DNA from: Candidatus Magasanikbacteria bacterium RIFCSPHIGHO2_02_FULL_48_18
GTDB taxonomy: Bacteria > Patescibacteriota > Patescibacteriia > Magasanikbacterales > UBA922
DNA length: 64,000 bases
Assembly (NCBI GenBank): GCA_001784285.1
Contig: MFQC01000009.1
Coordinates: forward strand, 8,828-72,827
Reading direction: 5' to 3'
Shown here: piece by piece, positions 1 through 64,000 of the stretch
How the letters are laid out: each line of letters starts with the position of its first letter
Position numbering within the stretch: the stretch's first letter is position 1
Position numbers and translations under genes: made by a program
Notes under the pieces: generated by a model
Told to the model about the DNA's origin: nothing
The model's database searches: none
The model's input: the letters and a program-made list of their open reading frames with translations, nothing else

Positions 1-3000
1 TCCTATAAATCCAAGATATTTTCTTTCTATGCCCTTCATTGCGGCGTCAAATACTTGCTCAGGACTGGTGATATTCTCACCTCTGTCATCTTTCAACACT
101 TTTCCACCCTTCAAAAAAGCGCCTTTCAAAACAACCTGCCCGGCAAAAAGTTCTTGAACCGATGAAGCGGTTTGCCAATCTTTTTTTCCTTTGTTTGGAT
201 CTTCAATTCGAATAATCTTGCCATCCTTATCGGCAAATCCGTCTTTTTTTATTTTTTTAATTTTTCCTTGCCCCTCAAGGACTTGCTGGCCAGCGGACAA
301 CTGAGTAATCGCGTTCCCTTCCGCATCACGCAAAATAATGCCCTGTTCATCATAGTACGAACCCTTTTTTACCGCAGTCATCGCCCCGTATTTATTGTTC
401 AAAAATTCCTCTTGTGTTACCACGGATCCATCTGCATTTTCAATGAGGTGCTCTTTATGTTCAATACCATGAACATTGTTCTCCAATAGCTCGTCGACAC
501 TTGCGGCCTCCCTTTCGCCTCCCTTTCCATCGGGAACCATAAGCACTTTGCCATCCTCACCAACAAATCGCTGTTCTGAATTGAGAACACGCTCGAGCAT
601 CTTAAATTCTCCTTCCGGTCCAAAGGCTCTTTTTGTGGCTTCAAATTCATCCCGTTCTGCCGGGGAAAGACCATTTCTGTATTCTTCATCGGTTTCGTAT
701 CGTTCAATAGCCTGTCCCATGGAGTTAATGGCATCATCAAGATTTGCATTTTCCGCGAGATTACTCAACATGCCATACATGTGTTTTTGCACATCCATGG
801 AAACTCCTTCTTTCCCCTGCATACGCGCCTGCTCTCTATGAAACGCAAGCCGCATCAATGCCGCGCCGCCAAACTCGGCGCGTCCGGCTTCGTCAACGCG
901 GTTTAATGATTCGGCAATACGCTTTGCAGACGCCACAAACGACTGCGCGTAGGTGGCTTTCCCTTGCGCAGGCGCTTCAATAAAGGTGCCTTCCACTTCG
1001 GACTGCGTTTCTCCTTTAACAATGGCCATATTTTCTTCGTGCTCTTCCGCAAATTTTGCCTGTTGAATGGCGCGCGCAAAAACAGACGCGGCGTCATTGC
1101 CTTGAAGAAGCCAGAGATCCAAGTTGCCTTTATCTTTCATTTTTCTAAATTTGTCGAGCGACGACTCAAACACTTTTTCGAGATGCGCATTTTTCATGCC
1201 CTTGACGATGTCCTCGCCGATTTTCGCGCCTATCTCGGCTTCGCCAAGCTGTTCGGCGAGCTTTTTGCCGAGTGGCCCCATCCACACAGCCTCGGTGGCC
1301 TTGCTTTGCGCTTCTTTCAGTTTTTCTTCGGCCACGCGATTGGTTTCATGTTGCACAATATACTGGGCCGCGTTTCGAGAAGCCCTGCTATACACGCCCT
1401 CATCGCGTTTTGGCACCCAAGTGCGTTTGGATCCTTTCCACCGTTCCGGATGATTGATCCCGCTGATAGTGTCCCCGACCGCTTTAACATTTGCGGGGTT
1501 ACTGCGGAATTCTTCAAGACGAGAGTCGCTGTCAATCACCACTTCTTTGCCTCTCTCGTCCTTAATTGTTTTCTTTTGTTTTCTGCGTTTAAATTCTGCT
1601 TTTCCGGCTTCATCCATTCCTTGATACCCATGGTACTCATCGCCATGTTTTTTCTGCATCCACGCGTCAAATTGTTTATTTTGTTGTGCCACAATTTCCG
1701 GGTCCGCCAAAAATTCATCCTCTACCTTTACCTCTTGGTCCGCCCCTATCTGAGTGAATTTCATCCATCCTGACCTCGACTTATCACTGGAAAGAGCGGC
1801 ATACTCCTTATATTCATTAGGATGCTCAACCTCCAGCCATTGTCCAAATTGTTTTAGTTGCTCTGCCGAGACTTCCGGATCCTTCGCAAATTCTTCGTCT
1901 AAGGAACCAAGATCTTTTTGCACCTCAACGGACTTAGTTACTTTTTTCTTTTGTTTGTCAGTGATAAGTTTTGTTTTCCCGGGTTCGTCCGCGGCAGTGT
2001 AGTTCACGTACGCACCCGCATTTTCTTTTTGAAGCCATCGTTCAAATTGTTGTGTTTGTTCAGGGGCAACCATAGAATCTTTTCGAAATTCTTCCAGATG
2101 TTGTTTTTTAAATTCCCATTGTTGGAGCGTATTCATTTCCTTATACCCGTTGTATTGCACCGGATCTTTTGCTTTTATCCAATTTCGAAACTTTTTATCC
2201 TCATCTTCCACAAATTCCGGCGTGTGACGAAACTCGTCAATAAACGAAGGGGCATCTTCTTCCACTTCTTTTTGCTGTTTTACCGTCGTGGTTCGTTTCT
2301 TTTCGCGAAACGCTTTTTTCCCCTCGTCATCCAGCGCGGCATAGCCTTGGTACTCGTCCGCGTGCTCTTTTTCCATCCACCCCTCAAACTCATGATCTTC
2401 CGCGGCGACCACCAATTGGCGCCCTTCTTTGAGAAGGCGTTCTCTGTTTCGATGTTCACGCGACTTTTTGTTTTCCGGACTGCGCATCTGAATCGCGGCC
2501 ATCTCCTGATATTCCGCAAAATTTCTCCGAGCGGTCATGGCATCAAGCCCAACTATACCCACATACTTTTTCTGTTTGATTTTATTCCCATCTTTATCAA
2601 CTTTATCTCTCATTTCATACGCTGTCGTGCCATCCGCGTTCTTTTTTTCCACTCTTTCTTGTTCATATTTAAAGTCGCCTTTTTCATCGTCCCATTCATA
2701 GTCAACCTGGCCCAATCTTTTTAGAATTGGTATTTGGCCAAACACCTTATTAACCAGAGCCGTACCGGCCAAAGACAGAGGGGGTTCATTTTTACTCATG
2801 TCTTTGGCGCGACTGTCTTTTTGCTGTTTTTTTACCGCCTCGACACGATCATCGAGTTTATCCTGATATTCTTCATTATACCCCCCAATAAGAGGGATAT
2901 GACGAATATACTTATTTTGCCGTCGAAACTCATCCAAACGTTTCCCGGCGCGAATCCAACTTCGGCCGCCAATAAAAGGCGCGTTCATAAGGCTCTTCTT

Positions 3001-4125
3001 GCCTTTTTCCAATCCTTTCCCCACCAACCACCGTCCGGCCGCGTACCCGCTCGCGATGGTTGCCACTTTCTTTCCAAAATCAAGGACTCCCCCGACAAAA
3101 CTGCCCCCGACAGCGCCAACTTTTTGGACCGCCGTGAGCCCGACAAACAAAAATGCGATAGCAATAAAAAAATTTGCCATGTTTTCCCACGTGGTCACTT
3201 CGCTTGAGGACACTTTGAGCGTGCCCCCGGGAACGCCTGCCTGCTGAAGCACTTTTTGCGCGTCCGAGCCGTCAATATTGAGTCCCAAATCCGACATGGC
3301 AACGTCGCCCGTTCCAAGCGTGGCAAACGCAAGCCAGAGAAAGAATACCGCGACCGGCGCCACAATCACTTCTTTACCAAACATGGACCACCATTCTTTT
3401 GCGTACTGTTTGGTTTGCGGAATAACGTTCATGATATACGCCATTGGCGACAAAATAATCAACACCCACAATACAATGACCCGGAGTATCATCACAAACA
3501 AATACGCGCCAACAACCGCAAGTCCCATGAGCGCAAAAACAAAGGCCATAACCGCGCCGCCAAAGAGTTTAATGTCAATGCCTCCGGTCATAATATCTTC
3601 ACCGACCACATTGAGAATCGAGTTCATGCGGAGCATTTCAATAAGGTTGCCCCCGGCCGTGTTTTGGATGGCCGTCACAAAGGTCATGGTAAAGATATGC
3701 GCGGCGTCAATAATAAGGCCGGCAATGAGTTTGCTGAAATTGACAAGAAGCGCCGCCAAGATAAAATGCGCAAGCGTTTTTTTCCATTCGTATTGTTCAA
3801 TACCAAGGACCGTGCCAAACGCGATAACAAGCAATACCACCACAAAAAACATATTGGCAACGTCGCGCACCATAAACCAGCCGATGACGACGGTCGGTGT
3901 GTCAACATAGCCATTATATTTTGCGAGTTCGACAAAAAATTTGAAGAAAAACATGGTCAAGCTCATGAGCACAGTGGCAAGCTCAATCAAAATCCACGAC
4001 GCAAAGTGCAAGAGCGCGTCAAAAACGCCGGTTGCGACATCACCCAGCAAATCAAAAATCGCGTTTGCCGGTGTGGCGGTGAAAACCAGCCCGGAGACAA
4101 CAAAAAATAAGAAGATCGGCGTCAT
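1..4125 (-). CDS. Large polytopic membrane protein with a C-terminal charged-repeat tail, possibly TrbL/VirB6-like. The 3' end lies beyond the window start, so more than 1375 aa are encoded here.
   Basis: I translated this by hand. The minus-strand frame is open and stop-free from 4197 down to position 1. The six-frame track omits it, presumably because there is no stop in the window. The start is ATG 4125..4123, giving MTPIFLFFVVSGLVF.... The first roughly 330 aa contain at least eight strongly hydrophobic segments. They are followed by a K/E/D-rich soluble region with recurring motifs (EYQGY, EYHGYQ, EYKEY, WMxKxHxDEY). There is no Shine-Dalgarno site, as with most genes in this window. Confidence 0.8.
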   Translation of the reverse strand, partial: MTPIFLFFVVSGLVFTATPANAIFDLLGDVATGVFDALLHFASWILIELATVLMSLTMFFFKFFVELAKYNGYVDTPTVVIGWFMVRDVANMFFVVVLLVIAFGTVLGIEQYEWKKTLAHFILAALLVNFSKLIAGLIIDAAHIFTMTFVTAIQNTAGGNLIEMLRMNSILNVVGEDIMTGGIDIKLFGGAVMAFVFALMGLAVVGAYLFVMILRVIVLWVLIILSPMAYIMNVIPQTKQYAKEWWSMFGKEVIVAPVAVFFLWLAFATLGTGDVAMSDLGLNIDGSDAQKVLQQAGVPGGTLKVSSSEVTTWENMANFFIAIAFLFVGLTAVQKVGAVGGSFVGGVLDFGKKVATIASGYAAGRWLVGKGLEKGKKSLMNAPFIGGRSWIRAGKRLDEFRRQNKYIRHIPLIGGYNEEYQDKLDDRVEAVKKQQKDSRAKDMSKNEPPLSLAGTALVNKVFGQIPILKRLGQVDYEWDDEKGDFKYEQERVEKKNADGTTAYEMRDKVDKDGNKIKQKKYVGIVGLDAMTARRNFAEYQEMAAIQMRSPENKKSREHRNRERLLKEGRQLVVAAEDHEFEGWMEKEHADEYQGYAALDDEGKKAFREKKRTTTVKQQKEVEEDAPSFIDEFRHTPEFVEDEDKKFRNWIKAKDPVQYNGYKEMNTLQQWEFKKQHLEEFRKDSMVAPEQTQQFERWLQKENAGAYVNYTAADEPGKTKLITDKQKKKVTKSVEVQKDLGSLDEEFAKDPEVSAEQLKQFGQWLEVEHPNEYKEYAALSSDKSRSGWMKFTQIGADQEVKVEDEFLADPEIVAQQNKQFDAWMQKKHGDEYHGYQGMDEAGKAEFKRRKQKKTIKDERGKEVVIDSDSRLEEFRSNPANVKAVGDTISGINHPERWKGSKRTWVPKRDEGVYSRASRNAAQYIVQHETNRVAEEKLKEAQSKATEAVWMGPLGKKLAEQLGEAEIGAKIGEDIVKGMKNAHLEKVFESSLDKFRKMKDKGNLDLWLLQGNDAASVFARAIQQAKFAEEHEENMAIVKGETQSEVEGTFIEAPAQGKATYAQSFVASAKRIAESLNRVDEAGRAEFGGAALMRLAFHREQARMQGKEGVSMDVQKHMYGMLSNLAENANLDDAINSMGQAIERYETDEEYRNGLSPAERDEFEATKRAFGPEGEFKMLERVLNSEQRFVGEDGKVLMVPDGKGGEREAASVDELLENNVHGIEHKEHLIENADGSVVTQEEFLNNKYGAMTAVKKGSYYDEQGIILRDAEGNAITQLSAGQQVLEGQGKIKKIKKDGFADKDGKIIRIEDPNKGKKDWQTASSVQELFAGQVVLKGAFLKGGKVLKDDRGENITSPEQVFDAAMKGIERKYLGFIG

Positions 4126-4293
4126 CCATTTTTTTGCTCGGAAGAGCGACGTTATTTTTTTTCCAACATGCTTCACAGCCAAGAAATCATGGAGTGATCA
4201 ATTGTGAAGAAGTATAGCATAAAAAAGAAAAAAAATGGAGAAAAAATCGTTATTTTGGGGATAGTATTTCATAAACACGTTATCCACTTTTTA

Positions 4294-4325
4294 TCCTTGA
4301 CAAACCTTTGTCACCTTGACAAAAC
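4294..4325. promoter_or_regulatory. Candidate operator: inverted repeat TGACAAA-cc-TTTGTCA plus a third CTTGACAAA half-site.
   Basis: The sequence CCTTGACAAACCTTTGTCACCTTGACAAAACGG lies between the small-RNA locus and the start of the membrane-protein gene. Confidence 0.3.
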
Positions 4326-4399
4326 GGCTTTTTTGTGCTTTAATAGAATTGGAGAATTGTGTTTATTTTTTCGCTTGAAAAAAGCAAAAAGCTCTTTAA

Positions 4400-4519
4400 A
4401 AAAACAAAAAGGCTTGCACACACAAGCCTCCTTCGGTGGTGGACCGTGGGGGAATTGAACCCCAAGAGTGAGGATGGTAAGCCTACTCGTGCACCTGCAC
4501 ACACGGCCCATAGTCCACC
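4400..4519 (-). ncRNA. Small RNA 1, about 120 nt: a tRNA-like or Y-RNA-like element, unclassified.
   Basis: A sigma70 promoter lies upstream on the minus strand: TTGTTG, a 17-nt spacer, TATACT, then 7 T residues to the G start. The transcript begins GGUGGACUA and carries a T-loop-like GGGGUUCAAUUCCCCC hairpin. ACGGUCCACCA near the 3' end pairs perfectly over 7 bp with the 5' GGUGGAC. It ends in an intrinsic terminator, GGCUUGUGUGUGCAAGCC followed by UUUUUGUUUUUUU. No anticodon arm can be folded, so it is not called a tRNA. Confidence 0.5.
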
Positions 4520-4525
4520 AAAAAA

Positions 4526-4554
4526 AGTATACCATAAAAGAAAATCCTCAACAA
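4526..4554 (-). promoter_or_regulatory. Sigma70-type promoter for small RNA 1.
   Basis: On the minus strand, -35 TTGTTG sits at 4549-4554 in plus coordinates. A 17-nt spacer separates it from -10 TATACT at 4526-4531. The presumed start site is 7 nt downstream. Confidence 0.5.
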
Positions 4555-4709
4555 AGAATTTATGTTGAGGACTTTCTCCGGGATTCACCCGACCGAATAT
4601 GCAGTTTTATACGAAGTAGGTTTACCATCCTAAAACAAGGATACCCCATTTTAAAAACCCTGTCAAGTGGAAAAATGATAGATCACTCCATCCAAACAAA
4701 CCAATTGAG

Positions 4710-4738
4710 ATAGAGTAATCCATCGTTCTTTCACAAAA
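4710..4738. repeat. 29-bp direct repeat ATAGAGTAATCCATCGTTCTTTCACAAAA, first copy. The second copy is at 5017-5045. It marks the unit boundary of the tandem duplication.
   Basis: Exact string match between 4710-4738 and 5017-5045. Confidence 0.85.
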
Positions 4739-4860
4739 ACAAAAAGGCTTGCACACACAAGCCTCCTTCGGTGGTGGACCGTGGGGGAATTGAACCCGTT
4801 CCACTGTGTGTCAAGTACAGCATGCTCACCAGATACACTACTGGCCCTTACTAGTCCACC
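4735..4860 (-). ncRNA. Small RNA 2, a diverged tandem paralogue of small RNA 1, about 126 nt.
   Basis: It shares the 5' GGUGGACUA and 64 nt of 3' end with small RNA 1 (T-loop-like hairpin, ACGGUCCACCA, terminator). Repeat A at 4400-4463 equals repeat A at 4735-4798. The middle body is unrelated. An extended -10 (TGTTAATAT) lies upstream at 4867-4875. Confidence 0.45.
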
Positions 4861-5308
4861 AAATTTATATTAACATAAAAATCTCCCCGGAGGAAGATCT
4901 TTACGTTGACACACAGTTTCAACCAGTAGAAATCTAGTTGCTGTACAAAAATACAATATCACATATCTGGAAACTTTGTCAAGCGAAAGCCCGATGGTTT
5001 ACCCGATTAAAATACAATAGAGTAATCCATCGTTCTTTCACAAAATGACAATTCTCTCCATAATGGACGAGAACTGTCTTACAAATACAGCGCGTGTGAG
5101 GCGGAAATTGCTCTGCTTCCGGAAATACCCGGGAGAGAGCCATGAAAGCCTAATAATATTGCGAACTCCTAAAAGCAACACGGCGCCTGCCGAATGGAGC
5201 GGTTGGATGTGTCATCCTGATCAGAATGACATACCCAACTGCTCCACGGACAAGGCGAAACCGTGGGACCACAATGCCGCATCCAGGCGGCGAGACAGGA
5301 GGTGCCAC

Positions 5309-6043
5309 ATGGCACGTTTCATCGCCCTCGCCGCCACCCTGGCGGCGTGCTTCTTCCTCGCGTGCGAGGAGGAAGGGACTGGTCCCACCGACGGGACCAC
5401 TGCGACGACAACGGGCTCCGCCGCAGGCGAGCCCACCACCCCCAGCAACGACGGCAACGACTGCACCGACAACAACCCGTGCACCGAGGAGACGTGCGAC
5501 GGCGACGTTTGCACGACCCATACTGAGTCGTGCAACGACAACGGATGCACCGAGGAATGGTGCAACCAATGGGGGTGCTCCAGTTGCACCAACTGGAGCA
5601 GTGGCGCCTCGGGGTGCACAGGCACCCCGGGCGGCCCTACTGCCCCCATTGTCGACCCCGACCCCCCTGGCGACGACCCCGTCCCCCCGCCGGAGGTCGA
5701 CTGCTCGGCCTGGACAACTCTCCTTTCCGGCACGTTCTACGAGCCGGAGCTGATCGGGGAGTTCGAAGTCCCTGGTTTTATTCAGTACCTCGAACCGGAC
5801 TTCGAGGGGATCGTCGGCGCGGGCTACGGCCTGTGCCGGTCGTCTGTTGATGACGCAATCGGCGTCGTCGACAACGTGTGGGGTGTGCTCGATGGAGCAG
5901 GAAAGAACATCGCCTGTGGACCGTTCCCGGGCGATAGTGTGCTCCACTTCGAGCCGATCGACAGCGACTGCATCAAAATCGGAGGGACTGCCCTTACAAA
6001 CTGGAGCATCCCCAACGATTTTTTGATTGCATGCCGACTGTGA
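5309..6043 (+). CDS. GC-rich lipoprotein that is Cys-, Asp- and Thr-rich, with CxxxNPCTxExC-type repeats.
   Basis: AGGAGG lies 6 nt upstream of ATG 5309. The signal peptide with lipobox reads MARFIALAATLAAC. The repeats read CTDNNPCTEETCDGDVCTTHTESCNDNGCTEEWC. Local GC is roughly 65% against roughly 48% in the flanks. The longer track ORF from 5045 is probably an N-terminal over-extension. Confidence 0.7.
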   Translation: MARFIALAATLAACFFLACEEEGTGPTDGTTATTTGSAAGEPTTPSNDGNDCTDNNPCTEETCDGDVCTTHTESCNDNGCTEEWCNQWGCSSCTNWSSGASGCTGTPGGPTAPIVDPDPPGDDPVPPPEVDCSAWTTLLSGTFYEPELIGEFEVPGFIQYLEPDFEGIVGAGYGLCRSSVDDAIGVVDNVWGVLDGAGKNIACGPFPGDSVLHFEPIDSDCIKIGGTALTNWSIPNDFLIACRL

Positions 6044-6113
6044 AACCCAAGAGCGCCAGGTCCCGCCTCACACGCCTGCGCTCGCTGTATATAGAAACAC
6101 TTCTGTTCTGTAT

Positions 6114-6141
6114 AGAGCGTACCAAAAAATCCCCGTTCGGG
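6114..6141. terminator. Bidirectional intrinsic terminator.
   Basis: The sequence is AAAAAATCCCCGTTCGGGGGATTTTTT, a stem flanked by an A-run and a T-run. Confidence 0.7.
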
Positions 6142-6326
6142 GGATTTTTTGTTTGTCTTCGTTGAAGAAAAGGAATCCCTGCCTGCCGGTAGGCAGGGCA
6201 GGCAGGCTTCTGCGCCCAGGGCGCATCAGGATGACAACATCAAACCCAGAAAACTTAACCTCCGCCCAAGGCAGCCCGCCCGCCTTTGGCGGGGATCAGC
6301 CTTTGGCTGAAACTCAGTCAACTATT

Positions 6327-9300
6327 TTACTTCTGCTCCGGCACCACAATAATAACACCATGATAATAGGTCCATCGTTCTTTGTTATAATTATCCTCAC
6401 ACTCTTTATTTCCTCCGGCATTAAAATCATTATACAACCCCTCCTCACTCGGAATCATATCCTTATTCTTCCCGCCCGGAATCCATGCCGGGCCGCCGGT
6501 CGCGGAACTCTTTGACGCGTTGCACCAACCCCAGTTGTCAAGGACCTGTACCCGCGGGCGGTACGCGCACACTTTGGACGGTTCATAGCCAACCAAATCC
6601 ACGACGCCTTTTTTCTGCCACTCGGTGAGCGCGGAAAAATCCACATTCGCGCTTCCTGAAGAACATTCATACGTATACTCGGCCTTAAACGGCTTGTCGA
6701 CGCACGCGCGGTCGCTGTTGCCAAAGCGCGGTTTATTGTATGAATCAGTGTATGTTTGTTGGTACGATGGAAGATCTTTTTCCTTATAACACAAGAGGTC
6801 GTCAAATCCGAGAGCATGCGGACAATCGTCTTCTTTGTCGTACGCTTTGCAGGTCATAAGGTCGGGAAGCTGTTCTGAGCCGCCGCCCCAACACACCCCA
6901 ATATCGCCTTCGGAGAATTCGCAGAACGGTTTGTAGTTTTCGTAATACCCATGCGTTTTTTCGTTCGTAATATAACCGGTTGCCGAATCGTCCCAATCAA
7001 TCATAATGCGCCGGATGGGCATATGATTATCGTCGGCCGCGACAAAAAATTCGGCTGTGGCTTTGAACGTTTTTTGGGCTATATGCATGGTCGGTTCCGG
7101 CGCGTTGTTTGGCGCTTCGTCCGGATCATTATTGGGATCACGATCATAATTATACTTTGTGCCATTTTTTCCTGTAACAGTAAAATTGTGTTTGTCACCC
7201 GCAGTACATGGTCCATGTTCTCCATAACAACGGTATGGATTGAGCGAATAGACAACAGGCGGGCGATTATTGGTTGGTTTGTTATACTCTGATCCTTCAT
7301 CCCATGCCGTTTTACTCTCAAACTCATCCGGCTTCTCGCCCGTTTTGCGCATTTTTATAGAAAATGTTTTTGCAAACAATTGAGCGAGCCGACTCTTGCC
7401 AATATAATCCGGATCATAACTAGCATAATATGACCCAATGCCAAATTCCATATCACCGGGAATCGTTAAACCATCGCCCAAACTACTGCATCGGAAATCA
7501 TTGGTACCACTCCAATCCGGGATTGTTTGCCACATGTAATCCCATAAATAATCTGAACCACTTGGACCAATATTATCATCCGCCACGGGTTCGGCATTCA
7601 GTTCATTCGTACCCGCATAGATATTTTTTCCAAACAATTTTCCGCATGCGTATGGAACGCCCTGGTTATCATTAAAAGTATATTTGCGTAAGATACTATC
7701 GGTTTCCAAATCATCTTCAATTAAATCGAGAGACCCATATGGTGGATTTTCTGTTTCAAACCATTTTACCTCATCACTGAAAAATTTTGGTTCGCCTACA
7801 TCCCAGTGGGGTGATGGCGGATAAATTTGAGATGCCTGCCACACACGATTGGTCCACGCCTTATTCGTCGGTTGATCCGTATCAATCTTGGTGTCATCGT
7901 AGACGCTCGCAAATTCAGTACATCGGGGGTTGAGCTCAACCAGAACAGAGAGAAGCGCATGTCTTCCTACAGCATGATTTTTAACATCGTCATCATCATT
8001 TTTATATCTCTCGCTATATTTATACCACAAATTACCCCCGTCATAAGAGAGTTTTCCATCTCCATTATTGAATCGAATCATCCACACATTGTATGGCGCT
8101 TTCGCTTGTGTTTCTATAGGCACATTATACAAACTTTCTTCAATTATACTACGATATATTGTGTTTCCATCATCTTCTCCACTTTGGAAAATAGCGATAC
8201 CATAGACATGCTTTCCGTCATTAGAATCCCCTGTATACGCATCTTTGTTTATTCCAAAAAATTGCACAGCCTGAAATTTCTTTGTTTTGCCGAGAGCAAA
8301 TTCTTTCACACTAAAAGCATACGTTTCATCTTTTGGCGCATCCTCATGAAGAGGAGACTGGGGATTGTCTATTTTCATTGCTTGGAGATTTTCAAAATCT
8401 ATTTCAAGCCCTGGATAAAAATGAGGTAAATTGAGTTCATTATAAGCACCCGGATCTCCTGCCAACATCATCGGGCCCATATGAAATTTCTTGACATCTT
8501 GTTCATACAGATCCCCCTGCATTCGATAATCCTTGCCAAAGGTACCAATAATATACTTGGCAATAGGAGTCTTTCCTTTTCCATCTTCATCCCAAGCCTT
8601 TGTCTCTTCTACGTCGGTATATATATAACCGGAAGCATCCGTGACCGGAATTTTTTCGCTCAGCATGGACCACCAGCCCGGGCTGTCAATCCATAATACT
8701 TCCGTATTGGGACTTCCTTTCCCATCGTTAATGCCATGCCAACCATACAATTTCATAAACGTATATATTTTTTTCTGGTACGCTAAAGACTGCAATTTCA
8801 AATCGCTTCCGAGCTCGCCGGTAGTCGCCCCCTTTGGAATATTCATGGGTGGGAGATCGGCGATATTATCATATTGCGTACCGCCATCTGACCACCATGT
8901 AACCCAAAGAGGAGGCGCATTCAAAAGTGAAGTCCAGCGCTCATCGCCAGTATCCCCCGCAAGATCGTCTATTTCTGGACCCAAAATATCTTCCAATTCA
9001 ATATATACCGGAGCATCGCTATCATCATAGGTAAGAGAATTAGAATGAAAAATTTTATAATACATATCCTTTGAATAAGTTAACCCAGAGCTAGGATAAG
9101 CATAATTTATTGCTTTCAACATTTCGACACCACTCAACACCATACTTTGGTTATAGGCCGGCGCGGCGGCGGCGACCGTGCAATACACCTGGCCCTTGCC
9201 ATTATTGGAATCCAATGCCACATCATAGCCGGTTGTCGGATCGTTGTTATAAATATCAACACCGGTCACATTGACGTCCAACGGCAACCATGTTTGACAT

Positions 9301-12300
9301 GCATAGAGGCCGGTGCCACCTCCCAATGGGCGGCTGAGATCGCGCTCCAGACAAAAACCGCTTGTTCCCACGTGCATGGATTTGTTGGTATAAGGCGATT
9401 CTTTGCAAATCAATCCGTCGCCGCACTGACCGTCGTCGGTTTGGCATGGCTTGCCTATATTTCCCGCGTCTTCCACTTCGCCCGACCCCGAAAGGCCCGA
9501 ATCCGCCGGCAATTGACACGTTCTCGGACCGTGGCTTGCTTGCCCGAGCGGCCAATACCCAACATTGCCATCCGCATATTCGTTAACGAGATAACTGCAC
9601 GAACAGTCGCCCTTTTGGCAGATATTCGCTTTGTCGTATCCTTCTATTTTTTGCGTATATAATTTGAAAAACGAAGGCGACGGCGTGTTTCCTTCCACGT
9701 CTTTTTGTAGATCTTTTGCAAAATTGACCGGAAACGGACTGTCTTCTTCCGGATAGACTTTACAGCTTGCCGGGATAAGATCATCCTTGGTAAATTCATC
9801 CTTTTCACCCAAGCCCGAAATTGGGTAGACGCATTCGCCGCTGTAACACTTTCCTTTGCTGTCCTCGCCGCATAAGGCTCCATCATTTTTCGGCACTACA
9901 TTGCCAGAGACTGTTTTAAAACAAGAACTTTGATCCGGATTGGACGACGAATCGGCATAAAATTTGTACGCGAGGTAGCTGGTTTTCCCGGTCGTGCCGC
10001 TGTCAATGCCAATATAGGTAAAATCATTGATTTGGTATCGGTTAAAAAGCGAGTAGCCCGTATACTCCGGATCGCCATACCACGTCGTGTCGCGGGCAAT
10101 GTATTTTTCTTCAGTCAAAAACTTGGACTCATGCGGGTAATCGCTCTGTTCCACCCAATCCACGCAATCTTTGCCATCTCGTTCGGTGCATGCCCGATAA
10201 TCTTCGCACACGTCAAGCGTCAGTCCCGTTTCTTGCTGTTGTTTTGTCTGCGACGACCGGCAGGCCAGCCACTCGGCGCATACGCGATCGCGATTCACTT
10301 TCAAAATGATATTGCTGTCCCCGCCGGACACGCTACTTGCTTGTTTTGGCGAGACCAAATTGTCATTATTTTTTTCGCTGTCCGTATACGTCGCCTGGGC
10401 AAGATACGGACGGGTTGACTCGTCCACCTTATTCAACAACACGCACCCTTCTTTTAAGCTCACCTTGCCGCCGCATTCGTCAATACGATTGGTAATAGTA
10501 CTGTTGAAAATAACGGGATATGGGGTGCCGTTCGGATATTTGGCCGTTTTGTCAACCGGATCAACCAACTCGGTACAGCCATTAAATTGTTCCGGGCACT
10601 GCCCCACCAATCCATCATATTGAAATGCGCCATTGGAATAAATACCAAACGATGTGTCGGCAAGAATATACCCCGGATAACACGGAATTTTATTTTTATT
10701 TTGGCACATGCCGGAAGCGCATTCTTGATCGGCAGTACACAATGATCCGTTGGTACATTCGCCCACATCTTTCTTTACCCACCCGGAACGGGTAATACCG
10801 GTCTTGTCGACAAAAGACTCCTGATAGACGCATTGCGCGTTGCCATTTTTGAGCGGATCTTTAAAGAAAGACACCGTGTTTCCGGAATTGAACTGGCCGC
10901 ATCCGAGCAAATCCTCGCGGCACAGCACGCCTTCCGGACCAAGATATTTGTCCGGATTGTTTTTGATGTACTCTTTCTCAAAAGAATATGATCCCGCCGC
11001 AGTAAACCCGTCCGGGACCGCCTGTTCGCGCAATGCGATTTTTTCACATCCCAAAAATGCCTGATCGCACACGGTATTTTTGGTTTTGGTAAGGAAAATG
11101 GGGTCGTTTTCGGGCGTATCCGCGCCAATCAGCACGCTCGAATCATCCACAAACAAAATATCCGGCGAGGTATTGGTGCTGTTTTGTTGCACGGCAAGAA
11201 ATGTCACAAACGGCTGCAACTCAAATTTCCCAAAAGAATACGTTGCATCGGGCAATGCTATGGGGCCGGGAATATAACATATTTTTGAACCGGTTGGAGG
11301 CGTGCAGGTATGGTTGGCTCCATTCAAATTAACCGTGCAGGTATTCCCAGACGAGGTATTTTTATAGCACGCAATGTTGTAGACGATCCGGTCTTCCGCG
11401 CCATCCATGGCAATGGTATTTTGGGTGTCATATAGCGCGGTACATCCGACTGCTTCTGGCCGGCAGAGCGACGCAAAACCGGTCGCGTACCACAGCGTAT
11501 TTTGCGTATCCGTGTACATTTGACATCCCAACGCTTCGCCCGGCAACCCGTCGGTCGGGTCGCTGTCGCACGCTATAGGCGCGTTTGCACTCACCAATCC
11601 GCCCTCATACTCTATCGTGCGTTGCCATGAATTTTTGATAAGATGATATTGATCCACGAGACGCGTCAGGCGCACATTGTCCAGAAAATATCCTCCCGGT
11701 GTACCTTCGCGTTTGAATACCAAAGAAACCGGATCGGTTGTGTTGCCGGTAAATTGAACAGGACCGATATGATACAATTGCCAGGACTCCTGGAGCTCGA
11801 TTTTATTTTCCTTGTTCAAGAGAGGATCAAAGGTAAAATACCAGCTCGTCTCTGTCTTGCCATTTTGCGACAAGTTGATGGACAATTGTTGCCCCGCGAC
11901 GCCGCGCGCCCAGAACGAAAGCTCGTACCAATTGGCGGCATCCTCTGCATTGCCGCTTTGGATGGTTCCGGTTGCAATGATCCGTTCCACTTTTTCGGTA
12001 TTGACCAATAACGAATACAGCCCGACTTGGATAGATTCGGCCGCGACGGAAATGCTTCCGGCGGCGATATCGACTTTTTTCCAATCTTTTTTGGCATCGT
12101 TCAGGGCGTTTGCGTCGTCTCCGGACGGTTCAAAAATATCAAGAAATACCTGTTCGACATTGTTTCCCGAATTGCCTACATACAAACGGCACCCGCTGGC
12201 TTCTTTGGGACAAGCATTTGCCTGGCCGGGCGTATTGATGGTGTTATACACGCACGATCCTCCGGAGGCCGGATTATTTTCGTCGGGTTTGTATGCTCCG

Positions 12301-15300
12301 CCGTTCGCGCACACCATACAGCTCGCGGTACTCTCTGCCCACAATCCTTTTCGTTCGGCGCACAATTGTTTGGACGTATCGAGCGACAAAAGATCGTCTT
12401 TGACCAAGGTTACACTGGTTTTGCGCAATGGATGGCACAATTCATCGACCAGCGCGACCTCCGACAATACGCGATAAAACACCTGCCCGCTTTTATCATA
12501 GAGCGCACGACAATCAAGGCTTGCCGCGTCAATACTCCCGGGATTATTCACTAATATGCTATAGGTATCTTCATTGCACACGGCCTGTAAATTTTTGAGC
12601 GCCATATAACTCGTGTCCGCGTACGCGGGGGATCCTTTCGGGTAAGCGGCCGTGAGCGCATTTTTTACCACTGTATCTGTGACTAAATCAAACATCTTCG
12701 TGAGATACGAATTTTTGGTATCGTCGATCTGGAGCAGGCGATGCGTCCGCAAGACATACCCCTTCTGCACCGACCCTTCCCACGAATAAAATATTTTTTC
12801 ATTATCATCGGCCGGTTTTTCACAATAGGTGAGATCCGTGTAATATTCCAAACCTTCGCCGCCTTTTTCCACAGTATCGATATTGGTAAATTCATCACAG
12901 CCTTCATACGCAACCGTACAGGAGAGTCCCTGTTCTTTCATGAGATCTTGCGCGTATGTCGGCACAAAATACAATGGAAATTGCGCCCCCTCAAAATTGG
13001 TCTCCGCTTGCTTGTACGCGTCATACCCGACACAGCTCAGATCGCACTGATTATTTCCAATAAGCGCGGGAACCGCAGGTCCGCCCGCAAGCGGGGTATA
13101 GGCATCGCACCCAACTTCTTCGGCAACGCACGCTCCCGCAAAGTTGCCGCATTCGGGATTGCCGGAAAGAAAATTCAAATCCGCTTTTTTCTTTGGGTAT
13201 TCAATCGCCTCGGTTCCCGCATTGGTATCATAACATCCCAAATAGTCCGGCGCTTTTTTGAGATACAGGGTATTCTCCGGGCTCGTATCTTTCACATACG
13301 CGTTTGCCGCCGCGTCGAATACGCGAGGATAAAAGGCCGAACAGCCCTCATTGTCTCCGGTACACGTTTGCGAAGCGATTTTTGCATTGAAATAAAGTGT
13401 TGGATTTCTCCCCGCTTTTTTATACTCTTTCCATATTCCCGAATCGAGCATGCCCGGATATACCCATGCTTCATTGACCTGTTCCGCCCCATACGCGGAA
13501 CACCCCACGGATTGGGCCGAACACTCCCCGTACTCAAGCGTTCGCGTGAGGTAGGATGACACTGTGTTCGTTCCCGCGTTGACAAATGTTTGACAGGAAG
13601 TAAATGGCAAAGGACACGAATCTCCCGGTATTCTCCAGGTATTTTCTTCCTTTGTGCAGTATCCATAGAGTTGCGGCGCCTCGCACACGCTGTTTGGCCC
13701 TTCTGAAATGCATGTAGAAAAATCAAGACATTCTTCCATGCGCTTTGCGCCATCGCTCGTCAGCAATTGATCGCTATACCCATAGGCCATACAGCGGGTT
13801 TCCGGAACTCGAATCACCCAGTTCGGATCAATAAGATGACAATATGGATATTCCGCGCTCGGCGCTCCGCTTGGGTGGCACTGATCAAATCCTTTGACAA
13901 CCTCTTCAAGCTTCCATGGGTTGTCGGACGGCGACTTGAGCGCGGCAATTTCAAACCCAATGGGAAGAATGCGCGCTTTTCGTATTTTTTGGATATTGGA
14001 ATAACAATAGGCCTCGCGGAAACAATTGCGGTCCCGATTTTGCAATTCTCGTTTGGGAGAAATCAACTCCCAGTCGCCATGCAAAAACGACCCTTTCGTG
14101 TCAGCGAGCGCTTCGCCAATGGTCATGGCCCGGCCGGTCTTTGCCTGCGCGATGGCGTTTGCAAGCCCTTGTTCCATGACACAATTATTGATGCCAACCG
14201 GAGTATTGCCCTCCGGACACGCGGTAAATTGCTGAACGATATTAAAATTTTCTATCTGAACAGGCGTCTTGGTCAATAAAAAGCCAAAGACCTGTTGTGC
14301 AATGCTCTTTTTACTTGCTCCGCTTGGCGATTGGGAATACGGGTTGACCACCGAATCCGGATTTGCCGCGTCTTCTCCTCCTCCGCCTGAGGAAGGAAAC
14401 AATCCTCCGGTCAATAATTGCTCCAACAACTGCGTCGTCAAGGTATTCAAAAATACCGACGCGGCATACGGAAGTATTTGAATGGTTGGCGCGGCGTAAA
14501 TAGCACTAATCTGCCCGGCAGTAATTTCTTTTGATTTCAATCCAGTCAATTCCTTCGATTCTTCTTTGACCAGTTGTGCCGGTGAAATAGTTGTTCCGGA
14601 AATAAGTTCTTTCACTGCCTTAAAGCCGTCTCCTTCCATCCGCTCTTGGAGAGCGCCCAATTCCTGCTGGAAACTTTTCTGCCGCACCTGGCCCAAAGCG
14701 CCGAGCGAAACTCCAAAATCCGTACTGTCCGCGTTGAGAGAGGCGCTAAATGATTCGGCAATAAATTTTTGTCCGTAGGGACCGAATTTTTCTTCAAACG
14801 CTTCCGGGCTATACGCATTTTTGAGATCTTGCCAGGAACAATCCAGCCCTCCACCCATAAATTTTTGACTTAATCCCAACTGCAGACTGATTTGCAACGC
14901 TAAATTTGGCTGACAAATATCTATCCCAAATGCTTTTTCCCCCAACGTCTGGATGGATTGCGCGGCGGCATCAAGCGCCACATTTTCAAAATAGGTGGCC
15001 GCCCCTTCCTGAAAGACCAACGGCTCTTCGCCAGCCGCTTTGGTGGAAAGCCATGTCGCGGCGTCGTACGCCAACTTATTTAAAAAATAGGATACACCTT
15101 CAATGAGGGCGCTTAATCCCCCAGCAAGGAGACTCTGCCACATGTTGAAATCCAATTTTTTTTCCGCTTTTTCGGCCAGCGCTCTGGCTTCATTTCTGGC
15201 TTGAATGGCTTCGCGTTGGGCAGTCGCAGGCGCGTCAGTCCATTGTGCAAAGACCATTGTCGGAAAAAAAGAAAAAAGAAAAAGACAGAGACAAAAAATT

Positions 15301-15362
15301 GGCTTCATTTTTGAAGAAAAAAAATGGAAATAATGTTGTTTTCTTGAAAAGAAAGGAATCAT
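6327..15362 (-). CDS. Giant secreted Cys-rich surface protein, 3011 aa.
   Basis: A single uninterrupted ORF. The N-terminus MIPFFSRKQHYFHFFSSKMKPIFCLCLFLFSFFPTMVFAQ looks like a signal peptide; MKP at 15308 is an alternative start. The ATG overlaps the upstream gene's TGA, giving ATGA at 15359-15362. The protein has many Cys and Gly/Asn/Asp-rich stretches. No confident domain could be assigned by eye. Confidence 0.8.
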   Translation of the reverse strand: MIPFFSRKQHYFHFFSSKMKPIFCLCLFLFSFFPTMVFAQWTDAPATAQREAIQARNEARALAEKAEKKLDFNMWQSLLAGGLSALIEGVSYFLNKLAYDAATWLSTKAAGEEPLVFQEGAATYFENVALDAAAQSIQTLGEKAFGIDICQPNLALQISLQLGLSQKFMGGGLDCSWQDLKNAYSPEAFEEKFGPYGQKFIAESFSASLNADSTDFGVSLGALGQVRQKSFQQELGALQERMEGDGFKAVKELISGTTISPAQLVKEESKELTGLKSKEITAGQISAIYAAPTIQILPYAASVFLNTLTTQLLEQLLTGGLFPSSGGGGEDAANPDSVVNPYSQSPSGASKKSIAQQVFGFLLTKTPVQIENFNIVQQFTACPEGNTPVGINNCVMEQGLANAIAQAKTGRAMTIGEALADTKGSFLHGDWELISPKRELQNRDRNCFREAYCYSNIQKIRKARILPIGFEIAALKSPSDNPWKLEEVVKGFDQCHPSGAPSAEYPYCHLIDPNWVIRVPETRCMAYGYSDQLLTSDGAKRMEECLDFSTCISEGPNSVCEAPQLYGYCTKEENTWRIPGDSCPLPFTSCQTFVNAGTNTVSSYLTRTLEYGECSAQSVGCSAYGAEQVNEAWVYPGMLDSGIWKEYKKAGRNPTLYFNAKIASQTCTGDNEGCSAFYPRVFDAAANAYVKDTSPENTLYLKKAPDYLGCYDTNAGTEAIEYPKKKADLNFLSGNPECGNFAGACVAEEVGCDAYTPLAGGPAVPALIGNNQCDLSCVGYDAYKQAETNFEGAQFPLYFVPTYAQDLMKEQGLSCTVAYEGCDEFTNIDTVEKGGEGLEYYTDLTYCEKPADDNEKIFYSWEGSVQKGYVLRTHRLLQIDDTKNSYLTKMFDLVTDTVVKNALTAAYPKGSPAYADTSYMALKNLQAVCNEDTYSILVNNPGSIDAASLDCRALYDKSGQVFYRVLSEVALVDELCHPLRKTSVTLVKDDLLSLDTSKQLCAERKGLWAESTASCMVCANGGAYKPDENNPASGGSCVYNTINTPGQANACPKEASGCRLYVGNSGNNVEQVFLDIFEPSGDDANALNDAKKDWKKVDIAAGSISVAAESIQVGLYSLLVNTEKVERIIATGTIQSGNAEDAANWYELSFWARGVAGQQLSINLSQNGKTETSWYFTFDPLLNKENKIELQESWQLYHIGPVQFTGNTTDPVSLVFKREGTPGGYFLDNVRLTRLVDQYHLIKNSWQRTIEYEGGLVSANAPIACDSDPTDGLPGEALGCQMYTDTQNTLWYATGFASLCRPEAVGCTALYDTQNTIAMDGAEDRIVYNIACYKNTSSGNTCTVNLNGANHTCTPPTGSKICYIPGPIALPDATYSFGKFELQPFVTFLAVQQNSTNTSPDILFVDDSSVLIGADTPENDPIFLTKTKNTVCDQAFLGCEKIALREQAVPDGFTAAGSYSFEKEYIKNNPDKYLGPEGVLCREDLLGCGQFNSGNTVSFFKDPLKNGNAQCVYQESFVDKTGITRSGWVKKDVGECTNGSLCTADQECASGMCQNKNKIPCYPGYILADTSFGIYSNGAFQYDGLVGQCPEQFNGCTELVDPVDKTAKYPNGTPYPVIFNSTITNRIDECGGKVSLKEGCVLLNKVDESTRPYLAQATYTDSEKNNDNLVSPKQASSVSGGDSNIILKVNRDRVCAEWLACRSSQTKQQQETGLTLDVCEDYRACTERDGKDCVDWVEQSDYPHESKFLTEEKYIARDTTWYGDPEYTGYSLFNRYQINDFTYIGIDSGTTGKTSYLAYKFYADSSSNPDQSSCFKTVSGNVVPKNDGALCGEDSKGKCYSGECVYPISGLGEKDEFTKDDLIPASCKVYPEEDSPFPVNFAKDLQKDVEGNTPSPSFFKLYTQKIEGYDKANICQKGDCSCSYLVNEYADGNVGYWPLGQASHGPRTCQLPADSGLSGSGEVEDAGNIGKPCQTDDGQCGDGLICKESPYTNKSMHVGTSGFCLERDLSRPLGGGTGLYACQTWLPLDVNVTGVDIYNNDPTTGYDVALDSNNGKGQVYCTVAAAAPAYNQSMVLSGVEMLKAINYAYPSSGLTYSKDMYYKIFHSNSLTYDDSDAPVYIELEDILGPEIDDLAGDTGDERWTSLLNAPPLWVTWWSDGGTQYDNIADLPPMNIPKGATTGELGSDLKLQSLAYQKKIYTFMKLYGWHGINDGKGSPNTEVLWIDSPGWWSMLSEKIPVTDASGYIYTDVEETKAWDEDGKGKTPIAKYIIGTFGKDYRMQGDLYEQDVKKFHMGPMMLAGDPGAYNELNLPHFYPGLEIDFENLQAMKIDNPQSPLHEDAPKDETYAFSVKEFALGKTKKFQAVQFFGINKDAYTGDSNDGKHVYGIAIFQSGEDDGNTIYRSIIEESLYNVPIETQAKAPYNVWMIRFNNGDGKLSYDGGNLWYKYSERYKNDDDDVKNHAVGRHALLSVLVELNPRCTEFASVYDDTKIDTDQPTNKAWTNRVWQASQIYPPSPHWDVGEPKFFSDEVKWFETENPPYGSLDLIEDDLETDSILRKYTFNDNQGVPYACGKLFGKNIYAGTNELNAEPVADDNIGPSGSDYLWDYMWQTIPDWSGTNDFRCSSLGDGLTIPGDMEFGIGSYYASYDPDYIGKSRLAQLFAKTFSIKMRKTGEKPDEFESKTAWDEGSEYNKPTNNRPPVVYSLNPYRCYGEHGPCTAGDKHNFTVTGKNGTKYNYDRDPNNDPDEAPNNAPEPTMHIAQKTFKATAEFFVAADDNHMPIRRIMIDWDDSATGYITNEKTHGYYENYKPFCEFSEGDIGVCWGGGSEQLPDLMTCKAYDKEDDCPHALGFDDLLCYKEKDLPSYQQTYTDSYNKPRFGNSDRACVDKPFKAEYTYECSSGSANVDFSALTEWQKKGVVDLVGYEPSKVCAYRPRVQVLDNWGWCNASKSSATGGPAWIPGGKNKDMIPSEEGLYNDFNAGGNKECEDNYNKERWTYYHGVIIVVPEQK

Positions 15363-16060
15363 AGTTCTTCCTCAACACCAAGAGATGACGATGCGGTTTG
15401 ATTCGCCTGAAGTTCGGCGAGTGATTCTTCTGAAAGAATGCCGCTGTTCATAATCTGCTGTACTACCTGAACAAGCGTATTATCATCAATTTGTGACAAT
15501 TCTTCTTCGGTCATCTTGCCGGAAGCAAGCAACAATTCCCGTATTTGTTGAGGGCTATTGAGGAGGACATCAAAATCAATAGTGGATGATGTCTTATTTA
15601 CCACAGAATTGGCATAGTTTAAAATATCAGACACATCATTCGCCTGCTGAAATAATTCGGTACTGATATTTTTTGGTTGCCCCATCTCTTCGGATATGGT
15701 CCGGGTCGAACAACCCTGGCTATCCGGACAGAGCGGATCCGTCCCTGTATTTATTTCTTCTTTGTCCCCCACCCGATCGGAGTCCGTATCCGGCAGATAC
15801 GGACTGGTTTGGTAAAAATACAATTCTTCGTAATCATTGAGCCCGTCTTTGTCCGTATCAATACCCTGGAGCCGCGCGGTTTCGTCCATCACAAAGGCCG
15901 GCTTTGCCGGCGCCGATTTTTTTCGAGAAAGAAACGGACCGTAAATGGTATTCCGCATTTGAAAAAATCCCAACCCTACCGCTAAAATAGCAAAAAGAAG
16001 CAATAAGGCAAAACCGACCTTTTGCTCTTTGGTCAAATGTTGTGACGGGGTGTGTGCCAT
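15359..16060 (-). CDS. Membrane-anchored calcium-binding protein with thrombospondin-type-3 or dockerin-like D-x-D-x-D-G repeats.
   Basis: An N-terminal transmembrane segment reads VGFALLLLFAILAVGLGFF. Two Ca-binding-like repeats follow, DTDKDGLNDYEE and DTDSDRVGDKEE. The protein is translationally coupled to the giant ORF. Confidence 0.6.
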   Translation of the reverse strand: MAHTPSQHLTKEQKVGFALLLLFAILAVGLGFFQMRNTIYGPFLSRKKSAPAKPAFVMDETARLQGIDTDKDGLNDYEELYFYQTSPYLPDTDSDRVGDKEEINTGTDPLCPDSQGCSTRTISEEMGQPKNISTELFQQANDVSDILNYANSVVNKTSSTIDFDVLLNSPQQIRELLLASGKMTEEELSQIDDNTLVQVVQQIMNSGILSEESLAELQANQTASSSLGVEEEL

Positions 16061-16174
16061 ACAGGCATTCGCAATTTGTGCGGAGAGTATAGTATAGTAT
16101 GCCTAGCCTCGAGTATAACAAAAAAAAACAAAACAAACAATCAATAACTGGGGAAATCTTATACATGATCGCCT

Positions 16175-18283
16175 ATGCGCCGACGGTACAGTCCCTGCAT
16201 GCAAAAAAAAATACTCATCCCGTTTCTTTGCATGGCGGCGGTTATGGTTTTTTTGTTCTTTGCCCATCGTTCGAGCAATACACTCCGTGATGTATACCAA
16301 AAAAACGAGTCCGTGGCGGTGCGCGATCGGCATGGGGCGCTTCTCTCTGTACTCCCAAACCCCAAAGGATACTACGCCATCTATGCCACCTCGACGCCGC
16401 AATCATTTGCCGAGATGCTCATCGCAAAAGAAGATCGATTTTTTTATGCGCATCCGGGGATCAACCCGATCAGCACAATTCGAGGAGCCATTCGAGCGCT
16501 CGAAAACCGTCCTCCGACATCAAGCACGTTGGCCCAGCAACTGGTCAAAATTTTGCTTGAAAACGAACAAGAGCGCACTGTGCGAAACAAAATAACCGAA
16601 GCATGGTATGCGATTGCGCTTGAACTTTTTACGACCAAACATGAAATCCTCGAGATGTACGCCAATTCGGCTTATTTTGGAAACCAAATCCAGGGCGTTC
16701 ATTCGGCAAGTCTTTTTTATTTTGGCGCGCGTCCGGAGGCGCTCTCGACCGAGCAAACGCTTTCTCTTCTTGCCGCAATGAATGCGCCGTCGGCAGACCA
16801 CCCGTTTTCGGGAAGCAACGCAAAAAAAACCGAACTCCTCGCCAACCGGCTCAATATATCGTTCTCTCCGGATTCCTTTGCGCCGGTCACAATGACGCAG
16901 ACACCGGGCAATTTTTTTGTATCCCCGGAATTTTTTGAACTTCGAACAGCAGGCGTTTCCTGCGCCGCGTCGTGCCGTGTGTCGATTGACGAGGCATTGT
17001 CAAAAAAAATACGAGCCATTCTGAACCGCGACATTGAACGGCTTGCCGAACAATCCGTGCAAAACGGCGCCGTGGTTGTTTTTTCGTTTCCGAAAAATGA
17101 ACTCCTTGCCATGGTTGGTTCGCTCAATCCGCTTTCCGACCTACAGGCAAGCAAAATCAATATGGCCATCCAGCCCCGCCCGATCGGATCCACCATAAAA
17201 CCATTTTTGTTTCTCAAAGGATTTGAACAGGGTTTGCGACCGTATTCGCTGGTCGACGACCGCGAATATAAATACGCCATTGCCGATACGTTTGCGTTTT
17301 ATCCCAAAAACTACAATTACCAATACCATGGCATCGTATCCCTCCAATATGCCCTCGCAAACAGCCTCAACGTTCCGAGCGTGAAAGTCCTCGAATATAT
17401 CGGCCTTGATTCGTTTTACCACTTTTTGGAAGATGATCTCGGATTTTTACCGCTCCAGCCGCTCAATACCTATCAACTCGGCATCGCGCTTGGCGGCCTG
17501 GAAATGGATCTCTTAACCTTGAGTCATTATTTTACGATATTTTCACAGCACGGGATGCTCAAGCCTTTGGAGATAATGCAGGAAAACCCTGGACAACGGC
17601 TGTCCCCTCCCATGGAAAAAACTTTCCCACAACCAAAACTGATTGCCGACGATGCGTACATCCAATTGGTGAATGCAATCCTCAGTGATCGAAAAACCGG
17701 CATAGACGCGTTTGGCCTCGTCAGTCCATTCAATCTTTTCGCGGATAATTACGCGCTGAAAACCGGCACCTCGCGGGAATATCATGACAGCTGGATTATT
17801 GGATACACCCCAGACTTTTTGGTGGGCGTATGGGTGGGGAACGCGGACAATACGGCCATGGACGCGGTATCCGGCCAAAATGGCGCCGGACGCATTTGGC
17901 ACGACGTCATGGAAGTGTTGTTGAATTCTCCCTACCATCGGCGGACGCCATTTCCCGACGATGCGCTCACATCGCTATTGCTGAATGGAACGGCAACGCA
18001 TGGATTGCCCAAAGAAAGGCCGGAAGGCCATCTCAGTATCCTCCTTGACACGGTCATCATCACGAGTCCGCATCAAAGCGACGTTATCCTCCTTGAACCC
18101 CATACGGCCATTCCCCTTCATGCCAAAACATCCGTGGATTGGTTTGTGAACGATGTCTTTTTATCTTCCGGCCCGGACGCGCTGTTTGAGCCAACATCTG
18201 CGGGAACGTACCGGATACGGGCGATGCCAAAAGACGATAAGGGAAAAGAAGAAACCATCACGCTTTTTATTGAAGAAGGATAA
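16175..18283 (+). CDS. pbpC: Bifunctional class A penicillin-binding protein of the PBP1C type (transglycosylase plus transpeptidase).
   Basis: GT51 motifs are present: EDRFFYAHPGINP and RPPTSSTLAQQLVKIL. Transpeptidase motifs are STIKP (SxxK), SLN and KTGTS. The length is about 700 aa, as in PBP1C. ATG 16199 (MQKKILIPFLCMAAV) is an alternative start. Confidence 0.8.
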   Translation: MRRRYSPCMQKKILIPFLCMAAVMVFLFFAHRSSNTLRDVYQKNESVAVRDRHGALLSVLPNPKGYYAIYATSTPQSFAEMLIAKEDRFFYAHPGINPISTIRGAIRALENRPPTSSTLAQQLVKILLENEQERTVRNKITEAWYAIALELFTTKHEILEMYANSAYFGNQIQGVHSASLFYFGARPEALSTEQTLSLLAAMNAPSADHPFSGSNAKKTELLANRLNISFSPDSFAPVTMTQTPGNFFVSPEFFELRTAGVSCAASCRVSIDEALSKKIRAILNRDIERLAEQSVQNGAVVVFSFPKNELLAMVGSLNPLSDLQASKINMAIQPRPIGSTIKPFLFLKGFEQGLRPYSLVDDREYKYAIADTFAFYPKNYNYQYHGIVSLQYALANSLNVPSVKVLEYIGLDSFYHFLEDDLGFLPLQPLNTYQLGIALGGLEMDLLTLSHYFTIFSQHGMLKPLEIMQENPGQRLSPPMEKTFPQPKLIADDAYIQLVNAILSDRKTGIDAFGLVSPFNLFADNYALKTGTSREYHDSWIIGYTPDFLVGVWVGNADNTAMDAVSGQNGAGRIWHDVMEVLLNSPYHRRTPFPDDALTSLLLNGTATHGLPKERPEGHLSILLDTVIITSPHQSDVILLEPHTAIPLHAKTSVDWFVNDVFLSSGPDALFEPTSAGTYRIRAMPKDDKGKEETITLFIEEG

Positions 18284-18285
18284 AA

Positions 18286-21200
18286 TTATTGTTCTCCCTT
18301 TTCAATGGTAAACAGTCCGCCGTTTGTTCTCCCGAAATGTTCCGGAAAATACATTTCGCTTGCCATAGCCGGAAGATGATGAAAGGTCCCGGGAATGAGC
18401 GCGCGCACCGCGTAATCGATTTTGTAAACGCCGGGCGAGGCGTATTCTTTGAAAAGAAACAAGCGGTCATCATGCGTCTCTTGAAAATCCGGATAAAACC
18501 CGTAGGGGTCGTAATACCCGCCTTTGCCATAATACTCGTCGCTGTATTCGGTTTCTTCTTCCGTCTCGTAGCCGGAAAAAACGCTTTTATCCTCGGTCGC
18601 GAGGTTCATATTGACGAGCTCCATGCCGGCAGGAATCATATCTTCAATCGCAATAAAATTTCGCCCTTCAGGAATAGTGACGGTCAGGTGTCCGCGGAGC
18701 ACATCGCCGACCTTGGCGGAATTCAGCGGACGTTCCAGACGGACATCACTGAGCGCGTAGAGTCCTCGCTCGATCGTGAACCCCTGATCGCGCGGCGGTA
18801 TCTGTTCGATGGGTAAAAAATACTTGAGGGCAACGTCATAATACAATGTATTCTTTCGGGAATTCTTTGCCGATTTTGTGAAAGTAAGAGCGTTATTTTT
18901 GTTGAATGGAATATCGCCGAGCGGAATTGCTGTTTCATACTGGTCAAAAATCGTCTCCGGACCAAACGCGTACGATCCTTTCTCGCGCTCATTCAAAGAA
19001 ACTGCCAGGTCAAAGACCGACTCGGTTTCTCTTTGCCACAACAGATAGTCGGTCAAGGCGTCGGCCACAGTGACCGTATTGTTGGTCGATCCCCAGGCGC
19101 CCTGGTTGTCTCTTCCTGCCAACACCCACCGCAGGAGCTTGTCCAAAATATCGTTGTCCCGTTCGTCTTTTGCCAGGGCTTGAATATAGAGCGCCGTATT
19201 TTTTATCGGGGTTTCATAATAGTGATACAACGCTTGTTTGCCCGACGAAACAAAAGCGCCGCGCGCGTCAATGACGACGCGGTTATCCAGTTGTTTGAAG
19301 ACCGTGTCCTTTATTTTTTTACTGTATCCATCCAACACCACCATTGCGAGCTTTGCCAAGGCGACACTGCTCGCGTCTTCCTTAAGGTATTGATCATCGC
19401 CGACCAGCTGAAGAACTTTTTGTTTCATGGCCGACGATTGTTTTCCGTCATCTCCGGTGACAAAGGCGGCAAGAATAACGGCATCGTAATTTTTTGCATA
19501 CATGTCGCTTTGCAAAACCGTTTGACGCACATAGGCGACCGCCCGCTCCACGCTTGACGTATCAACCGAAAAACCAGCTTTATCCAAACGCTTGAGCACA
19601 TCAAGAATATGGATGGTGAGATAAAAATCGCTCGATCCGGCATAATAGCGAAACCCTCCGTCGCTGTTTTGTTTGGTATAGATGTCGCTCAGCCCTTTCT
19701 GAACGAGCGCATCAAGATCATATTCTGCCCCCTCAAAGAAAATCGGGCCAAGCGATAGTTTGTCGCCCACGTTTTTGAGCTGTTTGGCCCGCGCAAAGGC
19801 GGCAATGGTTTCAAGTTTGCTCGCGATTTGTTCCGAACAGCCGTACGGATAGTCAATCATGGACTGAAACGCGTCGCTCAAAAATACGGCGAGGGTCGCG
19901 CTTGCCTTAACCGTCACGCCGCCTTTGTCCGGAACAACATTGCCGGGAATATACACATATTCTTTGGCAACCGGCTGGGCGGTATAATTGGCGGTCGCAA
20001 CGGTTTCGTGCGTCTGATTCGGCGTGATGGGAATTGTACCCTCAACCGTATCGTCATACGCGTCATTTTTGACCGATGCGACAAAGCGGTGAAGCCCCCG
20101 TTCGCGGCCTTTCGGCGCGACTGCGTCAACGTATATCGTTTTGGTTTCGCCCGCCGAGAGCGTGATTTTTTCCTCGACCGTTTCCGGCAAAGACAGCGAA
20201 TCGCTCTTGAGGGTAAACGTCAGCTTTTGTTTTTTGCCGGACTGGTTGAAAACCTTCGCGCCAATTGAAAAGGCATCGCCCGGAACAACAAACCGAGGCG
20301 CAAGCGGGGTCAACATCACGTCTTTTTTGGAGACAAAGTCGGCGTATCCCGCGCCAACCTTGGTATCCTTGGTGACTCCCACCAATTCCGCCTGCCACTG
20401 CGTGAGATTATCCGGAAGGCGAAACGACGCGCTGGCTTTTCCGTTTGCATCGGTTTCAACAACGGCCTGCCAAAATGCGGTGTCCAAAAATGTTCCGCGT
20501 TTCTTTTTGGCAAGATCCCCTTCGTCGCCGCCTCCGCCCCCGCCTTTTCCGGGGGCGATATTCACCTCATGCAAGATATTTTTAATGTTGCTCGCGGTTG
20601 ATACGGTGAGCGGAAATCCATTATAGAAAAAAACCACCGGATTCTTTTTCGGGTTGCCTTTCAGGGCAAGAACACTCATATCCACGACGGCAACGGACAG
20701 TTCGGCTTGCACCGGTTTGCCTTCGTGGTCGCGCACCTCAAACGACAATGCCACGTCTTCTCCCGGAAGATAATTGGACTTGCCGGGTGTGACGTCAATC
20801 GTCAAATCTTTTTGATCGCGTCCGATAAAAAACTCCTGTTCGCCGAATTTGACATCAGGATCCGGCGAGAGAAGAACAACCGACGCGGAAATGTTCGGAA
20901 TATAGGCCTCGGCTATGGGAAACGTATAGCGATACATGTTGCCGGAAATATCGACGACGTCATAGCGATAGATGTTGCCCCGCTCAATGGCAATCAGCGC
21001 TTTTGCCTTTTCATAAGGAGATTGAATGATGATCTCCGCTTCTTCGCCCACGTCAAGCGTCGTATCGTTCACAATAAGGGAAAGCGACGTATCGTTTGAC
21101 GGGCGCACATCGGCAGGCCCGGTTCCATACACATACACGCGCGACGTTCCCGCGACCTCGTTGCCGCGGCCGTCTTTCCCGGAAACGCGCAGTTCATAGG

Positions 21201-24200
21201 TGCCCTCTTCTTCCAGCGTAACCGACTCTTCCGCATTTCCATCGCGGTCTGTTTGTATCGTTTTCGTGACAACAGGGGTGCGTTTTTCTTCCCAGCGATA
21301 ATAATAGCCGCCGTCCACTTCTTTGCGCTTGTATTCAACCCATTCCAGCCTGTTGACGACAAAATTCATGTCTGACACGCCGCGCGGCTTTCCTCGGGTA
21401 TCAACCGTCTTTACTTTTACGGTAAATGGCTCTTTGGGAGTCAAAAACGATTCGGCCGCGCCGACGCCCGCATACCATTCTCCGGCGTGAAGAATAAAAG
21501 ATGCTTCGGTCGCGATGCTTTGCCCGGTGGCATTTTTGACGGTGATATTCACCACAATAATTTTGCTCTCTTGATCGGTTGCATCCGGAAAAAATTTCTT
21601 GAGATCAAGCGCTTCGCGAATAACGGCTTTTCCGTCCGGCGAAAGCGGAATGGTTTTGCGAAAGAGAAAACTGTCTCCATACGAACACTCCCAAAAACAG
21701 CCATACCACCCGGAGCCAAACGCAGTGACATCATCTTCATACCGATCAAAATAATAATTTTGACTGCTCACGGTGTATGTCACTTCTCCCCCTTCAACCG
21801 GCGGACCAAAATAATACGACGCCCCAACGTCAAGAACCATGGCGTCTCCGGAAATATATTCCTGTTTGTCGGGACGCGCGGTCACCTGGAAGGCCGCCGG
21901 CACATATTCTTCCACGTCAAAATAGGCGCAGTCATATTTAGAACACGCGCGATAAGTCCCGAGGGCCGCATCGACGCCCAAATGGAACGATGTCGCAAAC
22001 GTCCCATACGCGGTGAGAGACGCTTCCTTTGCTTCCACCTCTTCTCCTTCGCTGTCAACAAGAGTAATCGTGACGTTTTGGTCTTGAAATATCTCATAGG
22101 CGCCGTCATACCCAACACGATAAATCCCTTTCAGTTCTACCGTATGGCCGGGCCGATAAATGGGGCGATCCGTATACATAAAAATTCTCCTCGCCTGAAA
22201 TGCGGATTCTCGGTAGCGAAAAGCGGTGTCCGACTCGGCGATAAGCGCGGAATCTTGGCCGGACCGAACAACCGCGCCAACCAGACGGTTGGCCGTCTTC
22301 GTCCGCGCAATGCCTTTCTCATCCGTTGTCGAGGTTTCTTCAAGGACAATTCCAAACGCATCTTTTTGCCCGCTCTCGCGATAGAGAGACACAGACGCGA
22401 GAGAGACCGGTGCGAGCGTATGCATGTTTGTCACCCAATAGATATTTTGGAGCGCGTCCAGTTGTTGCCGATTCAACACGTCCGGAGAATCCGGAGTTTC
22501 AAAACGACTCACTTGTTTTTCCAAAACGGACATGTTGGTCACCGTCAGATAGGTGCGCTCATATACCCGCTCGCGCGTGTCTCCCTGCGTCGTATAGTCC
22601 GGATGAGAAAAGGTAAGGACGTAATGCCCAAGAGGCGACGCCACATATTCCTTCACATCAACATGAAAAAAATTCTTTATCCAATATCGCTTTGGAAGCG
22701 CCACCCGATGCTCCGACCGCCCGACACAATCGGGAATCGCCTGCGGCCCAACGGTCGCGGATGGTTTTTGATTGAGATAAAAAAGCATGCGCTCGGGCAA
22801 GAGCTGACAGATCTCCATGTCAATATATTCCAAATTTTCAACCGCGTATGTGAGCGAAGTCTTGGCGGGAGACGTGACGGTGTATTGTTTCTGATACGAA
22901 TAAAAATTTGTTGTATAGGGCGGCAGAGGACCGGTTTTGAATGTCACTGATCGTTCGGCGGTTTGCCCAAAGTGGTCTTCCACGGAAACTCGCACCGTAT
23001 AATCGGTCTCCGGCATAAGGCCGTATCGCAAGCGTGTGGCAAACAAACCTACCGCGCAAGGAGGATTGCTGTTATTGTTTGGAGTGACTCGATAGGACGA
23101 ACCCCACTCATAAAATTGATACGCGGGCGTAATATGTAACACCTCATCAATATGGGCAAGATCGGGTCGGACGAGCGGAGTCGGCGTGCACAGCGTCAGC
23201 TCAGCAAGCGTGTCTTCCGGGTTGGGGGCCATCGCATCAATCCGAAGCGATTGAAACGACGTGATCGCGTATGGAATATCCTCGGTATTCAATTGAAAAC
23301 CTTCTTGATTGACGATTTTTTTCAAAAGAACATCAATGGTTTGCCCTTTTTGAATTTGCGATGCGTCAAAAGACAAGAACAGGCGAGTGCGGTCTTCTTC
23401 TTTTTCACAGGCGATGTCATCGGAAATTTCTTCACCTGGCTCCAATTCCGCGCATTTTTCTCCATACACAATGTTTTTGAGATGGTTGGCTTCAATACGG
23501 GTTTTCCCCAAATCAATATCCTCATAAAACGCAATTGCCAAACTTCCTTCCGGGTCAAACACATCGGTTTCAACCGACGAAGAACGGTCTGAAACCGCAG
23601 TGAGACTTTCCACAATATCGGACGCTACAACCACTGTCTCGCGCTCCTCTTCCAAAATAATGTTTCCTTCTTGGGGGAATGCCTTATTCACCATAAGCCG
23701 GTAGGACGTGTTGAAATCCCAGAGCTTTTTTCGTCCATGACGATCATATTCCTGATACACACGCAAAACCGACGGGTCAATCGCTTCATGCGATGTTTTT
23801 CCGCCGTCGTCCGGCACTCGCATCGTTCCATACTCAACCACGATATTGACGTCTTTCTGTTCCGTCTCGCTATACACGCGAATTTCCTTTTCTGTTTTGT
23901 CCTTATCAACCGGCTGGTTGAATCGAATAATCATGGGCTGATTATATGTGATTCCGTCGCTCGTGAGCGAAACATACCGAAGAACGCGCGTCTGAAACCG
24001 GTGTTCCAAGGGCGCCACGGACAATCCTTCAATCGAGGCAAAATTCGATCCGATACGGACGAGATACTCTGAAGAACGCACAAGATCATCCGTGGGAATA
24101 AACTGAAGATTCCGCGTGCTGATCCAGCGAAATATCCCTTCGGTTTTTGGAGTAATCTCGACAGGGATATCCGCTGACGCTGTCGCATCAATGGTCGTAA

Positions 24201-24771
24201 TCGGGACCATAGGCCGGTTGAACACAATGGTAATGGCGGCATCTTCATTCGTTTCGGAATCTGCCGCCGGAAATATGGCGGACACCGCCGGATTTTCATC
24301 AACAAAAAATTCATGCCGCATCGTGCTTGAGCTTGAGACAAGCGCCAATTCCACCGCGTAATATTTTCCAACGTCCAAATCTTTTTTGGGTTTGTAGAGA
24401 ACGGTCTCTTGGTCGGAGGATTCGAGCCATTCCCCTTTTATGTCAGGATAAAAAGTAATGTTTTCTTGCGCACTCGCAGGCTCCACGCCTTCCGGAAGAT
24501 GAATGGGAATAGGCGCGCTTTTTGACACCGTATCGCTCGTCAACGCATATGCCGTGCCATAGGAACGCCCAATAGGCCCCCGTTTATACTCCTGCCACAA
24601 GGCGTACCCGCCAAATATGAGGATGACAACAATCAAAAAAATACCCGCGCCAACAAATGGCGCCGGCAGAGAACGGCGAGGGGTTTCCAAAGCATCCTTT
24701 CCGACATTTGGACGAATATAATCCCGAAAACGACGAACAAGAGAAAGAAGCGACATAAAAAATATACACAA
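18286..24771 (-). CDS. Alpha-2-macroglobulin family protein, 2161 aa, N-terminally membrane-anchored.
   Basis: A thioester-like GCSEQ motif is present (MIDYPYGCSEQIASKLETIAAF). The protein is large, multidomain and beta-rich. It has an N-terminal transmembrane segment, GIFLIVVILIFGGYALW. It is adjacent to and convergent with pbpC, with the stop codons 2 nt apart. Confidence 0.75.
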   Translation of the reverse strand: MCIFFMSLLSLVRRFRDYIRPNVGKDALETPRRSLPAPFVGAGIFLIVVILIFGGYALWQEYKRGPIGRSYGTAYALTSDTVSKSAPIPIHLPEGVEPASAQENITFYPDIKGEWLESSDQETVLYKPKKDLDVGKYYAVELALVSSSSTMRHEFFVDENPAVSAIFPAADSETNEDAAITIVFNRPMVPITTIDATASADIPVEITPKTEGIFRWISTRNLQFIPTDDLVRSSEYLVRIGSNFASIEGLSVAPLEHRFQTRVLRYVSLTSDGITYNQPMIIRFNQPVDKDKTEKEIRVYSETEQKDVNIVVEYGTMRVPDDGGKTSHEAIDPSVLRVYQEYDRHGRKKLWDFNTSYRLMVNKAFPQEGNIILEEERETVVVASDIVESLTAVSDRSSSVETDVFDPEGSLAIAFYEDIDLGKTRIEANHLKNIVYGEKCAELEPGEEISDDIACEKEEDRTRLFLSFDASQIQKGQTIDVLLKKIVNQEGFQLNTEDIPYAITSFQSLRIDAMAPNPEDTLAELTLCTPTPLVRPDLAHIDEVLHITPAYQFYEWGSSYRVTPNNNSNPPCAVGLFATRLRYGLMPETDYTVRVSVEDHFGQTAERSVTFKTGPLPPYTTNFYSYQKQYTVTSPAKTSLTYAVENLEYIDMEICQLLPERMLFYLNQKPSATVGPQAIPDCVGRSEHRVALPKRYWIKNFFHVDVKEYVASPLGHYVLTFSHPDYTTQGDTRERVYERTYLTVTNMSVLEKQVSRFETPDSPDVLNRQQLDALQNIYWVTNMHTLAPVSLASVSLYRESGQKDAFGIVLEETSTTDEKGIARTKTANRLVGAVVRSGQDSALIAESDTAFRYRESAFQARRIFMYTDRPIYRPGHTVELKGIYRVGYDGAYEIFQDQNVTITLVDSEGEEVEAKEASLTAYGTFATSFHLGVDAALGTYRACSKYDCAYFDVEEYVPAAFQVTARPDKQEYISGDAMVLDVGASYYFGPPVEGGEVTYTVSSQNYYFDRYEDDVTAFGSGWYGCFWECSYGDSFLFRKTIPLSPDGKAVIREALDLKKFFPDATDQESKIIVVNITVKNATGQSIATEASFILHAGEWYAGVGAAESFLTPKEPFTVKVKTVDTRGKPRGVSDMNFVVNRLEWVEYKRKEVDGGYYYRWEEKRTPVVTKTIQTDRDGNAEESVTLEEEGTYELRVSGKDGRGNEVAGTSRVYVYGTGPADVRPSNDTSLSLIVNDTTLDVGEEAEIIIQSPYEKAKALIAIERGNIYRYDVVDISGNMYRYTFPIAEAYIPNISASVVLLSPDPDVKFGEQEFFIGRDQKDLTIDVTPGKSNYLPGEDVALSFEVRDHEGKPVQAELSVAVVDMSVLALKGNPKKNPVVFFYNGFPLTVSTASNIKNILHEVNIAPGKGGGGGGDEGDLAKKKRGTFLDTAFWQAVVETDANGKASASFRLPDNLTQWQAELVGVTKDTKVGAGYADFVSKKDVMLTPLAPRFVVPGDAFSIGAKVFNQSGKKQKLTFTLKSDSLSLPETVEEKITLSAGETKTIYVDAVAPKGRERGLHRFVASVKNDAYDDTVEGTIPITPNQTHETVATANYTAQPVAKEYVYIPGNVVPDKGGVTVKASATLAVFLSDAFQSMIDYPYGCSEQIASKLETIAAFARAKQLKNVGDKLSLGPIFFEGAEYDLDALVQKGLSDIYTKQNSDGGFRYYAGSSDFYLTIHILDVLKRLDKAGFSVDTSSVERAVAYVRQTVLQSDMYAKNYDAVILAAFVTGDDGKQSSAMKQKVLQLVGDDQYLKEDASSVALAKLAMVVLDGYSKKIKDTVFKQLDNRVVIDARGAFVSSGKQALYHYYETPIKNTALYIQALAKDERDNDILDKLLRWVLAGRDNQGAWGSTNNTVTVADALTDYLLWQRETESVFDLAVSLNEREKGSYAFGPETIFDQYETAIPLGDIPFNKNNALTFTKSAKNSRKNTLYYDVALKYFLPIEQIPPRDQGFTIERGLYALSDVRLERPLNSAKVGDVLRGHLTVTIPEGRNFIAIEDMIPAGMELVNMNLATEDKSVFSGYETEEETEYSDEYYGKGGYYDPYGFYPDFQETHDDRLFLFKEYASPGVYKIDYAVRALIPGTFHHLPAMASEMYFPEHFGRTNGGLFTIEKGEQ

Positions 24772-24789
24772 GAACTTTTATGTATCGTC

Positions 24790-25641
24790 TCACAACCCAA
24801 TTTTCCTGTCAATCAAGGCATTTGCCAACTGCACCCACTGTTCTGCCGAGAGCGCTTCGGCGCGAATTTTTTCATCGCGAGAGACCTGCCGAAAAATCTC
24901 CTGAATACGCGACGGCGGGACGTTGAACTCTTTTGCAATTTGCGGTATTGCCTGTTTTCGCTTATGGGCAAAACCGGCCCGGACCAAACGGAAAAAGAAA
25001 TCATCAAACGCGTGAGAGCGGCTTTTTTCTTGAATATCACCAATGGCGACAACTGCAGAATCAACCTTTGGCACCGGCCAAAATAATTCTTTTGGCACAT
25101 ATCCTGCAATGCGCGGACGGCCAACATATTGAACCGACACGGCCAGCAAACTCATATCCCCCGGCTTCGCGCATATGCGATCCGCAACTTCTTTTTGCAC
25201 CATGACCACAATAGTTCTCGGACGTTTTTCGAGCGTTAAAATCATCCGAAGTATGTTGCTGGTGATATGATACGGGAGATTGGCCGCCACAACATATCCT
25301 GCCGGCAATGTGTCCGCCATTTTCGGAAGCTGATACAACGCATTTCCCCAATGGATGGTTATGTTTTTTTGTTGCGCCGCCTGCTCGTCCCAAAACGGGC
25401 GTATCTTTTTCTCAATTTCAAACGCGATCACGCATTTCACGCGCGCGGCAAGCGGGAGAGTGAGGACGCCGAATCCCGGCCCAATTTCGACAACGGTGTC
25501 ACTCGGTTGAAGATTGGCCGCGTCAATCATTGTTTGAATAACATGATGAGACAATAGATAATGCTGTCCGTAGTGTTTGCTTGGAGCAAGATGATATTTC
25601 TCGCATAGTTCTTTTAGGTGAGAAACAGACATATGATTCAT
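24790..25641 (-). CDS. rsmA: 16S rRNA (adenine1518/1519-N6)-dimethyltransferase.
   Basis: Motifs VVEIGPGFGVLT and NLPYHITS are present. The likely start, MNHMSV, overlaps the upstream stop as ATGA at 25638-25641. The track ORF extends to 25707. Confidence 0.85.
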   Translation of the reverse strand: MNHMSVSHLKELCEKYHLAPSKHYGQHYLLSHHVIQTMIDAANLQPSDTVVEIGPGFGVLTLPLAARVKCVIAFEIEKKIRPFWDEQAAQQKNITIHWGNALYQLPKMADTLPAGYVVAANLPYHITSNILRMILTLEKRPRTIVVMVQKEVADRICAKPGDMSLLAVSVQYVGRPRIAGYVPKELFWPVPKVDSAVVAIGDIQEKSRSHAFDDFFFRLVRAGFAHKRKQAIPQIAKEFNVPPSRIQEIFRQVSRDEKIRAEALSAEQWVQLANALIDRKIGL

Positions 25642-26792
25642 AATGAAACCTCCTCCAGTTTCAATCCCGCGTCCGTATACCGATTCGCCGCATTCCACAA
25701 AAGCCACCCCGCGTCGGTAGCGGTTTCCACAGCATCAATTTGGGCGCGGATATTCTCGGCGCCATAGATTGCGCCAAGATGAAACGCCTGAATCCATGGA
25801 CGAATCTTTGCCCGCTTACCGGCGACATATGGCATCCCCTGTTCCATGCCATGCGCGATCACTTCTCCCGGAAACGCCGCGGGATTATCGAGCCCGAGAT
25901 GCCCGGCCGGATAATGAGAGGGATACATCATGGGAGAAATATAATCAACCGAGTCAACCGCGTCTTCCAATCTCTGCCCGATATTCATGCCGTCATGGCG
26001 CTCCATGACAAACCCAAACATATCAACCGAAATCCATGCCGGTTCTTCCGCCATCTCTTGGCCTAAAAAAAAGAAAAAATCACCCATTACATCATACGAA
26101 GGACGCGTCTCATCATGATACACTGCGGTACTGATATCGCCATCGGATGGAAAGCGAACATAGTCAAAATTAATTTCGTCAAAGCCCAAGGAAACCGCCT
26201 CTTTTGCGATTGCTATATTATAGTTCCACACGTCGGTCACGCTCGGGTCAACCCACGCCAAACCTTTATGATCGCGCCAGACCCCTCCGCCGATTTGCTG
26301 GACCGCCCATTCCGGTTTTTTTTCAGCGAGCAATGGATCTTGAAATACGGTCTGTCGAGCAATCACATACATATTATGCTCATGCAAAAGAGAAATGAGC
26401 GCGGGAAGGTCATGAATCCTCTTTTTTTGAGTGCCAAGGGCAGCCACGGCGGGAACCGAACTCTCATATAACACGCTCCCGCTATAATCTTTGATATCAA
26501 TGATGACCGCGTTCAATTCGGTCGCATCAGAGAGCGCAATAATTTCTTTAATTTTTTCTTCACGCGACGCGGAGTACGCCGTGAGATAGACTCCTTTGAC
26601 CGTTTTGGCCGGCGGTTTTTCTCTGTTTTGTTCCATTATTGTTTCATCGACCGAAGACGCCATCGCAAAAGAAGGAAAAGGCAGGGTGCGCGACACCAAA
26701 ACAACGAGCGAAAAAATAACTGCAACAATTGACGAAAAGAAAAAGAGCAGAAGAAAGAAGAGCGCGCGAAAATGGCTGGAGGAGAACATCAT
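25638..26792 (-). CDS. Putative glycoside hydrolase-like TIM-barrel protein (DUF4015-type), membrane-anchored.
   Basis: An N-terminal transmembrane segment is followed by KGVYLTAYSA...LNAVIIDIKDYSG, characteristic of the GH-like or DUF4015 family. A 4-nt overlap with the upstream MFS gene is present. Confidence 0.55.
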   Translation of the reverse strand: MMFSSSHFRALFFLLLFFFSSIVAVIFSLVVLVSRTLPFPSFAMASSVDETIMEQNREKPPAKTVKGVYLTAYSASREEKIKEIIALSDATELNAVIIDIKDYSGSVLYESSVPAVAALGTQKKRIHDLPALISLLHEHNMYVIARQTVFQDPLLAEKKPEWAVQQIGGGVWRDHKGLAWVDPSVTDVWNYNIAIAKEAVSLGFDEINFDYVRFPSDGDISTAVYHDETRPSYDVMGDFFFFLGQEMAEEPAWISVDMFGFVMERHDGMNIGQRLEDAVDSVDYISPMMYPSHYPAGHLGLDNPAAFPGEVIAHGMEQGMPYVAGKRAKIRPWIQAFHLGAIYGAENIRAQIDAVETATDAGWLLWNAANRYTDAGLKLEEVSL

Positions 26793-28027
26793 ATGGTTTT
26801 GAGTTCACGGATCTCGGCGAGATGTTTTAGTGAAAGAAAAACGACCGCGATACACCCAATGGCAAACGAAAAAAGGAAGGTATAGCGCGGATCAAGGACA
26901 ATAATAAACGATGCGCCGATAAGCAACGGAAATTCGAGCACATTATGGAGCAAATTGGAAAGGGATACGGTGGTGGCTCGGTTATAGGAAAAAAAACGCT
27001 TATGAAAAAATTCATCAAATAACGGATACCGGATGCCTTCACATATCGTAAACGCGAGAAACAAGAAAAAAAGCAGGATCGGCTGGGGATACGCAAACAA
27101 GGCGATAAGAAAAAAGAAAAATGCTGTCAAAAACCACGTATTATAGCGGTCAAGAACAACCAGTAAATTTTTTCCTTTTTGAAAACGGGAAATATACCAT
27201 AGATACAAAAAGACCACGCCATGACGTGCCGCCCATCCAGCGCCAATCACCAGAATGGAAATGCCCCTATCGAAAAAAAACTTTTGAAAGAAACTCCAGC
27301 AAATAAACACCGAAAAAAAGACAACTTCTTTATTGAGCATTGTACGAAAAAGGAGCGCGTCATTTCGCAAAAGACGCCATGCGTCAAAAAAGATTCCGGA
27401 TTCGATTTTTTCCACATCCATCGTATGTCTTGGCTCGGTAAGGCGTACGGAGAGCCAAACCGCCATAAGCGTGGCGACGACATCAATGCCAATCAAAAAA
27501 CGAAATTGGAGCGGCGATAAATCTTTTGCAATAAGAACACCAAGAACGGGGGCAACCACTTTAAACATTCTTGCGGCGGCATGAAACTTGCCAAGCGCGT
27601 CCAATGTGGTCACTTCACGGCCGAGTTCGCGTTCCGTATCATAGAGAAGCGCCTGATCGGTCCCTGAAAAACACGCGAAAGAAACGCCATACACTATCAT
27701 CGCGATTGAGAGCTCCGCAAAACCTTCCGCAAAAAAAAGAACCACCCAGTGAAGAACCATAAGGCTCGTTCCAAGCATAATGGTTTTTTTTCGCCCCCAC
27801 CGATCGGCAAGATAACTTGATGGTATTTCAAATACCAGGCTCCCGGCCGCCCAAAAAAGATTCAACAAAAAAATTTCCGACAAGGCAATGCCCCGGCTCA
27901 GATAAAACAGAGAAAGAACGATATTCAGCATCTTGATATTGAGAAGCGCCCGAATCCAAAAAAGCCGGGAAGAGTTTTTTTCAAGATATTGTTTTCGTGC
28001 GTCATCCACCGCCATACCACGCGTCAA
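26789..28027 (-). CDS. MFS transporter.
   Basis: Twelve transmembrane segments are predicted. The MFS signature LADRWGRKKT is present. Confidence 0.75.
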   Translation of the reverse strand: MTRGMAVDDARKQYLEKNSSRLFWIRALLNIKMLNIVLSLFYLSRGIALSEIFLLNLFWAAGSLVFEIPSSYLADRWGRKKTIMLGTSLMVLHWVVLFFAEGFAELSIAMIVYGVSFACFSGTDQALLYDTERELGREVTTLDALGKFHAAARMFKVVAPVLGVLIAKDLSPLQFRFLIGIDVVATLMAVWLSVRLTEPRHTMDVEKIESGIFFDAWRLLRNDALLFRTMLNKEVVFFSVFICWSFFQKFFFDRGISILVIGAGWAARHGVVFLYLWYISRFQKGKNLLVVLDRYNTWFLTAFFFFLIALFAYPQPILLFFLFLAFTICEGIRYPLFDEFFHKRFFSYNRATTVSLSNLLHNVLEFPLLIGASFIIVLDPRYTFLFSFAIGCIAVVFLSLKHLAEIRELKTI

Positions 28028-28635
28028 AAATAATCAAAGTGCACTTCGCCTTGTCGCAATACCTGAATTTTCCCCTCATCAATGCGGACAATCGTGGAGG
28101 GATTGTGGTGCGGCAGTGGTCCGGCGTCAATAATAATATCCGGTTGCTCGGCTTCACGCGAAAACATGGAGATGACCCCCTCAATATCATAGGGACTTTC
28201 AAGCGAAGCGATATTGGCCGAGGTGGAAACAAGCGGCGCCTTGAGTTCTTCCACCACATCCCGCACAAAATCATAGCCGGAAATACGAAACGCAATGGTG
28301 TGGTCACGGCCCACAACGCCCGGCGCGAGCAGGGCGTGTTCTGCCATTGGCACAACAACGGTGAGCGGGCCGGGCCAATACCGGTCAGCGATTTTTTCAA
28401 GGAGCGGAGACCACGGCACATACGCCATGGCCATCTCAACCGAAGAAAAAATAACCAGAACCGGCTTGTCTTTTTGACGTTTTTTGATTTCGAATACCCG
28501 CCCCACTGCCGCCGTGTTTGTGGCGTCGCATCCCAGCCCGTAGCAGGTCTCCGTCGGATACGCAAGCGTTTTGCCCTGTCTCAGGAGTGTCGCCAAGAGA
28601 GGCACAGCAACATTTTTTTCCGCGATAATTTCCAT
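28024..28635 (-). CDS. tsaC: L-threonylcarbamoyladenylate synthase, TsaC/YrdC type.
   Basis: Motifs YPTETCYGLGCDA, WPGPLT and STSAN are present. The start is taken at MEIIAEKN; the track gives 28668, which overlaps prfB. Confidence 0.8.
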   Translation of the reverse strand: MEIIAEKNVAVPLLATLLRQGKTLAYPTETCYGLGCDATNTAAVGRVFEIKKRQKDKPVLVIFSSVEMAMAYVPWSPLLEKIADRYWPGPLTVVVPMAEHALLAPGVVGRDHTIAFRISGYDFVRDVVEELKAPLVSTSANIASLESPYDIEGVISMFSREAEQPDIIIDAGPLPHHNPSTIVRIDEGKIQVLRQGEVHFDYF

Positions 28636-28646
28636 AGACAAAAATT

Positions 28647-29759
28647 TTACGCGCTCTTTTTTTTCCATCGGAGATACGCTTCCACAAAGCCGCTCAAATC
28701 GCCGTCCAATACGGCATCGGGGTCGTTTTCTTCGTAGCGGGTCCGAATGTCTTTCACCATTTTATATGGGTGGAGCACATACGAACGAATTTGATTGCCC
28801 CACTCCGCGCTCTTGTATTCGCCGCGCAACTCTTGGCGTTCTTTTTCTTCTTCCTCTTCTTTTAGGGTCTGCAATTTTGATTGTAAAATCCGCATGGCCG
28901 TTTCTTTGTTCTGCAGTTGAGATCGCTCATTTTGGCACTGCACCGTTATGCCGGTTGGAATATGAACAATGCGAACCGCACTGTACGTGGTATTCACGCT
29001 TTGCCCTCCATGCCCGCCGGACATAAACGTATCAATGCGAAGATCTTTCGAGTCAATCATAACCGATTCTCCATGTTCCAATTCCGGTATCACTTCAATC
29101 AGCGCAAAAGACGTATGCCGCATCTTTTCCGCGTCAAACGGGGAGATGCGGACCAATCGGTGCGTGCCGTGTTCTGACTGGAGGTGCCCATACGCATATC
29201 GGCCCTCCACGCGAAATACGGCCGACTTGATCCCCGCCTCCTGGCCCCGCGACTCATCAAGCGTCGTTGTTTTCCATCCTTGCTTTTCACAGTAGCGAAG
29301 AAGCATCCGGAGAAGCATTTCCGCCCAATCCTGCGCCTCGGTGCCGCCACTGCCGGCATGGATGCTCACAATCGCATTTTTTGTATCATGCTTCCCATCC
29401 AAGAGAAGAAAAAATTCAAGATGTTCAAAATCGGTCTCCAGCCGCTGAATGTCTTTTGCAATATCCTCGATCAAGACCGGATCGCGTTTTCCTTCCTCTT
29501 GAGACGCCAGATCTCGGCAGAGATCCAAAAGACCCACGACCTCTTGCCGCATGGTTTGCCACCGCTCTACTTCTTTCCGGATTTCTTCATGACGCTGGCT
29601 CACGTCTTTCGCCCGATCTGGATTGGCCCAAAACTGCTCGGCTTGCATCTCTCGCTCAAGGTTGTCTTGTTCAATAATTTTGCCATCAATATCCAAAAGA
29701 TTCCACGTGGAGAGCACGCGATCCCGAAGCGCTTCAAGCCGTTTTATTTCATCTTTCAT
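28647..29759 (-). CDS. prfB: Peptide chain release factor 2.
   Basis: The SPF tripeptide and GGQ (SGGHGGQSVN) are present. The ORF is intact from Met, so no +1 frameshift site is needed. Confidence 0.9.
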   Translation of the reverse strand: MKDEIKRLEALRDRVLSTWNLLDIDGKIIEQDNLEREMQAEQFWANPDRAKDVSQRHEEIRKEVERWQTMRQEVVGLLDLCRDLASQEEGKRDPVLIEDIAKDIQRLETDFEHLEFFLLLDGKHDTKNAIVSIHAGSGGTEAQDWAEMLLRMLLRYCEKQGWKTTTLDESRGQEAGIKSAVFRVEGRYAYGHLQSEHGTHRLVRISPFDAEKMRHTSFALIEVIPELEHGESVMIDSKDLRIDTFMSGGHGGQSVNTTYSAVRIVHIPTGITVQCQNERSQLQNKETAMRILQSKLQTLKEEEEEKERQELRGEYKSAEWGNQIRSYVLHPYKMVKDIRTRYEENDPDAVLDGDLSGFVEAYLRWKKKSA

Positions 29760-29790
29760 ACATCATTTTTTCCCTTAGGCTTTTTTATCG

Positions 29791-29835
29791 ACAAAAAAAT
29801 ATACAAAAAGTATCCTTTCCACCAAAGGATACTTT
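29791..29835 (-). terminator. Intrinsic terminator downstream of groEL.
   Basis: A 12-bp perfect stem, AAAGTATCCTTT / AAAGGATACTTT, with loop CCACC, is followed on the minus strand by TTTTGTATATTTTTTT. Confidence 0.7.
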
Positions 29836-29869
29836 TATCCTAACCGATTATGAGAGAAAAAACAACTCT

Positions 29870-31510
<1,641 letters not shown>

Positions 31511-31532
31511 TTAGCTGAGTTATCTGAGTTGT

Positions 31533-31823
31533 TTATTTCAAAAGAGCAAGCACGTCTTCCTGAGAAATAATTTTATATTCTTCGCCGTCCACTTCCACAT
31601 CGTCCCCGCCCCATTTTTTGAAAAGAATCCTGTCTCCTTGAGACACCTCCATAGTTGAACGCTGTCCGCTTTTTAACATTTTTCCAGGACCAACCGCGAC
31701 AACCATGCCTTCGGCCTTTTTGTCCTTTTCCACAGTATCCGGAAGCACAATGCCGGATGCGGTGACTTCCTCCTCTTTGATACGTTTGACCAAAATATGG
31801 TCATTCAGTGGCTGTATATTCAT
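31533..31823 (-). CDS. groS: Co-chaperonin GroES.
   Basis: MNIQPLNDHILVKR is the canonical GroES N-terminus. The track ORF is extended by 18 codons. Confidence 0.9.
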   Translation of the reverse strand: MNIQPLNDHILVKRIKEEEVTASGIVLPDTVEKDKKAEGMVVAVGPGKMLKSGQRSTMEVSQGDRILFKKWGGDDVEVDGEEYKIISQEDVLALLK

Positions 31824-31897
31824 ATAATAGAATATAAATAAATTGAACGTTATGAATAAAATTGAGGACTCCCCCATGGTACAGGCGGGGAATCAAG

Positions 31898-31924
31898 GTT
31901 ATCACTCTATATATTTGAGTGATA
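31898..31924. promoter_or_regulatory. CIRCE-like HrcA operator.
   Basis: TTATCACTC-N9-GAGTGATAA matches the consensus TTAGCACTC-N9-GAGTGCTAA, with a symmetric G to T change. It lies 75 nt upstream of the groES ATG. Confidence 0.8.
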
Positions 31925-31934
31925 ATCCTGGTCC

Positions 31935-31962
31935 CATTGTACCGAAAAAAAAATACCTGTCA
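31935..31962 (-). promoter_or_regulatory. Sigma70 promoter for groES-groEL.
   Basis: On the minus strand, TTGACA, a 16-nt spacer and TACAAT sit immediately upstream of the CIRCE. Confidence 0.65.
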
Positions 31963-32313
31963 AGCCGTGACAGCGTACACGTTTTCCACATCCCCGTCAA
32001 TGGCGGGGATGAAAAAAGCCCAGGAGTGACAACGAGCTCAAGATGCCGTCTATATATGAACCCATGATGCCTGTCAGTAACATGAATTCGATAGCGAGCA
32101 TTTGTGCCTGTTGTCAATTCTAGGCTTTTTTGAGAGTACCCTCAGTATCTCATGAGGAAACGAAAAAGTCAATCACAAAAAATACCTTTCCTTTAGCAAA
32201 AAAATGGTCAAAAATTCCTTTCTGTGGATGTTGTGTGCAAAACCTCTGCATAACTTTTTTCCTTTTTATATTCCTGCTATACTATAAGGGATTTTTATCC
32301 CGCACCGTTGCAT

Positions 32314-33228
32314 ATGAGCGGACAACTCGTCCATCATTATATACAGCAGAGACTTAAAAACGTATTTTTAAACGGTATCGCCATTACCGTGCTTTTTTTC
32401 TTTTTTCTCTATCTTCTTGCCCTTACGACTACCGCGGATACATTTTTTGCTCAAATGATTCTCCTCGGAATGGCATTTATCCTCACCATCGGCTACCTTT
32501 CCCTTATTCCCGATACAGAAAAAGAACACCATTTCCCACTTCTTCTCTTTTTTCTTCTCAATCTTCTCACGACCGCGCTCGTGTGGGCGACCGGCATTTT
32601 ACAAAGCCCGTTTATTATTCTCTACGTCGTTCTCATTATTATTACCTCTCAGCTCTATAGCTATGGATACGGCCTCGCGCAGACCTGTTTGGCGCTCGTG
32701 GGATTTGTTGGAATCTACACCGCGGCCATCCAACACCTTATTCCCTATATCACTCTCCTCCCAAAATCAACCATCGCAATCCTCTACCAGCCAACGATTG
32801 TTATTTTTGTGTATGGATCGCTCTATGGCCTGCTCTTCTTTTTTACTGTATTTTCCTCATCAAGCGCGCGTACTGTTTTGTTTCGTCCCAAAAGACATGG
32901 CGATCTCGACACGACCTACCAGGAAAAAATCATTCAGGACATGCCGGTTGGCGTTTTGATTGTGGACCACGATCTTACCATTATTGGGAACAACCCTGCC
33001 GCGTCTTTTAATTTTCCTTTCCGCGGAACCCCGGCCATGTTAACGGATTATCTGTCACTCAGTAAAATCAATCCCGCCCAAGAGCTAAAGCATCTGGCGA
33101 AAAACACGAAAGAAAAAAATCTCACCTGGAAAGTGGATACTGGCGAGGTGCTCGCGGTCACGGTTTCGGTTCGAAGAATTCCTGGAGCAAAAAAGGACGA
33201 CGATACATTTATTCTTTTTATTCAATAG
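32314..33228 (+). CDS. Integral membrane protein with a C-terminal cytoplasmic sensor-like domain.
   Basis: Five to six hydrophobic helices are followed by about 110 aa of soluble sequence (MPVGVLIVDHDLTIIGNNPAA..., PAS-like). The ATG at 32314 follows TATACT. Confidence 0.5.
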   Translation: MSGQLVHHYIQQRLKNVFLNGIAITVLFFFFLYLLALTTTADTFFAQMILLGMAFILTIGYLSLIPDTEKEHHFPLLLFFLLNLLTTALVWATGILQSPFIILYVVLIIITSQLYSYGYGLAQTCLALVGFVGIYTAAIQHLIPYITLLPKSTIAILYQPTIVIFVYGSLYGLLFFFTVFSSSSARTVLFRPKRHGDLDTTYQEKIIQDMPVGVLIVDHDLTIIGNNPAASFNFPFRGTPAMLTDYLSLSKINPAQELKHLAKNTKEKNLTWKVDTGEVLAVTVSVRRIPGAKKDDDTFILFIQ

Positions 33229-33670
33229 GAGCAAGTTGCCACGATTTTTGCCATTCTCGGCAATGGATCGCGACGCTGCCAGGTATATTTTCTCCCGGGT
33301 AGGGCGAACCATCCTCATCAAAAAACCACACCGTACGATTTTCATCGGTGTTGTTCAAAATTGCAATGATTTCTCCGGTATAAAGCGTACGGCGTGATCT
33401 CAGACGCTCAAACATCCCAAAAGGCCCATATTCCTCAGGAAAATCGTTGAGATCCGACATATATCTGGCATCTAATGCAACACGGCATTCGCTCAGCGGG
33501 GAGCCAGCATTTTGTATTTCCAAACTCCAGGAACGTCTGTCTGCCAGGCCTTCCAAAAAAACAGAGAAGCGAATATGCACCGGATCTTCTTCATAGAATA
33601 CTTCCGTCAAATCCTTAGACTGGCGCCCTCTACAAATATAACCTCCTTGGAGCGACCAATGCAAACACAC
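33218..33670 (-). CDS. Hypothetical protein.
   Basis: An ORF of 150 aa with no recognisable motif. It overlaps the end of the convergent gene by about 10 nt. Confidence 0.35.
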   Translation of the reverse strand: MCLHWSLQGGYICRGRQSKDLTEVFYEEDPVHIRFSVFLEGLADRRSWSLEIQNAGSPLSECRVALDARYMSDLNDFPEEYGPFGMFERLRSRRTLYTGEIIAILNNTDENRTVWFFDEDGSPYPGENIPGSVAIHCREWQKSWQLAPIE

Positions 33671-33684
33671 CGGCCGCTCTATCT

Positions 33685-34179
33685 TTATTCTTCTTTCAGG
33701 GTCGCGAGGTCGTCGTCGTTATACTCGAGGTCGGAAATCCCGAGGTACTCGGGATCGTACGGTTCCGAACCGTAGTAGAGCGCTTCGATATCGCCGATAT
33801 CGACAGTCGGTTCATCATCTCTCAGCTCGAAGGCGTAGTCCTTCTGGAACATGCCGTTTCCGGACGAACGACTGACGAGCAAGAGATAAGAGCCGGCGCC
33901 GGGAACGGAGAGAACAAAGCGTCCAACCGCGTCCGTGTTGGCCGTGGAGATAGCCGCGCTCATGTCGGCCCGATCGAGAACCATGACCTCGGCATCCGGT
34001 AGCGCCACGGTGTCGAAAGACACCATGCCGGTGAGCTCGGTCCCCAAAGCCGCGAGAGAGGCCTGAGAGGAGGCGTACTGGTCTTCGAAATCGGTGTCGC
34101 AACCGGCGGCGAAGAACCCGAACGCCAAGAGAGAAAAGAACCACGTGACAATCCGCTTCATGCGGGACGTGATGTACAT
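33685..34179 (-). CDS. GC-rich lipoprotein with a carboxypeptidase-regulatory-like (transthyretin-fold) domain.
   Basis: AGGAGG lies 7 nt upstream of the ATG, giving MYITSRMKRIVTWFFSLLAFGFFAAGC (lipobox AAGC). The stretch AEVMVLDRADMSAAISTANTDAVGRFVLSVPGAGSYLL is CarboxypepD_reg-like. GC is about 60% with G/C third positions. Confidence 0.65.
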   Translation of the reverse strand: MYITSRMKRIVTWFFSLLAFGFFAAGCDTDFEDQYASSQASLAALGTELTGMVSFDTVALPDAEVMVLDRADMSAAISTANTDAVGRFVLSVPGAGSYLLLVSRSSGNGMFQKDYAFELRDDEPTVDIGDIEALYYGSEPYDPEYLGISDLEYNDDDLATLKEE

Positions 34180-34279
34180 GATGTCACCTCCTTTGTTGTG
34201 GGACATGCACACCAACCAGAACACTAGAACCAAGCATAACACTTTTTGGGTGTATCAAAAAGGTGCGCTGTGGATAACA

Positions 34280-34693
34280 TTATCGCCCGCCATATTCTTT
34301 TTTTTCATCAAGTGGCAAAACCAATAATACACACAATGTCCTGCCTTGAGACGATACATAGACACTCACCTGTTCAAACTGAATGGGCGTGCGGTCAATA
34401 TCAATAGTATGTTGCATACAATAATGCCGCGCCGTCCGAAAAATTCGTTTCCGTTTCTCCGCTCCTGTCGCCCATTCGGCTGTCCCTTTTTCTTTTGCAT
34501 GTTGCCGCGTTTTTACTTCGATAAAACAGAGCGTCCCTCCAAAATGGGGTTTGGCATGGCGGGCAATAATATCAATTTCTCCCGAACGAATGCGGTAATT
34601 CCGTTCTATAATGTGATACCCTTTCTGCAATAAAAAAAGAACGGCCTGTTCTTCTCCCCAATCGCCAAATCGGCGTTTTTTTGTCTGCGGCAT
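34280..34693 (-). CDS. yraN: YraN family (UPF0102) endonuclease.
   Basis: GEIDIIA and FIEVKTR motifs are present. The protein is 137 aa. Confidence 0.7.
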   Translation of the reverse strand: MPQTKKRRFGDWGEEQAVLFLLQKGYHIIERNYRIRSGEIDIIARHAKPHFGGTLCFIEVKTRQHAKEKGTAEWATGAEKRKRIFRTARHYCMQHTIDIDRTPIQFEQVSVYVSSQGRTLCVLLVLPLDEKKEYGGR

Positions 34694-34726
34694 ACCCTCC
34701 TTCTCAAAAATTATTTTCCATTTTCA

Positions 34727-35278
34727 TCACTGCTGTTGAAATAAAATAATCCCATGATGATACGGGCCGCTATCAAACTGTTCTTGAATCACCAAACCGT
34801 GCCGTTTTGCCCACTGGCCAACTGTTGCAAAATCAACCACCTGTTGCAATGACGGGCCAAATCCCGGCCCTGGTTTTTTCCAATCAACAATCACAATGCG
34901 GGCTTTGTCCCGCAAAAGACGCACTGCTTCGTCAAGCGGAGCAAACATATTGGACATCGTCCATACTATATTCACCAAAAAAACAACATCCAACGAATGT
35001 TCCGGAATGGAAACCGATCCTTTTTTTTCAATATCGGCCCATAACGTATGAATATTGTGCAGATGATGGGTCGCGGCTGTCTTTTGGATATCAAGGATCA
35101 CATCTTGCAAAATATCCACCGCATAGATAATCCCATCGTCCCCAATAATTTTGGAAAGAGGAAAAACAATATGTCCGGTTCTGCCGCAACCAAAATCCGC
35201 CGCATGCATTCCGGGATGAAGATGTATTTTTTCAAAAATGAGATGCGGATCGACGAGCCGATCGCCACTGTGGTACAT
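34727..35278 (-). CDS. Class I SAM-dependent methyltransferase.
   Basis: Motif I, DFGCGRTG, is present. The protein is 183 aa. Confidence 0.6.
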   Translation of the reverse strand: MYHSGDRLVDPHLIFEKIHLHPGMHAADFGCGRTGHIVFPLSKIIGDDGIIYAVDILQDVILDIQKTAATHHLHNIHTLWADIEKKGSVSIPEHSLDVVFLVNIVWTMSNMFAPLDEAVRLLRDKARIVIVDWKKPGPGFGPSLQQVVDFATVGQWAKRHGLVIQEQFDSGPYHHGIILFQQQ

Positions 35279-35286
35279 AGAATGCG

Positions 35287-35526
35287 TTATTGGAGACGTC
35301 CAAAAAGCGGAGCAAAAATGCTCAAAATAACACTGCCAAGAATTCCGGAAACGCCGAGAAGCGCAAGAAGAATAATGGCGATACCAACAAATTTATATAA
35401 TGAGCGAGTGGGAATGCCATGCTGTTCGGCCCACGAACTTGATCCAAAATTTTCAAAAAACCACTCGGTTTTCATAATAAGCAAGCTCCCCGCCGCAATG
35501 GCAATGAGCGCGATAATGTATTTCAT
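35287..35526 (-). CDS. Small membrane protein with two transmembrane segments.
   Basis: Two hydrophobic helices are present in a 79-aa protein. Confidence 0.45.
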   Translation of the reverse strand: MKYIIALIAIAAGSLLIMKTEWFFENFGSSSWAEQHGIPTRSLYKFVGIAIILLALLGVSGILGSVILSIFAPLFGRLQ

Positions 35527-35538
35527 ATACCAAAAATA

Positions 35539-35892
35539 TTACCGTTTATAATCATCTTCAAGCCGGACAATGTCATCTTCTCCAAAATACGTTCCCCGCT
35601 GTACTTCAATAAAAATAAGATCTTCTTTCCCTCGATTGCCAATGCGGTGCTTTGTCTCAAAATCAACTTTGATGGTATCCCCCGGGACAACGACTTGCTC
35701 TTTGTCATTCAAAATCACAAACCCTTCTCCCTGGATAATCACCCAATGTTCCGTCCGTTTGGCATGATATTGATAACTCAGCCGATGCCCTGGCCAAACG
35801 ACGATCTGTTTTACTTTGTGGGTTGGCGTATCGAGGAGCACAAGGAAGCCTCCCCACGGCCGCTCTTCGGTAAATGAATAATAGTCTGTCAT
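35539..35892 (-). CDS. Cupin domain protein (mannose-6-phosphate isomerase type II C-terminal-like).
   Basis: The sequence WGGFLVL...KQIVVWPGHRLSYQYHAKRTEHWVIIQGEG has a cupin_2 pattern. A 4-nt overlap with pgi is present. Confidence 0.65.
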   Translation of the reverse strand: MTDYYSFTEERPWGGFLVLLDTPTHKVKQIVVWPGHRLSYQYHAKRTEHWVIIQGEGFVILNDKEQVVVPGDTIKVDFETKHRIGNRGKEDLIFIEVQRGTYFGEDDIVRLEDDYKR

Positions 35893-37199
35893 AATTCCTT
35901 ATTTTTTTTAAACAACAAATCCTTCGTTAATTTTTTTCCCAACTCCACTCCCGGCTGGCTATAGGCATCCACATCAAAAAACTCGCCAAGAAATGCCACC
36001 GACCCTTCAAATAAAAACAAAAGCTGTCCGAGATGGAACGGATCAATGCGGTCAATCGTGATGGTCAAATTTGGCCGATCATGGCGCGTCAGCGCCATGG
36101 ACGTTCCTTTTTGCTCCGCATCCAACAATGCGTTGAACGACGCACCCCTCAAATACTGCAACGCCGGTTCTTTGGAAAAACGGCATGGAATGGGAACGGT
36201 TTTTGCCAAAGAACGAACCGAAAGAAACATGACTAATTTATCGTTGGGGCCTTCCATATAAAGCTGTATTTGCGAATGCTGATCGGTCGTTCCGAGCGCC
36301 GATACGGGCGTCAACCCCGCATGGACAACGTTGCTGGACCGGTCTTTCTCTTTCCCAATGCTCTCAGCCAACAGCTGGCTATACCACTCGGAGAAACGCG
36401 CCAATTTTTGCGCGTATGGCATCATGACGACTATATTTTTTCCTTTGTGAAAAAGAAGATATTGCGCCGCCGCCAGCTGAAACGGATAATTTTTTTCAAA
36501 TGACAAAGAGAAAAAACGATCGCGCATGTCTCGCGCGCCGGCAAGAATTTTTTGAATGTCAATGCCAAGGAGAGCCGCCGGAACAAGCCCGACCGAACTC
36601 AACACAGAAAATCGCCCACCAACATCCGCGTGATCAATGGCCGGCAATTCCGTCTGTTTCGCAATCTGTCGCAACAATCCTTTCTGTGGATCGGTAATGA
36701 ACAAAACATGTTCGCGAATATCCAATTTTTTCTTTTGTAAAAGATTCGTAACATAAAAAAATTGGGATACGACTTCCGGCGTCTCCCCGGATTTCGATAT
36801 GACCAAAAATAACGTCTTTTTGAAATCAATAATTTCTTGTATTTCCAATATCAACACCGGATCTATATTATCCAAAACATACAACCGCGGTATTTTTTGT
36901 TGAACACGTTCATGAGAAAAAAGATGCCCCAGGCTCTCCGCAAGACACCGCGCGCCAAGCGCAGACCCGCCAATACCACAAATCACAATCGCGTCATAGC
37001 ATCCGCGATTTTTTTTTGCAAAATCCAATATGTCCTTGATGCTTTTCGCATCATCAAGCATTTCATGAAAATGCTGTCCTCGGCCATGAAACTGTTTAAG
37101 AAAAGGCTTGAGGAATTTTTTTGTCTTAGCCAGTTCTTTTTTTTGAAGCCCATGCGATGGTTCGACGCGGAACAAATTGGAAAAATCAATCGAAAGCAT
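35889..37199 (-). CDS. pgi: Glucose-6-phosphate isomerase.
   Basis: The PGI-like motif DHADVGGRFSVLSSVGL is present. The protein is 436 aa. Confidence 0.75.
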   Translation of the reverse strand: MLSIDFSNLFRVEPSHGLQKKELAKTKKFLKPFLKQFHGRGQHFHEMLDDAKSIKDILDFAKKNRGCYDAIVICGIGGSALGARCLAESLGHLFSHERVQQKIPRLYVLDNIDPVLILEIQEIIDFKKTLFLVISKSGETPEVVSQFFYVTNLLQKKKLDIREHVLFITDPQKGLLRQIAKQTELPAIDHADVGGRFSVLSSVGLVPAALLGIDIQKILAGARDMRDRFFSLSFEKNYPFQLAAAQYLLFHKGKNIVVMMPYAQKLARFSEWYSQLLAESIGKEKDRSSNVVHAGLTPVSALGTTDQHSQIQLYMEGPNDKLVMFLSVRSLAKTVPIPCRFSKEPALQYLRGASFNALLDAEQKGTSMALTRHDRPNLTITIDRIDPFHLGQLLFLFEGSVAFLGEFFDVDAYSQPGVELGKKLTKDLLFKKNKEL

Positions 37200-37200
37200 A

Positions 37201-37455
37201 TTACGCGTTCAATTTTTCCATAAGTTTGCCTTGTGCCTGAAGTTCGGCAAGGTCGTCAAATCCGCCAATAAATTCTTCTCCAATAAAAATCATGGGGACC
37301 GTTTGCCACTTGTAGGTTTCCACAAGCCGATTTCTCAATGTTTGATCCGCTCCAACATCAATTTCTTCGTATGACACACCTAGCGCTTGGAACAGTTTTT
37401 TTGCCCGCATGCAATAGGGACAAGACATGGTGGTATAAATTTTGACCGGCTTCAT
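37201..37455 (-). CDS. grxC: Glutaredoxin.
   Basis: The CPYC active site is present. The protein is 84 aa and begins MKPVKIYTTMSCPYCMRAKKLF. Confidence 0.85.
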   Translation of the reverse strand: MKPVKIYTTMSCPYCMRAKKLFQALGVSYEEIDVGADQTLRNRLVETYKWQTVPMIFIGEEFIGGFDDLAELQAQGKLMEKLNA

Positions 37456-37540
37456 ATCAAAAAGTTAAAAGTATCCTTCCTCCTGTATCATATCAAAAAA
37501 AAACCGTACCGACCAGCTTGTGAGATAAGAAGAAAACACC

Positions 37541-37795
37541 TCATCTCCAATTTTTTTCTTTCTGCAAAAGTTCTCCCTTACTTTTTCCCAAAAGATTGTT
37601 ATACCCGCCCAATGATCCATCAGACCGAATAACACGATGACATGGAATAGTTTTATCCGTATTCCGCTTCACAATGTGACCCACCGCGCGAGCGGCATTT
37701 TCATTTCCCGCTTTTTTCGCCACTTCTTTATAGGTCATGGTCTTGCCTTTTGGAATGGCGCGGACAACAGAAAGAACTCGGTCGGTAAATGTCAT
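37541..37795 (-). CDS. MGMT-family (Ogt C-terminal domain) methylated-DNA--protein-cysteine methyltransferase-like protein.
   Basis: The PCHRV active-site motif is present. The protein is 84 aa and covers the DNA-binding domain only. Confidence 0.75.
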   Translation of the reverse strand: MTFTDRVLSVVRAIPKGKTMTYKEVAKKAGNENAARAVGHIVKRNTDKTIPCHRVIRSDGSLGGYNNLLGKSKGELLQKEKNWR

Positions 37796-37868
37796 ATCTT
37801 ATGCTTTTATTTCCGGGCAATAGTCAAACATGAATTGAAACCACGTCTTGTAACTCTCGGCCAATGGT

Positions 37869-38129
37869 TTATTTGTACAATTCACTATGCGTGCCAATCG
37901 CAAAGAATCGGAGATCACCATTTTTTTCTTCTAGAAAAATCGTCCGCCAATCTCCTGTGACATTAATACTCACCTTACCCTCAAACGGACCATGGAGAGG
38001 ATGATAATGAAGAGATGGATGAGATCGATTCTCCAAAAATAATTTAAGACGTTCATCAAAACTCTCGTGAATATACTTAGGTGCTTTTTGATATTGTTTT
38101 AAAAATCTCTTTGCGTAAAAGATTGTCAT
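37869..38129 (-). CDS. Type II toxin, YafQ/RelE family.
   Basis: HPLHGPFEGKVSINVTGDWRTIFLEE...LRFFAIGTHSELYK aligns by eye to YafQ. A 4-nt overlap with the upstream antitoxin gene is present. Confidence 0.7.
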   Translation of the reverse strand: MTIFYAKRFLKQYQKAPKYIHESFDERLKLFLENRSHPSLHYHPLHGPFEGKVSINVTGDWRTIFLEEKNGDLRFFAIGTHSELYK

Positions 38130-38425
38130 ATTTTGATCTTCCCGTCGCTTACATCTTTTAAGAATGCCAGCGCCTCCTTAGGATCATCGAATGAATAATA
38201 ATCACCATTTTTATAATCTTCTTCCGATTCTTTCAGAGCTTTCCGTAAGTATGCGCTTGGCTTTTCTTCTCGTGCATCAAAAAAAATCTGTTTTGTGCGA
38301 ACAAGATCCTTGAGATAGGCATTCACAATACCGCTCAAACTCAACCCCAACTCATCCGCGGTTTTCATTGCGGCGTCTTTTAAGGAGGATTCAATTTTTA
38401 TGGTGATAACAGCTTGTTTTTTCAT
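38126..38425 (-). CDS. Type II antitoxin, DinJ/RelB family.
   Basis: The protein is 99 aa with a ribbon-helix-helix-like N-terminus. It sits upstream of and overlaps the toxin. Confidence 0.6.
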   Translation of the reverse strand: MKKQAVITIKIESSLKDAAMKTADELGLSLSGIVNAYLKDLVRTKQIFFDAREEKPSAYLRKALKESEEDYKNGDYYSFDDPKEALAFLKDVSDGKIKI

Positions 38426-38445
38426 AAAATACGATTTTACTGTAA

Positions 38446-38483
38446 ACTATACAAAGTATAGTCTTTTGCAAGTCCTTTGTCAA
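38446..38483 (-). promoter_or_regulatory. Promoter of the toxin-antitoxin operon with a palindromic operator overlapping the -10.
   Basis: On the minus strand, TTGACA, a 17-nt spacer and TATACT are present. The perfect palindrome ACTATAC-AAA-GTATAGT at 38446-38462 overlaps the -10. Confidence 0.55.
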
Positions 38484-38496
38484 TTCCTCCAAATTG

Positions 38497-38531
38497 AAAA
38501 ACCCTGTATATCTTTAGAACACAGGGTTTTT
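38497..38531 (-). terminator. Intrinsic terminator, bidirectional in form.
   Basis: AAAAACCCTGT...ACAGGGTTTTT lies downstream of the 703-aa gene. Confidence 0.6.
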
Positions 38532-38558
38532 GTATTTATAACTGATTGTGTATACCTC

Positions 38559-40670
38559 TTAAGAGGCCTGAGCGACCCACAGAAGATCATCAATCTCTTC
38601 ACTCAAGAGAACGTCGCCATAGTCAACCGCCACTCTGGAAACTCCTTTTGTAGAGCTGAATCCAACAAAGGTGGTCACGGCATCCGTGATATTGGTTTTG
38701 GTCACTCTTCCAACCACTGCCCCGCTGTTATCATAGGCGGTAACGGTCGCAGTAACTTTTACGCCATACGCCGTGCCGTTGCCAAGGTACATCCCTGCGG
38801 CCTGAACAGGCTTTTGAAAGGTAATAATAAGCGGATCGTTGGCGCTGGTATTTGGATATGTCGCGTCGTTGGCAATGGAATATTCTCCGGACGCGGTCGC
38901 TTCATAACTTCTGTTATAGGGCGTAATATAGATGGCCTTCCCTTTTTGGGAAGAAAAGCCAACGCCCTTGGCGTCCCAATATTTTTTGGTAAGATCCGCG
39001 CCAAAGGTCATGTCTTCAAAATCAATTTTCGAAGGATTGCGCGCCAATAATGATTGAACAGAAATCTCTGTCAGCGTATTGGCATCACTCTCGTCATCCA
39101 CGACGAGTGGTTCCTCATCCGATGTGTCGTAAGAAAAATAGACATAATCTGACCATGGTCCTTTTGACCCGTCTTTTCCAACCGCGCGGACATGCACTTT
39201 ATAGTCATTGTCTCCGGTCAATGGCCCGGCGACAAAACTGGGATAGCTTGATACGTAGACAATTGGCTTTCCATACCAAGAATATGTTCCGTTTTCTTTG
39301 AGGCCCCATTTGAGGCCCCAATAGATTTCAATATCATAATAATCGATATTGGAAACCGATGTCCATGCCAATTCGGCCCTTCGCGGATAATTGGTCAACA
39401 CCGTATTTTGTGATGGTTTTGTAATGGTTGGCGTTCCAAGCGTCTGCGTCTCGACGGGAGCGGCATCCAAGGAAACACTAAACCCAGCCGCGTTGTTTGA
39501 TTCGTTGTGTTCTTCCATAAGGTCTGCCGGGTCAACCGCAATGCTGTAGGCCTGCGCGAGAGAGGTTCGGAAATAGAATGAACCGGCGAGTGACTTGCCC
39601 GCGTCCAGACCAGAGCGGGTGAGCAATCTGCGGCTTCCTTTTCCTTTTTCATTTTTCACCGTAAAGTAAATGCGTCCATCCGCGTCCGCCTCTCCCTTAT
39701 TTTTGACGGAAAAACTTACTTTGAACCGCTGGTACTTGGTGCCCCCGCTGGTATACGAGACTGCGCCTTTTTCAAGAGACACGCTTTCCACAACAAGATC
39801 CGGAAGTTCATCCGAGCCGGGTAATTCCGGGCTTTCTTCATCTTCAAAAATGGTATCCTCTGCATCATTCGTATTCGTAGTATCATTGGATTGGCTGTTG
39901 TCACCTGTTGTTGGCGGCTCCCACTTCACGTTATACATAGTGGAAGAAACACAAGCATACGTGTACTTTTTCATTCCAAGGTTATAACTATCAACATCTT
40001 TCACCCCATCAAGAAGATTGTACACTTGACCAAATTTTGTCACTTTGATTCCCCCCGGGATATTACGGCAATACTCGACCGGAACCGGATTCCACCCGCT
40101 TTCGGGCAAAACACTTTGCGATGGCGTCGCGCTGGTCGCTGAAGAAATGGTAATGGACGCCCCGGTCTTTTCCAAATTCACATCGCCTAAAATAGAACCC
40201 CAGTATCCGCCAGGGATGACCGTTACTTTGATATCATTTTCTTTTGCAATGCCACATCGTGTCTGTCCTGAGGCTGATTGTGCCACGTTAGCAAAAACGC
40301 GAAAATTGGCAGTTCGTCCTTCTGTAAATTGTTTATCGACCGCAAAGAAGATGCGTTCGGTATTATCCGTTAACTTTTGCCAGCTGGTTTGTCTATCAAG
40401 CAAAAGCGAATTCATGTATAAAGTTGCTTCGGTAAAATTATTCCACCCTTCGCACGTTACAGCAATTTGCTGAAGATTGGAATTAAGACTTGCCGTCAAT
40501 TGAAATGCGCTCACTAAGACATCCGGGTCTCCTGGACGAACGGTTTTGGCGTCGAGCGCGACGTGTCCAATCGTCATGGTTGAACCTCCGGCCTGAGCGG
40601 GGTTTGCAATGCCGACCATCGTACCCACGACAAAAACGAAGGTCAAGAATGAAAGAAATACTCTTTTCAT
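38559..40670 (-). CDS. Secreted protein with CARDB-like and FN3-like domains.
   Basis: A signal peptide, MKRVFLSFLTFVFVVGTMVGIANPAQA, is present. A CARDB-like stretch reads LPDLVVESVSLEKG...FSVKNKGEADA. The protein is 703 aa. Confidence 0.55.
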   Translation of the reverse strand: MKRVFLSFLTFVFVVGTMVGIANPAQAGGSTMTIGHVALDAKTVRPGDPDVLVSAFQLTASLNSNLQQIAVTCEGWNNFTEATLYMNSLLLDRQTSWQKLTDNTERIFFAVDKQFTEGRTANFRVFANVAQSASGQTRCGIAKENDIKVTVIPGGYWGSILGDVNLEKTGASITISSATSATPSQSVLPESGWNPVPVEYCRNIPGGIKVTKFGQVYNLLDGVKDVDSYNLGMKKYTYACVSSTMYNVKWEPPTTGDNSQSNDTTNTNDAEDTIFEDEESPELPGSDELPDLVVESVSLEKGAVSYTSGGTKYQRFKVSFSVKNKGEADADGRIYFTVKNEKGKGSRRLLTRSGLDAGKSLAGSFYFRTSLAQAYSIAVDPADLMEEHNESNNAAGFSVSLDAAPVETQTLGTPTITKPSQNTVLTNYPRRAELAWTSVSNIDYYDIEIYWGLKWGLKENGTYSWYGKPIVYVSSYPSFVAGPLTGDNDYKVHVRAVGKDGSKGPWSDYVYFSYDTSDEEPLVVDDESDANTLTEISVQSLLARNPSKIDFEDMTFGADLTKKYWDAKGVGFSSQKGKAIYITPYNRSYEATASGEYSIANDATYPNTSANDPLIITFQKPVQAAGMYLGNGTAYGVKVTATVTAYDNSGAVVGRVTKTNITDAVTTFVGFSSTKGVSRVAVDYGDVLLSEEIDDLLWVAQAS

Positions 40671-40830
40671 ATAGATTATCCGATTATTCCTTTAAAAAAG
40701 GAGGAAATAAAATGAATGATGTTTATTCCCTTTCTTAAGGGGAAGCTACTATTAAGAGACGGGCGGTCGGTACGTTTCTTACTCATGACACTAACATATA
40801 GTATTTCTTGCCTCAACAGAGCAAAAATTG

Positions 40831-42537
40831 TCAATTCAAAATAACCGAGACTTCATTGCCAGTGTTTTTCTCCTTGAAAAGGAGATCTTTGGAACGCTCG
40901 ACACCGCAAGTGGGCAAAAGACCTGTGGCGCCAACATCAACCACGAGATGAATGTTACCGCTCTTTCCCTTTTCAAAATAAAATGATGGCGCAACACGCA
41001 AAAAAGAAGCTCCTAAACCGGCATCGTGCGTCACATTCCCTGAAACGACTGCCTCATCATGCGCAATTTGGAAAGCGGAAACTGCTCTCGCGGGCCGGCA
41101 TACGACCATCATGGTTTCCAAGGTCACATCACCTTCTGGCACAATGTCAAACGATGTAATCGTATATTGTTTTTCTCCCCTTCTTTCGGACATATCACGA
41201 TGTGTTTGGCGCACCACAACAGAGATATACTCCTGTGACTGCGGTTGCCATAACTCATTGCTTTGCGTGGGCAGGAGAGCATCACTTTCAAAAGTGGACA
41301 CTGGAGGAATGACCGTCTTTTCCGGAAGAATACCCACAGGAGACGACGTGACAAACTCCGCCCTATTATTGGAAGGATCATTGTCCGAGACTGATTCCGT
41401 TCGCTTCGTATCAATTTCAAAACGCACCTCTCGCCTTTCACCGGAGGAAACCGAAAATGATTGCATAAATTCCTGCGTGTATCCGTTTGGCGTGACAAAT
41501 ACAGAATAAGCGCCTTCTGCAACATCGGAAAAAAACATTCCATACAGCCCATTAAATCCTTTGTGGGCCACCAGCCGCTCTCCATTTTCCAAACGGATGT
41601 TGCTACCAGAAATTTCGTTGCCTTCGGTATCGACAACATGAATCCACACGCTGGCGTATACTTTTGGCTCCAGCGTCGCAAAACTCTCGAGACTCTGAAG
41701 AGAAGGAGAGGGTTCTGAGGGAATGGTCGTATCAGCGGCCGCCGTTGGGGCAGACAATATCTCTGGCTCGTTTGGCTCCAGGAACGCCACATCACTTGTT
41801 GTCGTGATAGCAACAGGAAAGGGAACGGACAATTGATACTGCGCGGCGCGCGCTCGCTGTTGTGTTTTCTCAACCGTATCAAAAACGGTTTGGATGTTGT
41901 TTGCGGTGTCTCTTGTATTTTTTTGATCTGCGGACGACACAACACTGCGATATGACTCAAGTGAAAAATCAAGATTGTCTGCGATTGCGACAATCGTTGC
42001 GGTGTCGCCTGCCTCTTCAAAAGAGGCAAGGGCTTGATTGACTTTTTCGCTGTGCTTTTGAATATATTTTTCAAGCTGTACGACAACCGCCGGATCGACC
42101 GCTCCCTGGGACGCCACCAGCGTTTGAATTTCGGTCAATCGCCGACGAACGCGTTCGACTTCCCATTGGGCTTTTTGTTTTTGGGATATTAACATACGGG
42201 AGCGAATTTCCTCGGTGACATTGACTTTGACCGGATAGAGCACATCGCCGGGAAGAGCATGCTCGGCGGCAGACGCCGTACCCGCAAAAAGAGACACAAT
42301 CAAAACACCCACCAATGCCCCATATGCAAAACGTTTCTGAAATACGACGTGCCAAAAAACAAAACCGCTCGGCTTTGTATTGTGCCCGGGCGCATCGCTT
42401 GCGGCTGGCTCATGCGCTTCTTCAAGAGGATGCATTTTCATAAACGAAAAAATTGCTTCGTCCATGGAAGCGCGTTCGTCTTGCGTCAACAGAATAGTTT
42501 CTCGAAATTGTTTTATTTTTTTTATGTTTTCCTCCAT
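40831..42537 (-). CDS. Putative anti-sigma factor, single-pass, with a C-terminal transthyretin or carboxypeptidase-regulatory-like domain.
   Basis: It lies immediately downstream of the ECF sigma gene with a 3-nt gap. A cytoplasmic N-terminus is followed by a transmembrane segment, LVGVLIVSLFAGTASA, and then a large extracytoplasmic region. Confidence 0.55.
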   Translation of the reverse strand: MEENIKKIKQFRETILLTQDERASMDEAIFSFMKMHPLEEAHEPAASDAPGHNTKPSGFVFWHVVFQKRFAYGALVGVLIVSLFAGTASAAEHALPGDVLYPVKVNVTEEIRSRMLISQKQKAQWEVERVRRRLTEIQTLVASQGAVDPAVVVQLEKYIQKHSEKVNQALASFEEAGDTATIVAIADNLDFSLESYRSVVSSADQKNTRDTANNIQTVFDTVEKTQQRARAAQYQLSVPFPVAITTTSDVAFLEPNEPEILSAPTAAADTTIPSEPSPSLQSLESFATLEPKVYASVWIHVVDTEGNEISGSNIRLENGERLVAHKGFNGLYGMFFSDVAEGAYSVFVTPNGYTQEFMQSFSVSSGERREVRFEIDTKRTESVSDNDPSNNRAEFVTSSPVGILPEKTVIPPVSTFESDALLPTQSNELWQPQSQEYISVVVRQTHRDMSERRGEKQYTITSFDIVPEGDVTLETMMVVCRPARAVSAFQIAHDEAVVSGNVTHDAGLGASFLRVAPSFYFEKGKSGNIHLVVDVGATGLLPTCGVERSKDLLFKEKNTGNEVSVILN

Positions 42538-42540
42538 ATA

Positions 42541-43038
42541 TTATGTGGTTATATTTTTTTGTACTTGTTTTATGCCACGATGGATCCGGACAGATACTAC
42601 ATTTTCCGACAACCCCATGATCGTTCCTATTTCTTTTGGCGAAAGTCCATCCATATACCGAAGAAACAAAATTTCACGATATTTTTCACCCAGCTGTTCC
42701 ATTTCGTGGATCACGGCATGAATATCGAGGGCATCCTGCTTGCTGAGTTCTTTGGATACGACGTCAAATCCTGATTCCATCATTTCATCAAGTGATTGTT
42801 CCTTTTTCTTTCGAGAATGATCAACCACAATATGGTAGGCTACTCGGTACAGGAAGGCTTTGATATGGGTGATGTCTTTGCCATCAACCATGTATTTCCA
42901 GACCTTCATAAATGCCTCTTGCGTGAGTTCCCGTGCCAATTCTCTATCGTAAACCCGAAAAAAGAAATAACGCAATATTTCCTCTGCATAGGCACGGTAT
43001 GCTTCCACATACTGATTTTCTCTTTCCTGGTTTGTCAT
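42541..43038 (-). CDS. RNA polymerase ECF-type sigma-70 factor.
   Basis: Region 2 (FMKVWKYM) and region 4 (LSPKEIGTIMGLSENVVSVRIHRG) are recognisable. The protein is 165 aa. Confidence 0.8.
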   Translation of the reverse strand: MTNQERENQYVEAYRAYAEEILRYFFFRVYDRELARELTQEAFMKVWKYMVDGKDITHIKAFLYRVAYHIVVDHSRKKKEQSLDEMMESGFDVVSKELSKQDALDIHAVIHEMEQLGEKYREILFLRYMDGLSPKEIGTIMGLSENVVSVRIHRGIKQVQKNITT

Positions 43039-43236
43039 AGTATGAGACTATCTTTTGACGAAAATCTTACAGATGGCCCTAAAACCATACCCTGGTTATA
43101 ATGATACGCGAGAAGTGAACATAAAAAATATAGCCTAAAAAAAACGAAAAAACAACCCTCACGGATGGCCATCTCGATATTTACTGTATTCGCAGACAAT
43201 GGAGACAATTCAGGCAAGCCTTGTGGAAAACTGGTA

Positions 43237-43266
43237 TTGTCAAAAAAAAACGATGCGCTATATACT
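43237..43266 (+). promoter_or_regulatory. Sigma70 promoter for the small Cys-rich peptide gene.
   Basis: TTGTCA is followed by a 16-18 nt spacer and TATATACT. Confidence 0.5.
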
Positions 43267-43316
43267 ATGTCTGTTGGATATTTCTTTCCACAAAATCATT
43301 CTTATCCATTTTCTTT

Positions 43317-43421
43317 ATGGCAGAATGTGTCACATGCGGCATGGAGGTCGAAGACGGCCAAACATGCCCAAAATGCGGCAGCTGTTACGACTGCGGCTGT
43401 GAATGCGACGGAGAGGTATAA
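43317..43421 (+). CDS. Small Cys-rich peptide of 34 aa, zinc-ribbon-like.
   Basis: The peptide is MAECVTCGMEVEDGQTCPKCGSCYDCGCECDGEV, with 8 Cys arranged as CxxC...CPxCGxC...CxCxC. It has its own promoter and is immediately followed by a terminator. The longer TTG-initiated track ORF from 43221 overlaps the promoter. Confidence 0.45.
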   Translation: MAECVTCGMEVEDGQTCPKCGSCYDCGCECDGEV

Positions 43422-43450
43422 AAGAAAAACGAGGACTTCCCTCGTTTTTT
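43422..43450. terminator. Bidirectional intrinsic terminator for the peptide gene and the convergent giant gene.
   Basis: AAAACGAGG-ACTTC-CCTCGTTTTTT has A and T runs on both sides. Confidence 0.7.
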
Positions 43451-43478
43451 GATTGGAATGAAAAAGTATTGTCTATTG

Positions 43479-46400
43479 TTATGCCCCCCTTCCAAAAAAA
43501 GAACGGAAGAATTCAAAAATTTTTGTCCAAAAATCAAAGGATTTTCGTTCCAAACTCACCGGAGCATGAATAATCGTGGATTCATCCAATATCATAATAC
43601 CCCCGTGATATGGCGCATATCCTGATTTTTCCGCGGCAATATAATATCGGCCGGCAGGAACATGGAACGAATACTCCCCTTTTTCATTGGTAAGAGTCGG
43701 ATTTTCTTGTCCATAGAGTTCTCCGGGCCAGAGAGCATACGCGCCATCCTCTTGCCATTGAAACAATTCCACGCGCGCATGAAACAGCGCTCTCCCCTTT
43801 TGGTCTGTGATCGTGCCGTTGGATATGCTTTGAACTTTTTTGGATACCTTCGTGCGCCCGCCATCTGTTTCGTTGATGGTCATGACCAATGTATATTCCC
43901 CTACCGCTCCTTCCGGAATATCCACGGTGGTTCTGTAGATATTGCCTTCCGAGACAGATGCAAAGGTGTAGGCCTTCAGCCAGCCATTTTGCGCGCTCTC
44001 TTCGTTTTGAACAATTTGCGCGGCATGAACCGACGCCCCAAAAAATCCGGCAAGCGCATGGAAGAGACGCTCACGAGCCGACAGGGATTCTTGTGTCTCT
44101 GCTGATTTTGGATACAGACGGGCGGTAATGCTATGGACCGGTTCTGACGGACGGATAAGAATATCAAAAGAATCGCCGCTTGCTACATCAATCGAGGAAA
44201 TTTGCTGTTTATAAAAACCAGGAGTTTGTTTTGACACGATCACCAAAAATGATTCCCGCGTTTGCACTTCTTTCAAAATATCCTGGACTTCTTTGGCAGT
44301 TACTTCTGAAACCACAAGATTTGGAGATGTTGAGGTGAATGATTGCGTATCTTGTGTATTGGGGAGAACAACACCCTCTCCTTCTTCCCCAACCGGCTGG
44401 TTGATTGGTTGTGTTGGTGTCATTTTTGCCGGCGGCGCATACACAAAAAACCATGGGGAGGGTGTGGATGTTCTCCCGAGACTGTCGGTTTGTGTCACGG
44501 ATATTGGATATGTCCCGGCCGGAATTTGATCAAGAATGGTCAATGAAAAAATTCCTTCAGGATCCACCGTAACCGAATATATCGTCTCGAGGATGGAGAC
44601 GGCAATCGTTGCTCCGGGGAAACCAGTCCCTTCGACCACGAACGGAAGTTTTGTAATGGTGGCGCCATTCTTCGGGGCAATAATAACAGGCGGCGCGAGC
44701 GGCCCCGTTTTTTCAAGAACGACCTGCGCGCTTTTCACAGCTGAAACAACGCCGCTCACGGTTCGCACTTTCGCATAGACGACATATATCCCTTCCATGT
44801 CAGGAAGATCAAAACCAATATCCTCACCGGTGTACGATTGCCAGCCGATACCTTGAAATCCAGAACTGAGAGAAAATGCAACTTCTACCGCATCGGGTGA
44901 AACCCCCTCAAGACGAAGCGTAATATGCGAATTGGTGGTTTGCGTTTTTGCGGCGCCATCGATAAGAAGTCCATCAAAGGCAATGGCCGATGGCAATGCC
45001 AACGGTCCAACAGGGAGAGAGGCGCCGGAAGTACTTCCGGAATCTGACGATACCGCAGTCTGGGAATAGACGCCAAAAAATGTCGTATGCACAGTATGAA
45101 CAATCAGATCATTTCCAGAATCAACCGAACACTCCCCGCTTCCTCCAACTCCGACATTTGTGGGATTGTTTTCGTCATCACAGACAACAGTAATGGGCGT
45201 GAGCGTGCCGCCAGACGATGCGGTATATCCGGCCACATAGCCGGCCTGTCCCGGGAAAGTTATTTTGACCGGATTTGTGAGCGAACACGTGGTATTGGGC
45301 GCGCCCACCTGCACCACTTTCTTGGCACTCATAGTGTAGCCGCTGACTGCTGGCAAGGCCACTATTGAGGCGTCAACCAATGTGGGAATTTGAAATTTGG
45401 TCCACGAAGAATCGGCACACGAAATAATAGTCCCCGACGGGATATTCATGTCAACATTATTTTCTTCGGTCGTTGAATTTTTATTGATGCTGATGGCCTG
45501 GCTTGTCGTGACAAACCCGGATTCCTTGACCCGCTTCATATTCAAATAAACCGGGGCGTTGTCGGCGACAGAAGACGCTATGGTGACACTTTGCAACAAT
45601 CCCGTTGTTTTGTTTGGAAGACTGCCGCCCAAAACAATTTCCGCCTGTGCCGCGTCTGTCACCGTCACTGCGTTATTTATGCGTGCGTCAAAAAATACCT
45701 GCGTGCTTTCCACAGCGGAATAATCACAGACTTGAGAAGACAACGCTGTCTCAACTGCATTTCCATTGCGCGCTTTTATTTGAAAACAATATTCTTCGTT
45801 CGGGTCAACGCCGGAAATGCCGACCGCACTCCAGGTGGAGGTTGCCTGCCACGTTTCACTTGCTCCGGAAAGGACCCCTTCAGCATTGGCCCACAAACCG
45901 GTCGACACCTCATACAGCGCATATTCTGTTGCAGAGGGATTGTTTATTGGAATAATGGAAAATGGCATGGTCGTCGAAGTCACTGAATCGGACGATATCT
46001 GCATGGATGGAACGTTCGCGAGCGTATACGTCGTTCCTGTCGCGGTTGTTGTCTGTATGCCGTCGCCGTTCACTCCATAGACTGTGTAGACGTAGGCGGT
46101 ATTCGGGGACAGATTGGTATTGGCCCACGAAGCGCCGCTCGTCACATCTTGCGTCGCCCGGACGCCATTTGAAAAATGCAAGAGCGATGAACCTGATCCC
46201 ATATTGGGGAACGAACCTTCTGCGGTCGCTGTGATACTGCTTGTGGTGACGGACGAAAAAGACACGCCTGTCGGGGCACCAAGCAATGTATACACGGTTG
46301 CCTCTGTCATGGCGGTTTCCGAATCGTCTTGATTTTTTGCTTTTACTTGAATCGTATAGGCCGTATTGGCGCTCAACCCGCTCTGTGTCCAGCTTGTTTC

Positions 46401-49115
46401 GGTGATCCACCCAGAATTATTGGCAGTATTATTTTTGTCCTGGGCAAAAAAGGCGCTCTGAGCATCGTTGTTCCAGCTCCACGCAATGCTCTCCGTGGTC
46501 GGGCCGCTTTGGGTCACGCCCGCGGGAGCGGTCGCCTCAGTAAAGGCGCTCGCTTGAGAAGAGGCAATGCCCCAGCCATTGGCATTATATGGCCGAACAT
46601 ACACGGTATATTGAGTATTGGGTTCAAGAGAACTATAGGTATACTGATTCTCGGTCGTGGTTGCAATAACCGAATCATCCATTGCGGCATATACCACATA
46701 GGAATCGGCTCCAAGGACAGCATCCCATGCCCACACAATGCCTGATGAATCCGTGGCAGAGGCCGTAAGGCCTGTTACCTGCGCAAGCGGCGTCGTTATT
46801 TGATTGGACATGACGACTTCTGAGGTATTGAGCGTCCCATCGGTATTATATGGAGAAAAACGATATTGATAGCACGTATTTGCGGCAAGATCGGAGGACA
46901 CTTGATAGGGAGAGGAAGGGTTGACCGAGGCGTTGTCATAGATCGTCGTATCAAAACCATTGCATCCGCTATCTTGTTCAAATTTTCCCCCGCTATGCGC
47001 GCCATCCACCCACGAAAGCTCAATTTGAATTGTGGATGACGTGGTATTGTTTTGCGCGGTGAGCGTGGCGGGGGGTGCACCCAAGGTAAAAAGACACGAA
47101 GCAGAGACGAGCGCTGTTTCCGTGTCATTGCCGTTTTTTGCTTTTGACGAAAAACAATACTGTGTATTGGGTGTGAGGCCGGCCACCGACGTTCCGCCCC
47201 ATGTGCTTGATGTGTTCCATACGGCAGTATTTGAGGAAAGGGTAAAATCGGCTGCAACGTATTGCGCCGTGCTACTTTCATACAGCGCGTAATTGGTGGC
47301 TTCAGGGTTGGCGCCGAGCTGACTTGTGGATGTGCTGAAAACAGATACGGTCATTGCGGTCGAACTCGCAGTCGCGACGCTCACCAAGCTCGGTGACATG
47401 GCCAGCGTATAGAGAGCGGCGGCGGTTGTGGTCGCCGTGGGAATCGCAGACTGATTTCTTGCAACGTATTCAAACGTGTACTCCGTATTTGGATAAAGAG
47501 AAATGAGAACAGGATTCCCAAGAATACTCAATTGATACCACGTCGGAGAAGAAGCATTGACAAGGTTGTCCCGGCTCAAATATTTGTCAAAAGTCGTTTC
47601 GTGAAAGGTAATGCCTGTCGTTGAAGGATTGCCGTTTGCGTCAACCGTTGCCTGAAGTCCTGGAACGACTTCGCCAAGATAGGTGGTTGTGACTGCGGCC
47701 ATCGTAAGAGGCCCAAGCGCATTGGCGAGTGTCGTTGTAGCATATGCCGTCGATGTGGCCGCTCCATCGCCGTTTACGGCATCCACTTTAAAGTAATACA
47801 CGGTATTGACAGAAAGGCCGGTAACATCTTTTGATTCGATGTCCGCATTTTCTGTAGACACGAGCGTATATGTTTGGTCGTCCAATGACCGCCAAACACG
47901 AAAATTATCTTCATTATCTGAATTATCGTTCCATGTAAGCGTCATGGCGGTTGGTGTGAGAGCGGTTCCACTCAACCCCGTTGGCTCTGCGGGAATATTG
48001 GCGCTCAAAGCGGCAAAAGATCCATTTCTTCCACTGTTTGCGCCCGCGCCCCCATTGACATCATACGAAGACCCTGTATCGGTGTAACTATCGGTATATT
48101 GCAATACCACGCATCCGCCGCCGCCGCCGCCGCCATGCGTATCGCCGCTTCCGCCGGTTGCAGTAATGGCACTTGAAAATGTAATGGTTGGAGCGCTTAT
48201 ACTAACACCCCCTCCCGCGCCTCCCCCGGCATCCCAAGAATCAGTACCGGCCTGTCCGCCGTTTCCGCCATCAGCCGAAATTGTTCCGGCGATGGTCGCA
48301 GTATTGCTTATACTGAAAACAACCAACCCGCCCCCAGCCCCGCCGGTCGTCGTGTTTCCCCCGCCGCCGCCGGATCCTAACGTTGATGGATTTGTTTCAT
48401 CGCAATATCCTGTGCCCCCGCTCGCACCGGAAAATGACGCCCCGCCCAATCCTTCGTGAGCACCGCCGCCGCCATTATCGGATGGTGCGCGGCTCACATC
48501 ATTGCGGCCGGGTCCGGACCCGTTTCCAACAGATTGACTGGCTCCGCCAGAAAATCCCTTTCCATCAACATTAATTGAACCGCCGGAATTGATTGCGAGG
48601 GTTACGGCCGAGAAAGAAACTGTATACGATGTTCCGGAAATGTTTGCCGTATGCGTTAACAGACCACCGCTTTGAATTGTTAATGTTCCGGAAATGGTTT
48701 GTTGTGTTGCGTTATCTTGCTGAAGAGTTCCATTGGCCGAAATAGTAATTGAACCCCCTGTTCCGATATCTTGCGTCAAAACGAGTGTCGCCGTATTGGT
48801 TCCCCCAATGGTGAGCGTAGAAAAATTGATGAACTTCCCTTCTGTCACGCACCCGGATGTGGTCACGGTGACATTGGCATCTATGGCCACAGCACTTGTA
48901 CTTGCCGGTTCGGTGTCTGATGACCAATTCAAGTCAGTACACCAGTCATCATCCGCGCCGCCGCCATCCCAGGTTGGTGTTGCGTTATTCCCCCCGCGTG
49001 CCAATACCAAAGAACTAAAAAAGGTGCCCTGTGTGGCACCAATCACAAAAATAATAAACCCAAAAAAGACACTCCCCATCAATGTAGCAAAAAAATTGAT
49101 CCTCCATCTTTGCAT
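43479..49115 (-). CDS. Giant surface protein of about 1878-1901 aa, with a Gly-rich beta-helix-like region, multiple fibronectin-type-III repeats and a C-terminal carboxypeptidase-regulatory-like domain.
   Basis: An N-terminal transmembrane or signal segment (MQRWRINFFATLMGSVFFGFIIFVIGAT) is present. Long GGxGG tracts occur. FN3-like repeats include LTWNDNSDNEDNFRVWRS...YYFKVDAVNGDG. The C-terminus contains GEYSFHVPAGRYYIAAEKSGY. The track start at 49184 overlaps the upstream gene. Confidence 0.75.
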   Translation of the reverse strand: MQRWRINFFATLMGSVFFGFIIFVIGATQGTFFSSLVLARGGNNATPTWDGGGADDDWCTDLNWSSDTEPASTSAVAIDANVTVTTSGCVTEGKFINFSTLTIGGTNTATLVLTQDIGTGGSITISANGTLQQDNATQQTISGTLTIQSGGLLTHTANISGTSYTVSFSAVTLAINSGGSINVDGKGFSGGASQSVGNGSGPGRNDVSRAPSDNGGGGAHEGLGGASFSGASGGTGYCDETNPSTLGSGGGGGNTTTGGAGGGLVVFSISNTATIAGTISADGGNGGQAGTDSWDAGGGAGGGVSISAPTITFSSAITATGGSGDTHGGGGGGGCVVLQYTDSYTDTGSSYDVNGGAGANSGRNGSFAALSANIPAEPTGLSGTALTPTAMTLTWNDNSDNEDNFRVWRSLDDQTYTLVSTENADIESKDVTGLSVNTVYYFKVDAVNGDGAATSTAYATTTLANALGPLTMAAVTTTYLGEVVPGLQATVDANGNPSTTGITFHETTFDKYLSRDNLVNASSPTWYQLSILGNPVLISLYPNTEYTFEYVARNQSAIPTATTTAAALYTLAMSPSLVSVATASSTAMTVSVFSTSTSQLGANPEATNYALYESSTAQYVAADFTLSSNTAVWNTSSTWGGTSVAGLTPNTQYCFSSKAKNGNDTETALVSASCLFTLGAPPATLTAQNNTTSSTIQIELSWVDGAHSGGKFEQDSGCNGFDTTIYDNASVNPSSPYQVSSDLAANTCYQYRFSPYNTDGTLNTSEVVMSNQITTPLAQVTGLTASATDSSGIVWAWDAVLGADSYVVYAAMDDSVIATTTENQYTYSSLEPNTQYTVYVRPYNANGWGIASSQASAFTEATAPAGVTQSGPTTESIAWSWNNDAQSAFFAQDKNNTANNSGWITETSWTQSGLSANTAYTIQVKAKNQDDSETAMTEATVYTLLGAPTGVSFSSVTTSSITATAEGSFPNMGSGSSLLHFSNGVRATQDVTSGASWANTNLSPNTAYVYTVYGVNGDGIQTTTATGTTYTLANVPSMQISSDSVTSTTMPFSIIPINNPSATEYALYEVSTGLWANAEGVLSGASETWQATSTWSAVGISGVDPNEEYCFQIKARNGNAVETALSSQVCDYSAVESTQVFFDARINNAVTVTDAAQAEIVLGGSLPNKTTGLLQSVTIASSVADNAPVYLNMKRVKESGFVTTSQAISINKNSTTEENNVDMNIPSGTIISCADSSWTKFQIPTLVDASIVALPAVSGYTMSAKKVVQVGAPNTTCSLTNPVKITFPGQAGYVAGYTASSGGTLTPITVVCDDENNPTNVGVGGSGECSVDSGNDLIVHTVHTTFFGVYSQTAVSSDSGSTSGASLPVGPLALPSAIAFDGLLIDGAAKTQTTNSHITLRLEGVSPDAVEVAFSLSSGFQGIGWQSYTGEDIGFDLPDMEGIYVVYAKVRTVSGVVSAVKSAQVVLEKTGPLAPPVIIAPKNGATITKLPFVVEGTGFPGATIAVSILETIYSVTVDPEGIFSLTILDQIPAGTYPISVTQTDSLGRTSTPSPWFFVYAPPAKMTPTQPINQPVGEEGEGVVLPNTQDTQSFTSTSPNLVVSEVTAKEVQDILKEVQTRESFLVIVSKQTPGFYKQQISSIDVASGDSFDILIRPSEPVHSITARLYPKSAETQESLSARERLFHALAGFFGASVHAAQIVQNEESAQNGWLKAYTFASVSEGNIYRTTVDIPEGAVGEYTLVMTINETDGGRTKVSKKVQSISNGTITDQKGRALFHARVELFQWQEDGAYALWPGELYGQENPTLTNEKGEYSFHVPAGRYYIAAEKSGYAPYHGGIMILDESTIIHAPVSLERKSFDFWTKIFEFFRSFFGRGA

Positions 49116-49143
49116 ACAATACGAAGAAAAAGAATATTCAATA

Positions 49144-50505
49144 CTATAGCATATTTTTTTGCTTTTGTCCAACACAATAAACACATAAAAGCATACTATT
49201 GAGCAGAAGCCCGCTATATTGTGTAAACATATAATGATCCAACGAGAGCACTATGAGATAAGGGATTAATATCCAACCCAAAAAAGAACGCGGCTGATTC
49301 TGGTAATAAAAAGAGAAGAGAAAAAATATCCCTGAAAGGGCCAATAAAGATACCCCCGCAAAACCAAACTCCGCCAAGAGCAAGAGAAAAACGTTGTGGA
49401 CAGGCTGATATTGCCAAATCGGCAAGAGAACACCAATACCCATGAGACTGGACGTGTAATTGCCGCCCCCAACCCCAATCCATGGATGCATTTTGACGAG
49501 GCTCATTGCTTGAGATATTTGGACAATACGGTCGGAAACCGCGTATGATTCATGACGGGAGGAAACAGAAAAACGCGTGCGGAGAATAGGAAAAAATGCA
49601 ACACCAAAAATCAATACGATGAAAACAACACCTGCCAAACCACACAATGACATTCGTGGCGGTGGCCGTTTCGTGTCCGCATTTCTGGAAAAAAGAAAAA
49701 AAGAGAAAAGAAAAGATACCGCCGCCAGCCACGCCGTGCGGCTAAAGGTAAAAAACAATGCCACGCCCTGAAGGAAAAGAAGAGACCAATACGCTTTTCT
49801 ATATTGCTGAGCCCGCTCGCCCAAAGACAAAAGTACCACTGTCATAAGCATGGCCACGACCAAATAGCCACCAAACATATTTGGATGAGAAAACGGACCA
49901 TGCGCCCGAAGCACTCGTCCGAGAGACTCGCTCGCGACAATCGATGTTCCCGCCTGGTCCAGGGCATGAAATGACAGCCCCAAGAGCGTAGAAGAAAACG
50001 TTGACTGCGCCGTAAATTGCCATATTCCTAAAAGCGCAGGGATGCCACTGCCGAGTGCAAACCATCGGGCAATATATGAAAACGAACAAGGACCGGCCCA
50101 CAACACGAAAAAAAATAAGAACGCTTCGACAATACGTATCCCTTGCTGAAACGCCAATGCCGAATCGAGCGCCCGCAATGAAGACATCAGCGCATAGAGC
50201 CAAAAAGAAAAAAACAACGCGACACATATCCGGTCAGGCGTCCAGGAAAATTGAAACCTTCCTTGGATTTTGGATTGCCGGATTTTTTGAACATACCACA
50301 CGCAAAACAGAACAATAATGCCCCACAGGAGAATCTCTGTCGCATACAGCCCTAAAACCCCATATTGGAACTTCATGCCGCCAATAATAGGCTCTCGATA
50401 CATCCAGATTGTTTGCCATGGAAAGAGAAAAAGAAAAAGAGCAATACCGAATTGCATCGCGGAAACCAAAGAAACATGTTTGATGGTGCGCATAAGTGAC
50501 ATCAT
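49144..50505 (-). CDS. O-antigen ligase / Wzy-family polymerase.
   Basis: About ten transmembrane helices are predicted. The Wzy_C-like loop GPFSHPNMFGGYL...FTFSRTAWLA is present. The start is taken at MMSLMRTIKHV; the track gives 50586. Confidence 0.65.
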   Translation of the reverse strand: MMSLMRTIKHVSLVSAMQFGIALFLFLFPWQTIWMYREPIIGGMKFQYGVLGLYATEILLWGIIVLFCVWYVQKIRQSKIQGRFQFSWTPDRICVALFFSFWLYALMSSLRALDSALAFQQGIRIVEAFLFFFVLWAGPCSFSYIARWFALGSGIPALLGIWQFTAQSTFSSTLLGLSFHALDQAGTSIVASESLGRVLRAHGPFSHPNMFGGYLVVAMLMTVVLLSLGERAQQYRKAYWSLLFLQGVALFFTFSRTAWLAAVSFLFSFFLFSRNADTKRPPPRMSLCGLAGVVFIVLIFGVAFFPILRTRFSVSSRHESYAVSDRIVQISQAMSLVKMHPWIGVGGGNYTSSLMGIGVLLPIWQYQPVHNVFLLLLAEFGFAGVSLLALSGIFFLFSFYYQNQPRSFLGWILIPYLIVLSLDHYMFTQYSGLLLNSMLLCVYCVGQKQKNML

Positions 50506-51506
50506 TCCTCTGTTGTATCGTTTTGTTTTTGCAGTTTTGCCATAAAAAATCCTTCTATTTCTTTCGCGGGTTCTACGCGAAAACATTGTTGTATATCCGG
50601 GTGAAGCGATTTTTCTTTCCAGATTGTTGTTACCGGACCGCGCTTCAATCCGTGCCCTGACAATGAAATATCAAGCAAAGATGCGTCTTTTTTATGTCGT
50701 TCCAATAATCTGGAAATTTGGCATTCGTTTTCTTCCGGGGCAAATGTGCACGTGGAATATACCAGGGTGCCACCGGGTTTGAGCGCGCTCCACGCGGCAA
50801 AAAGCAGTTGCCGCTGTTTATATGCCATCTCTTTTATTTTCCGTTCTTTCCAAAAGCCATACGTTTTTGGATCGGCGGCAATAAACCGGGCCTCGGCGCT
50901 ACAAGGAGCATCGAGCAATATCTTATCAAAATAAGCCGGATATTCCTGGCAGAGTTTGGTTCCGTGCTCTAGACGAAGTTCCACGCGCCAACCAGGCGCC
51001 TCACGCAGTACACCGAGATGCTCCAGGTTATGTTTCAATTTAAAAAATCGAGGCTTGTTGTTATCATTTGCAACGAGTTCGCCCTCTTGACGCATCAACG
51101 CGGCAATCTGACTGGTTTTGCTTCCCGGGGCTGCCGTAAGATCAAGAACGCGTTCCCCGGGTTTTGGATCGAGAACGAGCGGAGGGACCATGCTGGCAAG
51201 ACTTTGCACATATATATGTCCGTCCGTGTAGAGCTCGTTCTCAACCAAGTCACGCTTACTCTTATTTTCCAATATCCAGGCATCGGGATACCATGGCACG
51301 GGCCGAAGATGAAAACCCAATCCACGCAATCCATCGGCTACATCTGATCGGGACAAACCTTTTAAAGGATTCCATCGAAACGTAGTCGGTTTTTCTATGA
51401 GTGTTGCGAGAACCCCGCCAACGCGTGAAGCGCCGAACACCGACGAAAGCCTGTTGGAAAATTCGTCCGGAAACGTCCCGGAGCGTTTTTTATTCGACCG
51501 TTTCAT
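50502..51506 (-). CDS. rRNA cytosine-C5 methyltransferase, NOL1/NOP2/Sun family, RsmB/RsmF-like.
   Basis: Motifs LDLTAAPGSKT, DAPCS and PGGTLVYSTCT are present. The M13 start gives an ATGA overlap with the upstream gene. Confidence 0.75.
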   Translation of the reverse strand: MKRSNKKRSGTFPDEFSNRLSSVFGASRVGGVLATLIEKPTTFRWNPLKGLSRSDVADGLRGLGFHLRPVPWYPDAWILENKSKRDLVENELYTDGHIYVQSLASMVPPLVLDPKPGERVLDLTAAPGSKTSQIAALMRQEGELVANDNNKPRFFKLKHNLEHLGVLREAPGWRVELRLEHGTKLCQEYPAYFDKILLDAPCSAEARFIAADPKTYGFWKERKIKEMAYKQRQLLFAAWSALKPGGTLVYSTCTFAPEENECQISRLLERHKKDASLLDISLSGHGLKRGPVTTIWKEKSLHPDIQQCFRVEPAKEIEGFFMAKLQKQNDTTEE

Positions 51507-52462
51507 ACGGCTGTTTCCAATTGCTGGCACCGTTGAATCCACTCTTGTCGATAAAACGCTCTCCGGTCATTTTCATGAAATTTGAGCATGGTGTCATTGA
51601 TAACAACACGAGAATCCGGCTCATATTGCAGACTTCCATAATTGCAGTCCATTTTTTTCTTTTGTATTTTTTTTATATAATTTTCCCACATATTCCCATA
51701 GTTCCCCGAGGAGAGACGCGTGAACATATGCCGCACGACGCGGGCCACACAACAATCATCCGTTCGATATCGAGGAATGAGGGCATAGCGCGTTGGCGCA
51801 TCCGGAAGATGCGCGCGCACCCATTGATTTTTGGATTGGAGAACAGAAAAAAGATTGTATGGATCATACAAAGGAATGAGCTGATGTATCCAATACAAAA
51901 GATACACGTCCGGATCATCAAGCGCCACATCAGACAAATCCAGGTGATCATCAGTCACATAAAAACTCAAACAAATTTTATTGGCAACGTGTTTTTTGGT
52001 GCGGCGGAGTCTTAACAGATGAAGTAATCCGGTAATAAAAAAACGCGTCATCCATAATCTTCCTTTTTGAATAACAATAAAGACGTCAATGTCGCTGTCT
52101 TCCTTTACCGCGGACGACGCGACAGAATTGCATAAAAAAATGGCCTGCAAAAAAGGGACATACCGCAATGCTCGCGCCGCGCGGCGGGCGATCAGTATTT
52201 TTTTTTCAATCCAGCGGACCGCGCGTTCCCGTTCGCCGATATACGCAGGCGTATTGAAAAGCATGCAATATCCTCCAGTCTCATATATCTGTCCATCAGC
52301 AATCATCGCGTCGACGAGAGACAAAAAATAGGCATAGGAAGAAATAGCGTCATCAATACGATCCTGATAGAGCGCGCCATACAATTCCTCCCGAGTAAGG
52401 GGATAGCGAAATACATCAAAATACGCCAGGGTTTTGAGAACAGATTGCTCAAGCGTATGCAT
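51503..52462 (-). CDS. Nucleotidyltransferase-fold protein (Pol-beta superfamily).
   Basis: The sequence NSVASSAVKEDSDIDVFIV matches the G[SG]-x9-13-DxD pattern. It is preceded by a winged-helix-like N-terminus. Confidence 0.5.
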   Translation of the reverse strand: MHTLEQSVLKTLAYFDVFRYPLTREELYGALYQDRIDDAISSYAYFLSLVDAMIADGQIYETGGYCMLFNTPAYIGERERAVRWIEKKILIARRAARALRYVPFLQAIFLCNSVASSAVKEDSDIDVFIVIQKGRLWMTRFFITGLLHLLRLRRTKKHVANKICLSFYVTDDHLDLSDVALDDPDVYLLYWIHQLIPLYDPYNLFSVLQSKNQWVRAHLPDAPTRYALIPRYRTDDCCVARVVRHMFTRLSSGNYGNMWENYIKKIQKKKMDCNYGSLQYEPDSRVVINDTMLKFHENDRRAFYRQEWIQRCQQLETAV

Positions 52463-52480
52463 ATGCGTATAGTGTCCCTT

Positions 52481-52783
52481 TTATTTTTCTGTCCTCATGG
52501 TTAATGGCTCAACACTGGCGCGGATTGGCGGCGGATCTTCCACAGACAGAACAGATTCTTTTGCCACGCTGTCTGTCACAACTATCCGTTTTTCTTCAAA
52601 TCGAACCACCTGATCTCGAGAAATGAGATAGTCTTTGGTATGCAGTAAAGAGCGGACCAGATATTGCGCAATTATCTGTCCTTCCAATTCAAAAACAACA
52701 TCATAGATTTTCCCAAGCTTCTGCCCGGACTCGGTCTCCACGCTTAACTGTTTCAATTGTTTCAAATCAAGACGCATACGCAT
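52481..52783 (-). CDS. PRC-barrel domain protein.
   Basis: The protein is 100 aa. KLGKIYDVVFELEGQIIAQYLV is PRC-barrel-like. Confidence 0.45.
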   Translation of the reverse strand: MRMRLDLKQLKQLSVETESGQKLGKIYDVVFELEGQIIAQYLVRSLLHTKDYLISRDQVVRFEEKRIVVTDSVAKESVLSVEDPPPIRASVEPLTMRTEK

Positions 52784-52809
52784 TTCTCTTATGTTTTTTG
52801 AATAGCCTC

Positions 52810-53559
52810 TTATAGCACGAGCTGTCCCTCAATGGGGCCGCCATCTGATTTCTTTTTTTTGAACAATAGCCACTGCTGAATCGCGGTAAACAAGGTGGAG
52901 AGAAACCAATACAGTGCAAGGCCGGCCGGAAACTGCATCCCGATAATCACGGTAATGACCGGCATAAAATAGAGCATCTGTTTATTCATCATGGCCATCA
53001 AGTTTTCATCTTTTGCCCCTTCGCCGACGCCCTTAGGCGGTTTCTTCGTCGTCATCATGCGTGATTGCCAAAACTGCGCCCCTCCCGCGAGAAGCGCCAA
53101 CACGACACTCCGCTCGCTTAAATCAAAAAATCCGAGTGATACGCTATTGATGGATTCGGGCGGAGAAATAAACGAATAGAGAAAACGAAATGAGGCCGGG
53201 TCAAATCCATCTCTCAATACATAAAACATGGCAAACAATACCGGCATTTGGATAAGAATGGGAAGACACGATCCCAATGGGTTGACCTTATGCTCTTTGT
53301 ACAGTTTCATTGTTTCTTGAGCGATTTTTTGCTGGTCGCCTTTATGTTCTTTTTTGATTGACTCCAATTTTGGCTGGAGCTCGCTTAATGATTTTTGGGC
53401 GCGAATGGATTTTGCGGTCAGCGGATATAATACAATTTTGATGAGCAGTGTCACCACAATAATGACAATGCCAAGATCGGGAATAACGTGATAAAATCCG
53501 ACAAAGAGATTGTAAATCGGCTGATAAAAAAGCACTTGAAACGGCATCCACATACGCAA
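52810..53559 (-). CDS. yidC: Membrane protein insertase YidC, short form.
   Basis: YPLTAKSIRAQKSLSELQPKLESIKKEHKGDQQKIAQETMKLYKEHKVNPLGSCLPILIQMPVLFAMFYVL is the YidC/Oxa1 core. Confidence 0.8.
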   Translation of the reverse strand: MRMWMPFQVLFYQPIYNLFVGFYHVIPDLGIVIIVVTLLIKIVLYPLTAKSIRAQKSLSELQPKLESIKKEHKGDQQKIAQETMKLYKEHKVNPLGSCLPILIQMPVLFAMFYVLRDGFDPASFRFLYSFISPPESINSVSLGFFDLSERSVVLALLAGGAQFWQSRMMTTKKPPKGVGEGAKDENLMAMMNKQMLYFMPVITVIIGMQFPAGLALYWFLSTLFTAIQQWLLFKKKKSDGGPIEGQLVL

Positions 53560-53580
53560 AGAGTAACAAAGAGTAAAAAA

Positions 53581-54897
53581 CTATTCTTTGGACGCTTCTT
53601 TTTCTGTTTCTTCGGCATCCGAAGACACGCTGTTCTCTCTCGGAGATTCTGGTTCGGACTCGGACATACCATCGTCCTCCGTTTGGTCGGCCGGGTCCTC
53701 GAGTTTTTTTTCCACATCGTTGACGTCGTCCTCGCTACTCACTGCGACGTCTGCATTGCCTTCCTGAAGCACGTTGATTTTCCAGCCCGTTAATTCGGCG
53801 GCAAGACGCACATTTTGTCCGCCGCGGCCAATGGCAAGAGAAAATTGGTCTCCGGCGACATGAACGTTTGCCTCGTTGGTATCGGCCTCAAGCTCAACGG
53901 AACTCACTTTCGCCGGAGAAAGCGCGTGTTTAATGAATTCCAATGTCTTATCGCTCCATTGGATCACATCAATTTTTTCTCCGCCCAATTCGTCAATAAT
54001 GGTGGTAATCCGACTACCGCGCTGGCCAATACATGAACCGATCGGATCAATACTTTCATCGTCCGTCCACACTGCGACCTTGGAACGATTGCCCGGGTCG
54101 CGCGCGATCGCTTTAATCTGAACTTCGCCGTTTCCAATTTCCGGAATTTCTTGGGCAAACACCACTTCGACCATGCGTTTATCGGCGCGAGAAAGAATAA
54201 TCTCCGGGCCTCGCGGACTCATCCCTACCGACACAACATAAAATTTCATTCTCATCCCCGGACGATATTGTTCTCGTTGAATTTGGCCATCATGCAATAC
54301 GATGCCGGTGATCTTCCCGAGATCAACAATCACCGCTCCGCTTCGATCGCGGCGCTGAACTATTCCCTGGATAATTTGGCCTTCCTGCGTCTTAAAATCA
54401 TCAAATACGCTGTTGCGTTCCGCTTCGCGAAGTTTTTGGATAATGACCTGTTTGGCGGTCTGCGCGGCCATTCGTCCAAAATCGCTGGGCAAGGGCTGGT
54501 CAATTTCAAGAATGTCGCCAACGGCCGCTTTCTTGTCAATGCTTTTTGCCTCGGTCACCATGATTTCGGTCTTTGGATTGAAGTGCGGAAACGCGCCGAT
54601 TTCTTCTTCGGTCAATTCCTTGCCGTCTTCTTTGACTTTGTCACGGAGGGCCGCCAATGCTTCCTGAGCCTTTTCCAATACCTCCGCGTCGATATCGGCG
54701 ACGACTTCTTTTACATCCCACACCTTCATGTCTCCTGTCTCCGGATCAAATTGAACTTTGTAATTCCCCTGGCGATTGCCAAAATCTTTTCGATACGCCG
54801 CGGCAAGAGCGCTTTCGAGCGCCTCCATGACCACCTCGTACTCAAGGCCTTTTTCTTCACAAAGGATATTTAATGCTTTGACAATGTCTGAACTCAT
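53581..54897 (-). CDS. nusA: Transcription termination/antitermination factor NusA with an acidic C-terminal tail.
   Basis: The N-terminal domain, S1, and KH1/KH2 (GxxG: IGRGGQNVR) are present. The tail is D/E-rich. The protein is 438 aa. Confidence 0.85.
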   Translation of the reverse strand: MSSDIVKALNILCEEKGLEYEVVMEALESALAAAYRKDFGNRQGNYKVQFDPETGDMKVWDVKEVVADIDAEVLEKAQEALAALRDKVKEDGKELTEEEIGAFPHFNPKTEIMVTEAKSIDKKAAVGDILEIDQPLPSDFGRMAAQTAKQVIIQKLREAERNSVFDDFKTQEGQIIQGIVQRRDRSGAVIVDLGKITGIVLHDGQIQREQYRPGMRMKFYVVSVGMSPRGPEIILSRADKRMVEVVFAQEIPEIGNGEVQIKAIARDPGNRSKVAVWTDDESIDPIGSCIGQRGSRITTIIDELGGEKIDVIQWSDKTLEFIKHALSPAKVSSVELEADTNEANVHVAGDQFSLAIGRGGQNVRLAAELTGWKINVLQEGNADVAVSSEDDVNDVEKKLEDPADQTEDDGMSESEPESPRENSVSSDAEETEKEASKE

Positions 54898-55038
54898 ACG
54901 ATGGCTGATAAAAAAGAAATAATCATGATGGTATAAAAAAAGCAGCTATATAAAAAGCTACTCTTACAAAGAGGATACCCCACATGTTTTTTCGTGTCAA
55001 GAAAAAAAATATATGACAGAAGACGCAGGGGCACACGG

Positions 55039-55413
55039 TTATGCGCGATCACGGAATCTCCCCAGCACAATATCGAGCGCCTGCAAAAGTTTTTGAAATA
55101 ATTCAGGATGCAATTCGGCCTTTTTCGCTACAATAAAACGCCGGTCAATCGGCATGATGCGCGACAACACGCATAGACCATCCTTGCCAAGGCCGGTTTC
55201 ATTCTTTTTCAACACGACTTCGGTGATTCTGGACCGGCCGTGATCTTCTGTAGGTTCTATTCCAACGCATACAATGGTACCGAGCGTTTCATTGAGCGTG
55301 GTATCCTGAAGCGCTACGTACGCACGCTCCTCACGCGGTTCTTCTTCATACAACACCACATCGCCGCGACGAATAGCGCCACAATACATATTGTCCAAAA
55401 AAGAAAAAGACAT
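55039..55413 (-). CDS. Type II toxin, MazF/PemK family.
   Basis: RRGDVVLY...RAYVALQDTTLNETLGTIVCVGI...EVVL...LCVLSRIMPIDRRFIV aligns by eye to MazF. Confidence 0.55.
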   Translation of the reverse strand: MSFSFLDNMYCGAIRRGDVVLYEEEPREERAYVALQDTTLNETLGTIVCVGIEPTEDHGRSRITEVVLKKNETGLGKDGLCVLSRIMPIDRRFIVAKKAELHPELFQKLLQALDIVLGRFRDRA

Positions 55414-55419
55414 AGGTAT

Positions 55420-55608
55420 TTACGTCCGAAGTTTTTTAAGCGCCTGCTCTATTTCCGAGACTTCTTGGTTGTGCTTGTATTCCAAAATACATTTTGCGAT
55501 AAATTCACTCCGCCGTCCGTGCGGAAAGGCCTTTCGCAAATAGGTCGCGACACTTTTTGGGAGTTTGAGCGTCACGCGTTCAACGGGTTCTTTGGATACT
55601 TTTGGCAT
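55420..55608 (-). CDS. Antitoxin, ribbon-helix-helix/CopG-like.
   Basis: A 62-aa protein sits 7 nt upstream of the toxin. A TATAAT-type -10 lies about 10 nt upstream of its ATG. Confidence 0.5.
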   Translation of the reverse strand: MPKVSKEPVERVTLKLPKSVATYLRKAFPHGRRSEFIAKCILEYKHNQEVSEIEQALKKLRT

Positions 55609-55757
55609 ACAAAAAATATTATACTGTTGATTCTTTGTCTGGAATTTTGGGACCTTCCGGACGCATGGTTTTGATTATTTCAACCACAAGCTCGGGATCA
55701 TTCAAGACTGCTCCAAGCAATGGGTCTTTTCCGTCTGCAGGCACTGGGATATCAGCA

Positions 55758-57164
55758 TCAGGCGGCGGCACTGTATGCAACCGGCGTTCTGGGTTCGTCA
55801 TATCTGTTTTCCTCAACTAATGCGATTACCTGTTCTAGGGTCGCATGGCTTAAAAAACGAAAAAAAATATTTTCTGGAAATGGATTCCGTTCCGCTATCT
55901 GGCGCGCCACATCTTGGATGTACCGCACGCAATCAGCCTGTTCGGCAAAATAAAAAATGCCTTTTCTGAAAAAATCCATTAATCGAATACTCAACGCTCT
56001 TTCCTTGCGCAACGCTTTTAAATCAATACTCGCAAGCGGGGCAAGCGTCTCACGCAATCCGCCGATATCTTCTCGAAATACCTGGCATACCGCAGTATCA
56101 ATAGTCGCTTTTGTTTGTGCGAAATCGAGCACTTCGCTGGATTGCACTCCCTGCTCCATGCCCTCTTCTGGAACAAATACCTTTCGTATCAAAGATAAAT
56201 TGCGGATAGAAATCCCAAGAAGGTGAGGAAGTCCTTCATATGCGGCGAGCATGCCAAGCGCCTGATCAATCATAGTTTTTTCAGAGCCTTTGAGCAAGCG
56301 ACGAAGCGAATCAAACCTCTGCGCCACTTTCGTTCTTGCCCGCACAATTTGCGACGGTGTTTTCAGCCGTCGCGGTTCACTCGCTAAATCAGTGACCGAC
56401 GGTCGAGCGATCTCTTCTTTATTGGAAAGATATCTCACGACGTCTTCCAAAATTTCTCTCGTGGCAACCACAAGATAATTGGCAAACATTTCATTTTTCC
56501 CGGCAAGTTCCACCGCGCCTACCCCTTCGATATACGTGACTACCGGCTCTTCCCGCGCAATATTTGGATTCCACAGTTGCATGGACCCGCCGCGACTTTC
56601 GCCAAACACTTCCACCAATTCTTTCCCCTCATGAAAAATTGCCAAGCGCTTTGAATGGCCAAATGGACCAACCCGAAAATCAACTTCCCGTTCCTCCCCA
56701 TTCTCCTCTCTTTTATCCGCTTCTTCTTCGGAAACAAGCTCTTGCACCGCAAGACTATACCCATCTGGGAGCACATCTGAGAGCTGTGCCCTCAACAGTT
56801 CAAATCCTTCATCATCAGTATACACATCAATATCATTGATACCCTTTACTTCCCACGGATCAGATTTCGGCCGCTCCAAAATTTCTCGACGAATATCATG
56901 AAACGCATTTGCGGCGCTGCCCCCAAGGCGATAAGAAGCGCCGGAATCACGAAACACGCCAATCACCAAGCGGAGCGGTTCTATAAAACACTCTGGAATG
57001 TGTACATTCTCTCGCGCCTCTTCCAATTTTTCCGGCTCTCCACTTCCTGTTTGATTTTCATGAGCGCCGCCAACATTGGCAGACGAACATGTGCTTTCCG
57101 AATCGGCCAAAAATCCAGTGTCACACGAGGGGGTGGTGCGGGCTCTTTCAAAGAATATCATCAT
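55758..57164 (-). CDS. Hypothetical protein with a possible nucleotidyltransferase-like N-terminal motif.
   Basis: The sequence RLGGSAANAFHDIRREILERPKSDPWEVKGINDIDVYTDDE contains GS...DxD with a long spacer. The rest is alpha-helical. The protein is 468 aa. Confidence 0.4.
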   Translation of the reverse strand: MMIFFERARTTPSCDTGFLADSESTCSSANVGGAHENQTGSGEPEKLEEARENVHIPECFIEPLRLVIGVFRDSGASYRLGGSAANAFHDIRREILERPKSDPWEVKGINDIDVYTDDEGFELLRAQLSDVLPDGYSLAVQELVSEEEADKREENGEEREVDFRVGPFGHSKRLAIFHEGKELVEVFGESRGGSMQLWNPNIAREEPVVTYIEGVGAVELAGKNEMFANYLVVATREILEDVVRYLSNKEEIARPSVTDLASEPRRLKTPSQIVRARTKVAQRFDSLRRLLKGSEKTMIDQALGMLAAYEGLPHLLGISIRNLSLIRKVFVPEEGMEQGVQSSEVLDFAQTKATIDTAVCQVFREDIGGLRETLAPLASIDLKALRKERALSIRLMDFFRKGIFYFAEQADCVRYIQDVARQIAERNPFPENIFFRFLSHATLEQVIALVEENRYDEPRTPVAYSAAA

Positions 57165-57171
57165 ATTGCTT

Positions 57172-58920
57172 TTACATTTCCTCCACGTGGGTCATTCCAA
57201 GCAAGTATAACCCATGTCGCATCACAATGCCAACTGCGCTCACCAAATGGATGCGAAACGATTTTGTCGCCTTATCCGCAGTCAAAACAGGACACGCATG
57301 ATAAAACGCATTAAAATCTTGGGCAAGCTCCAGTAAATACTTGGCAATTTTGGATGGATCCAAATGGTCGGCCGCTTCTTTGGCCGCTTCTGGAAAAGAC
57401 GCAAGGTCAAGAAGGAGCTTCTTTTCTTGCGCGGTTTCCAATGTGTCGCCATCCAACGCGTCAAAAGGCGCGGACACATTTTCTTTTTGGATCTTCCGTA
57501 TGATGGATTGAATGCGCGCGACAATATATAACAGATACGGCCCGCTATCGCCTGAAATATTCACCGATTCTTCCATGTCAAATGCAATATCGTTCCCAAT
57601 GCCAGTCTTCAAAAATCCATACTTGACAGCAGAGAGCGCCACCGTTTCCAAAACTCCTTCCGCGTCCTTAACCGTGTTTTCTTTCATAATCGCGCGAATA
57701 CGATCCTTGACCGCATCGAGCAATTCTTCTCCAAGAACCACATTGCCGGTTCGAGAACTCATTTTTCCATGCTTCAAATGCACCCATCCGTAGACAAGAT
57801 GATACTCTTTCCCCATGCTTTCCGGCACCACATGCTCGAGCGCTTTGAAAACCACTTGAAAATATCCTGTTTGCTCTTTGCCGACGACATGGATAATCTG
57901 ATCCGGATGATGTTCGGCAAACTGCAACGCCCCAAGCGCCATTTCTTTGGCCTCATATCCAGGGAACCCTTGGCTCGTAATAAAGACGCGGTCATGCAAT
58001 CCATACGTTTCTCCGGGGAAAATAATGGCCCCATCGCTTTCTTTAAAGACACCTTTTTTAAGAAAGGCCCGCACGAGTTCTTCACCGCGCGCAAAAACTT
58101 CGGATTCAAAATAAAGCCGATCAAATCGAGAACCGACCCGTTGATAGATTATATCAAAATATTCAAGGCTCCAGGATCGAGTCGTTTGGTATATGTCGTG
58201 AATTGAAGGATCATTCGCGTATATTTTTTTATTAAGCGCAATAATTTCTTGTTTTGTTTCTTCATTGTCTTCATAGCGCTGTCCTCCCCTTGCGTACGCT
58301 TTTCCGAGGAAGGCCATTCGCTCATGAATATCTTTTTCTTGTACGGCGCGGTATTCATCAATCAATTGCTGTATTCCCCAAAGCGATTTTGCGATATGCA
58401 TGCCCACGTCGCCTTGATAATTTACGCGGACAAGCTCGTGCCCCGCATTTTCCAAAATGCGGATAATGCTCTCACCGGTCACGATATTGCGCAAATGACC
58501 GATATGAAACATTTTATGCGTATTCGGATGCGCAAATTCCACCATAATTTTTTTTCTTTTTTCCTCTCGCACGGCTCCGTATGGCTGTTCGGTTTTGTGC
58601 AAAATAAGCGGGAAAAGGAGACTGGCCATTTCCTTTTGGTTCAGAAAAAAATTCACGAACGGCCCTTCGGCGCGCACATCCCGTATAAGAGATGCCTCCG
58701 TTATGTCAGCGTGTATTTTTGCGGCGAGATGTTTTGCAACAATGGCAGGGCTTTCCCCTCGTGTTTTTGCGTACGAAAAACACGGAAACGCAAAATCGCC
58801 AAGTACGGAATTTGGCGGCGCAGAAAAAACAATATCCGCTGGGAGAATATGTTTTTGTATATGCGCTTCAAGATTTTGTTTTATGGTATTCATCATATTT
58901 TTTCTGTATCTCATCCTCAT
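57172..58920 (-). CDS. argS: Arginine--tRNA ligase.
   Basis: HIGH (FHIGHLRN) is present. The C-terminal DALR-type anticodon-binding region is present. GKMSSRTG acts as a KMSK-like motif. Confidence 0.85.
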   Translation of the reverse strand: MRMRYRKNMMNTIKQNLEAHIQKHILPADIVFSAPPNSVLGDFAFPCFSYAKTRGESPAIVAKHLAAKIHADITEASLIRDVRAEGPFVNFFLNQKEMASLLFPLILHKTEQPYGAVREEKRKKIMVEFAHPNTHKMFHIGHLRNIVTGESIIRILENAGHELVRVNYQGDVGMHIAKSLWGIQQLIDEYRAVQEKDIHERMAFLGKAYARGGQRYEDNEETKQEIIALNKKIYANDPSIHDIYQTTRSWSLEYFDIIYQRVGSRFDRLYFESEVFARGEELVRAFLKKGVFKESDGAIIFPGETYGLHDRVFITSQGFPGYEAKEMALGALQFAEHHPDQIIHVVGKEQTGYFQVVFKALEHVVPESMGKEYHLVYGWVHLKHGKMSSRTGNVVLGEELLDAVKDRIRAIMKENTVKDAEGVLETVALSAVKYGFLKTGIGNDIAFDMEESVNISGDSGPYLLYIVARIQSIIRKIQKENVSAPFDALDGDTLETAQEKKLLLDLASFPEAAKEAADHLDPSKIAKYLLELAQDFNAFYHACPVLTADKATKSFRIHLVSAVGIVMRHGLYLLGMTHVEEM

Positions 58921-58931
58921 ACTCCATCATA

Positions 58932-60113
58932 TTATTGAATACGAATAAAAAAGCGTTTCCCTTTTTGAACGACATCGCCTGCTTTGAGGATGACCTCATA
59001 CGAAGTGATTTTTTCATCGTTTATTTTCACGCCATCGCCGTCAATAGCGCGGCGAGCATCTGTCTTGCTTGACGCAAAACCGGCGTCAATCAGCACGTTC
59101 ACAATATCTTTTCCTGCTCCTGCGATCGTCGGCATATCGGCCGGTGCTTCTTTTTTTGCAAACACGGAGACAAAATACGCCTCGGCTTCGCCTGCCGCCC
59201 CGGGGCTGTAATAAAACCGCACAAGTTCTTTTGCAAGGAATACTTTATAATCTCGCGGATTTGCGCCACTCTGTATGGCCGCCTTATATTCACGCACTGT
59301 GTCCATCGGGACGCGCGTCATATTTTCAAAATATGGAATAATAAGGCTGTCCGGAATAGACATGATTTTACCGAACATGTCGTTTGGCGCGTCAATGATG
59401 TTGACTGTATTCCCCCAACTCGAGCTCATCTTGCGGCCGTCAGTTCCGGCAACGAGGGGATTCGTCATAATGGCTTGCGGTTCTTTTTTGTATTTTTCCT
59501 GCAACACGCGCCCTGCCAAGAGATTAAACCGCTGGTCAGTCCCGCCCACCTCGACATCGGCATCAATCGCAACCGAATCATACCCCTGCATAAGCGGATA
59601 GAGCATTTCGCGCAAAGACACTCGCGTACCCGCGTCAAGCCGCCTGCGAATATTCTCGCGCGCAATAAATTCCGCAACGGAAAATGCGTCCGCCTGATCG
59701 CCGATTTCCGCATACGTCAATTTCCCAAGCCATTCGCTGTTGTAACGCACCTCGCACTTCTCAAGATCAATAATTTTGCCTGCCTGCTTGGCATACTGCC
59801 GCATGTTCTCGGCCACGACATCTTTTGCGAGCATGGGCCGTTCGCTCTCTTTGTCCGATGTATCGCCGATCACGCCGGTAAAATCTCCAATAATGAAGAC
59901 AATTTTGTGGCCGAGTTCTTGAAAATCGCGAAGCTTGAGGAGCGGAATGGAACGGCCAAGGTGCAAATTCGGGCTAGTCGGATCAATGCCGAGCTTGACG
60001 CACAGGGTGTTGCCGCTTGCGAGTTTGTTTTCAAGCGTCTCGCGACCGATGATTTCGTGAACGCCCCGGGTGAGAAGATCTTGGAGTTTTTTTGAATCAG
60101 TAGAAATGGCCAT
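58932..60113 (-). CDS. tyrS: Tyrosine--tRNA ligase.
   Basis: GIDPTSPNLHLGRS is the HIGH-like motif and KMSSSWGN is KMSKS. A C-terminal S4-like domain is present. The protein is 393 aa. Confidence 0.85.
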   Translation of the reverse strand: MAISTDSKKLQDLLTRGVHEIIGRETLENKLASGNTLCVKLGIDPTSPNLHLGRSIPLLKLRDFQELGHKIVFIIGDFTGVIGDTSDKESERPMLAKDVVAENMRQYAKQAGKIIDLEKCEVRYNSEWLGKLTYAEIGDQADAFSVAEFIARENIRRRLDAGTRVSLREMLYPLMQGYDSVAIDADVEVGGTDQRFNLLAGRVLQEKYKKEPQAIMTNPLVAGTDGRKMSSSWGNTVNIIDAPNDMFGKIMSIPDSLIIPYFENMTRVPMDTVREYKAAIQSGANPRDYKVFLAKELVRFYYSPGAAGEAEAYFVSVFAKKEAPADMPTIAGAGKDIVNVLIDAGFASSKTDARRAIDGDGVKINDEKITSYEVILKAGDVVQKGKRFFIRIQ

Positions 60114-60122
60114 AGAAAGGTA

Positions 60123-60716
60123 TTAATCAATACAAGGTTCGGCTTGGATGAAAACATCATCAATGCGATTGATCGTAACATGATAGTACGTCTTCTCATC
60201 TGCTTCTTCAATGGATGAGTTCTTTGCCGTTATTTTTTCCATCTCGACTTCGGCGAGCACTTTAATGGCGGGGGTGGAAAGAAAACACGCCGGGAGCGCC
60301 TCTTGTTGAAAAATTCGATCCCAGCTATCGGAGTCCAGGTATAACGGAAAACCACTCAATGTGACAATATTTTTTTGATCGTCTAAGACTGCTTCGCCAA
60401 ATCCACCGGTCCAACCAACCGATACAAAAAAAACTGCTTGCTGAGGATCGAATATTTCTATAATCTGGAAAGGCATCATTTTGACTTCGACATTTTGGTT
60501 CGTGAAGGCTTCACCGCCATTGCCATTGTTTATGGAAACTATTTTTTCATCTACTGTTGATGTAACTCCGGATATGGAGAATTCGCTTTTTGTACTTTTT
60601 GGGACATTATTTATCCCCAGCCCATTTTCTTTTACCGGGTTATCGGCCAGACAACCAACACCCACAAGGAGGAGCGCTAAAAACATGCATATAAATAATC
60701 GAAGCCGGCGTATCAT
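60123..60716 (-). CDS. Hypothetical lipoprotein.
   Basis: MIRRLRLFICMFLALLLVGVGC has a lipobox. The gene lies 15 nt downstream of valS. Confidence 0.5.
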   Translation of the reverse strand: MIRRLRLFICMFLALLLVGVGCLADNPVKENGLGINNVPKSTKSEFSISGVTSTVDEKIVSINNGNGGEAFTNQNVEVKMMPFQIIEIFDPQQAVFFVSVGWTGGFGEAVLDDQKNIVTLSGFPLYLDSDSWDRIFQQEALPACFLSTPAIKVLAEVEMEKITAKNSSIEEADEKTYYHVTINRIDDVFIQAEPCID

Positions 60717-60746
60717 AAAAAATCCAAGCATACAATATGTACAATA

Positions 60747-63572
60747 CTAAAAATGGCTAAAGGGAGCACGTTGTTGCTCGAGTGCGGACAATTTTGCTGT
60801 TGCCTCTTCATATTTCGCGCGTTCCGTCGCAACCACCGATGCTGGCGCCTGAGCCACAAACTGTTTGTTTGCCAATTTTTTTTCAAGCGAAGAAACATAG
60901 GCTGTCAGATTCTGTATTTCTTTCTCCAGCCGTTCTCTTTCCTTTGCCACATCAATCACATCACTCAATTCCACAAATACCGTCACCCCTTCTCCAGGAA
61001 CAAATGTCGCGCTCTGTTTTGGTTGATCGGGTGTTCCCGTTATGGTGAGCGACGAAACCTTCGCCAAATTTTTAATAATAGATGCATATTGATCAATCAA
61101 TACCTGATATTTTTCTGTTTGGATAATGATACTAAATTCTTTTTTTGGTTCAATACCATACTCATTGCGAATCGTCCGAATGCCGGTTACAATTGATTGA
61201 AGAAGAGAAAACTCACTGAGCACTTCCGAAGCGGGCTTGTCTGTCCGTAACCCCGCATGGAGGACGGAGGAAGGCCACGGTTGCACCATCAACAAAATTC
61301 CTGAATTTCTCATCCTCTGCTGATATATGGCCTCTGTCACAAATGGCATAAATGGATGCCAGAGTTTGAGTAAAATCTCTAAGATATACATAAGTATGCC
61401 AGATTTGAAGGACTTATCTGCTGGCGAAGCGGATTCGATTTTAGAAATTTCGAGATACCAATCTGCCAATTCGCTCCAGGTAAAATCACGCAACTTTTCT
61501 CCAGCTGCGGAAAAACGAAAATTTTCCAGGTCGTCTGTCACTTCAATAATAATTTGATTGAGACGCATCAGAATCCATTGGTCAGCAAGAGTATACTCCT
61601 GTGATGTATGATCTGTCTCAAGTGTGAGGCCATCTGGGTCGAACTGTGTCAAAATAAACCGCGAAATATTCCAAATCTTATTCACCAAATTCCGTGCGCC
61701 TTCCACTTTCTCATCATAAAATCTGGCATCATTCCCAGGTGAAATTCCAGAGATTAAACTAAATCGCAGAGCATCGGTTCCAAACTCCTCAATGACATCA
61801 AGTGGATCAACGGAATTGCCAGCAGACTTAGAAAATTTCTTTCCCATTTCATCGCGCAACATGCCGTGGATATAGACATCACGAAATGGTATGCCATCAA
61901 TGACGTACGTGGAAAACAAAATCATGCGTGACATCCATAAAAACAATATCTCGTATCCCATCTGCATCCAGCCGGTTGGATGAAATGTTTTAAAGTCGCC
62001 GCCCTCAGGCCAGCCTAATGTTGAAAACGTCCACATCCCGCTTGAAAACCAGGTATCGAGTGTATCTGGATCACGTTCCCACTTCTCTTCATCCTTTGGC
62101 GGCTCTATTCCCACATACACCTCTTCACCCTTATACCACACCGGAATCTGATGCCCCCACCAAATTTGACGCGAAATACACCAATCATACAAATTATCCA
62201 CCCAACGAAGATAGCCTTTCTCAAACCGATCTGGAGTAATACGCACTGTTTTATTTTTGTCTCCATTGTGTCCAGTGGTCACTGCCTCTCGCATCAATTG
62301 CTTGAGCGTTTTCCCGCGCCCAGGAATTTCTTTGTCGACATTCACAAACCATTGTTTTGACACCATTGGTTCAACCACAGTGTTTGACCGATAACAGATC
62401 GGCAGGCGATGCACGTATTTCGTGTCTTCACCGACAATCAACCCCATTTCTTTCATAATTTCAACGGCTTTTCTTCGCGCGTCAACAATTGTCATGCCGA
62501 TACAAGGCCCGGCAACATCAGTCATCTTTCCATCAAAATCAATTTTTTGAATAAATGTCTCATTCAATCCTCGGCGTTTGGCCAAATCATAATCATCGGC
62601 TGAATGACAGGAAGAAATCGTCATAGCGCCAGCGCCTTTTTCCATGTCGATCACTTCGTCGGCAATTACATAAAATTTTCTTTTGGCGGCATACGTATCA
62701 TACTCAAAGGCTCGCCCTTCCAACTCTTTTCCGGTAAAAGTCTCTGTAACTTGAAAATTACTCTGCGATTCAAGGTGATTGGTGATGACTTGAAATTGTT
62801 CCTTCTTGTCAAAAAGATTTTTAGAAACAATAAGATGATCCTCTTGCCCCTCTTTGTTTGTAAACCGAAGCCGCAGATACTCCCCATCTCCATGAACAAC
62901 AAGCGGAGAATCGGCACACTTGGTTTCCGGACGGACCGTACCGATCACAAATTCGCCGCAACGAATATAATAAAACGGTTCTTGCCGCTCTTCCCAAAGC
63001 AACTCATCATCCGAAAGCACAGAATGCGCGCCAATCGACCAATTCACCATGCGTGTGCCACGATAAATAAGACCGTCATTATACATGCGCACAAACACGC
63101 CATTGACTGCTCGATTACGTGGCTCATCAAATGTATAAGCAAGCCGTGACCAATCGGCACTCGTCCCCATTTTTTTAATTTGAGAAAGAATCGTTGATTT
63201 TGATTGTTCAGAAAATTCTCGAATGCGTCGCAGCAGTTCTTCCCGCCCCAATTCTTGCCGAGGATTTTTAATGCCTTGTTCAACAAGTAACCGTTCCACT
63301 TTTGCCTGCGTTGCTACTGCCGCGTGATCGGTTCCAGGCAACAGTAGCACTTTCTTCCCGCGCATACGCTGAAACCGCGCCATACTATCCATGAGCGAAT
63401 TTTCCAAGGCATGGCCAAGATGAAGAACACCCGTGACATTGGGTGGGGGCATCATGATGGCATAGGGCTCGCCCGAAAGATTGTCCGGATTAAAAAAACC
63501 GCTCTCTTCCCAACGTTTGTAGATTTCGTCCTCGTAGTGCTTTGGTTCGTATGCTTTTGGCAATTCTTTCAT
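60747..63572 (-). CDS. valS: Valine--tRNA ligase.
   Basis: PPPNVTGVLHLGHA (HIGH) and KMSKSAGN are present. A C-terminal coiled coil is present. The protein is 941 aa. Confidence 0.9.
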   Translation of the reverse strand: MKELPKAYEPKHYEDEIYKRWEESGFFNPDNLSGEPYAIMMPPPNVTGVLHLGHALENSLMDSMARFQRMRGKKVLLLPGTDHAAVATQAKVERLLVEQGIKNPRQELGREELLRRIREFSEQSKSTILSQIKKMGTSADWSRLAYTFDEPRNRAVNGVFVRMYNDGLIYRGTRMVNWSIGAHSVLSDDELLWEERQEPFYYIRCGEFVIGTVRPETKCADSPLVVHGDGEYLRLRFTNKEGQEDHLIVSKNLFDKKEQFQVITNHLESQSNFQVTETFTGKELEGRAFEYDTYAAKRKFYVIADEVIDMEKGAGAMTISSCHSADDYDLAKRRGLNETFIQKIDFDGKMTDVAGPCIGMTIVDARRKAVEIMKEMGLIVGEDTKYVHRLPICYRSNTVVEPMVSKQWFVNVDKEIPGRGKTLKQLMREAVTTGHNGDKNKTVRITPDRFEKGYLRWVDNLYDWCISRQIWWGHQIPVWYKGEEVYVGIEPPKDEEKWERDPDTLDTWFSSGMWTFSTLGWPEGGDFKTFHPTGWMQMGYEILFLWMSRMILFSTYVIDGIPFRDVYIHGMLRDEMGKKFSKSAGNSVDPLDVIEEFGTDALRFSLISGISPGNDARFYDEKVEGARNLVNKIWNISRFILTQFDPDGLTLETDHTSQEYTLADQWILMRLNQIIIEVTDDLENFRFSAAGEKLRDFTWSELADWYLEISKIESASPADKSFKSGILMYILEILLKLWHPFMPFVTEAIYQQRMRNSGILLMVQPWPSSVLHAGLRTDKPASEVLSEFSLLQSIVTGIRTIRNEYGIEPKKEFSIIIQTEKYQVLIDQYASIIKNLAKVSSLTITGTPDQPKQSATFVPGEGVTVFVELSDVIDVAKERERLEKEIQNLTAYVSSLEKKLANKQFVAQAPASVVATERAKYEEATAKLSALEQQRAPFSHF

Positions 63573-63581
63573 AAAAACAAT

Positions 63582-63860
63582 CTAGCATTTTTGCGTATAT
63601 TTTTTTATCCAATGGGATCTGATAACCGGAAGCGTCATCGTGGAAAAAAGCCAGCCCAATGCCGGCACCAATGCTTTGAGAAGGGGATACGTGTCATGAA
63701 TACTCCAAAGCCAGAGAGCCGCGACGCTATAGGTAAGAAAAAAAATAACGATCCGACGGGTAAAACTTATTTCCCATGCTTTATCCGCTTCGACTCGCCG
63801 GTTTCGCGCTTCAATATCTGCAATGCGATCTCCAAGGGGTTGCGCGATGTCTCTTTCCAT
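63582..63860 (-). CDS. Small membrane protein, hypothetical.
   Basis: The protein is 92 aa with two hydrophobic helices. Confidence 0.4.
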   Translation of the reverse strand: MERDIAQPLGDRIADIEARNRRVEADKAWEISFTRRIVIFFLTYSVAALWLWSIHDTYPLLKALVPALGWLFSTMTLPVIRSHWIKKYTQKC

Positions 63861-63925
63861 AGTAAATAGTAAAAGGAGTCATAATGTACTCTGATTTTAC
63901 GTATATTCAAGAAAAAAATCAAGGA

Positions 63926-63990
63926 GGCCGTTGACATGTTGAGGAATGGCTGGTATACTGACTCATCCTCCAAAATGGAGGAGTTTTTCT
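63926..63990 (+). CDS. Possible start of a plus-strand gene. The window ends after 21 codons.
   Basis: AAGGAGG lies 8 nt upstream of ATG 63926, giving MLRNGWYTDSSSKMEEFFCGP.... The frame is open to the window end. A 16-aa upstream ORF with its own SD ends 1 nt before this ATG. A TTGACA-17-TATACT match overlaps the ATG, which is an alternative reading of the same bases. Confidence 0.3.
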
Positions 63991-64000
63991 GTGGCCCTCA

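Follow-up and report, generated by a model that had tools for sequence, protein, structure and literature searches.

Two adjacent genes in a MAG of Candidatus Magasanikbacteria (Patescibacteria/CPR), both labelled "hypothetical protein" by NCBI, may encode a tethered cell-surface recognition or adhesion module that possibly serves a T4SS-like machine, a reading to which we give a probability of about one half on the sequence evidence presented below. The first gene codes for a small membrane protein with TSP3 repeats, the second for a giant, secreted and Cys-rich protein. A large part of the uncultivated bacterial diversity belongs to Patescibacteria, which seem to live attached to other cells. 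To our knowledge, few of their contact molecules have been described beyond a handful of cultivated Saccharibacteria. The T4SS-like system of Patescibacteria, whose function is likewise little understood, proved essential in the only species examined. The giant stands for an unannotated, single-copy family of 1,630 clusters, paired with a putatively Ca-binding membrane protein and often forming the first block of a T4SS-like cluster. Within the radiation, this makes it a concrete candidate for host recognition and host range among ABY1/Magasanikbacteria. The giant also adds some 2,500 disulfide-rich residues, for whose modelled parts no related structure has been solved.

The gene pair and its surroundings

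The main features of the window (the whole stretch of DNA that was analysed, 64,000 nucleotides) are listed in Table 1. The two minus-strand ORFs and their ATGA overlap were found as the preliminary description had claimed. At the junction GAGGAAGAACTATGATT, the TGA stop of the small gene shares ATGA with the ATG of the giant, and a Shine-Dalgarno-like GAGGA is located ~7 nt upstream of this start, within the small-protein gene. The 3,011-aa start is that of the NCBI annotation; another gene caller starts the giant at Met36. The stop of the small gene and the ATG of the giant were -4 to +30 nt apart in 60 of the 77 related loci. Tight operon linkage is kept across the family, in which the ATGA overlap is not the rule, and the translational coupling predicted from it would be particular to this genome.

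Table 1. Sequence features of the gene pair and of its downstream neighbours (window coordinates).
Feature	Coordinates	Strand	Basis
Small-protein gene, 233 aa	15359..16060	-	ORF and translation; 418 homologs; directly upstream of the giant gene in 77/77 informative loci
TM helix of small protein, aa 15-33	15962..16018	-	Hydropathy, alignment, family charge bias (N-in/C-out)
TSP3 Ca-binding loop 1 (predicted), DTDKDGLNDYEE, aa 68-79	15824..15859	-	Invariant residues, family TSP3_bac matches
TSP3 Ca-binding loop 2 (predicted), DTDSDRVGDKEE, aa 91-102	15755..15790	-	TSP3_bac, invariant residues
Acidic C-terminal region of small protein, aa ~125-233	15362..15688	-	Consensus, invariant R174
ATGA stop/start overlap of small and giant genes	15359..15362	-	Sequence
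Giant gene, 3,011 aa, secreted Cys-rich product	6327..15362	-	ORF and translation, homologs
Signal peptide, giant aa 1-39, predicted cleavage between VFA and Q	15246..15362	-	Only hydrophobic segment; conserved P-A-x-A motif
Conserved N-terminal region, giant aa 45-370	14253..15230	-	Conserved in all 82 homologs
Most conserved domain, giant aa 374-564	13671..14243	-	Highest identity window
CBM4/CBM22-like beta-sandwich, giant aa ~1070-1235	11658..12155	-	PDB profile and Foldseek matches
Beta-rich, Cys-rich core, giant aa 1241-2080	9123..11642	-	Conserved in all homologs
Hypervariable, nearly Cys-free region, giant aa ~2081-2450	8013..9122	-	Low identity, gaps
Moderately conserved C-terminal region, giant aa 2451-3011	6330..8012	-	Alignment
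Terminator-like hairpin, ~130 nt after the stop of the giant	6177..6198	-	Consensus scan only
Second, bidirectional hairpin	6123-6151	both	Consensus scan only
Gene for a divergent, putatively VirB6/TrbL-like polytopic membrane protein, running off the window	1..4125	-	Translation, TM segments, homologs

Homology searches recovered 83 homologs of the giant, and its family was recorded in at least 575 genome stretches. Nearly all of the 1,630 family clusters, defined at 50% identity and E <= 1e-3, measure 2,500-3,300 aa. In 77 of 80 loci, the gene immediately preceding the giant, in the same orientation, was a small-protein homolog; three loci end before this position, which leaves 77 informative ones. 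The preliminary description had made its proposal hang on the pair being kept together elsewhere. This was observed in all 77 informative loci and in three distant ones, where giants only 25-33% identical to the present one are still found in the order RF-Sua5-KsgA-TSP3 protein-giant. Each locus carried one copy of the pair, the window held no paralogs, and the neighbours include housekeeping genes (GroEL, RF, Sua5 and KsgA). Judging from the sequences compared, the two are deeply conserved, tightly linked, vertically inherited and single-copy orthologous genes. Synteny alone is no proof of shared function, since the adjacency of KsgA to the small-protein gene is equally conserved (71/80 loci). 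In the window, genes for PBP1C and alpha-2-macroglobulin are found upstream, as a lineage-specific insertion into an otherwise conserved order of KsgA, small protein (anchor) and giant. No fused (Rosetta-stone) form of the two proteins was present among the 150 best family members, and no published description of the pair was found in the searchable literature.

On its other side, the giant gene is separated from the VirB6-like gene by the terminator-like hairpins, a convergent ORF and a tRNA, which in this window speaks against a close link to the T4SS-like genes. The convergent, Cys-rich ORF (5045..6043) had no tblastn match in the 80 loci. The product of the VirB6-like gene displayed a signal peptide, multiple TM segments within aa 1-340 and a charged tail of ~1,000 aa. 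It had no Pfam match of its own. On TrbL/VirB6 (cut-off 25.9), a homolog with 41% identity, P0225, which NCBI names "type IV secretion system protein", scored 28.5, and another homolog, P0218, remained below threshold with 20.6 bits. An rRNA operon, considered for the first 5 kb with its purine-rich minus strand and lack of listed ORFs, was rejected: there was no Rfam match, and the region is actually this long ORF running off the window edge.

In 28 of 46 loci, the giant was followed by a T4SS-like cluster that includes the VirB6-like family, in the fixed order giant, VirB6-like, two unknown genes, PrgI, TrsD and VirB4, the last three being found there in 16-21 of the 46. In these related loci, the ATPase reached 356 bits on NCBIfam conju_CD1110 (cut-off 325), PrgI 41.9 bits (cut-off 27) and TrsD an E of 1.1e-7. 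The window ends before the positions of VirB4, PrgI and TrsD, which would fall beyond its left edge; a VirB6-like gene is located 3' of the giant here, as it is in the deep-branching loci L081 and L082. The remaining 18 loci had no T4SS gene within 10 kb of the giant, and the T4SS link of the pair is not obligatory. Neither protein had a T4SS-related match (VirB1-11, PrgA/B/C) in Pfam or NCBIfam. The T4SS of Patescibacteria is of the monoderm conjugative type, with a T4SS-like cluster devoid of relaxase, and "no adhesins, such as PrgB, were detected" (PMC12102498); monoderm T4SSs use adhesins, not pili, for cell contact (PMC12102498). In a Saccharibacterium, epibiotic growth depended on T4SS genes and on glycan-binding surface proteins, both being essential (PMC10633639).

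Architecture of the two proteins

The small protein displays a single hydrophobic helix (aa ~15-33) and is predicted to span the membrane once. Residues K14, G16, F23 and Q34, in or beside this helix, were invariant in the family alignment. The N-terminal flank was richer in K/R than the C-terminal one in 82% of family members, a family-wide bias that predicts an N-in/C-out orientation with the TSP3 domain outside the cell. The window copy (P0084) is opposite, its C-terminal flank being the more basic, so that its topology rests on the family trend. In loop 1, positions D68, T69, D70, D72 and E79 were invariant, as were D91, D93, D95, D99 and E102 in loop 2, which departs from a strict DxDxDG. 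An invariant Cys pair (C111/C117) follows loop 2, and exactly two Cys were counted in 104 of 120 homologs.

The TM anchor, the two acidic Ca-loops and the acidic tail of the preliminary description were all seen; of the two identities it offered for the loops, TSP3 was borne out and dockerin was not. Indeed, 40 of 43 aligned family members matched TSP3_bac (PF18884; E <= 0.01, best 4.1e-10), the best stretch in the small protein being aa 99-110 (Pfam), and the window copy reached 24.2 bits (E 3.1e-5) for a cut-off of 25. Dockerin (PF00404) matched neither the window copy at E <= 0.1 nor any of the 43 members, and this candidate was ruled out. A weak profile similarity between the loops and EF-hand loops in PDB was not significant (E >= 0.018). 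From their motif, the TSP3 repeats would bind Ca2+. The acidic C-terminal region, with its conserved motif LL.DP..LR.LLL.TG.I..E.L..IDD..L, had no Pfam or PDB match and is a candidate interaction surface.

The giant contains 96 Cys (3.2%), and Cys make up most of the invariant columns in the family alignment. Its sole hydrophobic segment is N-terminal (aa 14-42) and provides the export signal. A short motif, C-x4-6-G-C-x1-3-[YFW], occurred seven times against 0.22 expected from shuffling, and recurred in homologs. The signal peptide and the dozens of Cys had thus been correctly described, and the absence of obvious repeats only partly so.

Downstream of the signal peptide, region 45-370 was modelled as long helices at low confidence (pLDDT <50) and had no family or fold match. 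Region 374-564 contains YCYSNIQKLRKARILPLGFEIAA...CHLIDPNWV and the invariant residues R461, G469, E471, W515, R541 and D547; its model was confident, without a PDB match. The next recognisable module displayed similarity to carbohydrate-binding modules at two levels: the family profile matched CBM4 modules in PDB (1gui, E 4.5e-5; 3jxs; 1k42), and the model retrieved CBM22/CBM4 structures with Foldseek (TM-score relative to target 0.63-0.67, E ~1e-5). Pfam CBM_4_9 gave 13.8 bits in the window giant for a cut-off of 25.9 and was recorded for ~20 homologs. Sequence profile and predicted structure thus both indicate one CBM4/22-like fold. The core (aa 1241-2080) was modelled with a mean pLDDT of 65.5 and had neither a PDB fold match (best E 0.76) nor a Pfam domain in 55 members. 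The structure-prediction alignments were shallow (33-34 rows), and model confidence is probably limited by this depth.

In the hypervariable region, identity to homologs dropped to 0.04-0.14 with 32-82% gaps, and aa 2101-2400 include no Cys at all. The C-terminal ending reads FFAxADxNxMPIRR..DWGDG...VQVLDNWGWCNG...IIVxP; no Pfam match (52 family members) or PDB profile match was found for aa 2440-3011. A PKD domain, considered at the DWGDG...DNWG motif, was discarded after no match in the window giant, in the 52 family members or among PDB profiles. Apart from the CBM, none of the folds modelled over aa 45-2080 matched a solved structure. The preliminary description had suggested a cohesin-dockerin-style pair. 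The small protein is not a dockerin, and a cohesin-like receptor is ruled against by Pfam and NCBIfam over the whole giant and by the Foldseek matches for aa 45-2080, none of which was a cohesin; these searches did not reveal any other domain known to bind TSP3 either. That description was silent on the VirB6-like/T4SS-like context, the CBM-like domain, the hypervariable region and the PBP1C/alpha-2-macroglobulin insertion.

Proposed function and competing explanations

Divergence along the giant was mosaic. Among close relatives, identity was 93-100% over the first ~2,000 aa and only 39-58% over aa 2081-2450; in the P0080/P0082 giants, for instance, it was 99-100% over aa 45-1240, 93% over aa 1241-2080, 39% in the variable region and 74% at the C-terminus. 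This pattern was clear in five of eight close pairs and weaker in two more. The variable part is internal (aa ~2081-2450, reaching into ~2750), conservation being regained in the final ~250 aa. In the 90% cluster of the window giant, members were identical or fragments. Divergence of the small protein tracked the domains of the giant (r 0.73-0.84) more closely than KsgA (0.66), with partial correlations of 0.44-0.71, comparable to the values between one domain of the giant and another.

In the reading that we favour, both genes would form one operon building a cell-surface module. The giant would be exported by Sec via its cleavable signal peptide and fold outside the cell into a ~330 kDa, disulfide-stabilised and mostly beta-rich protein, with one glycan-binding beta-sandwich of the CBM4/22 type and a Cys-free, fast-diversifying region towards its C-terminal third. 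The small protein, of type II (N-in/C-out), would present its pair of Ca2+-binding TSP3 repeats together with a small disulfide loop and its conserved acidic C-terminal domain. Its most likely role would be to hold or position the giant at the membrane, given that the giant itself is devoid of any anchor to membrane or cell wall. The conserved N-terminal ~2,000 aa may act as a stalk or scaffold, and the variable distal part together with the CBM may form the recognition surface for the envelope of a partner or host cell. The pair would have been ancestrally located beside the Patescibacteria T4SS-like cluster (VirB6-like, PrgI, TrsD, VirB4) and may supply the contact or adhesin function otherwise missing from a pilus-poor, monoderm-type machine.

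A more specific form of this proposal is tentative and, as it stands, rather unlikely: the TSP3 protein and the giant would be the missing extracellular contact module, with Ca2+-dependent docking of the N-terminal scaffold at the VirB6-like complex, and the Cys-free insert and the CBM would set which host envelope is bound. If true, the giant gene would govern host range in an entire class of uncultivated episymbionts. Against docking of the giant to the small protein, in the favoured reading as well, counts the fact that the obvious candidate, the N-terminal 325 aa of the giant, was modelled at low confidence only. In the mirror-tree analysis, these 325 aa co-varied with the small protein no more strongly than other domains did and did not stand out as its co-evolving partner.

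The giant could instead be a scaffold or S-layer-like envelope component, attached in a Ca2+-dependent manner by the TSP3 protein and without any specific role in host recognition or T4SS. Its single copy among housekeeping genes, vertical inheritance, tightly held length across all clusters and persistence in the 18 loci without a nearby T4SS gene would all agree with this. Yet a hypervariable, indel-rich region on a near-identical protein would be unusual for a purely structural lattice, a CBM-like lectin fold suggests ligand binding, and known S-layer proteins, usually much smaller and Cys-poor, are a poor match for the giant; we regard this explanation as unlikely. It is quite unlikely that the small protein is not a tether and acts on maturation, export or regulation of the giant, for instance as a membrane-bound holdase or a Ca2+-loading factor at Sec. 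TSP3 repeats are known as extracellular Ca2+-binding structural or adhesive elements rather than as chaperones, and the small protein evolves in step with the whole ectodomain of the giant, which a stable complex would fit at least equally. Such a role would nevertheless suit the strict co-occurrence with the small gene first in the operon and the lack of a recognisable docking domain in the giant, and the conserved K14, G16, F23 and Q34 suggest intramembrane contacts, for which the translocon or a further membrane protein would be a possible partner.

It seems hardly probable that the giant is secreted to attack the host envelope as an enzyme or toxin (wall-degrading or pore-forming), with the variable region exchanged as an activity or targeting module and the small protein in an accessory or protective role. 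CBM modules are typically joined to glycan-active enzymes, the invariant R, E, D and W of aa 374-564 could form an active site, and the mosaic divergence towards the C-terminus recalls polymorphic toxins; but in the latter respect the giant differs by its internal variable part and conserved extreme C-terminus, and by the absence, in the loci examined, of a conserved same-strand immunity-like small gene after it. Moreover, the CBM was the sole fold match, and no catalytic or toxin family was matched in the window giant (Pfam, NCBIfam) or, for aa 1241-2080 and 2440-3011, in 52-55 family members. Adjacency by frozen gene order, with two independent envelope proteins in a lineage of very stable synteny, would account for the unrelated KsgA beside the small gene and for the RF-Sua5-KsgA order kept in distant genomes. 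It is nonetheless very improbable: the pair is adjacent on the same strand in every informative locus, mostly at the short spacing given above and with the RBS of the giant inside the small-protein gene; insertions have separated KsgA from the anchor (PBP1C/alpha-2-macroglobulin here) and the giant from the T4SS genes (18/46), and essentially never the anchor from the giant; and the evolutionary rates of the pair are correlated beyond the KsgA control.

Comparison with known systems

In Enterococcus pCF10, the surface adhesin genes prgA-prgB-prgC open a monoderm conjugative T4SS operon, upstream of prgH/VirB6-like, prgI/VirB3-like and prgJ/VirB4-like. The loci described here likewise place a large secreted surface protein 5' of a VirB6-like/PrgI/VirB4 block of the MPF-FATA type. 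Yet the giant displayed no sequence or fold similarity to PrgB and no LPXTG/sortase signal (its C-terminus is not hydrophobic), and it is roughly twice as long, Cys-rich and paired with a TSP3 membrane protein. In contrast to pCF10, the Patescibacteria cluster is chromosomal and relaxase-less (PMC12102498), and was unlinked to the giant in 18 of 46 loci.

With cohesin-dockerin scaffoldins, the pair would share the concept of a Ca2+ module with duplicated DxDxDG-type loops holding a very large surface protein and, as in cellulosomal scaffoldins, the cargo has a CBM. Here, however, the Ca-binding module is on the membrane protein instead of the cargo and belongs to TSP3_bac, not dockerin, and no cohesin was detected. 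The repeat family is shared with Myxococcus CglD and MtsD, both involved in cell-cell cohesion and in adhesion complexes, and with OmpA-family TSP3 proteins (PF18884); weak NCBIfam alignments were recorded between the small protein and the TSP3 regions of MtsD (18 for an equivalog cut-off of 800) and CglD (15 for 400). Unlike these proteins, the small protein has two repeats only, measures 233 aa, is predicted to be single-pass and has no VWA or OmpA domain.

The giant proteins proposed for host attachment in Vampirococcus lugosii carry PKD, fn3, integrin and DUF11 domains (PMC8080830). Both sets are very large, predicted to be surface-exposed, found in ultra-small host-dependent bacteria and read as recognition or attachment factors; the present family differs in being almost without adhesion domains and in forming one orthologous family with a fixed partner and conserved synteny. 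Phage tail fibres and polymorphic adhesins differ from the giant, which is a chromosomal cellular gene product with a conserved extreme C-terminus and no phage context, but they too combine a near-identical N-terminal scaffold with a divergent, indel-rich distal region.

Conservation of the gene pair and its surroundings

ORF calls, the junction sequence and the NCBI start bore out the arrangement first noted in this region, namely a 233-aa single-pass membrane protein (the anchor) encoded directly upstream of a 3,011-aa secreted, Cys-rich protein (the giant). At their junction (GAGGAAGAACTATGATT), the TGA stop of the anchor and the ATG start of the giant share ATGA. About 7 nt 5' of the giant start, for which NCBI gives the same 3,011-aa product, is a Shine-Dalgarno-like GAGGA. 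Exact look-up traced the sequence to Candidatus Magasanikbacteria MAGs, and both proteins are labelled hypothetical at NCBI (HAZ28857.1 and HAZ28856.1). Base composition was even over the region, and no paralog of either gene was found within the window.

A first search yielded 83 full-length relatives of the giant, nearly all of 2,600-3,400 aa, and 418 relatives of the anchor (ca. 200-330 aa). An exhaustive profile search using the N-terminal 1,196 aa of the giant raised its family to 1,630 clusters at 50% identity (1,233 at E <= 1e-30), the match region beginning at about residue 40-70 every time. When one genome per species was scanned, at least 575 genome stretches coded for a giant relative; the best 80 of these loci were retrieved with flanks and underlie the neighbourhood counts. 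The preliminary description had staked its proposal on the two genes staying together elsewhere. They did so in all 77 informative loci, where an anchor homolog lay directly 5' of the giant on the same strand (the other three of the 80 had no upstream DNA), as well as in three loci with giants only 25-33% identical, which displayed the same order of release factor, Sua5, KsgA, TSP3 protein and giant. The translational coupling proposed from ATGA stood less well: the overlap is present in the window but is not kept across the family, where 60 of 77 loci had -4 to +30 nt between the anchor stop and the first giant ATG. What the family keeps is tight operon linkage, with predicted co-transcription, rather than a 4-nt overlap. 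In loci L016, L022 and L059 the two genes lie 0.46-1.3 kb apart and not the usual few bases; insertion of a gene or an assembly error at the start may account for this. The titles of many related MAG records, from binchicken co-assemblies, read 'uncultured Gammaproteobacteria bacterium', and one reads 'Candidatus Udaeobacter'; since all bear the Patescibacteria-specific locus and Patescibacteria synteny, this record taxonomy is evidently wrong or a placeholder.

Genes for GroEL, release factor, Sua5, an MFS transporter, a DUF4015 hydrolase and KsgA occur 5' of the pair on the same strand, and KsgA was directly 5' of the anchor in 71 of the 80 related loci. In the window, a convergently arranged PBP1C and alpha-2-macroglobulin couple, a classic pairing, stands in between. 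Since no equivalent of either gene turned up within 10 kb of the pair across the 80 loci, the couple appears to be a lineage-specific insertion that interrupts an otherwise conserved gene order. The 332-aa ORF 3' of the giant is separated from the long ORF at the window edge by a tRNA-Ser. It is set in a slightly GC-richer stretch and displays 22 Cys, a Cys-rich stretch of the CTDNNPCTEETCDGDVCT type and, internally, a hydrophobic segment resembling that of a lipoprotein. It had no Pfam or NCBIfam match and no tblastn match in the 80 related loci, so that the ORF may be a spurious gene call or may encode a secreted protein restricted to this lineage.

Features of the region and of related loci (nucleotide positions in the window unless marked aa or with a locus name)
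Feature	Position	Strand	Remarks
Long ORF, leaving the window edge	1..4125	-	Signal peptide; multiple TM segments in first 340 aa; ~1,000-aa charged tail
Convergent Cys-rich ORF, 332 aa	5045..6043	+	3' of giant hairpins
Terminator-like hairpins	6198-6177, 6123-6151		3' of giant
Giant gene, 3,011-aa ORF	6327..15362	-	ORF call
Giant core	aa ~50-2080		Conserved in all relatives (conservation mapping)
Giant hypervariable region	aa ~2081-2450		4-14% identity, gaps up to 82% (conservation mapping)
Giant C-terminal part			Moderate conservation (conservation mapping)
Anchor gene, 233-aa ORF	15359..16060	-	ORF call
Anchor cytoplasmic stub and TM helix, aa 11-34	15959-16030	-	Consensus LTxEQKxGF...LGFLQMRNTIYGPF
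PBP1C gene	16175..18283	+	Pfam/NCBIfam; between KsgA and pair
Bacterial alpha-2-macroglobulin gene, 2,161 aa	18286..24771	-	Pfam/NCBIfam; between KsgA and pair
CARDB protein, 703 aa	38559-40670	-	
DUF5667/CarboxypepD_reg protein, 568 aa	40831-42537	-	
Protein with fn3 and Ig-like domains, 1,901 aa	43479-49184	-	
Two proteins between VirB6-like gene and PrgI	L013:23934-25061, L013:25049-26653; L081:17840-18880, 18914-20185		

Architecture and mosaic divergence of the giant

The sole hydrophobic segment of the giant is N-terminal and ends in VFA|Q, as predicted for a Sec signal peptide; with neither a C-terminal hydrophobic segment nor a sorting signal, the protein carries no anchor of its own. 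It contains 96 Cys (3.2%), which make up the majority of invariant alignment columns, and none of them falls in aa 2101-2400, inside the hypervariable region. The earlier impression of a sequence with no obvious repeats was only partly right, as a short C-x4-6-G-C-x1-3-[YFW] motif occurs seven times (0.22 expected by chance) and recurs in homologs.

Pfam and NCBIfam returned nothing significant for the giant. The family profile of aa 45-1240 matched CBM4 modules in PDB (1gui, E 4.5e-5), and the AlphaFold model of this part (mean pLDDT 66, confident at aa 374-564 and 784-1234) resembled CBM22/CBM4 beta-sandwiches with TM-scores of 0.63-0.67 relative to the target, without any other convincing structural match. 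Long helices were predicted at low confidence in the N-terminal 325 residues. The model of aa 1241-2080 was beta-rich (pLDDT 65.5) and had no PDB match (best E 0.76). Family-wide scans found no recurrent domain in aa 1241-2080 or aa 2440-3011, and profiles of these two parts retrieved no solved relatives. A test for a PKD domain failed.

Comparison of closely related giants, segment by segment, revealed a mosaic pattern. It was also clear in P0048/P0049 and weaker in P0047/P0050; two further close pairs diverged uniformly. Such a pattern, in which a steady scaffold carries a distal region that changes fast and is rich in indels, would be expected of a recognition surface shaped by diversifying selection or recombination.

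Identity per segment in closely related pairs of giants
Pair	aa 45-370	aa 374-700	aa 701-1240	aa 1241-2080	Variable	C-terminus
P0080/P0082	100%	99%	99%	93%	39% (67 gap columns)	74%
P0035/P0037	97%	98%	95%	95%	58%	79%
P0027/P0267	96%	98%	96%	97%	52%	65%
P0067/P0069	94%	99%	97%	89%	51%	62%

The anchor protein

The anchor displays a single hydrophobic helix (aa 15-33), two acidic loops (DTDKDGLNDYEE and DTDSDRVGDKEE), two Cys and an acidic C-terminal region. Forty of 43 aligned family members matched Pfam TSP3_bac (best E 4e-10) and none matched dockerin; of the two folds suggested initially, TSP3-type Ca-binding repeats are thus the predicted one and dockerin was ruled out. The window copy itself scored 24.2 bits against a TSP3_bac cut-off of 25, and its weak NCBIfam alignments fell within the TSP3 portions of MtsD and CglD. 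A PDB profile search gave only non-significant likenesses to EF-hand loops.

The acidic ligands of both loops are invariant, as are the Cys pair C111/C117 and R174, which sits in a conserved C-terminal motif. Exactly two Cys were found in 104 of 120 homologs. K14, G16, F23 and Q34, in or around the TM helix, are invariant too; such conservation of stub and helix exceeds what a passive membrane anchor would need, a hint of an intramembrane partner. Lys and Arg were richer in the N-terminal than in the C-terminal flank of the helix in 82% of the 120 homologs (mean 3.7 versus 2.0), a bias supporting a predicted N-in/C-out orientation with the TSP3 domain outside the cell. This bias is reversed in the window anchor, whose topology therefore leans on the family trend.

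A T4SS-like cluster and the possible role of the pair

Unbiased clustering of ORFs 3' of the giant in related loci uncovered a fixed same-strand series: a VirB6-like gene, two uncharacterised proteins, PrgI (VirB3-like; Pfam 41.9 bits, cut-off 27), TrsD (E 1.1e-7) and a VirB4 ATPase (NCBIfam conju_CD1110, 356 bits, cut-off 325). Among the 46 loci with at least 3 kb of sequence 3' of the giant, the VirB6-like gene was present in 28, PrgI and TrsD in 21 and VirB4 in 16, several more ending before the VirB4 position. The VirB6-like gene also follows the giant in the deep-branching loci L081 and L082. In the window, the long edge ORF had no Pfam match of its own; its 41% identical homolog P0225, named type IV secretion system protein by NCBI, passes the TrbL/VirB6 model. 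The tail of the window ORF (~nt 1-2865, ~1,000 aa) is 35% K/R/E/D, and in it a ~50-65-aa motif, F..W......EY.GY...D..GK, occurs five times, at aa 580, 646, 694, 760 and 819. Between the VirB6-like gene and PrgI always sit proteins of ~340 aa and ~380-530 aa lacking Pfam matches, which are candidates for undescribed T4SS subunits, e.g. VirB8-like ones.

A survey of 2025 described this cluster, the Patescibacteria T4SS, as a homolog of the conjugation machinery of monoderms, without relaxase and with no function assigned (PMC12102498). That survey detected no adhesins such as MPF-FATA PrgB, and giant and TSP3 proteins go unmentioned in it. In the one species examined in this way, Tn-seq showed the T4SS and several glycan-binding surface proteins to be essential for epibiotic growth (PMC10633639; PMC11665869). 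Gram-positive conjugation operons carry PrgB-type adhesin genes at their head, and the giant pair is placed likewise, although a test of PrgB identity failed. By analogy, this ancestral position suggests that the module may provide cell contact for the T4SS-like machine. Against this, 18 of the 46 loci had no T4SS gene within 10 kb, and the linkage is interrupted in the window.

The reading with the best support is that the two proteins form a surface module. The giant would be Sec-exported and disulfide-rich, its conserved scaffold bearing a CBM-like lectin fold and a quickly diversifying region; the anchor, encoded in the same operon and predicted to be a small type II membrane protein bearing Ca-binding TSP3 repeats, would tether or position it. 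Any Ca2+ dependence, like the ligand, is conjectural. The adhesin-plus-tether concept is shared with cohesin-dockerin anchoring, to which the preliminary description had likened the pair. The pair is not a member of that system: no cohesin was detected in the giant by Pfam or NCBIfam, nor among the fold matches of aa 45-2080, and no dockerin in the anchor family.

Other readings were weighed against this module. That giant and anchor build an envelope scaffold is unlikely, though the least so of the alternatives. Somewhat less probable still, the anchor could be a maturation factor for the giant and not its tether. We consider an enzyme or toxin improbable; the polymorphic toxin test failed, the extreme C-terminus being conserved again beyond the variable region. 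Mere frozen synteny is very improbable, although synteny is just as strong for KsgA, an unrelated gene. Anchor pairwise distances correlated more strongly with those of giant domains (r 0.73-0.84) than with those of KsgA (0.66); with the KsgA component removed, anchor-giant partial correlations (0.44-0.71) were comparable with those among the giant's own domains (0.51-0.86). This is weak evidence, fitting shared functional constraint, and the analysis singled out no docking domain of the giant.

Giant surface proteins of CPR bacteria have been noted before and loosely tied to attachment (PMC8080830). Known families account for only two parts of the module, its TSP3 repeats and its CBM-like domain. 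The giant family, its obligate TSP3 partner, the mosaic architecture and the position at the T4SS-like cluster were not found described in the searchable literature, in line with the initial view of an undescribed anchor-plus-giant operon. Elsewhere in the window, three large predicted surface proteins (38559-49184) adjoin an O-antigen-ligase-like gene (Wzy_C).

What the first reader, a model, noticed from the sequence alone, without database searches (positions are those of the whole stretch)
43237..43452. Stand-alone 34-aa octa-cysteine peptide gene with its own promoter and terminator, divergent from an ECF sigma/anti-sigma pair.
The peptide MAECVTCGMEVEDGQTCPKCGSCYDCGCECDGEV is bracketed by a good sigma70 promoter and a strong bidirectional terminator. 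It lies 280 bp from the divergently transcribed ECF sigma (42541-43038) and anti-sigma (40831-42537) genes. It could be a zinc-ribbon micro-protein such as an anti-sigma modulator or metallochaperone-like peptide. It could also be a Cys-rich RiPP-like precursor, though no modifying enzyme is evident nearby. The adjacent secreted CARDB protein (38559-40670) may be part of the same regulon.
Basis: partly seen in the sequence, partly recalled or inferred. Interest (0 to 1): 0.55.

Follow-up and report, generated by a model that had tools for sequence, protein, structure and literature searches.

The report
Unannotated 34-residue cysteine-rich zinc-ribbon microprotein gene
A tiny gene for a 34-residue, eight-cysteine, metal-binding "zinc-ribbon" protein sits unannotated in a Candidatus Magasanikbacteria genome (public records annotate a different reading frame there); it resembles a widespread uncharacterised group of mini-proteins, and nothing links it to the neighbouring sigma factor.

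Summary
It has a sigma-70-like site 50 nt upstream and a hairpin with a T6 run 4 nt downstream. Its cysteine layout is not expected by chance, and the ORF is a G+C island in A+T-rich spacer.

Public annotations miss it. They call a 95-aa ORF in another frame that has no relatives.

No diverged orthologue exists. All contigs of this population are 100% identical, and the next sigma-factor relatives are at most 57% identical and lack the peptide. Conservation of this exact gene therefore could not be tested.

A codon-pattern scan found many 27-50 aa mini-proteins with the same three-knuckle layout (CxxCG, 8-10 residues, CPxCG-x-CxxC) in metagenomes and viral contigs. An HMM built from them without the window sequence picks out only this peptide in the window (E 4.7e-6).

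The most similar relatives are acidic 8-Cys proteins of Woesearchaeota. They are under purifying selection and always lie in flavoprotein reductase, ferredoxin, ZIP and rubrerythrin operons.

Best reading: a real, stand-alone, acidic metal-binding microprotein, probably with a redox or metal role.

A link to the ECF sigma factor and a RiPP role are not supported. Interest is modest.

The parts
43237..43266 (+). Sigma-70-like promoter candidate: -35 TTGTCA (43237-43242), 18-nt spacer, -10 TATACT (43261-43266). The implied transcript start is near 43273, giving an A+T-rich leader of about 44 nt with no Shine-Dalgarno sequence.
   Evidence: One search found the site (10 of 12 positions; 1 site against 3.3 expected in shuffles, so it is not significant on its own). 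One search gives the sequence. One search shows that Shine-Dalgarno sequences are absent genome-wide.
43317..43421 (+). Gene for the 34-aa microprotein MAECVTCGMEVEDGQTCPKCGSCYDCGCECDGEV. Knuckle 1 is C4/C7, knuckle 2 is C17/C20, knuckle 3 is C23/C26, and C28/C30 are extra cysteines. Net charge is -7 and pI about 4.05.
   Evidence: pattern not expected by chance; G+C island; family HMM built without the window sequence, E 4.7e-6, the only hit in the window; AlphaFold2 mean pLDDT 79.6; charge.
43425..43450 (.). Bidirectional intrinsic-terminator hairpin: an A-tract, the stem CGAGG/CCTCG extended by A-U pairs, and a T6 run. It is shared with the convergent 1901-aa gene that ends at 43479.
   Evidence: One search reported it on the minus strand. 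Searches show an 11-bp stem followed by U6 on the plus strand.
43165..43452 (+). The 95-aa ORF that public records annotate as 'hypothetical protein' (OGH79182.1 and others). It is in a different frame from the peptide and is probably a gene-caller artefact.
   Evidence: Its cluster holds only this population. It starts upstream of the promoter-like site and runs through the terminator hairpin. It has no family match. AlphaFold2 gives mean pLDDT 52.8 with no residue at or above 70 (single sequence, so a weak control).

Best explanation
The region 43237-43450 is a real, monocistronic, so far unannotated gene for a 34-residue acidic microprotein of the zinc-ribbon / C(P)XCG class. Inferred steps follow. 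C4, C7, C17 and C20 (CVTCG, then 8 residues, then CPKCG) form a rubredoxin-type tetrathiolate site for Zn(II) or Fe on a beta-hairpin. The directly following C23-x2-C26-G-C28-x-C30 supplies a second, C-terminal cysteine cluster, which could hold a second metal ion or act as a redox-active thiol group. The protein is too small and too acidic to be an enzyme or a nucleic-acid binder. It most likely works as a small metal-centre or redox module, that is a mini electron or thiol carrier or a metal buffer, that docks on a partner protein. This is by analogy with its closest relatives, the 8-Cys proteins of Woesearchaeota, which are encoded between a thioredoxin-reductase-like (or NADH:rubredoxin-oxidoreductase-like) flavoprotein and ferredoxin, a ZIP transporter and rubrerythrin. 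Its position next to the ECF sigma operon is adjacency, not a functional unit. Shown here: the ORF and its signals, the motif statistics, the resemblance to the family, purifying selection in the relatives, and their gene neighbourhood. Inferred: translation, metal binding, which cysteines pair, and the redox or metal role.
For: The ORF, promoter-like site and terminator are present. The cysteine pattern is unique in the window and absent from shuffles. The ORF is a G+C island that coincides exactly with the coding stretch. Weak matches go only to zinc-ribbon or rubredoxin-like models: Zn_Ribbon_1 at E 0.0039 and rubre_like_arch at E 0.028. A profile search of the PDB returns zinc ribbons, rubrerythrin, rubredoxin and HVO_2753-like proteins. 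Pattern scans found small stand-alone ORFs with the same three-knuckle layout: 10 viral contigs and at least 120 metagenome loci at loop length 9, and 3 and 4 viral hits at loop lengths 8 and 10. These ORFs share features that the pattern did not specify: 58% end 1-3 residues after the last Cys, 57% have Pro in knuckle 1, and they have a conserved hydrophobic residue and an acidic loop. An HMM built from them without the window sequence scores the peptide at E 4.7e-6, starting at its Met; the next-best segment of 1704 scores 0.069. The peptide is 53% identical to the 8-Cys protein P0143, with a pairwise E of 1e-6. That group shows 7-12 synonymous against 2-4 non-synonymous codon differences in 30 codons. 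In the contigs that carry the relevant side, the peptide gene sits between a Pyr_redox_2 flavoprotein (3 of 3) and ferredoxin plus ZIP (3 of 3), with rubrerythrin further downstream in 2. The 8-Cys variants, including this one, are all acidic, as rubredoxins and ferredoxins are. The AlphaFold2 model has mean pLDDT 79.6, with residues 1-30 at about 80-85.
Against: There is no diverged orthologue of this exact gene. All 9 other contigs of the population are identical across the spacer apart from one contig end, so selection on this ORF could not be measured. No expression data exist. The codon-usage score is neutral (-0.35) and does not separate this frame from the 95-aa frame. The exact peptide is absent from a collection of 15 billion proteins. 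A phmmer search of 1.84 billion representatives found only weak hits to long proteins with several zinc ribbons. The family was collected with a pattern derived from the peptide itself, and my first pattern had loop length 9 whereas the peptide has 8. The shared Cys, Gly and Pro residues are therefore shared by construction, and short Cys-rich modules can converge. The window has no flavoprotein-reductase, ferredoxin or ZIP neighbours. The promoter-like site is not statistically special. AlphaFold2 cannot tell whether C(P)XCG sites bind metal, and 5 of 14 Haloferax C(P)XCG proteins were zinc-free (PMC11241148).
Confidence: 0.6

Rival explanations
1. No protein is made from this frame. The ORF is a chance feature of the spacer, and the real product is either the annotated 95-aa protein or a non-coding RNA of about 180 nt that ends at the hairpin.
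For: Gene callers chose the 95-aa frame. The codon score does not favour the 34-aa frame. The putative transcript folds better than shuffles: z = -3.6 with the terminator and -2.7 without it. There is no conservation or expression evidence for this locus.
Against: The double-knuckle pattern was absent from all 100 simulations. The independent family HMM hits this frame and starts exactly at its Met. The 95-aa ORF has no relatives outside this population and no family match, spans the promoter-like site and the terminator, and models poorly. No Rfam family matches. The extra RNA stability is expected from TGC/GCA-rich Cys and Ala codons.
Confidence: 0.17
2. The peptide is a partner or target of the adjacent ECF sigma system, either as a zinc-dependent modulator of the sigma/anti-sigma pair or as a member of its regulon transcribed from the shared divergent spacer.
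For: The two genes are divergent with a 279-bp shared spacer. The sigma gene is followed by a single-pass membrane protein with the topology of an anti-sigma factor, and that pairing is kept in relatives. No sigma-70-type promoter was found for the sigma operon, so an ECF-type promoter may lie in the spacer.
Against: The closest sigma-DUF5667 loci (54-57% identity) have a different, co-directional upstream gene. The two whose DNA could be fetched contain no homologue of the peptide. Only one weak sigma-like match, in a low-complexity locus, was found in 722 kb around family members. The peptide's own upstream site is sigma-70-like, not ECF-like. The DUF5667 protein has no HxxxCxxC zinc motif that would call for a zinc partner.
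Confidence: 0.07
3. The peptide is a precursor of a ribosomally made, post-translationally modified peptide, for example one with SCIFF/ranthipeptide-like thioether cross-links.
For: It is a short Cys-rich peptide, and a sub-threshold match to 'TIGR04165 Cys-rich peptide' was seen for two relatives.
Against: No radical SAM, YcaO, lanthipeptide-synthetase, peptidase or export gene was found among the window's genes that were scanned; most of those are housekeeping genes. The first Cys is residue 4, so there is no leader region. The motif is the canonical CxxCG/CPxCG metal knuckle. Relatives are also fused to the C-terminus of 660-750-aa viral proteins, which precursors are not.
Confidence: 0.03
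4. It is a real zinc-ribbon microprotein, but one that acts as a structural adaptor on a large complex (ribosome, RNA polymerase or another protein), like HVO_2753, bL32, eL40 or Rpo12, and not as a redox or metal protein.
For: The best PDB sequence matches include eL40, bL32, Rpo12/RpoP, Nop10 and the HVO_2753-like protein seen in ribosome structures. The weak Foldseek matches are to uS14, Nop10 and LysW. Many loop-9 family members are basic.
Against: This peptide has net charge -7 and pI about 4, unlike RNA-binding zinc ribbons. Its nearest relatives sit in redox and metal operons, not translation operons. All of these matches are to the generic knuckle pair only.
Confidence: 0.13

Closest known systems
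C(P)XCG zinc-finger micro-proteins of haloarchaea (HVO_2753, HVO_0758, Brz)
   Same: They are stand-alone proteins under 70 aa built from CxxCG/CPxCG knuckles. They are often missed by annotation. HVO_2753-like and DUF1610 structures are among the PDB profile matches (PMC11241148, PMC10716476, PMC2253796).
   Different: Those proteins are 56-60 aa, with knuckle pairs separated by longer linkers. None has a third CxxC directly abutting the second knuckle or a CGCEC tail. No sequence match reaches a family threshold.
Pfam Zn_Ribbon_1 (PF13240) / Zn_ribbon_3 (PF13248), the generic zinc-ribbon domain
   Same: Residues 4-22 align to PF13240 positions 2-21. Relatives carry precomputed PF13240/PF13248 hits.
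   Different: The score is 17.4 bits against the 25-bit gathering cut-off, so the peptide is below threshold. These models cover four cysteines, not the six- or eight-Cys module.
Rubredoxin and the rubredoxin-like domain of rubrerythrin (NCBIfam NF033497 rubre_like_arch)
   Same: The knuckle signatures CxxCG and CPxCG are the same, and the protein is acidic. Relatives are encoded next to a flavoprotein reductase and rubrerythrin, the arrangement of the NADH:rubredoxin oxidoreductase, rubredoxin, rubrerythrin chain (from my own knowledge of that pathway).
   Different: The loop between the knuckles is 8 residues, against about 29 in rubredoxin and 12 in rubrerythrin. There is no aromatic core. 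The score is 14.1 bits against a cut-off of 32. Iron binding is untested.
Uncharacterised 8-Cys proteins of Woesearchaeota
   Same: They have eight cysteines, the same three knuckles, a Cys-x-Cys tail and an acidic C-terminus (GEVV/GEP against DGEV). Identity is 47-56%.
   Different: Their loop is 9 residues, not 8. The tail is CxxCCxC, not CxxCGCxC. They carry a 17-30-residue Lys/Glu-rich N-terminal extension. They sit in a conserved operon that the window lacks.
Six-Cys mini-proteins 'CPxCG-x9-CPxCG-x-CxxC-end' from metagenomes and uncultured viruses
   Same: The Met lies 2-4 residues before the first Cys, the three-knuckle core is the same, and the loop has Glu-Val followed by acidic residues. 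The family HMM scores the peptide at E 4.7e-6.
   Different: Most end 1-3 residues after the sixth Cys, are neutral to basic, and have a 9-residue loop. At least one sits in a phage-like gene block.
Bacterial metallothioneins (SmtA/BmtA, MymT) and SCIFF-type RiPP precursors
   Same: They are short and very Cys-rich (24% Cys here).
   Different: There is no Pfam or NCBIfam match to either. Metallothioneins lack paired CxxCG/CPxCG knuckles. SCIFF precursors have a leader and an adjacent radical SAM maturase, and both are absent here.

Membership tests
Zinc-ribbon / C(P)XCG micro-protein class | Two CxxC knuckles (typically CxxCG and CPxCG) separated by a short hairpin loop, in a protein under 70 aa | tested here: met
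   C4-V-T-C7-G, then 8 residues, then C17-P-K-C20-G; the protein is 34 aa.
Zinc-ribbon / C(P)XCG micro-protein class | A score above the curated threshold of a zinc-ribbon model (PF13240) | tested here: not met
   17.4 bits against a cut-off of 25, E 0.0039. This is usual for a 19-residue match, but it is formally below threshold.
Zinc-ribbon / C(P)XCG micro-protein class | Tetrahedral binding of Zn(II) by the four cysteines | not testable with these tools
   The AlphaFold2 model is compact (pLDDT 79.6), but AlphaFold2 cannot decide metal binding, and 5 of 14 tested Haloferax proteins were zinc-free (PMC11241148).
   An HMM built without the window sequence gives E 4.7e-6, is the only hit among 1704 segments, and its alignment starts at M1.
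   The loop is 8 residues and the tail is 8 residues with two more Cys. Loops of 8 and 10 do occur but are rarer: 3 and 4 viral hits against 10.
Acidic 8-Cys group of Woesearchaeota | Eight cysteines in three knuckles plus a Cys-x-Cys tail, with an acidic C-terminus | tested here: met
   53% identity, pairwise E 1e-6; charges are -7 against -3 and -4. The tail spacing differs by one Gly.
Acidic 8-Cys group of Woesearchaeota | A position between a Pyr_redox_2 flavoprotein and ferredoxin/ZIP/rubrerythrin genes | tested here: not met
   The relatives have this arrangement in all contigs that carry the relevant side. The window has none of these genes.
Anti-sigma factor or modulator of an ECF sigma factor (ZAS-type or other) | Co-transcription or conserved co-occurrence with the sigma gene | tested here: not met
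   The gene is divergent, not co-transcribed. It is absent from the sigma-DUF5667 loci of relatives. No association was seen in 722 kb of family loci.
Anti-sigma factor or modulator of an ECF sigma factor (ZAS-type or other) | The HxxxCxxC zinc motif of ZAS domains | tested here: not met
   The peptide contains no His.
RiPP precursor (SCIFF/ranthipeptide, lanthipeptide and similar) | An N-terminal leader followed by a Cys-rich core | tested here: not met
   The first Cys is at residue 4.
RiPP precursor (SCIFF/ranthipeptide, lanthipeptide and similar) | A maturase (radical SAM/SPASM, YcaO or LanM) and an export or peptidase gene nearby | tested here: not met
   Pfam annotation of nearly all large ORFs of the 64-kb window shows none.
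Rubredoxin | CxxCG and CPxCG knuckles about 29 residues apart around an aromatic core, with a PF00301 match | tested here: not met
   The knuckles are present, but the loop is 8 residues. There is no PF00301 hit, and only partial PDB profile matches to single rubredoxin knuckles.
Amino-acid leader peptide / transcription attenuator | A short ORF rich in one amino acid, followed by a terminator and then by a regulated gene on the same strand | tested here: not met
   After the terminator the next gene is convergent (43479-49184, -), so there is no downstream target.

The most novel reading that the evidence does not exclude
The peptide belongs to an unrecognised, widespread three-knuckle Cys6-Cys8 module. 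The module is found alone in Patescibacteria, in DPANN archaea and in uncultured phages, and fused to the C-terminus of 660-750-aa viral proteins. Under this reading it builds a new kind of compact binuclear or cluster metal site and serves as a minimal electron or thiol carrier between thioredoxin-reductase-like (or NADH:rubredoxin-oxidoreductase-like) flavoproteins and ferredoxin- or rubrerythrin-type acceptors. That would make it among the smallest redox proteins known, and one systematically missed by gene callers.
Probability: 0.15. Interest if true: 0.6.

Novelty: new variant of a known kind. Interest (0 to 1): 0.35.

Why it matters
There are three modest points.

1. Public annotations of this Magasanikbacteria population carry what is probably a wrong-frame 95-aa "hypothetical protein" where a 34-aa zinc-ribbon gene is the better reading. 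This is a concrete case of how micro-proteins are lost in genomes assembled from metagenomes.

2. Following the motif exposed a large, uncurated group of 27-50-aa three-knuckle cysteine proteins in metagenomes and viral contigs. It includes an acidic 8-Cys subgroup in DPANN archaea that is under purifying selection and is fixed in a flavoprotein reductase, ferredoxin, ZIP and rubrerythrin operon. That gives a testable hypothesis for a minimal redox or metal protein in organisms with very reduced genomes.

3. It removes a tempting but unsupported story, that the peptide modulates the ECF sigma factor or is a RiPP.

If the redox role were shown, the module would be of interest for minimal metalloprotein design and for the oxidative-stress physiology of ultra-small symbionts.

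Tried and rejected
1. Conservation in close relatives: nine further contigs of the same population (L001-L008, L016) are identical over the spacer except for a contig-end error, so they carry no information.

2. Synteny through the sigma factor:
- The genome-contig scan found only three distant loci.
- The protein search showed a gap from 99% to 57% identity.
- The loci of P0009, P0010 and P0014 keep the sigma-DUF5667 pair but lack the peptide.

3. Direct protein searches:
- The 66-aa stop-to-stop extension found nothing.
- phmmer on 1.84 billion representatives gave only weak hits to proteins with several zinc ribbons.
- The exact sequence is not in the 15-billion-protein collection.
- tblastn against cultured phages found nothing for the peptide and only knuckle-level hits for a family member.

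4. A looser DNA pattern without the first knuckle was swamped by TGC/GCC trinucleotide repeats.

5. My main pattern scans used a 9-residue loop by miscount; the peptide has 8. Loop lengths 8 and 10 could only be scanned in viral contigs.

6. Codon-usage scoring does not discriminate between frames, because eight rare Cys codons cancel the otherwise gene-like score.

8. NCBIfam 'ribbon_DG_selen' matched 14 of 15 relatives, but only over its C-terminal ribbon and at about 17 bits against a cut-off of 130. The in-frame stop in 'CP*CG' of L152, L176 and L245 is TAA, not TGA, so it is not selenocysteine.

9. Domain fusions: the large viral proteins that carry the module have no other recognisable domain, so they give no functional clue.

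10. The leader-peptide/attenuator idea was rejected because there is no downstream gene on the same strand. The LysW-like carrier idea was rejected because there is no C-terminal Glu and no LysX-type neighbour.

11. A search for an ECF-type promoter was not pursued statistically, because the expected chance matches exceed any signal in a single genome. Short repeats in the spacer were only noted.
Full report
**What is in the sequence**

The plus strand carries ATG at 43317 and TAA at 43419-43421. The ORF encodes MAECVTCGMEVEDGQTCPKCGSCYDCGCECDGEV, 34 aa with 8 Cys.

A sigma-70-like site, TTGTCA-18 nt-TATACT, lies at 43237-43266. That leaves an A+T-rich leader of about 44 nt.

Four nucleotides after the stop codon comes the hairpin AAAAACGAGG-ACTTC-CCTCGTTTTT (43425-43449), followed by a further T.

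The ATG is 279 bp from the start of a divergent ECF sigma gene (42541-43038, -). That gene is followed by a 568-aa single-pass membrane protein with a DUF5667 domain (40831-42537, -) and by a CARDB protein (38559-40670, -). On the other side a 1901-aa fibronectin-III-repeat protein converges and ends at 43479.

- The promoter-like site is not statistically special: 1 found against 3.3 expected in shuffles.
- The hairpin also terminates the convergent giant gene, so neither signal is specific evidence for the small gene.

The missing Shine-Dalgarno sequence carries no weight, because none of about 29 other genes in the window has one.

**Is it more than chance?**

- Cys-richness alone is not unusual. 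Fourteen six-frame segments of the window have at least 6 Cys in 34 residues, mostly in off-frames of real genes.
- The arrangement is unusual. CxxCG-x6-14-CxxCG occurs once in the six-frame translation and in none of 100 Markov simulations.
- The codon pattern for CxxCG-x8-CPxCG-x-CxxC occurs once in the window and in none of 100 shuffles.
- The ORF is a 54% G+C island between spacer segments of 36% and 33%.
- Codon-usage scoring is neutral and cannot choose between frames, because eight rare Cys codons offset the rest.

**Origin and existing annotation**

Exact-match look-ups place the window in Candidatus Magasanikbacteria (Patescibacteria/CPR) genomes assembled from aquifer metagenomes, GCA_001783045.1 and GCA_001783105.1. 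The scanned genes of the window are mostly housekeeping ones: KsgA, GroEL, a release factor, NusA, three aminoacyl-tRNA synthetases, YidC and RsmB.

Every public record calls a 95-aa "hypothetical protein" at 43165-43452 in another frame (OGH79182.1 and others). The 34-aa sequence is absent from a collection of 15 billion proteins.

The 95-aa ORF looks like an artefact for these reasons:
- It has no relatives outside this population.
- It has no family match.
- It begins upstream of the promoter-like site and reads through the terminator hairpin.
- It models poorly, with mean pLDDT 52.8 and no residue at or above 70. This used a single sequence, so it is a weak control.

**Conservation of this exact gene could not be tested**

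Nine further contigs of the population are identical across the spacer. Sigma-factor relatives drop from 99% straight to 57% identity.

In the closest diverged loci the sigma-DUF5667 pair is kept, but the upstream gene is different and co-directional. tblastn finds no homologue of the peptide in the loci whose DNA could be fetched. This already argues against a conserved sigma-peptide unit.

**Relatives found through the motif**

By miscount I first used a 9-residue loop; the peptide has 8. That scan returned 10 viral contigs and hit the 120-locus limit in metagenomes.

After removing trinucleotide-repeat artefacts, 67 distinct cores remained. Most were in tiny ORFs such as MECVRCGAPVPEGALRCPACGGCARCG, MIQCHRCGFEFVDDGRRCPKCGDCHRCG and MQECPYCGEVVNDDTRRCPRCGYCLTCVV. 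They share properties that the pattern did not demand:
- 58% end 1-3 residues after the sixth Cys, against about 13% expected for random sequence.
- 57% have Pro in the first knuckle.
- Position 8 of the core is hydrophobic.
- Positions 9-12 of the core are acidic and positions 13-14 are basic.

Loop lengths of 8 and 10 also occur, with 3 and 4 viral hits.

An HMM built from 38 of these proteins, without the window sequence, was run against all 1704 stop-to-stop segments of the window. It hits only the peptide (E 4.7e-6; the next best is 0.069), with a one-residue deletion in the loop, and the alignment starts at its Met.

A caveat applies. The shared Cys, Gly and Pro residues are there by construction, and such short modules can arise more than once.

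**The closest relatives**

A profile search of 5.8 billion proteins returned 87 hits, named only "zinc ribbon domain-containing protein" where they were named at all.

The most similar are 49-63-aa proteins of Woesearchaeota, for example ...RCPMCGKEFSEDNPKCPKCGRCSECCQCGEVV. They have eight Cys and an acidic end, and are 47-56% identical to the peptide, with a pairwise E of 1e-6 for P0143.

Four members differ by 7-12 synonymous against 2-4 non-synonymous codons in 30, with TGT/TGC toggling at the Cys codons. Proteins of this kind are therefore real and under constraint.

Four contigs were examined:
- In the three that extend upstream, the gene immediately follows a Pyr_redox_2 flavoprotein that resembles thioredoxin reductase.
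- In the three that extend downstream, it is followed by ferredoxin and a ZIP metal transporter, and in two of those rubrerythrin lies further downstream.

The same 8-Cys acidic module also ends 660-aa and 750-aa viral proteins that have no other recognisable domain.

The 8-Cys versions, including the window peptide (net charge -7, pI about 4), are acidic. The six-Cys minis are neutral to basic, and one of them lies in a phage-like gene block.

**Fold and known families**

- Pfam and NCBIfam give only sub-threshold generic matches: Zn_Ribbon_1 at 17.4 bits against a cut-off of 25, and rubre_like_arch at 14.1 against 32.
- A PDB profile search returns zinc ribbons of reverse gyrase, eL40, bL32, RadA, Rpo12, Nop10 and LysW, as well as rubrerythrin, rubredoxin and HVO_2753-like proteins. 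All match through the first two knuckles only.
- AlphaFold2 with a 15-sequence alignment gives a compact hairpin-type model, with mean pLDDT 79.6 and residues 1-30 at about 80-85.
- Foldseek finds nothing significant, and its weak hits are all small zinc modules.
- The literature on Haloferax C(P)XCG micro-proteins warns that such motifs may bind zinc, another metal or nothing, and that AlphaFold2 cannot tell which (PMC11241148).

**Interpretation**

I conclude, with about 0.75 confidence for this structural part, that 43317-43421 is a genuine, unannotated, monocistronic gene for an acidic three-knuckle zinc-ribbon microprotein.

- Inferred: C4, C7, C17 and C20 form a rubredoxin-type tetrathiolate metal site.
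- Inferred: C23, C26, C28 and C30 form a second cluster.

The function is inferred with about 0.3 confidence. The basis is the peptide's acidity, the rubredoxin-like knuckle signatures and the operon context of the nearest relatives. On that basis it would be a small metal-centre or redox module (an electron or thiol carrier, or a metal buffer) that docks on partner proteins.

**Alternatives that were checked**

- Sigma link: not supported, as set out above. In addition, 722 kb around family members holds only one weak sigma-like match, in a low-complexity locus.
- RiPP precursor: there is no leader and no maturase-type gene among the window's scanned genes.
- Leader peptide or attenuator: there is no downstream gene on the same strand.
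- Small RNA: the transcript folds better than shuffles (z = -3.6 and -2.7), but no Rfam family matches, and the protein-level evidence favours coding.

**Verdict**

This is a real but modest finding. It is a new variant within the known class of zinc-ribbon micro-proteins, missed and mis-framed by public annotation. By-products are an uncurated mini-protein group and a testable redox hypothesis in DPANN archaea. Interest is 0.35.

Noticed in passing
window 43165-43452 (+): GenBank records of this Magasanikbacteria population (OGH79182.1, OGH79498.1, OGH83156.1, HAZ28831.1) annotate a 95-aa hypothetical protein in a frame that overlaps the zinc-ribbon ORF. It has no relatives outside the population and is probably a gene-caller artefact.
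   Followed up: yes
L269:4080-7597, L271:4079-6745, L274:574-1676, L275:141-1230: There is a conserved operon in Woesearchaeota. It runs: thioredoxin-reductase-like flavoprotein, 8-Cys mini-protein, cytochrome-b5 or unknown protein, then (in L269 only) a rubredoxin-like protein and the ferredoxin-thioredoxin-reductase B subunit, then ferredoxin, a ZIP transporter and rubrerythrin. One mini-protein is mislabelled 'anaerobic ribonucleoside-triphosphate reductase' in NCBI.
   Followed up: partly
L136-L265 (for example L159:1101-1184, L186:5783-5866, L139:5742-5831): A large uncurated group of 27-50-aa ORFs of the form 'M-x1-3-CPxCG-x9-CPxCG-x-CxxC-x1-2-stop' occurs in metagenomes and uncultured viral contigs. 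No dedicated Pfam, NCBIfam or PHROG family covers it.
   Followed up: partly
L142:6358-8340 (-), L276:4685-6937 (-): Viral proteins of 660 and 750 aa are related to each other, have no recognisable domain, and end in the same acidic 8-Cys module (...CPDCGRCEDCCTCDDDD......CPDCGYCNECCECTNSPDDEGEEP). Each also has an N-terminal CxxCG...CP motif.
   Followed up: partly
L152, L176, L245 (the 121-codon frame ending ...CP*CGNIVVGSDSKCPRCGDCVLCE) against L195: There is an in-frame TAA inside the first knuckle in three contigs, where a fourth contig has TAT (Tyr). This is a nonsense allele or pseudogene, not selenocysteine.
   Followed up: yes
L165, L171, L175, L224, L231, L244, L251: These contigs carry long ORFs made of heptad repeats (CCPCCGN)n ending in ...GTGVPQAGQNG.LSS.TVPQFLHK. 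The contig names suggest a few related metagenomes. This is an odd Cys/Pro repeat protein.
   Followed up: no
window 5045-6043 (+): A 332-aa ORF contains Cys-rich repeats (CTDNNPCTEETCDGDVCTTHTESCNDNGCTEEWC) and has no Pfam match.
   Followed up: no
window 43221-43229 / 43285-43293, and 43129-43147 / 43235-43253: A perfect 9-bp inverted repeat, TTGTGGAAA/TTTCCACAA, brackets the promoter-like site. About 0.17 such pairs are expected by chance in 300 bp. A 19-nt direct repeat (84% identical) overlaps the -35 element. These could be operator sites or chance matches.
   Followed up: no
window 37869-38425 (-), 37201-37455 (-), 6327-15362 (-), 18286-24771 (-): The window holds a RelB/YafQ toxin-antitoxin pair, a glutaredoxin gene about 6 kb from the peptide, and two further giant ORFs of 3011 and 2161 aa, which are typical of CPR genomes.
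   Followed up: no
window 40831-43038 (-); L013-L015: The ECF sigma gene is followed in the relatives examined by a single-pass membrane protein with a DUF5667 domain and usually a CarboxypepD_reg-like domain. This is a conserved pair in Patescibacteria with anti-sigma-like topology but no zinc motif.
   Followed up: partly
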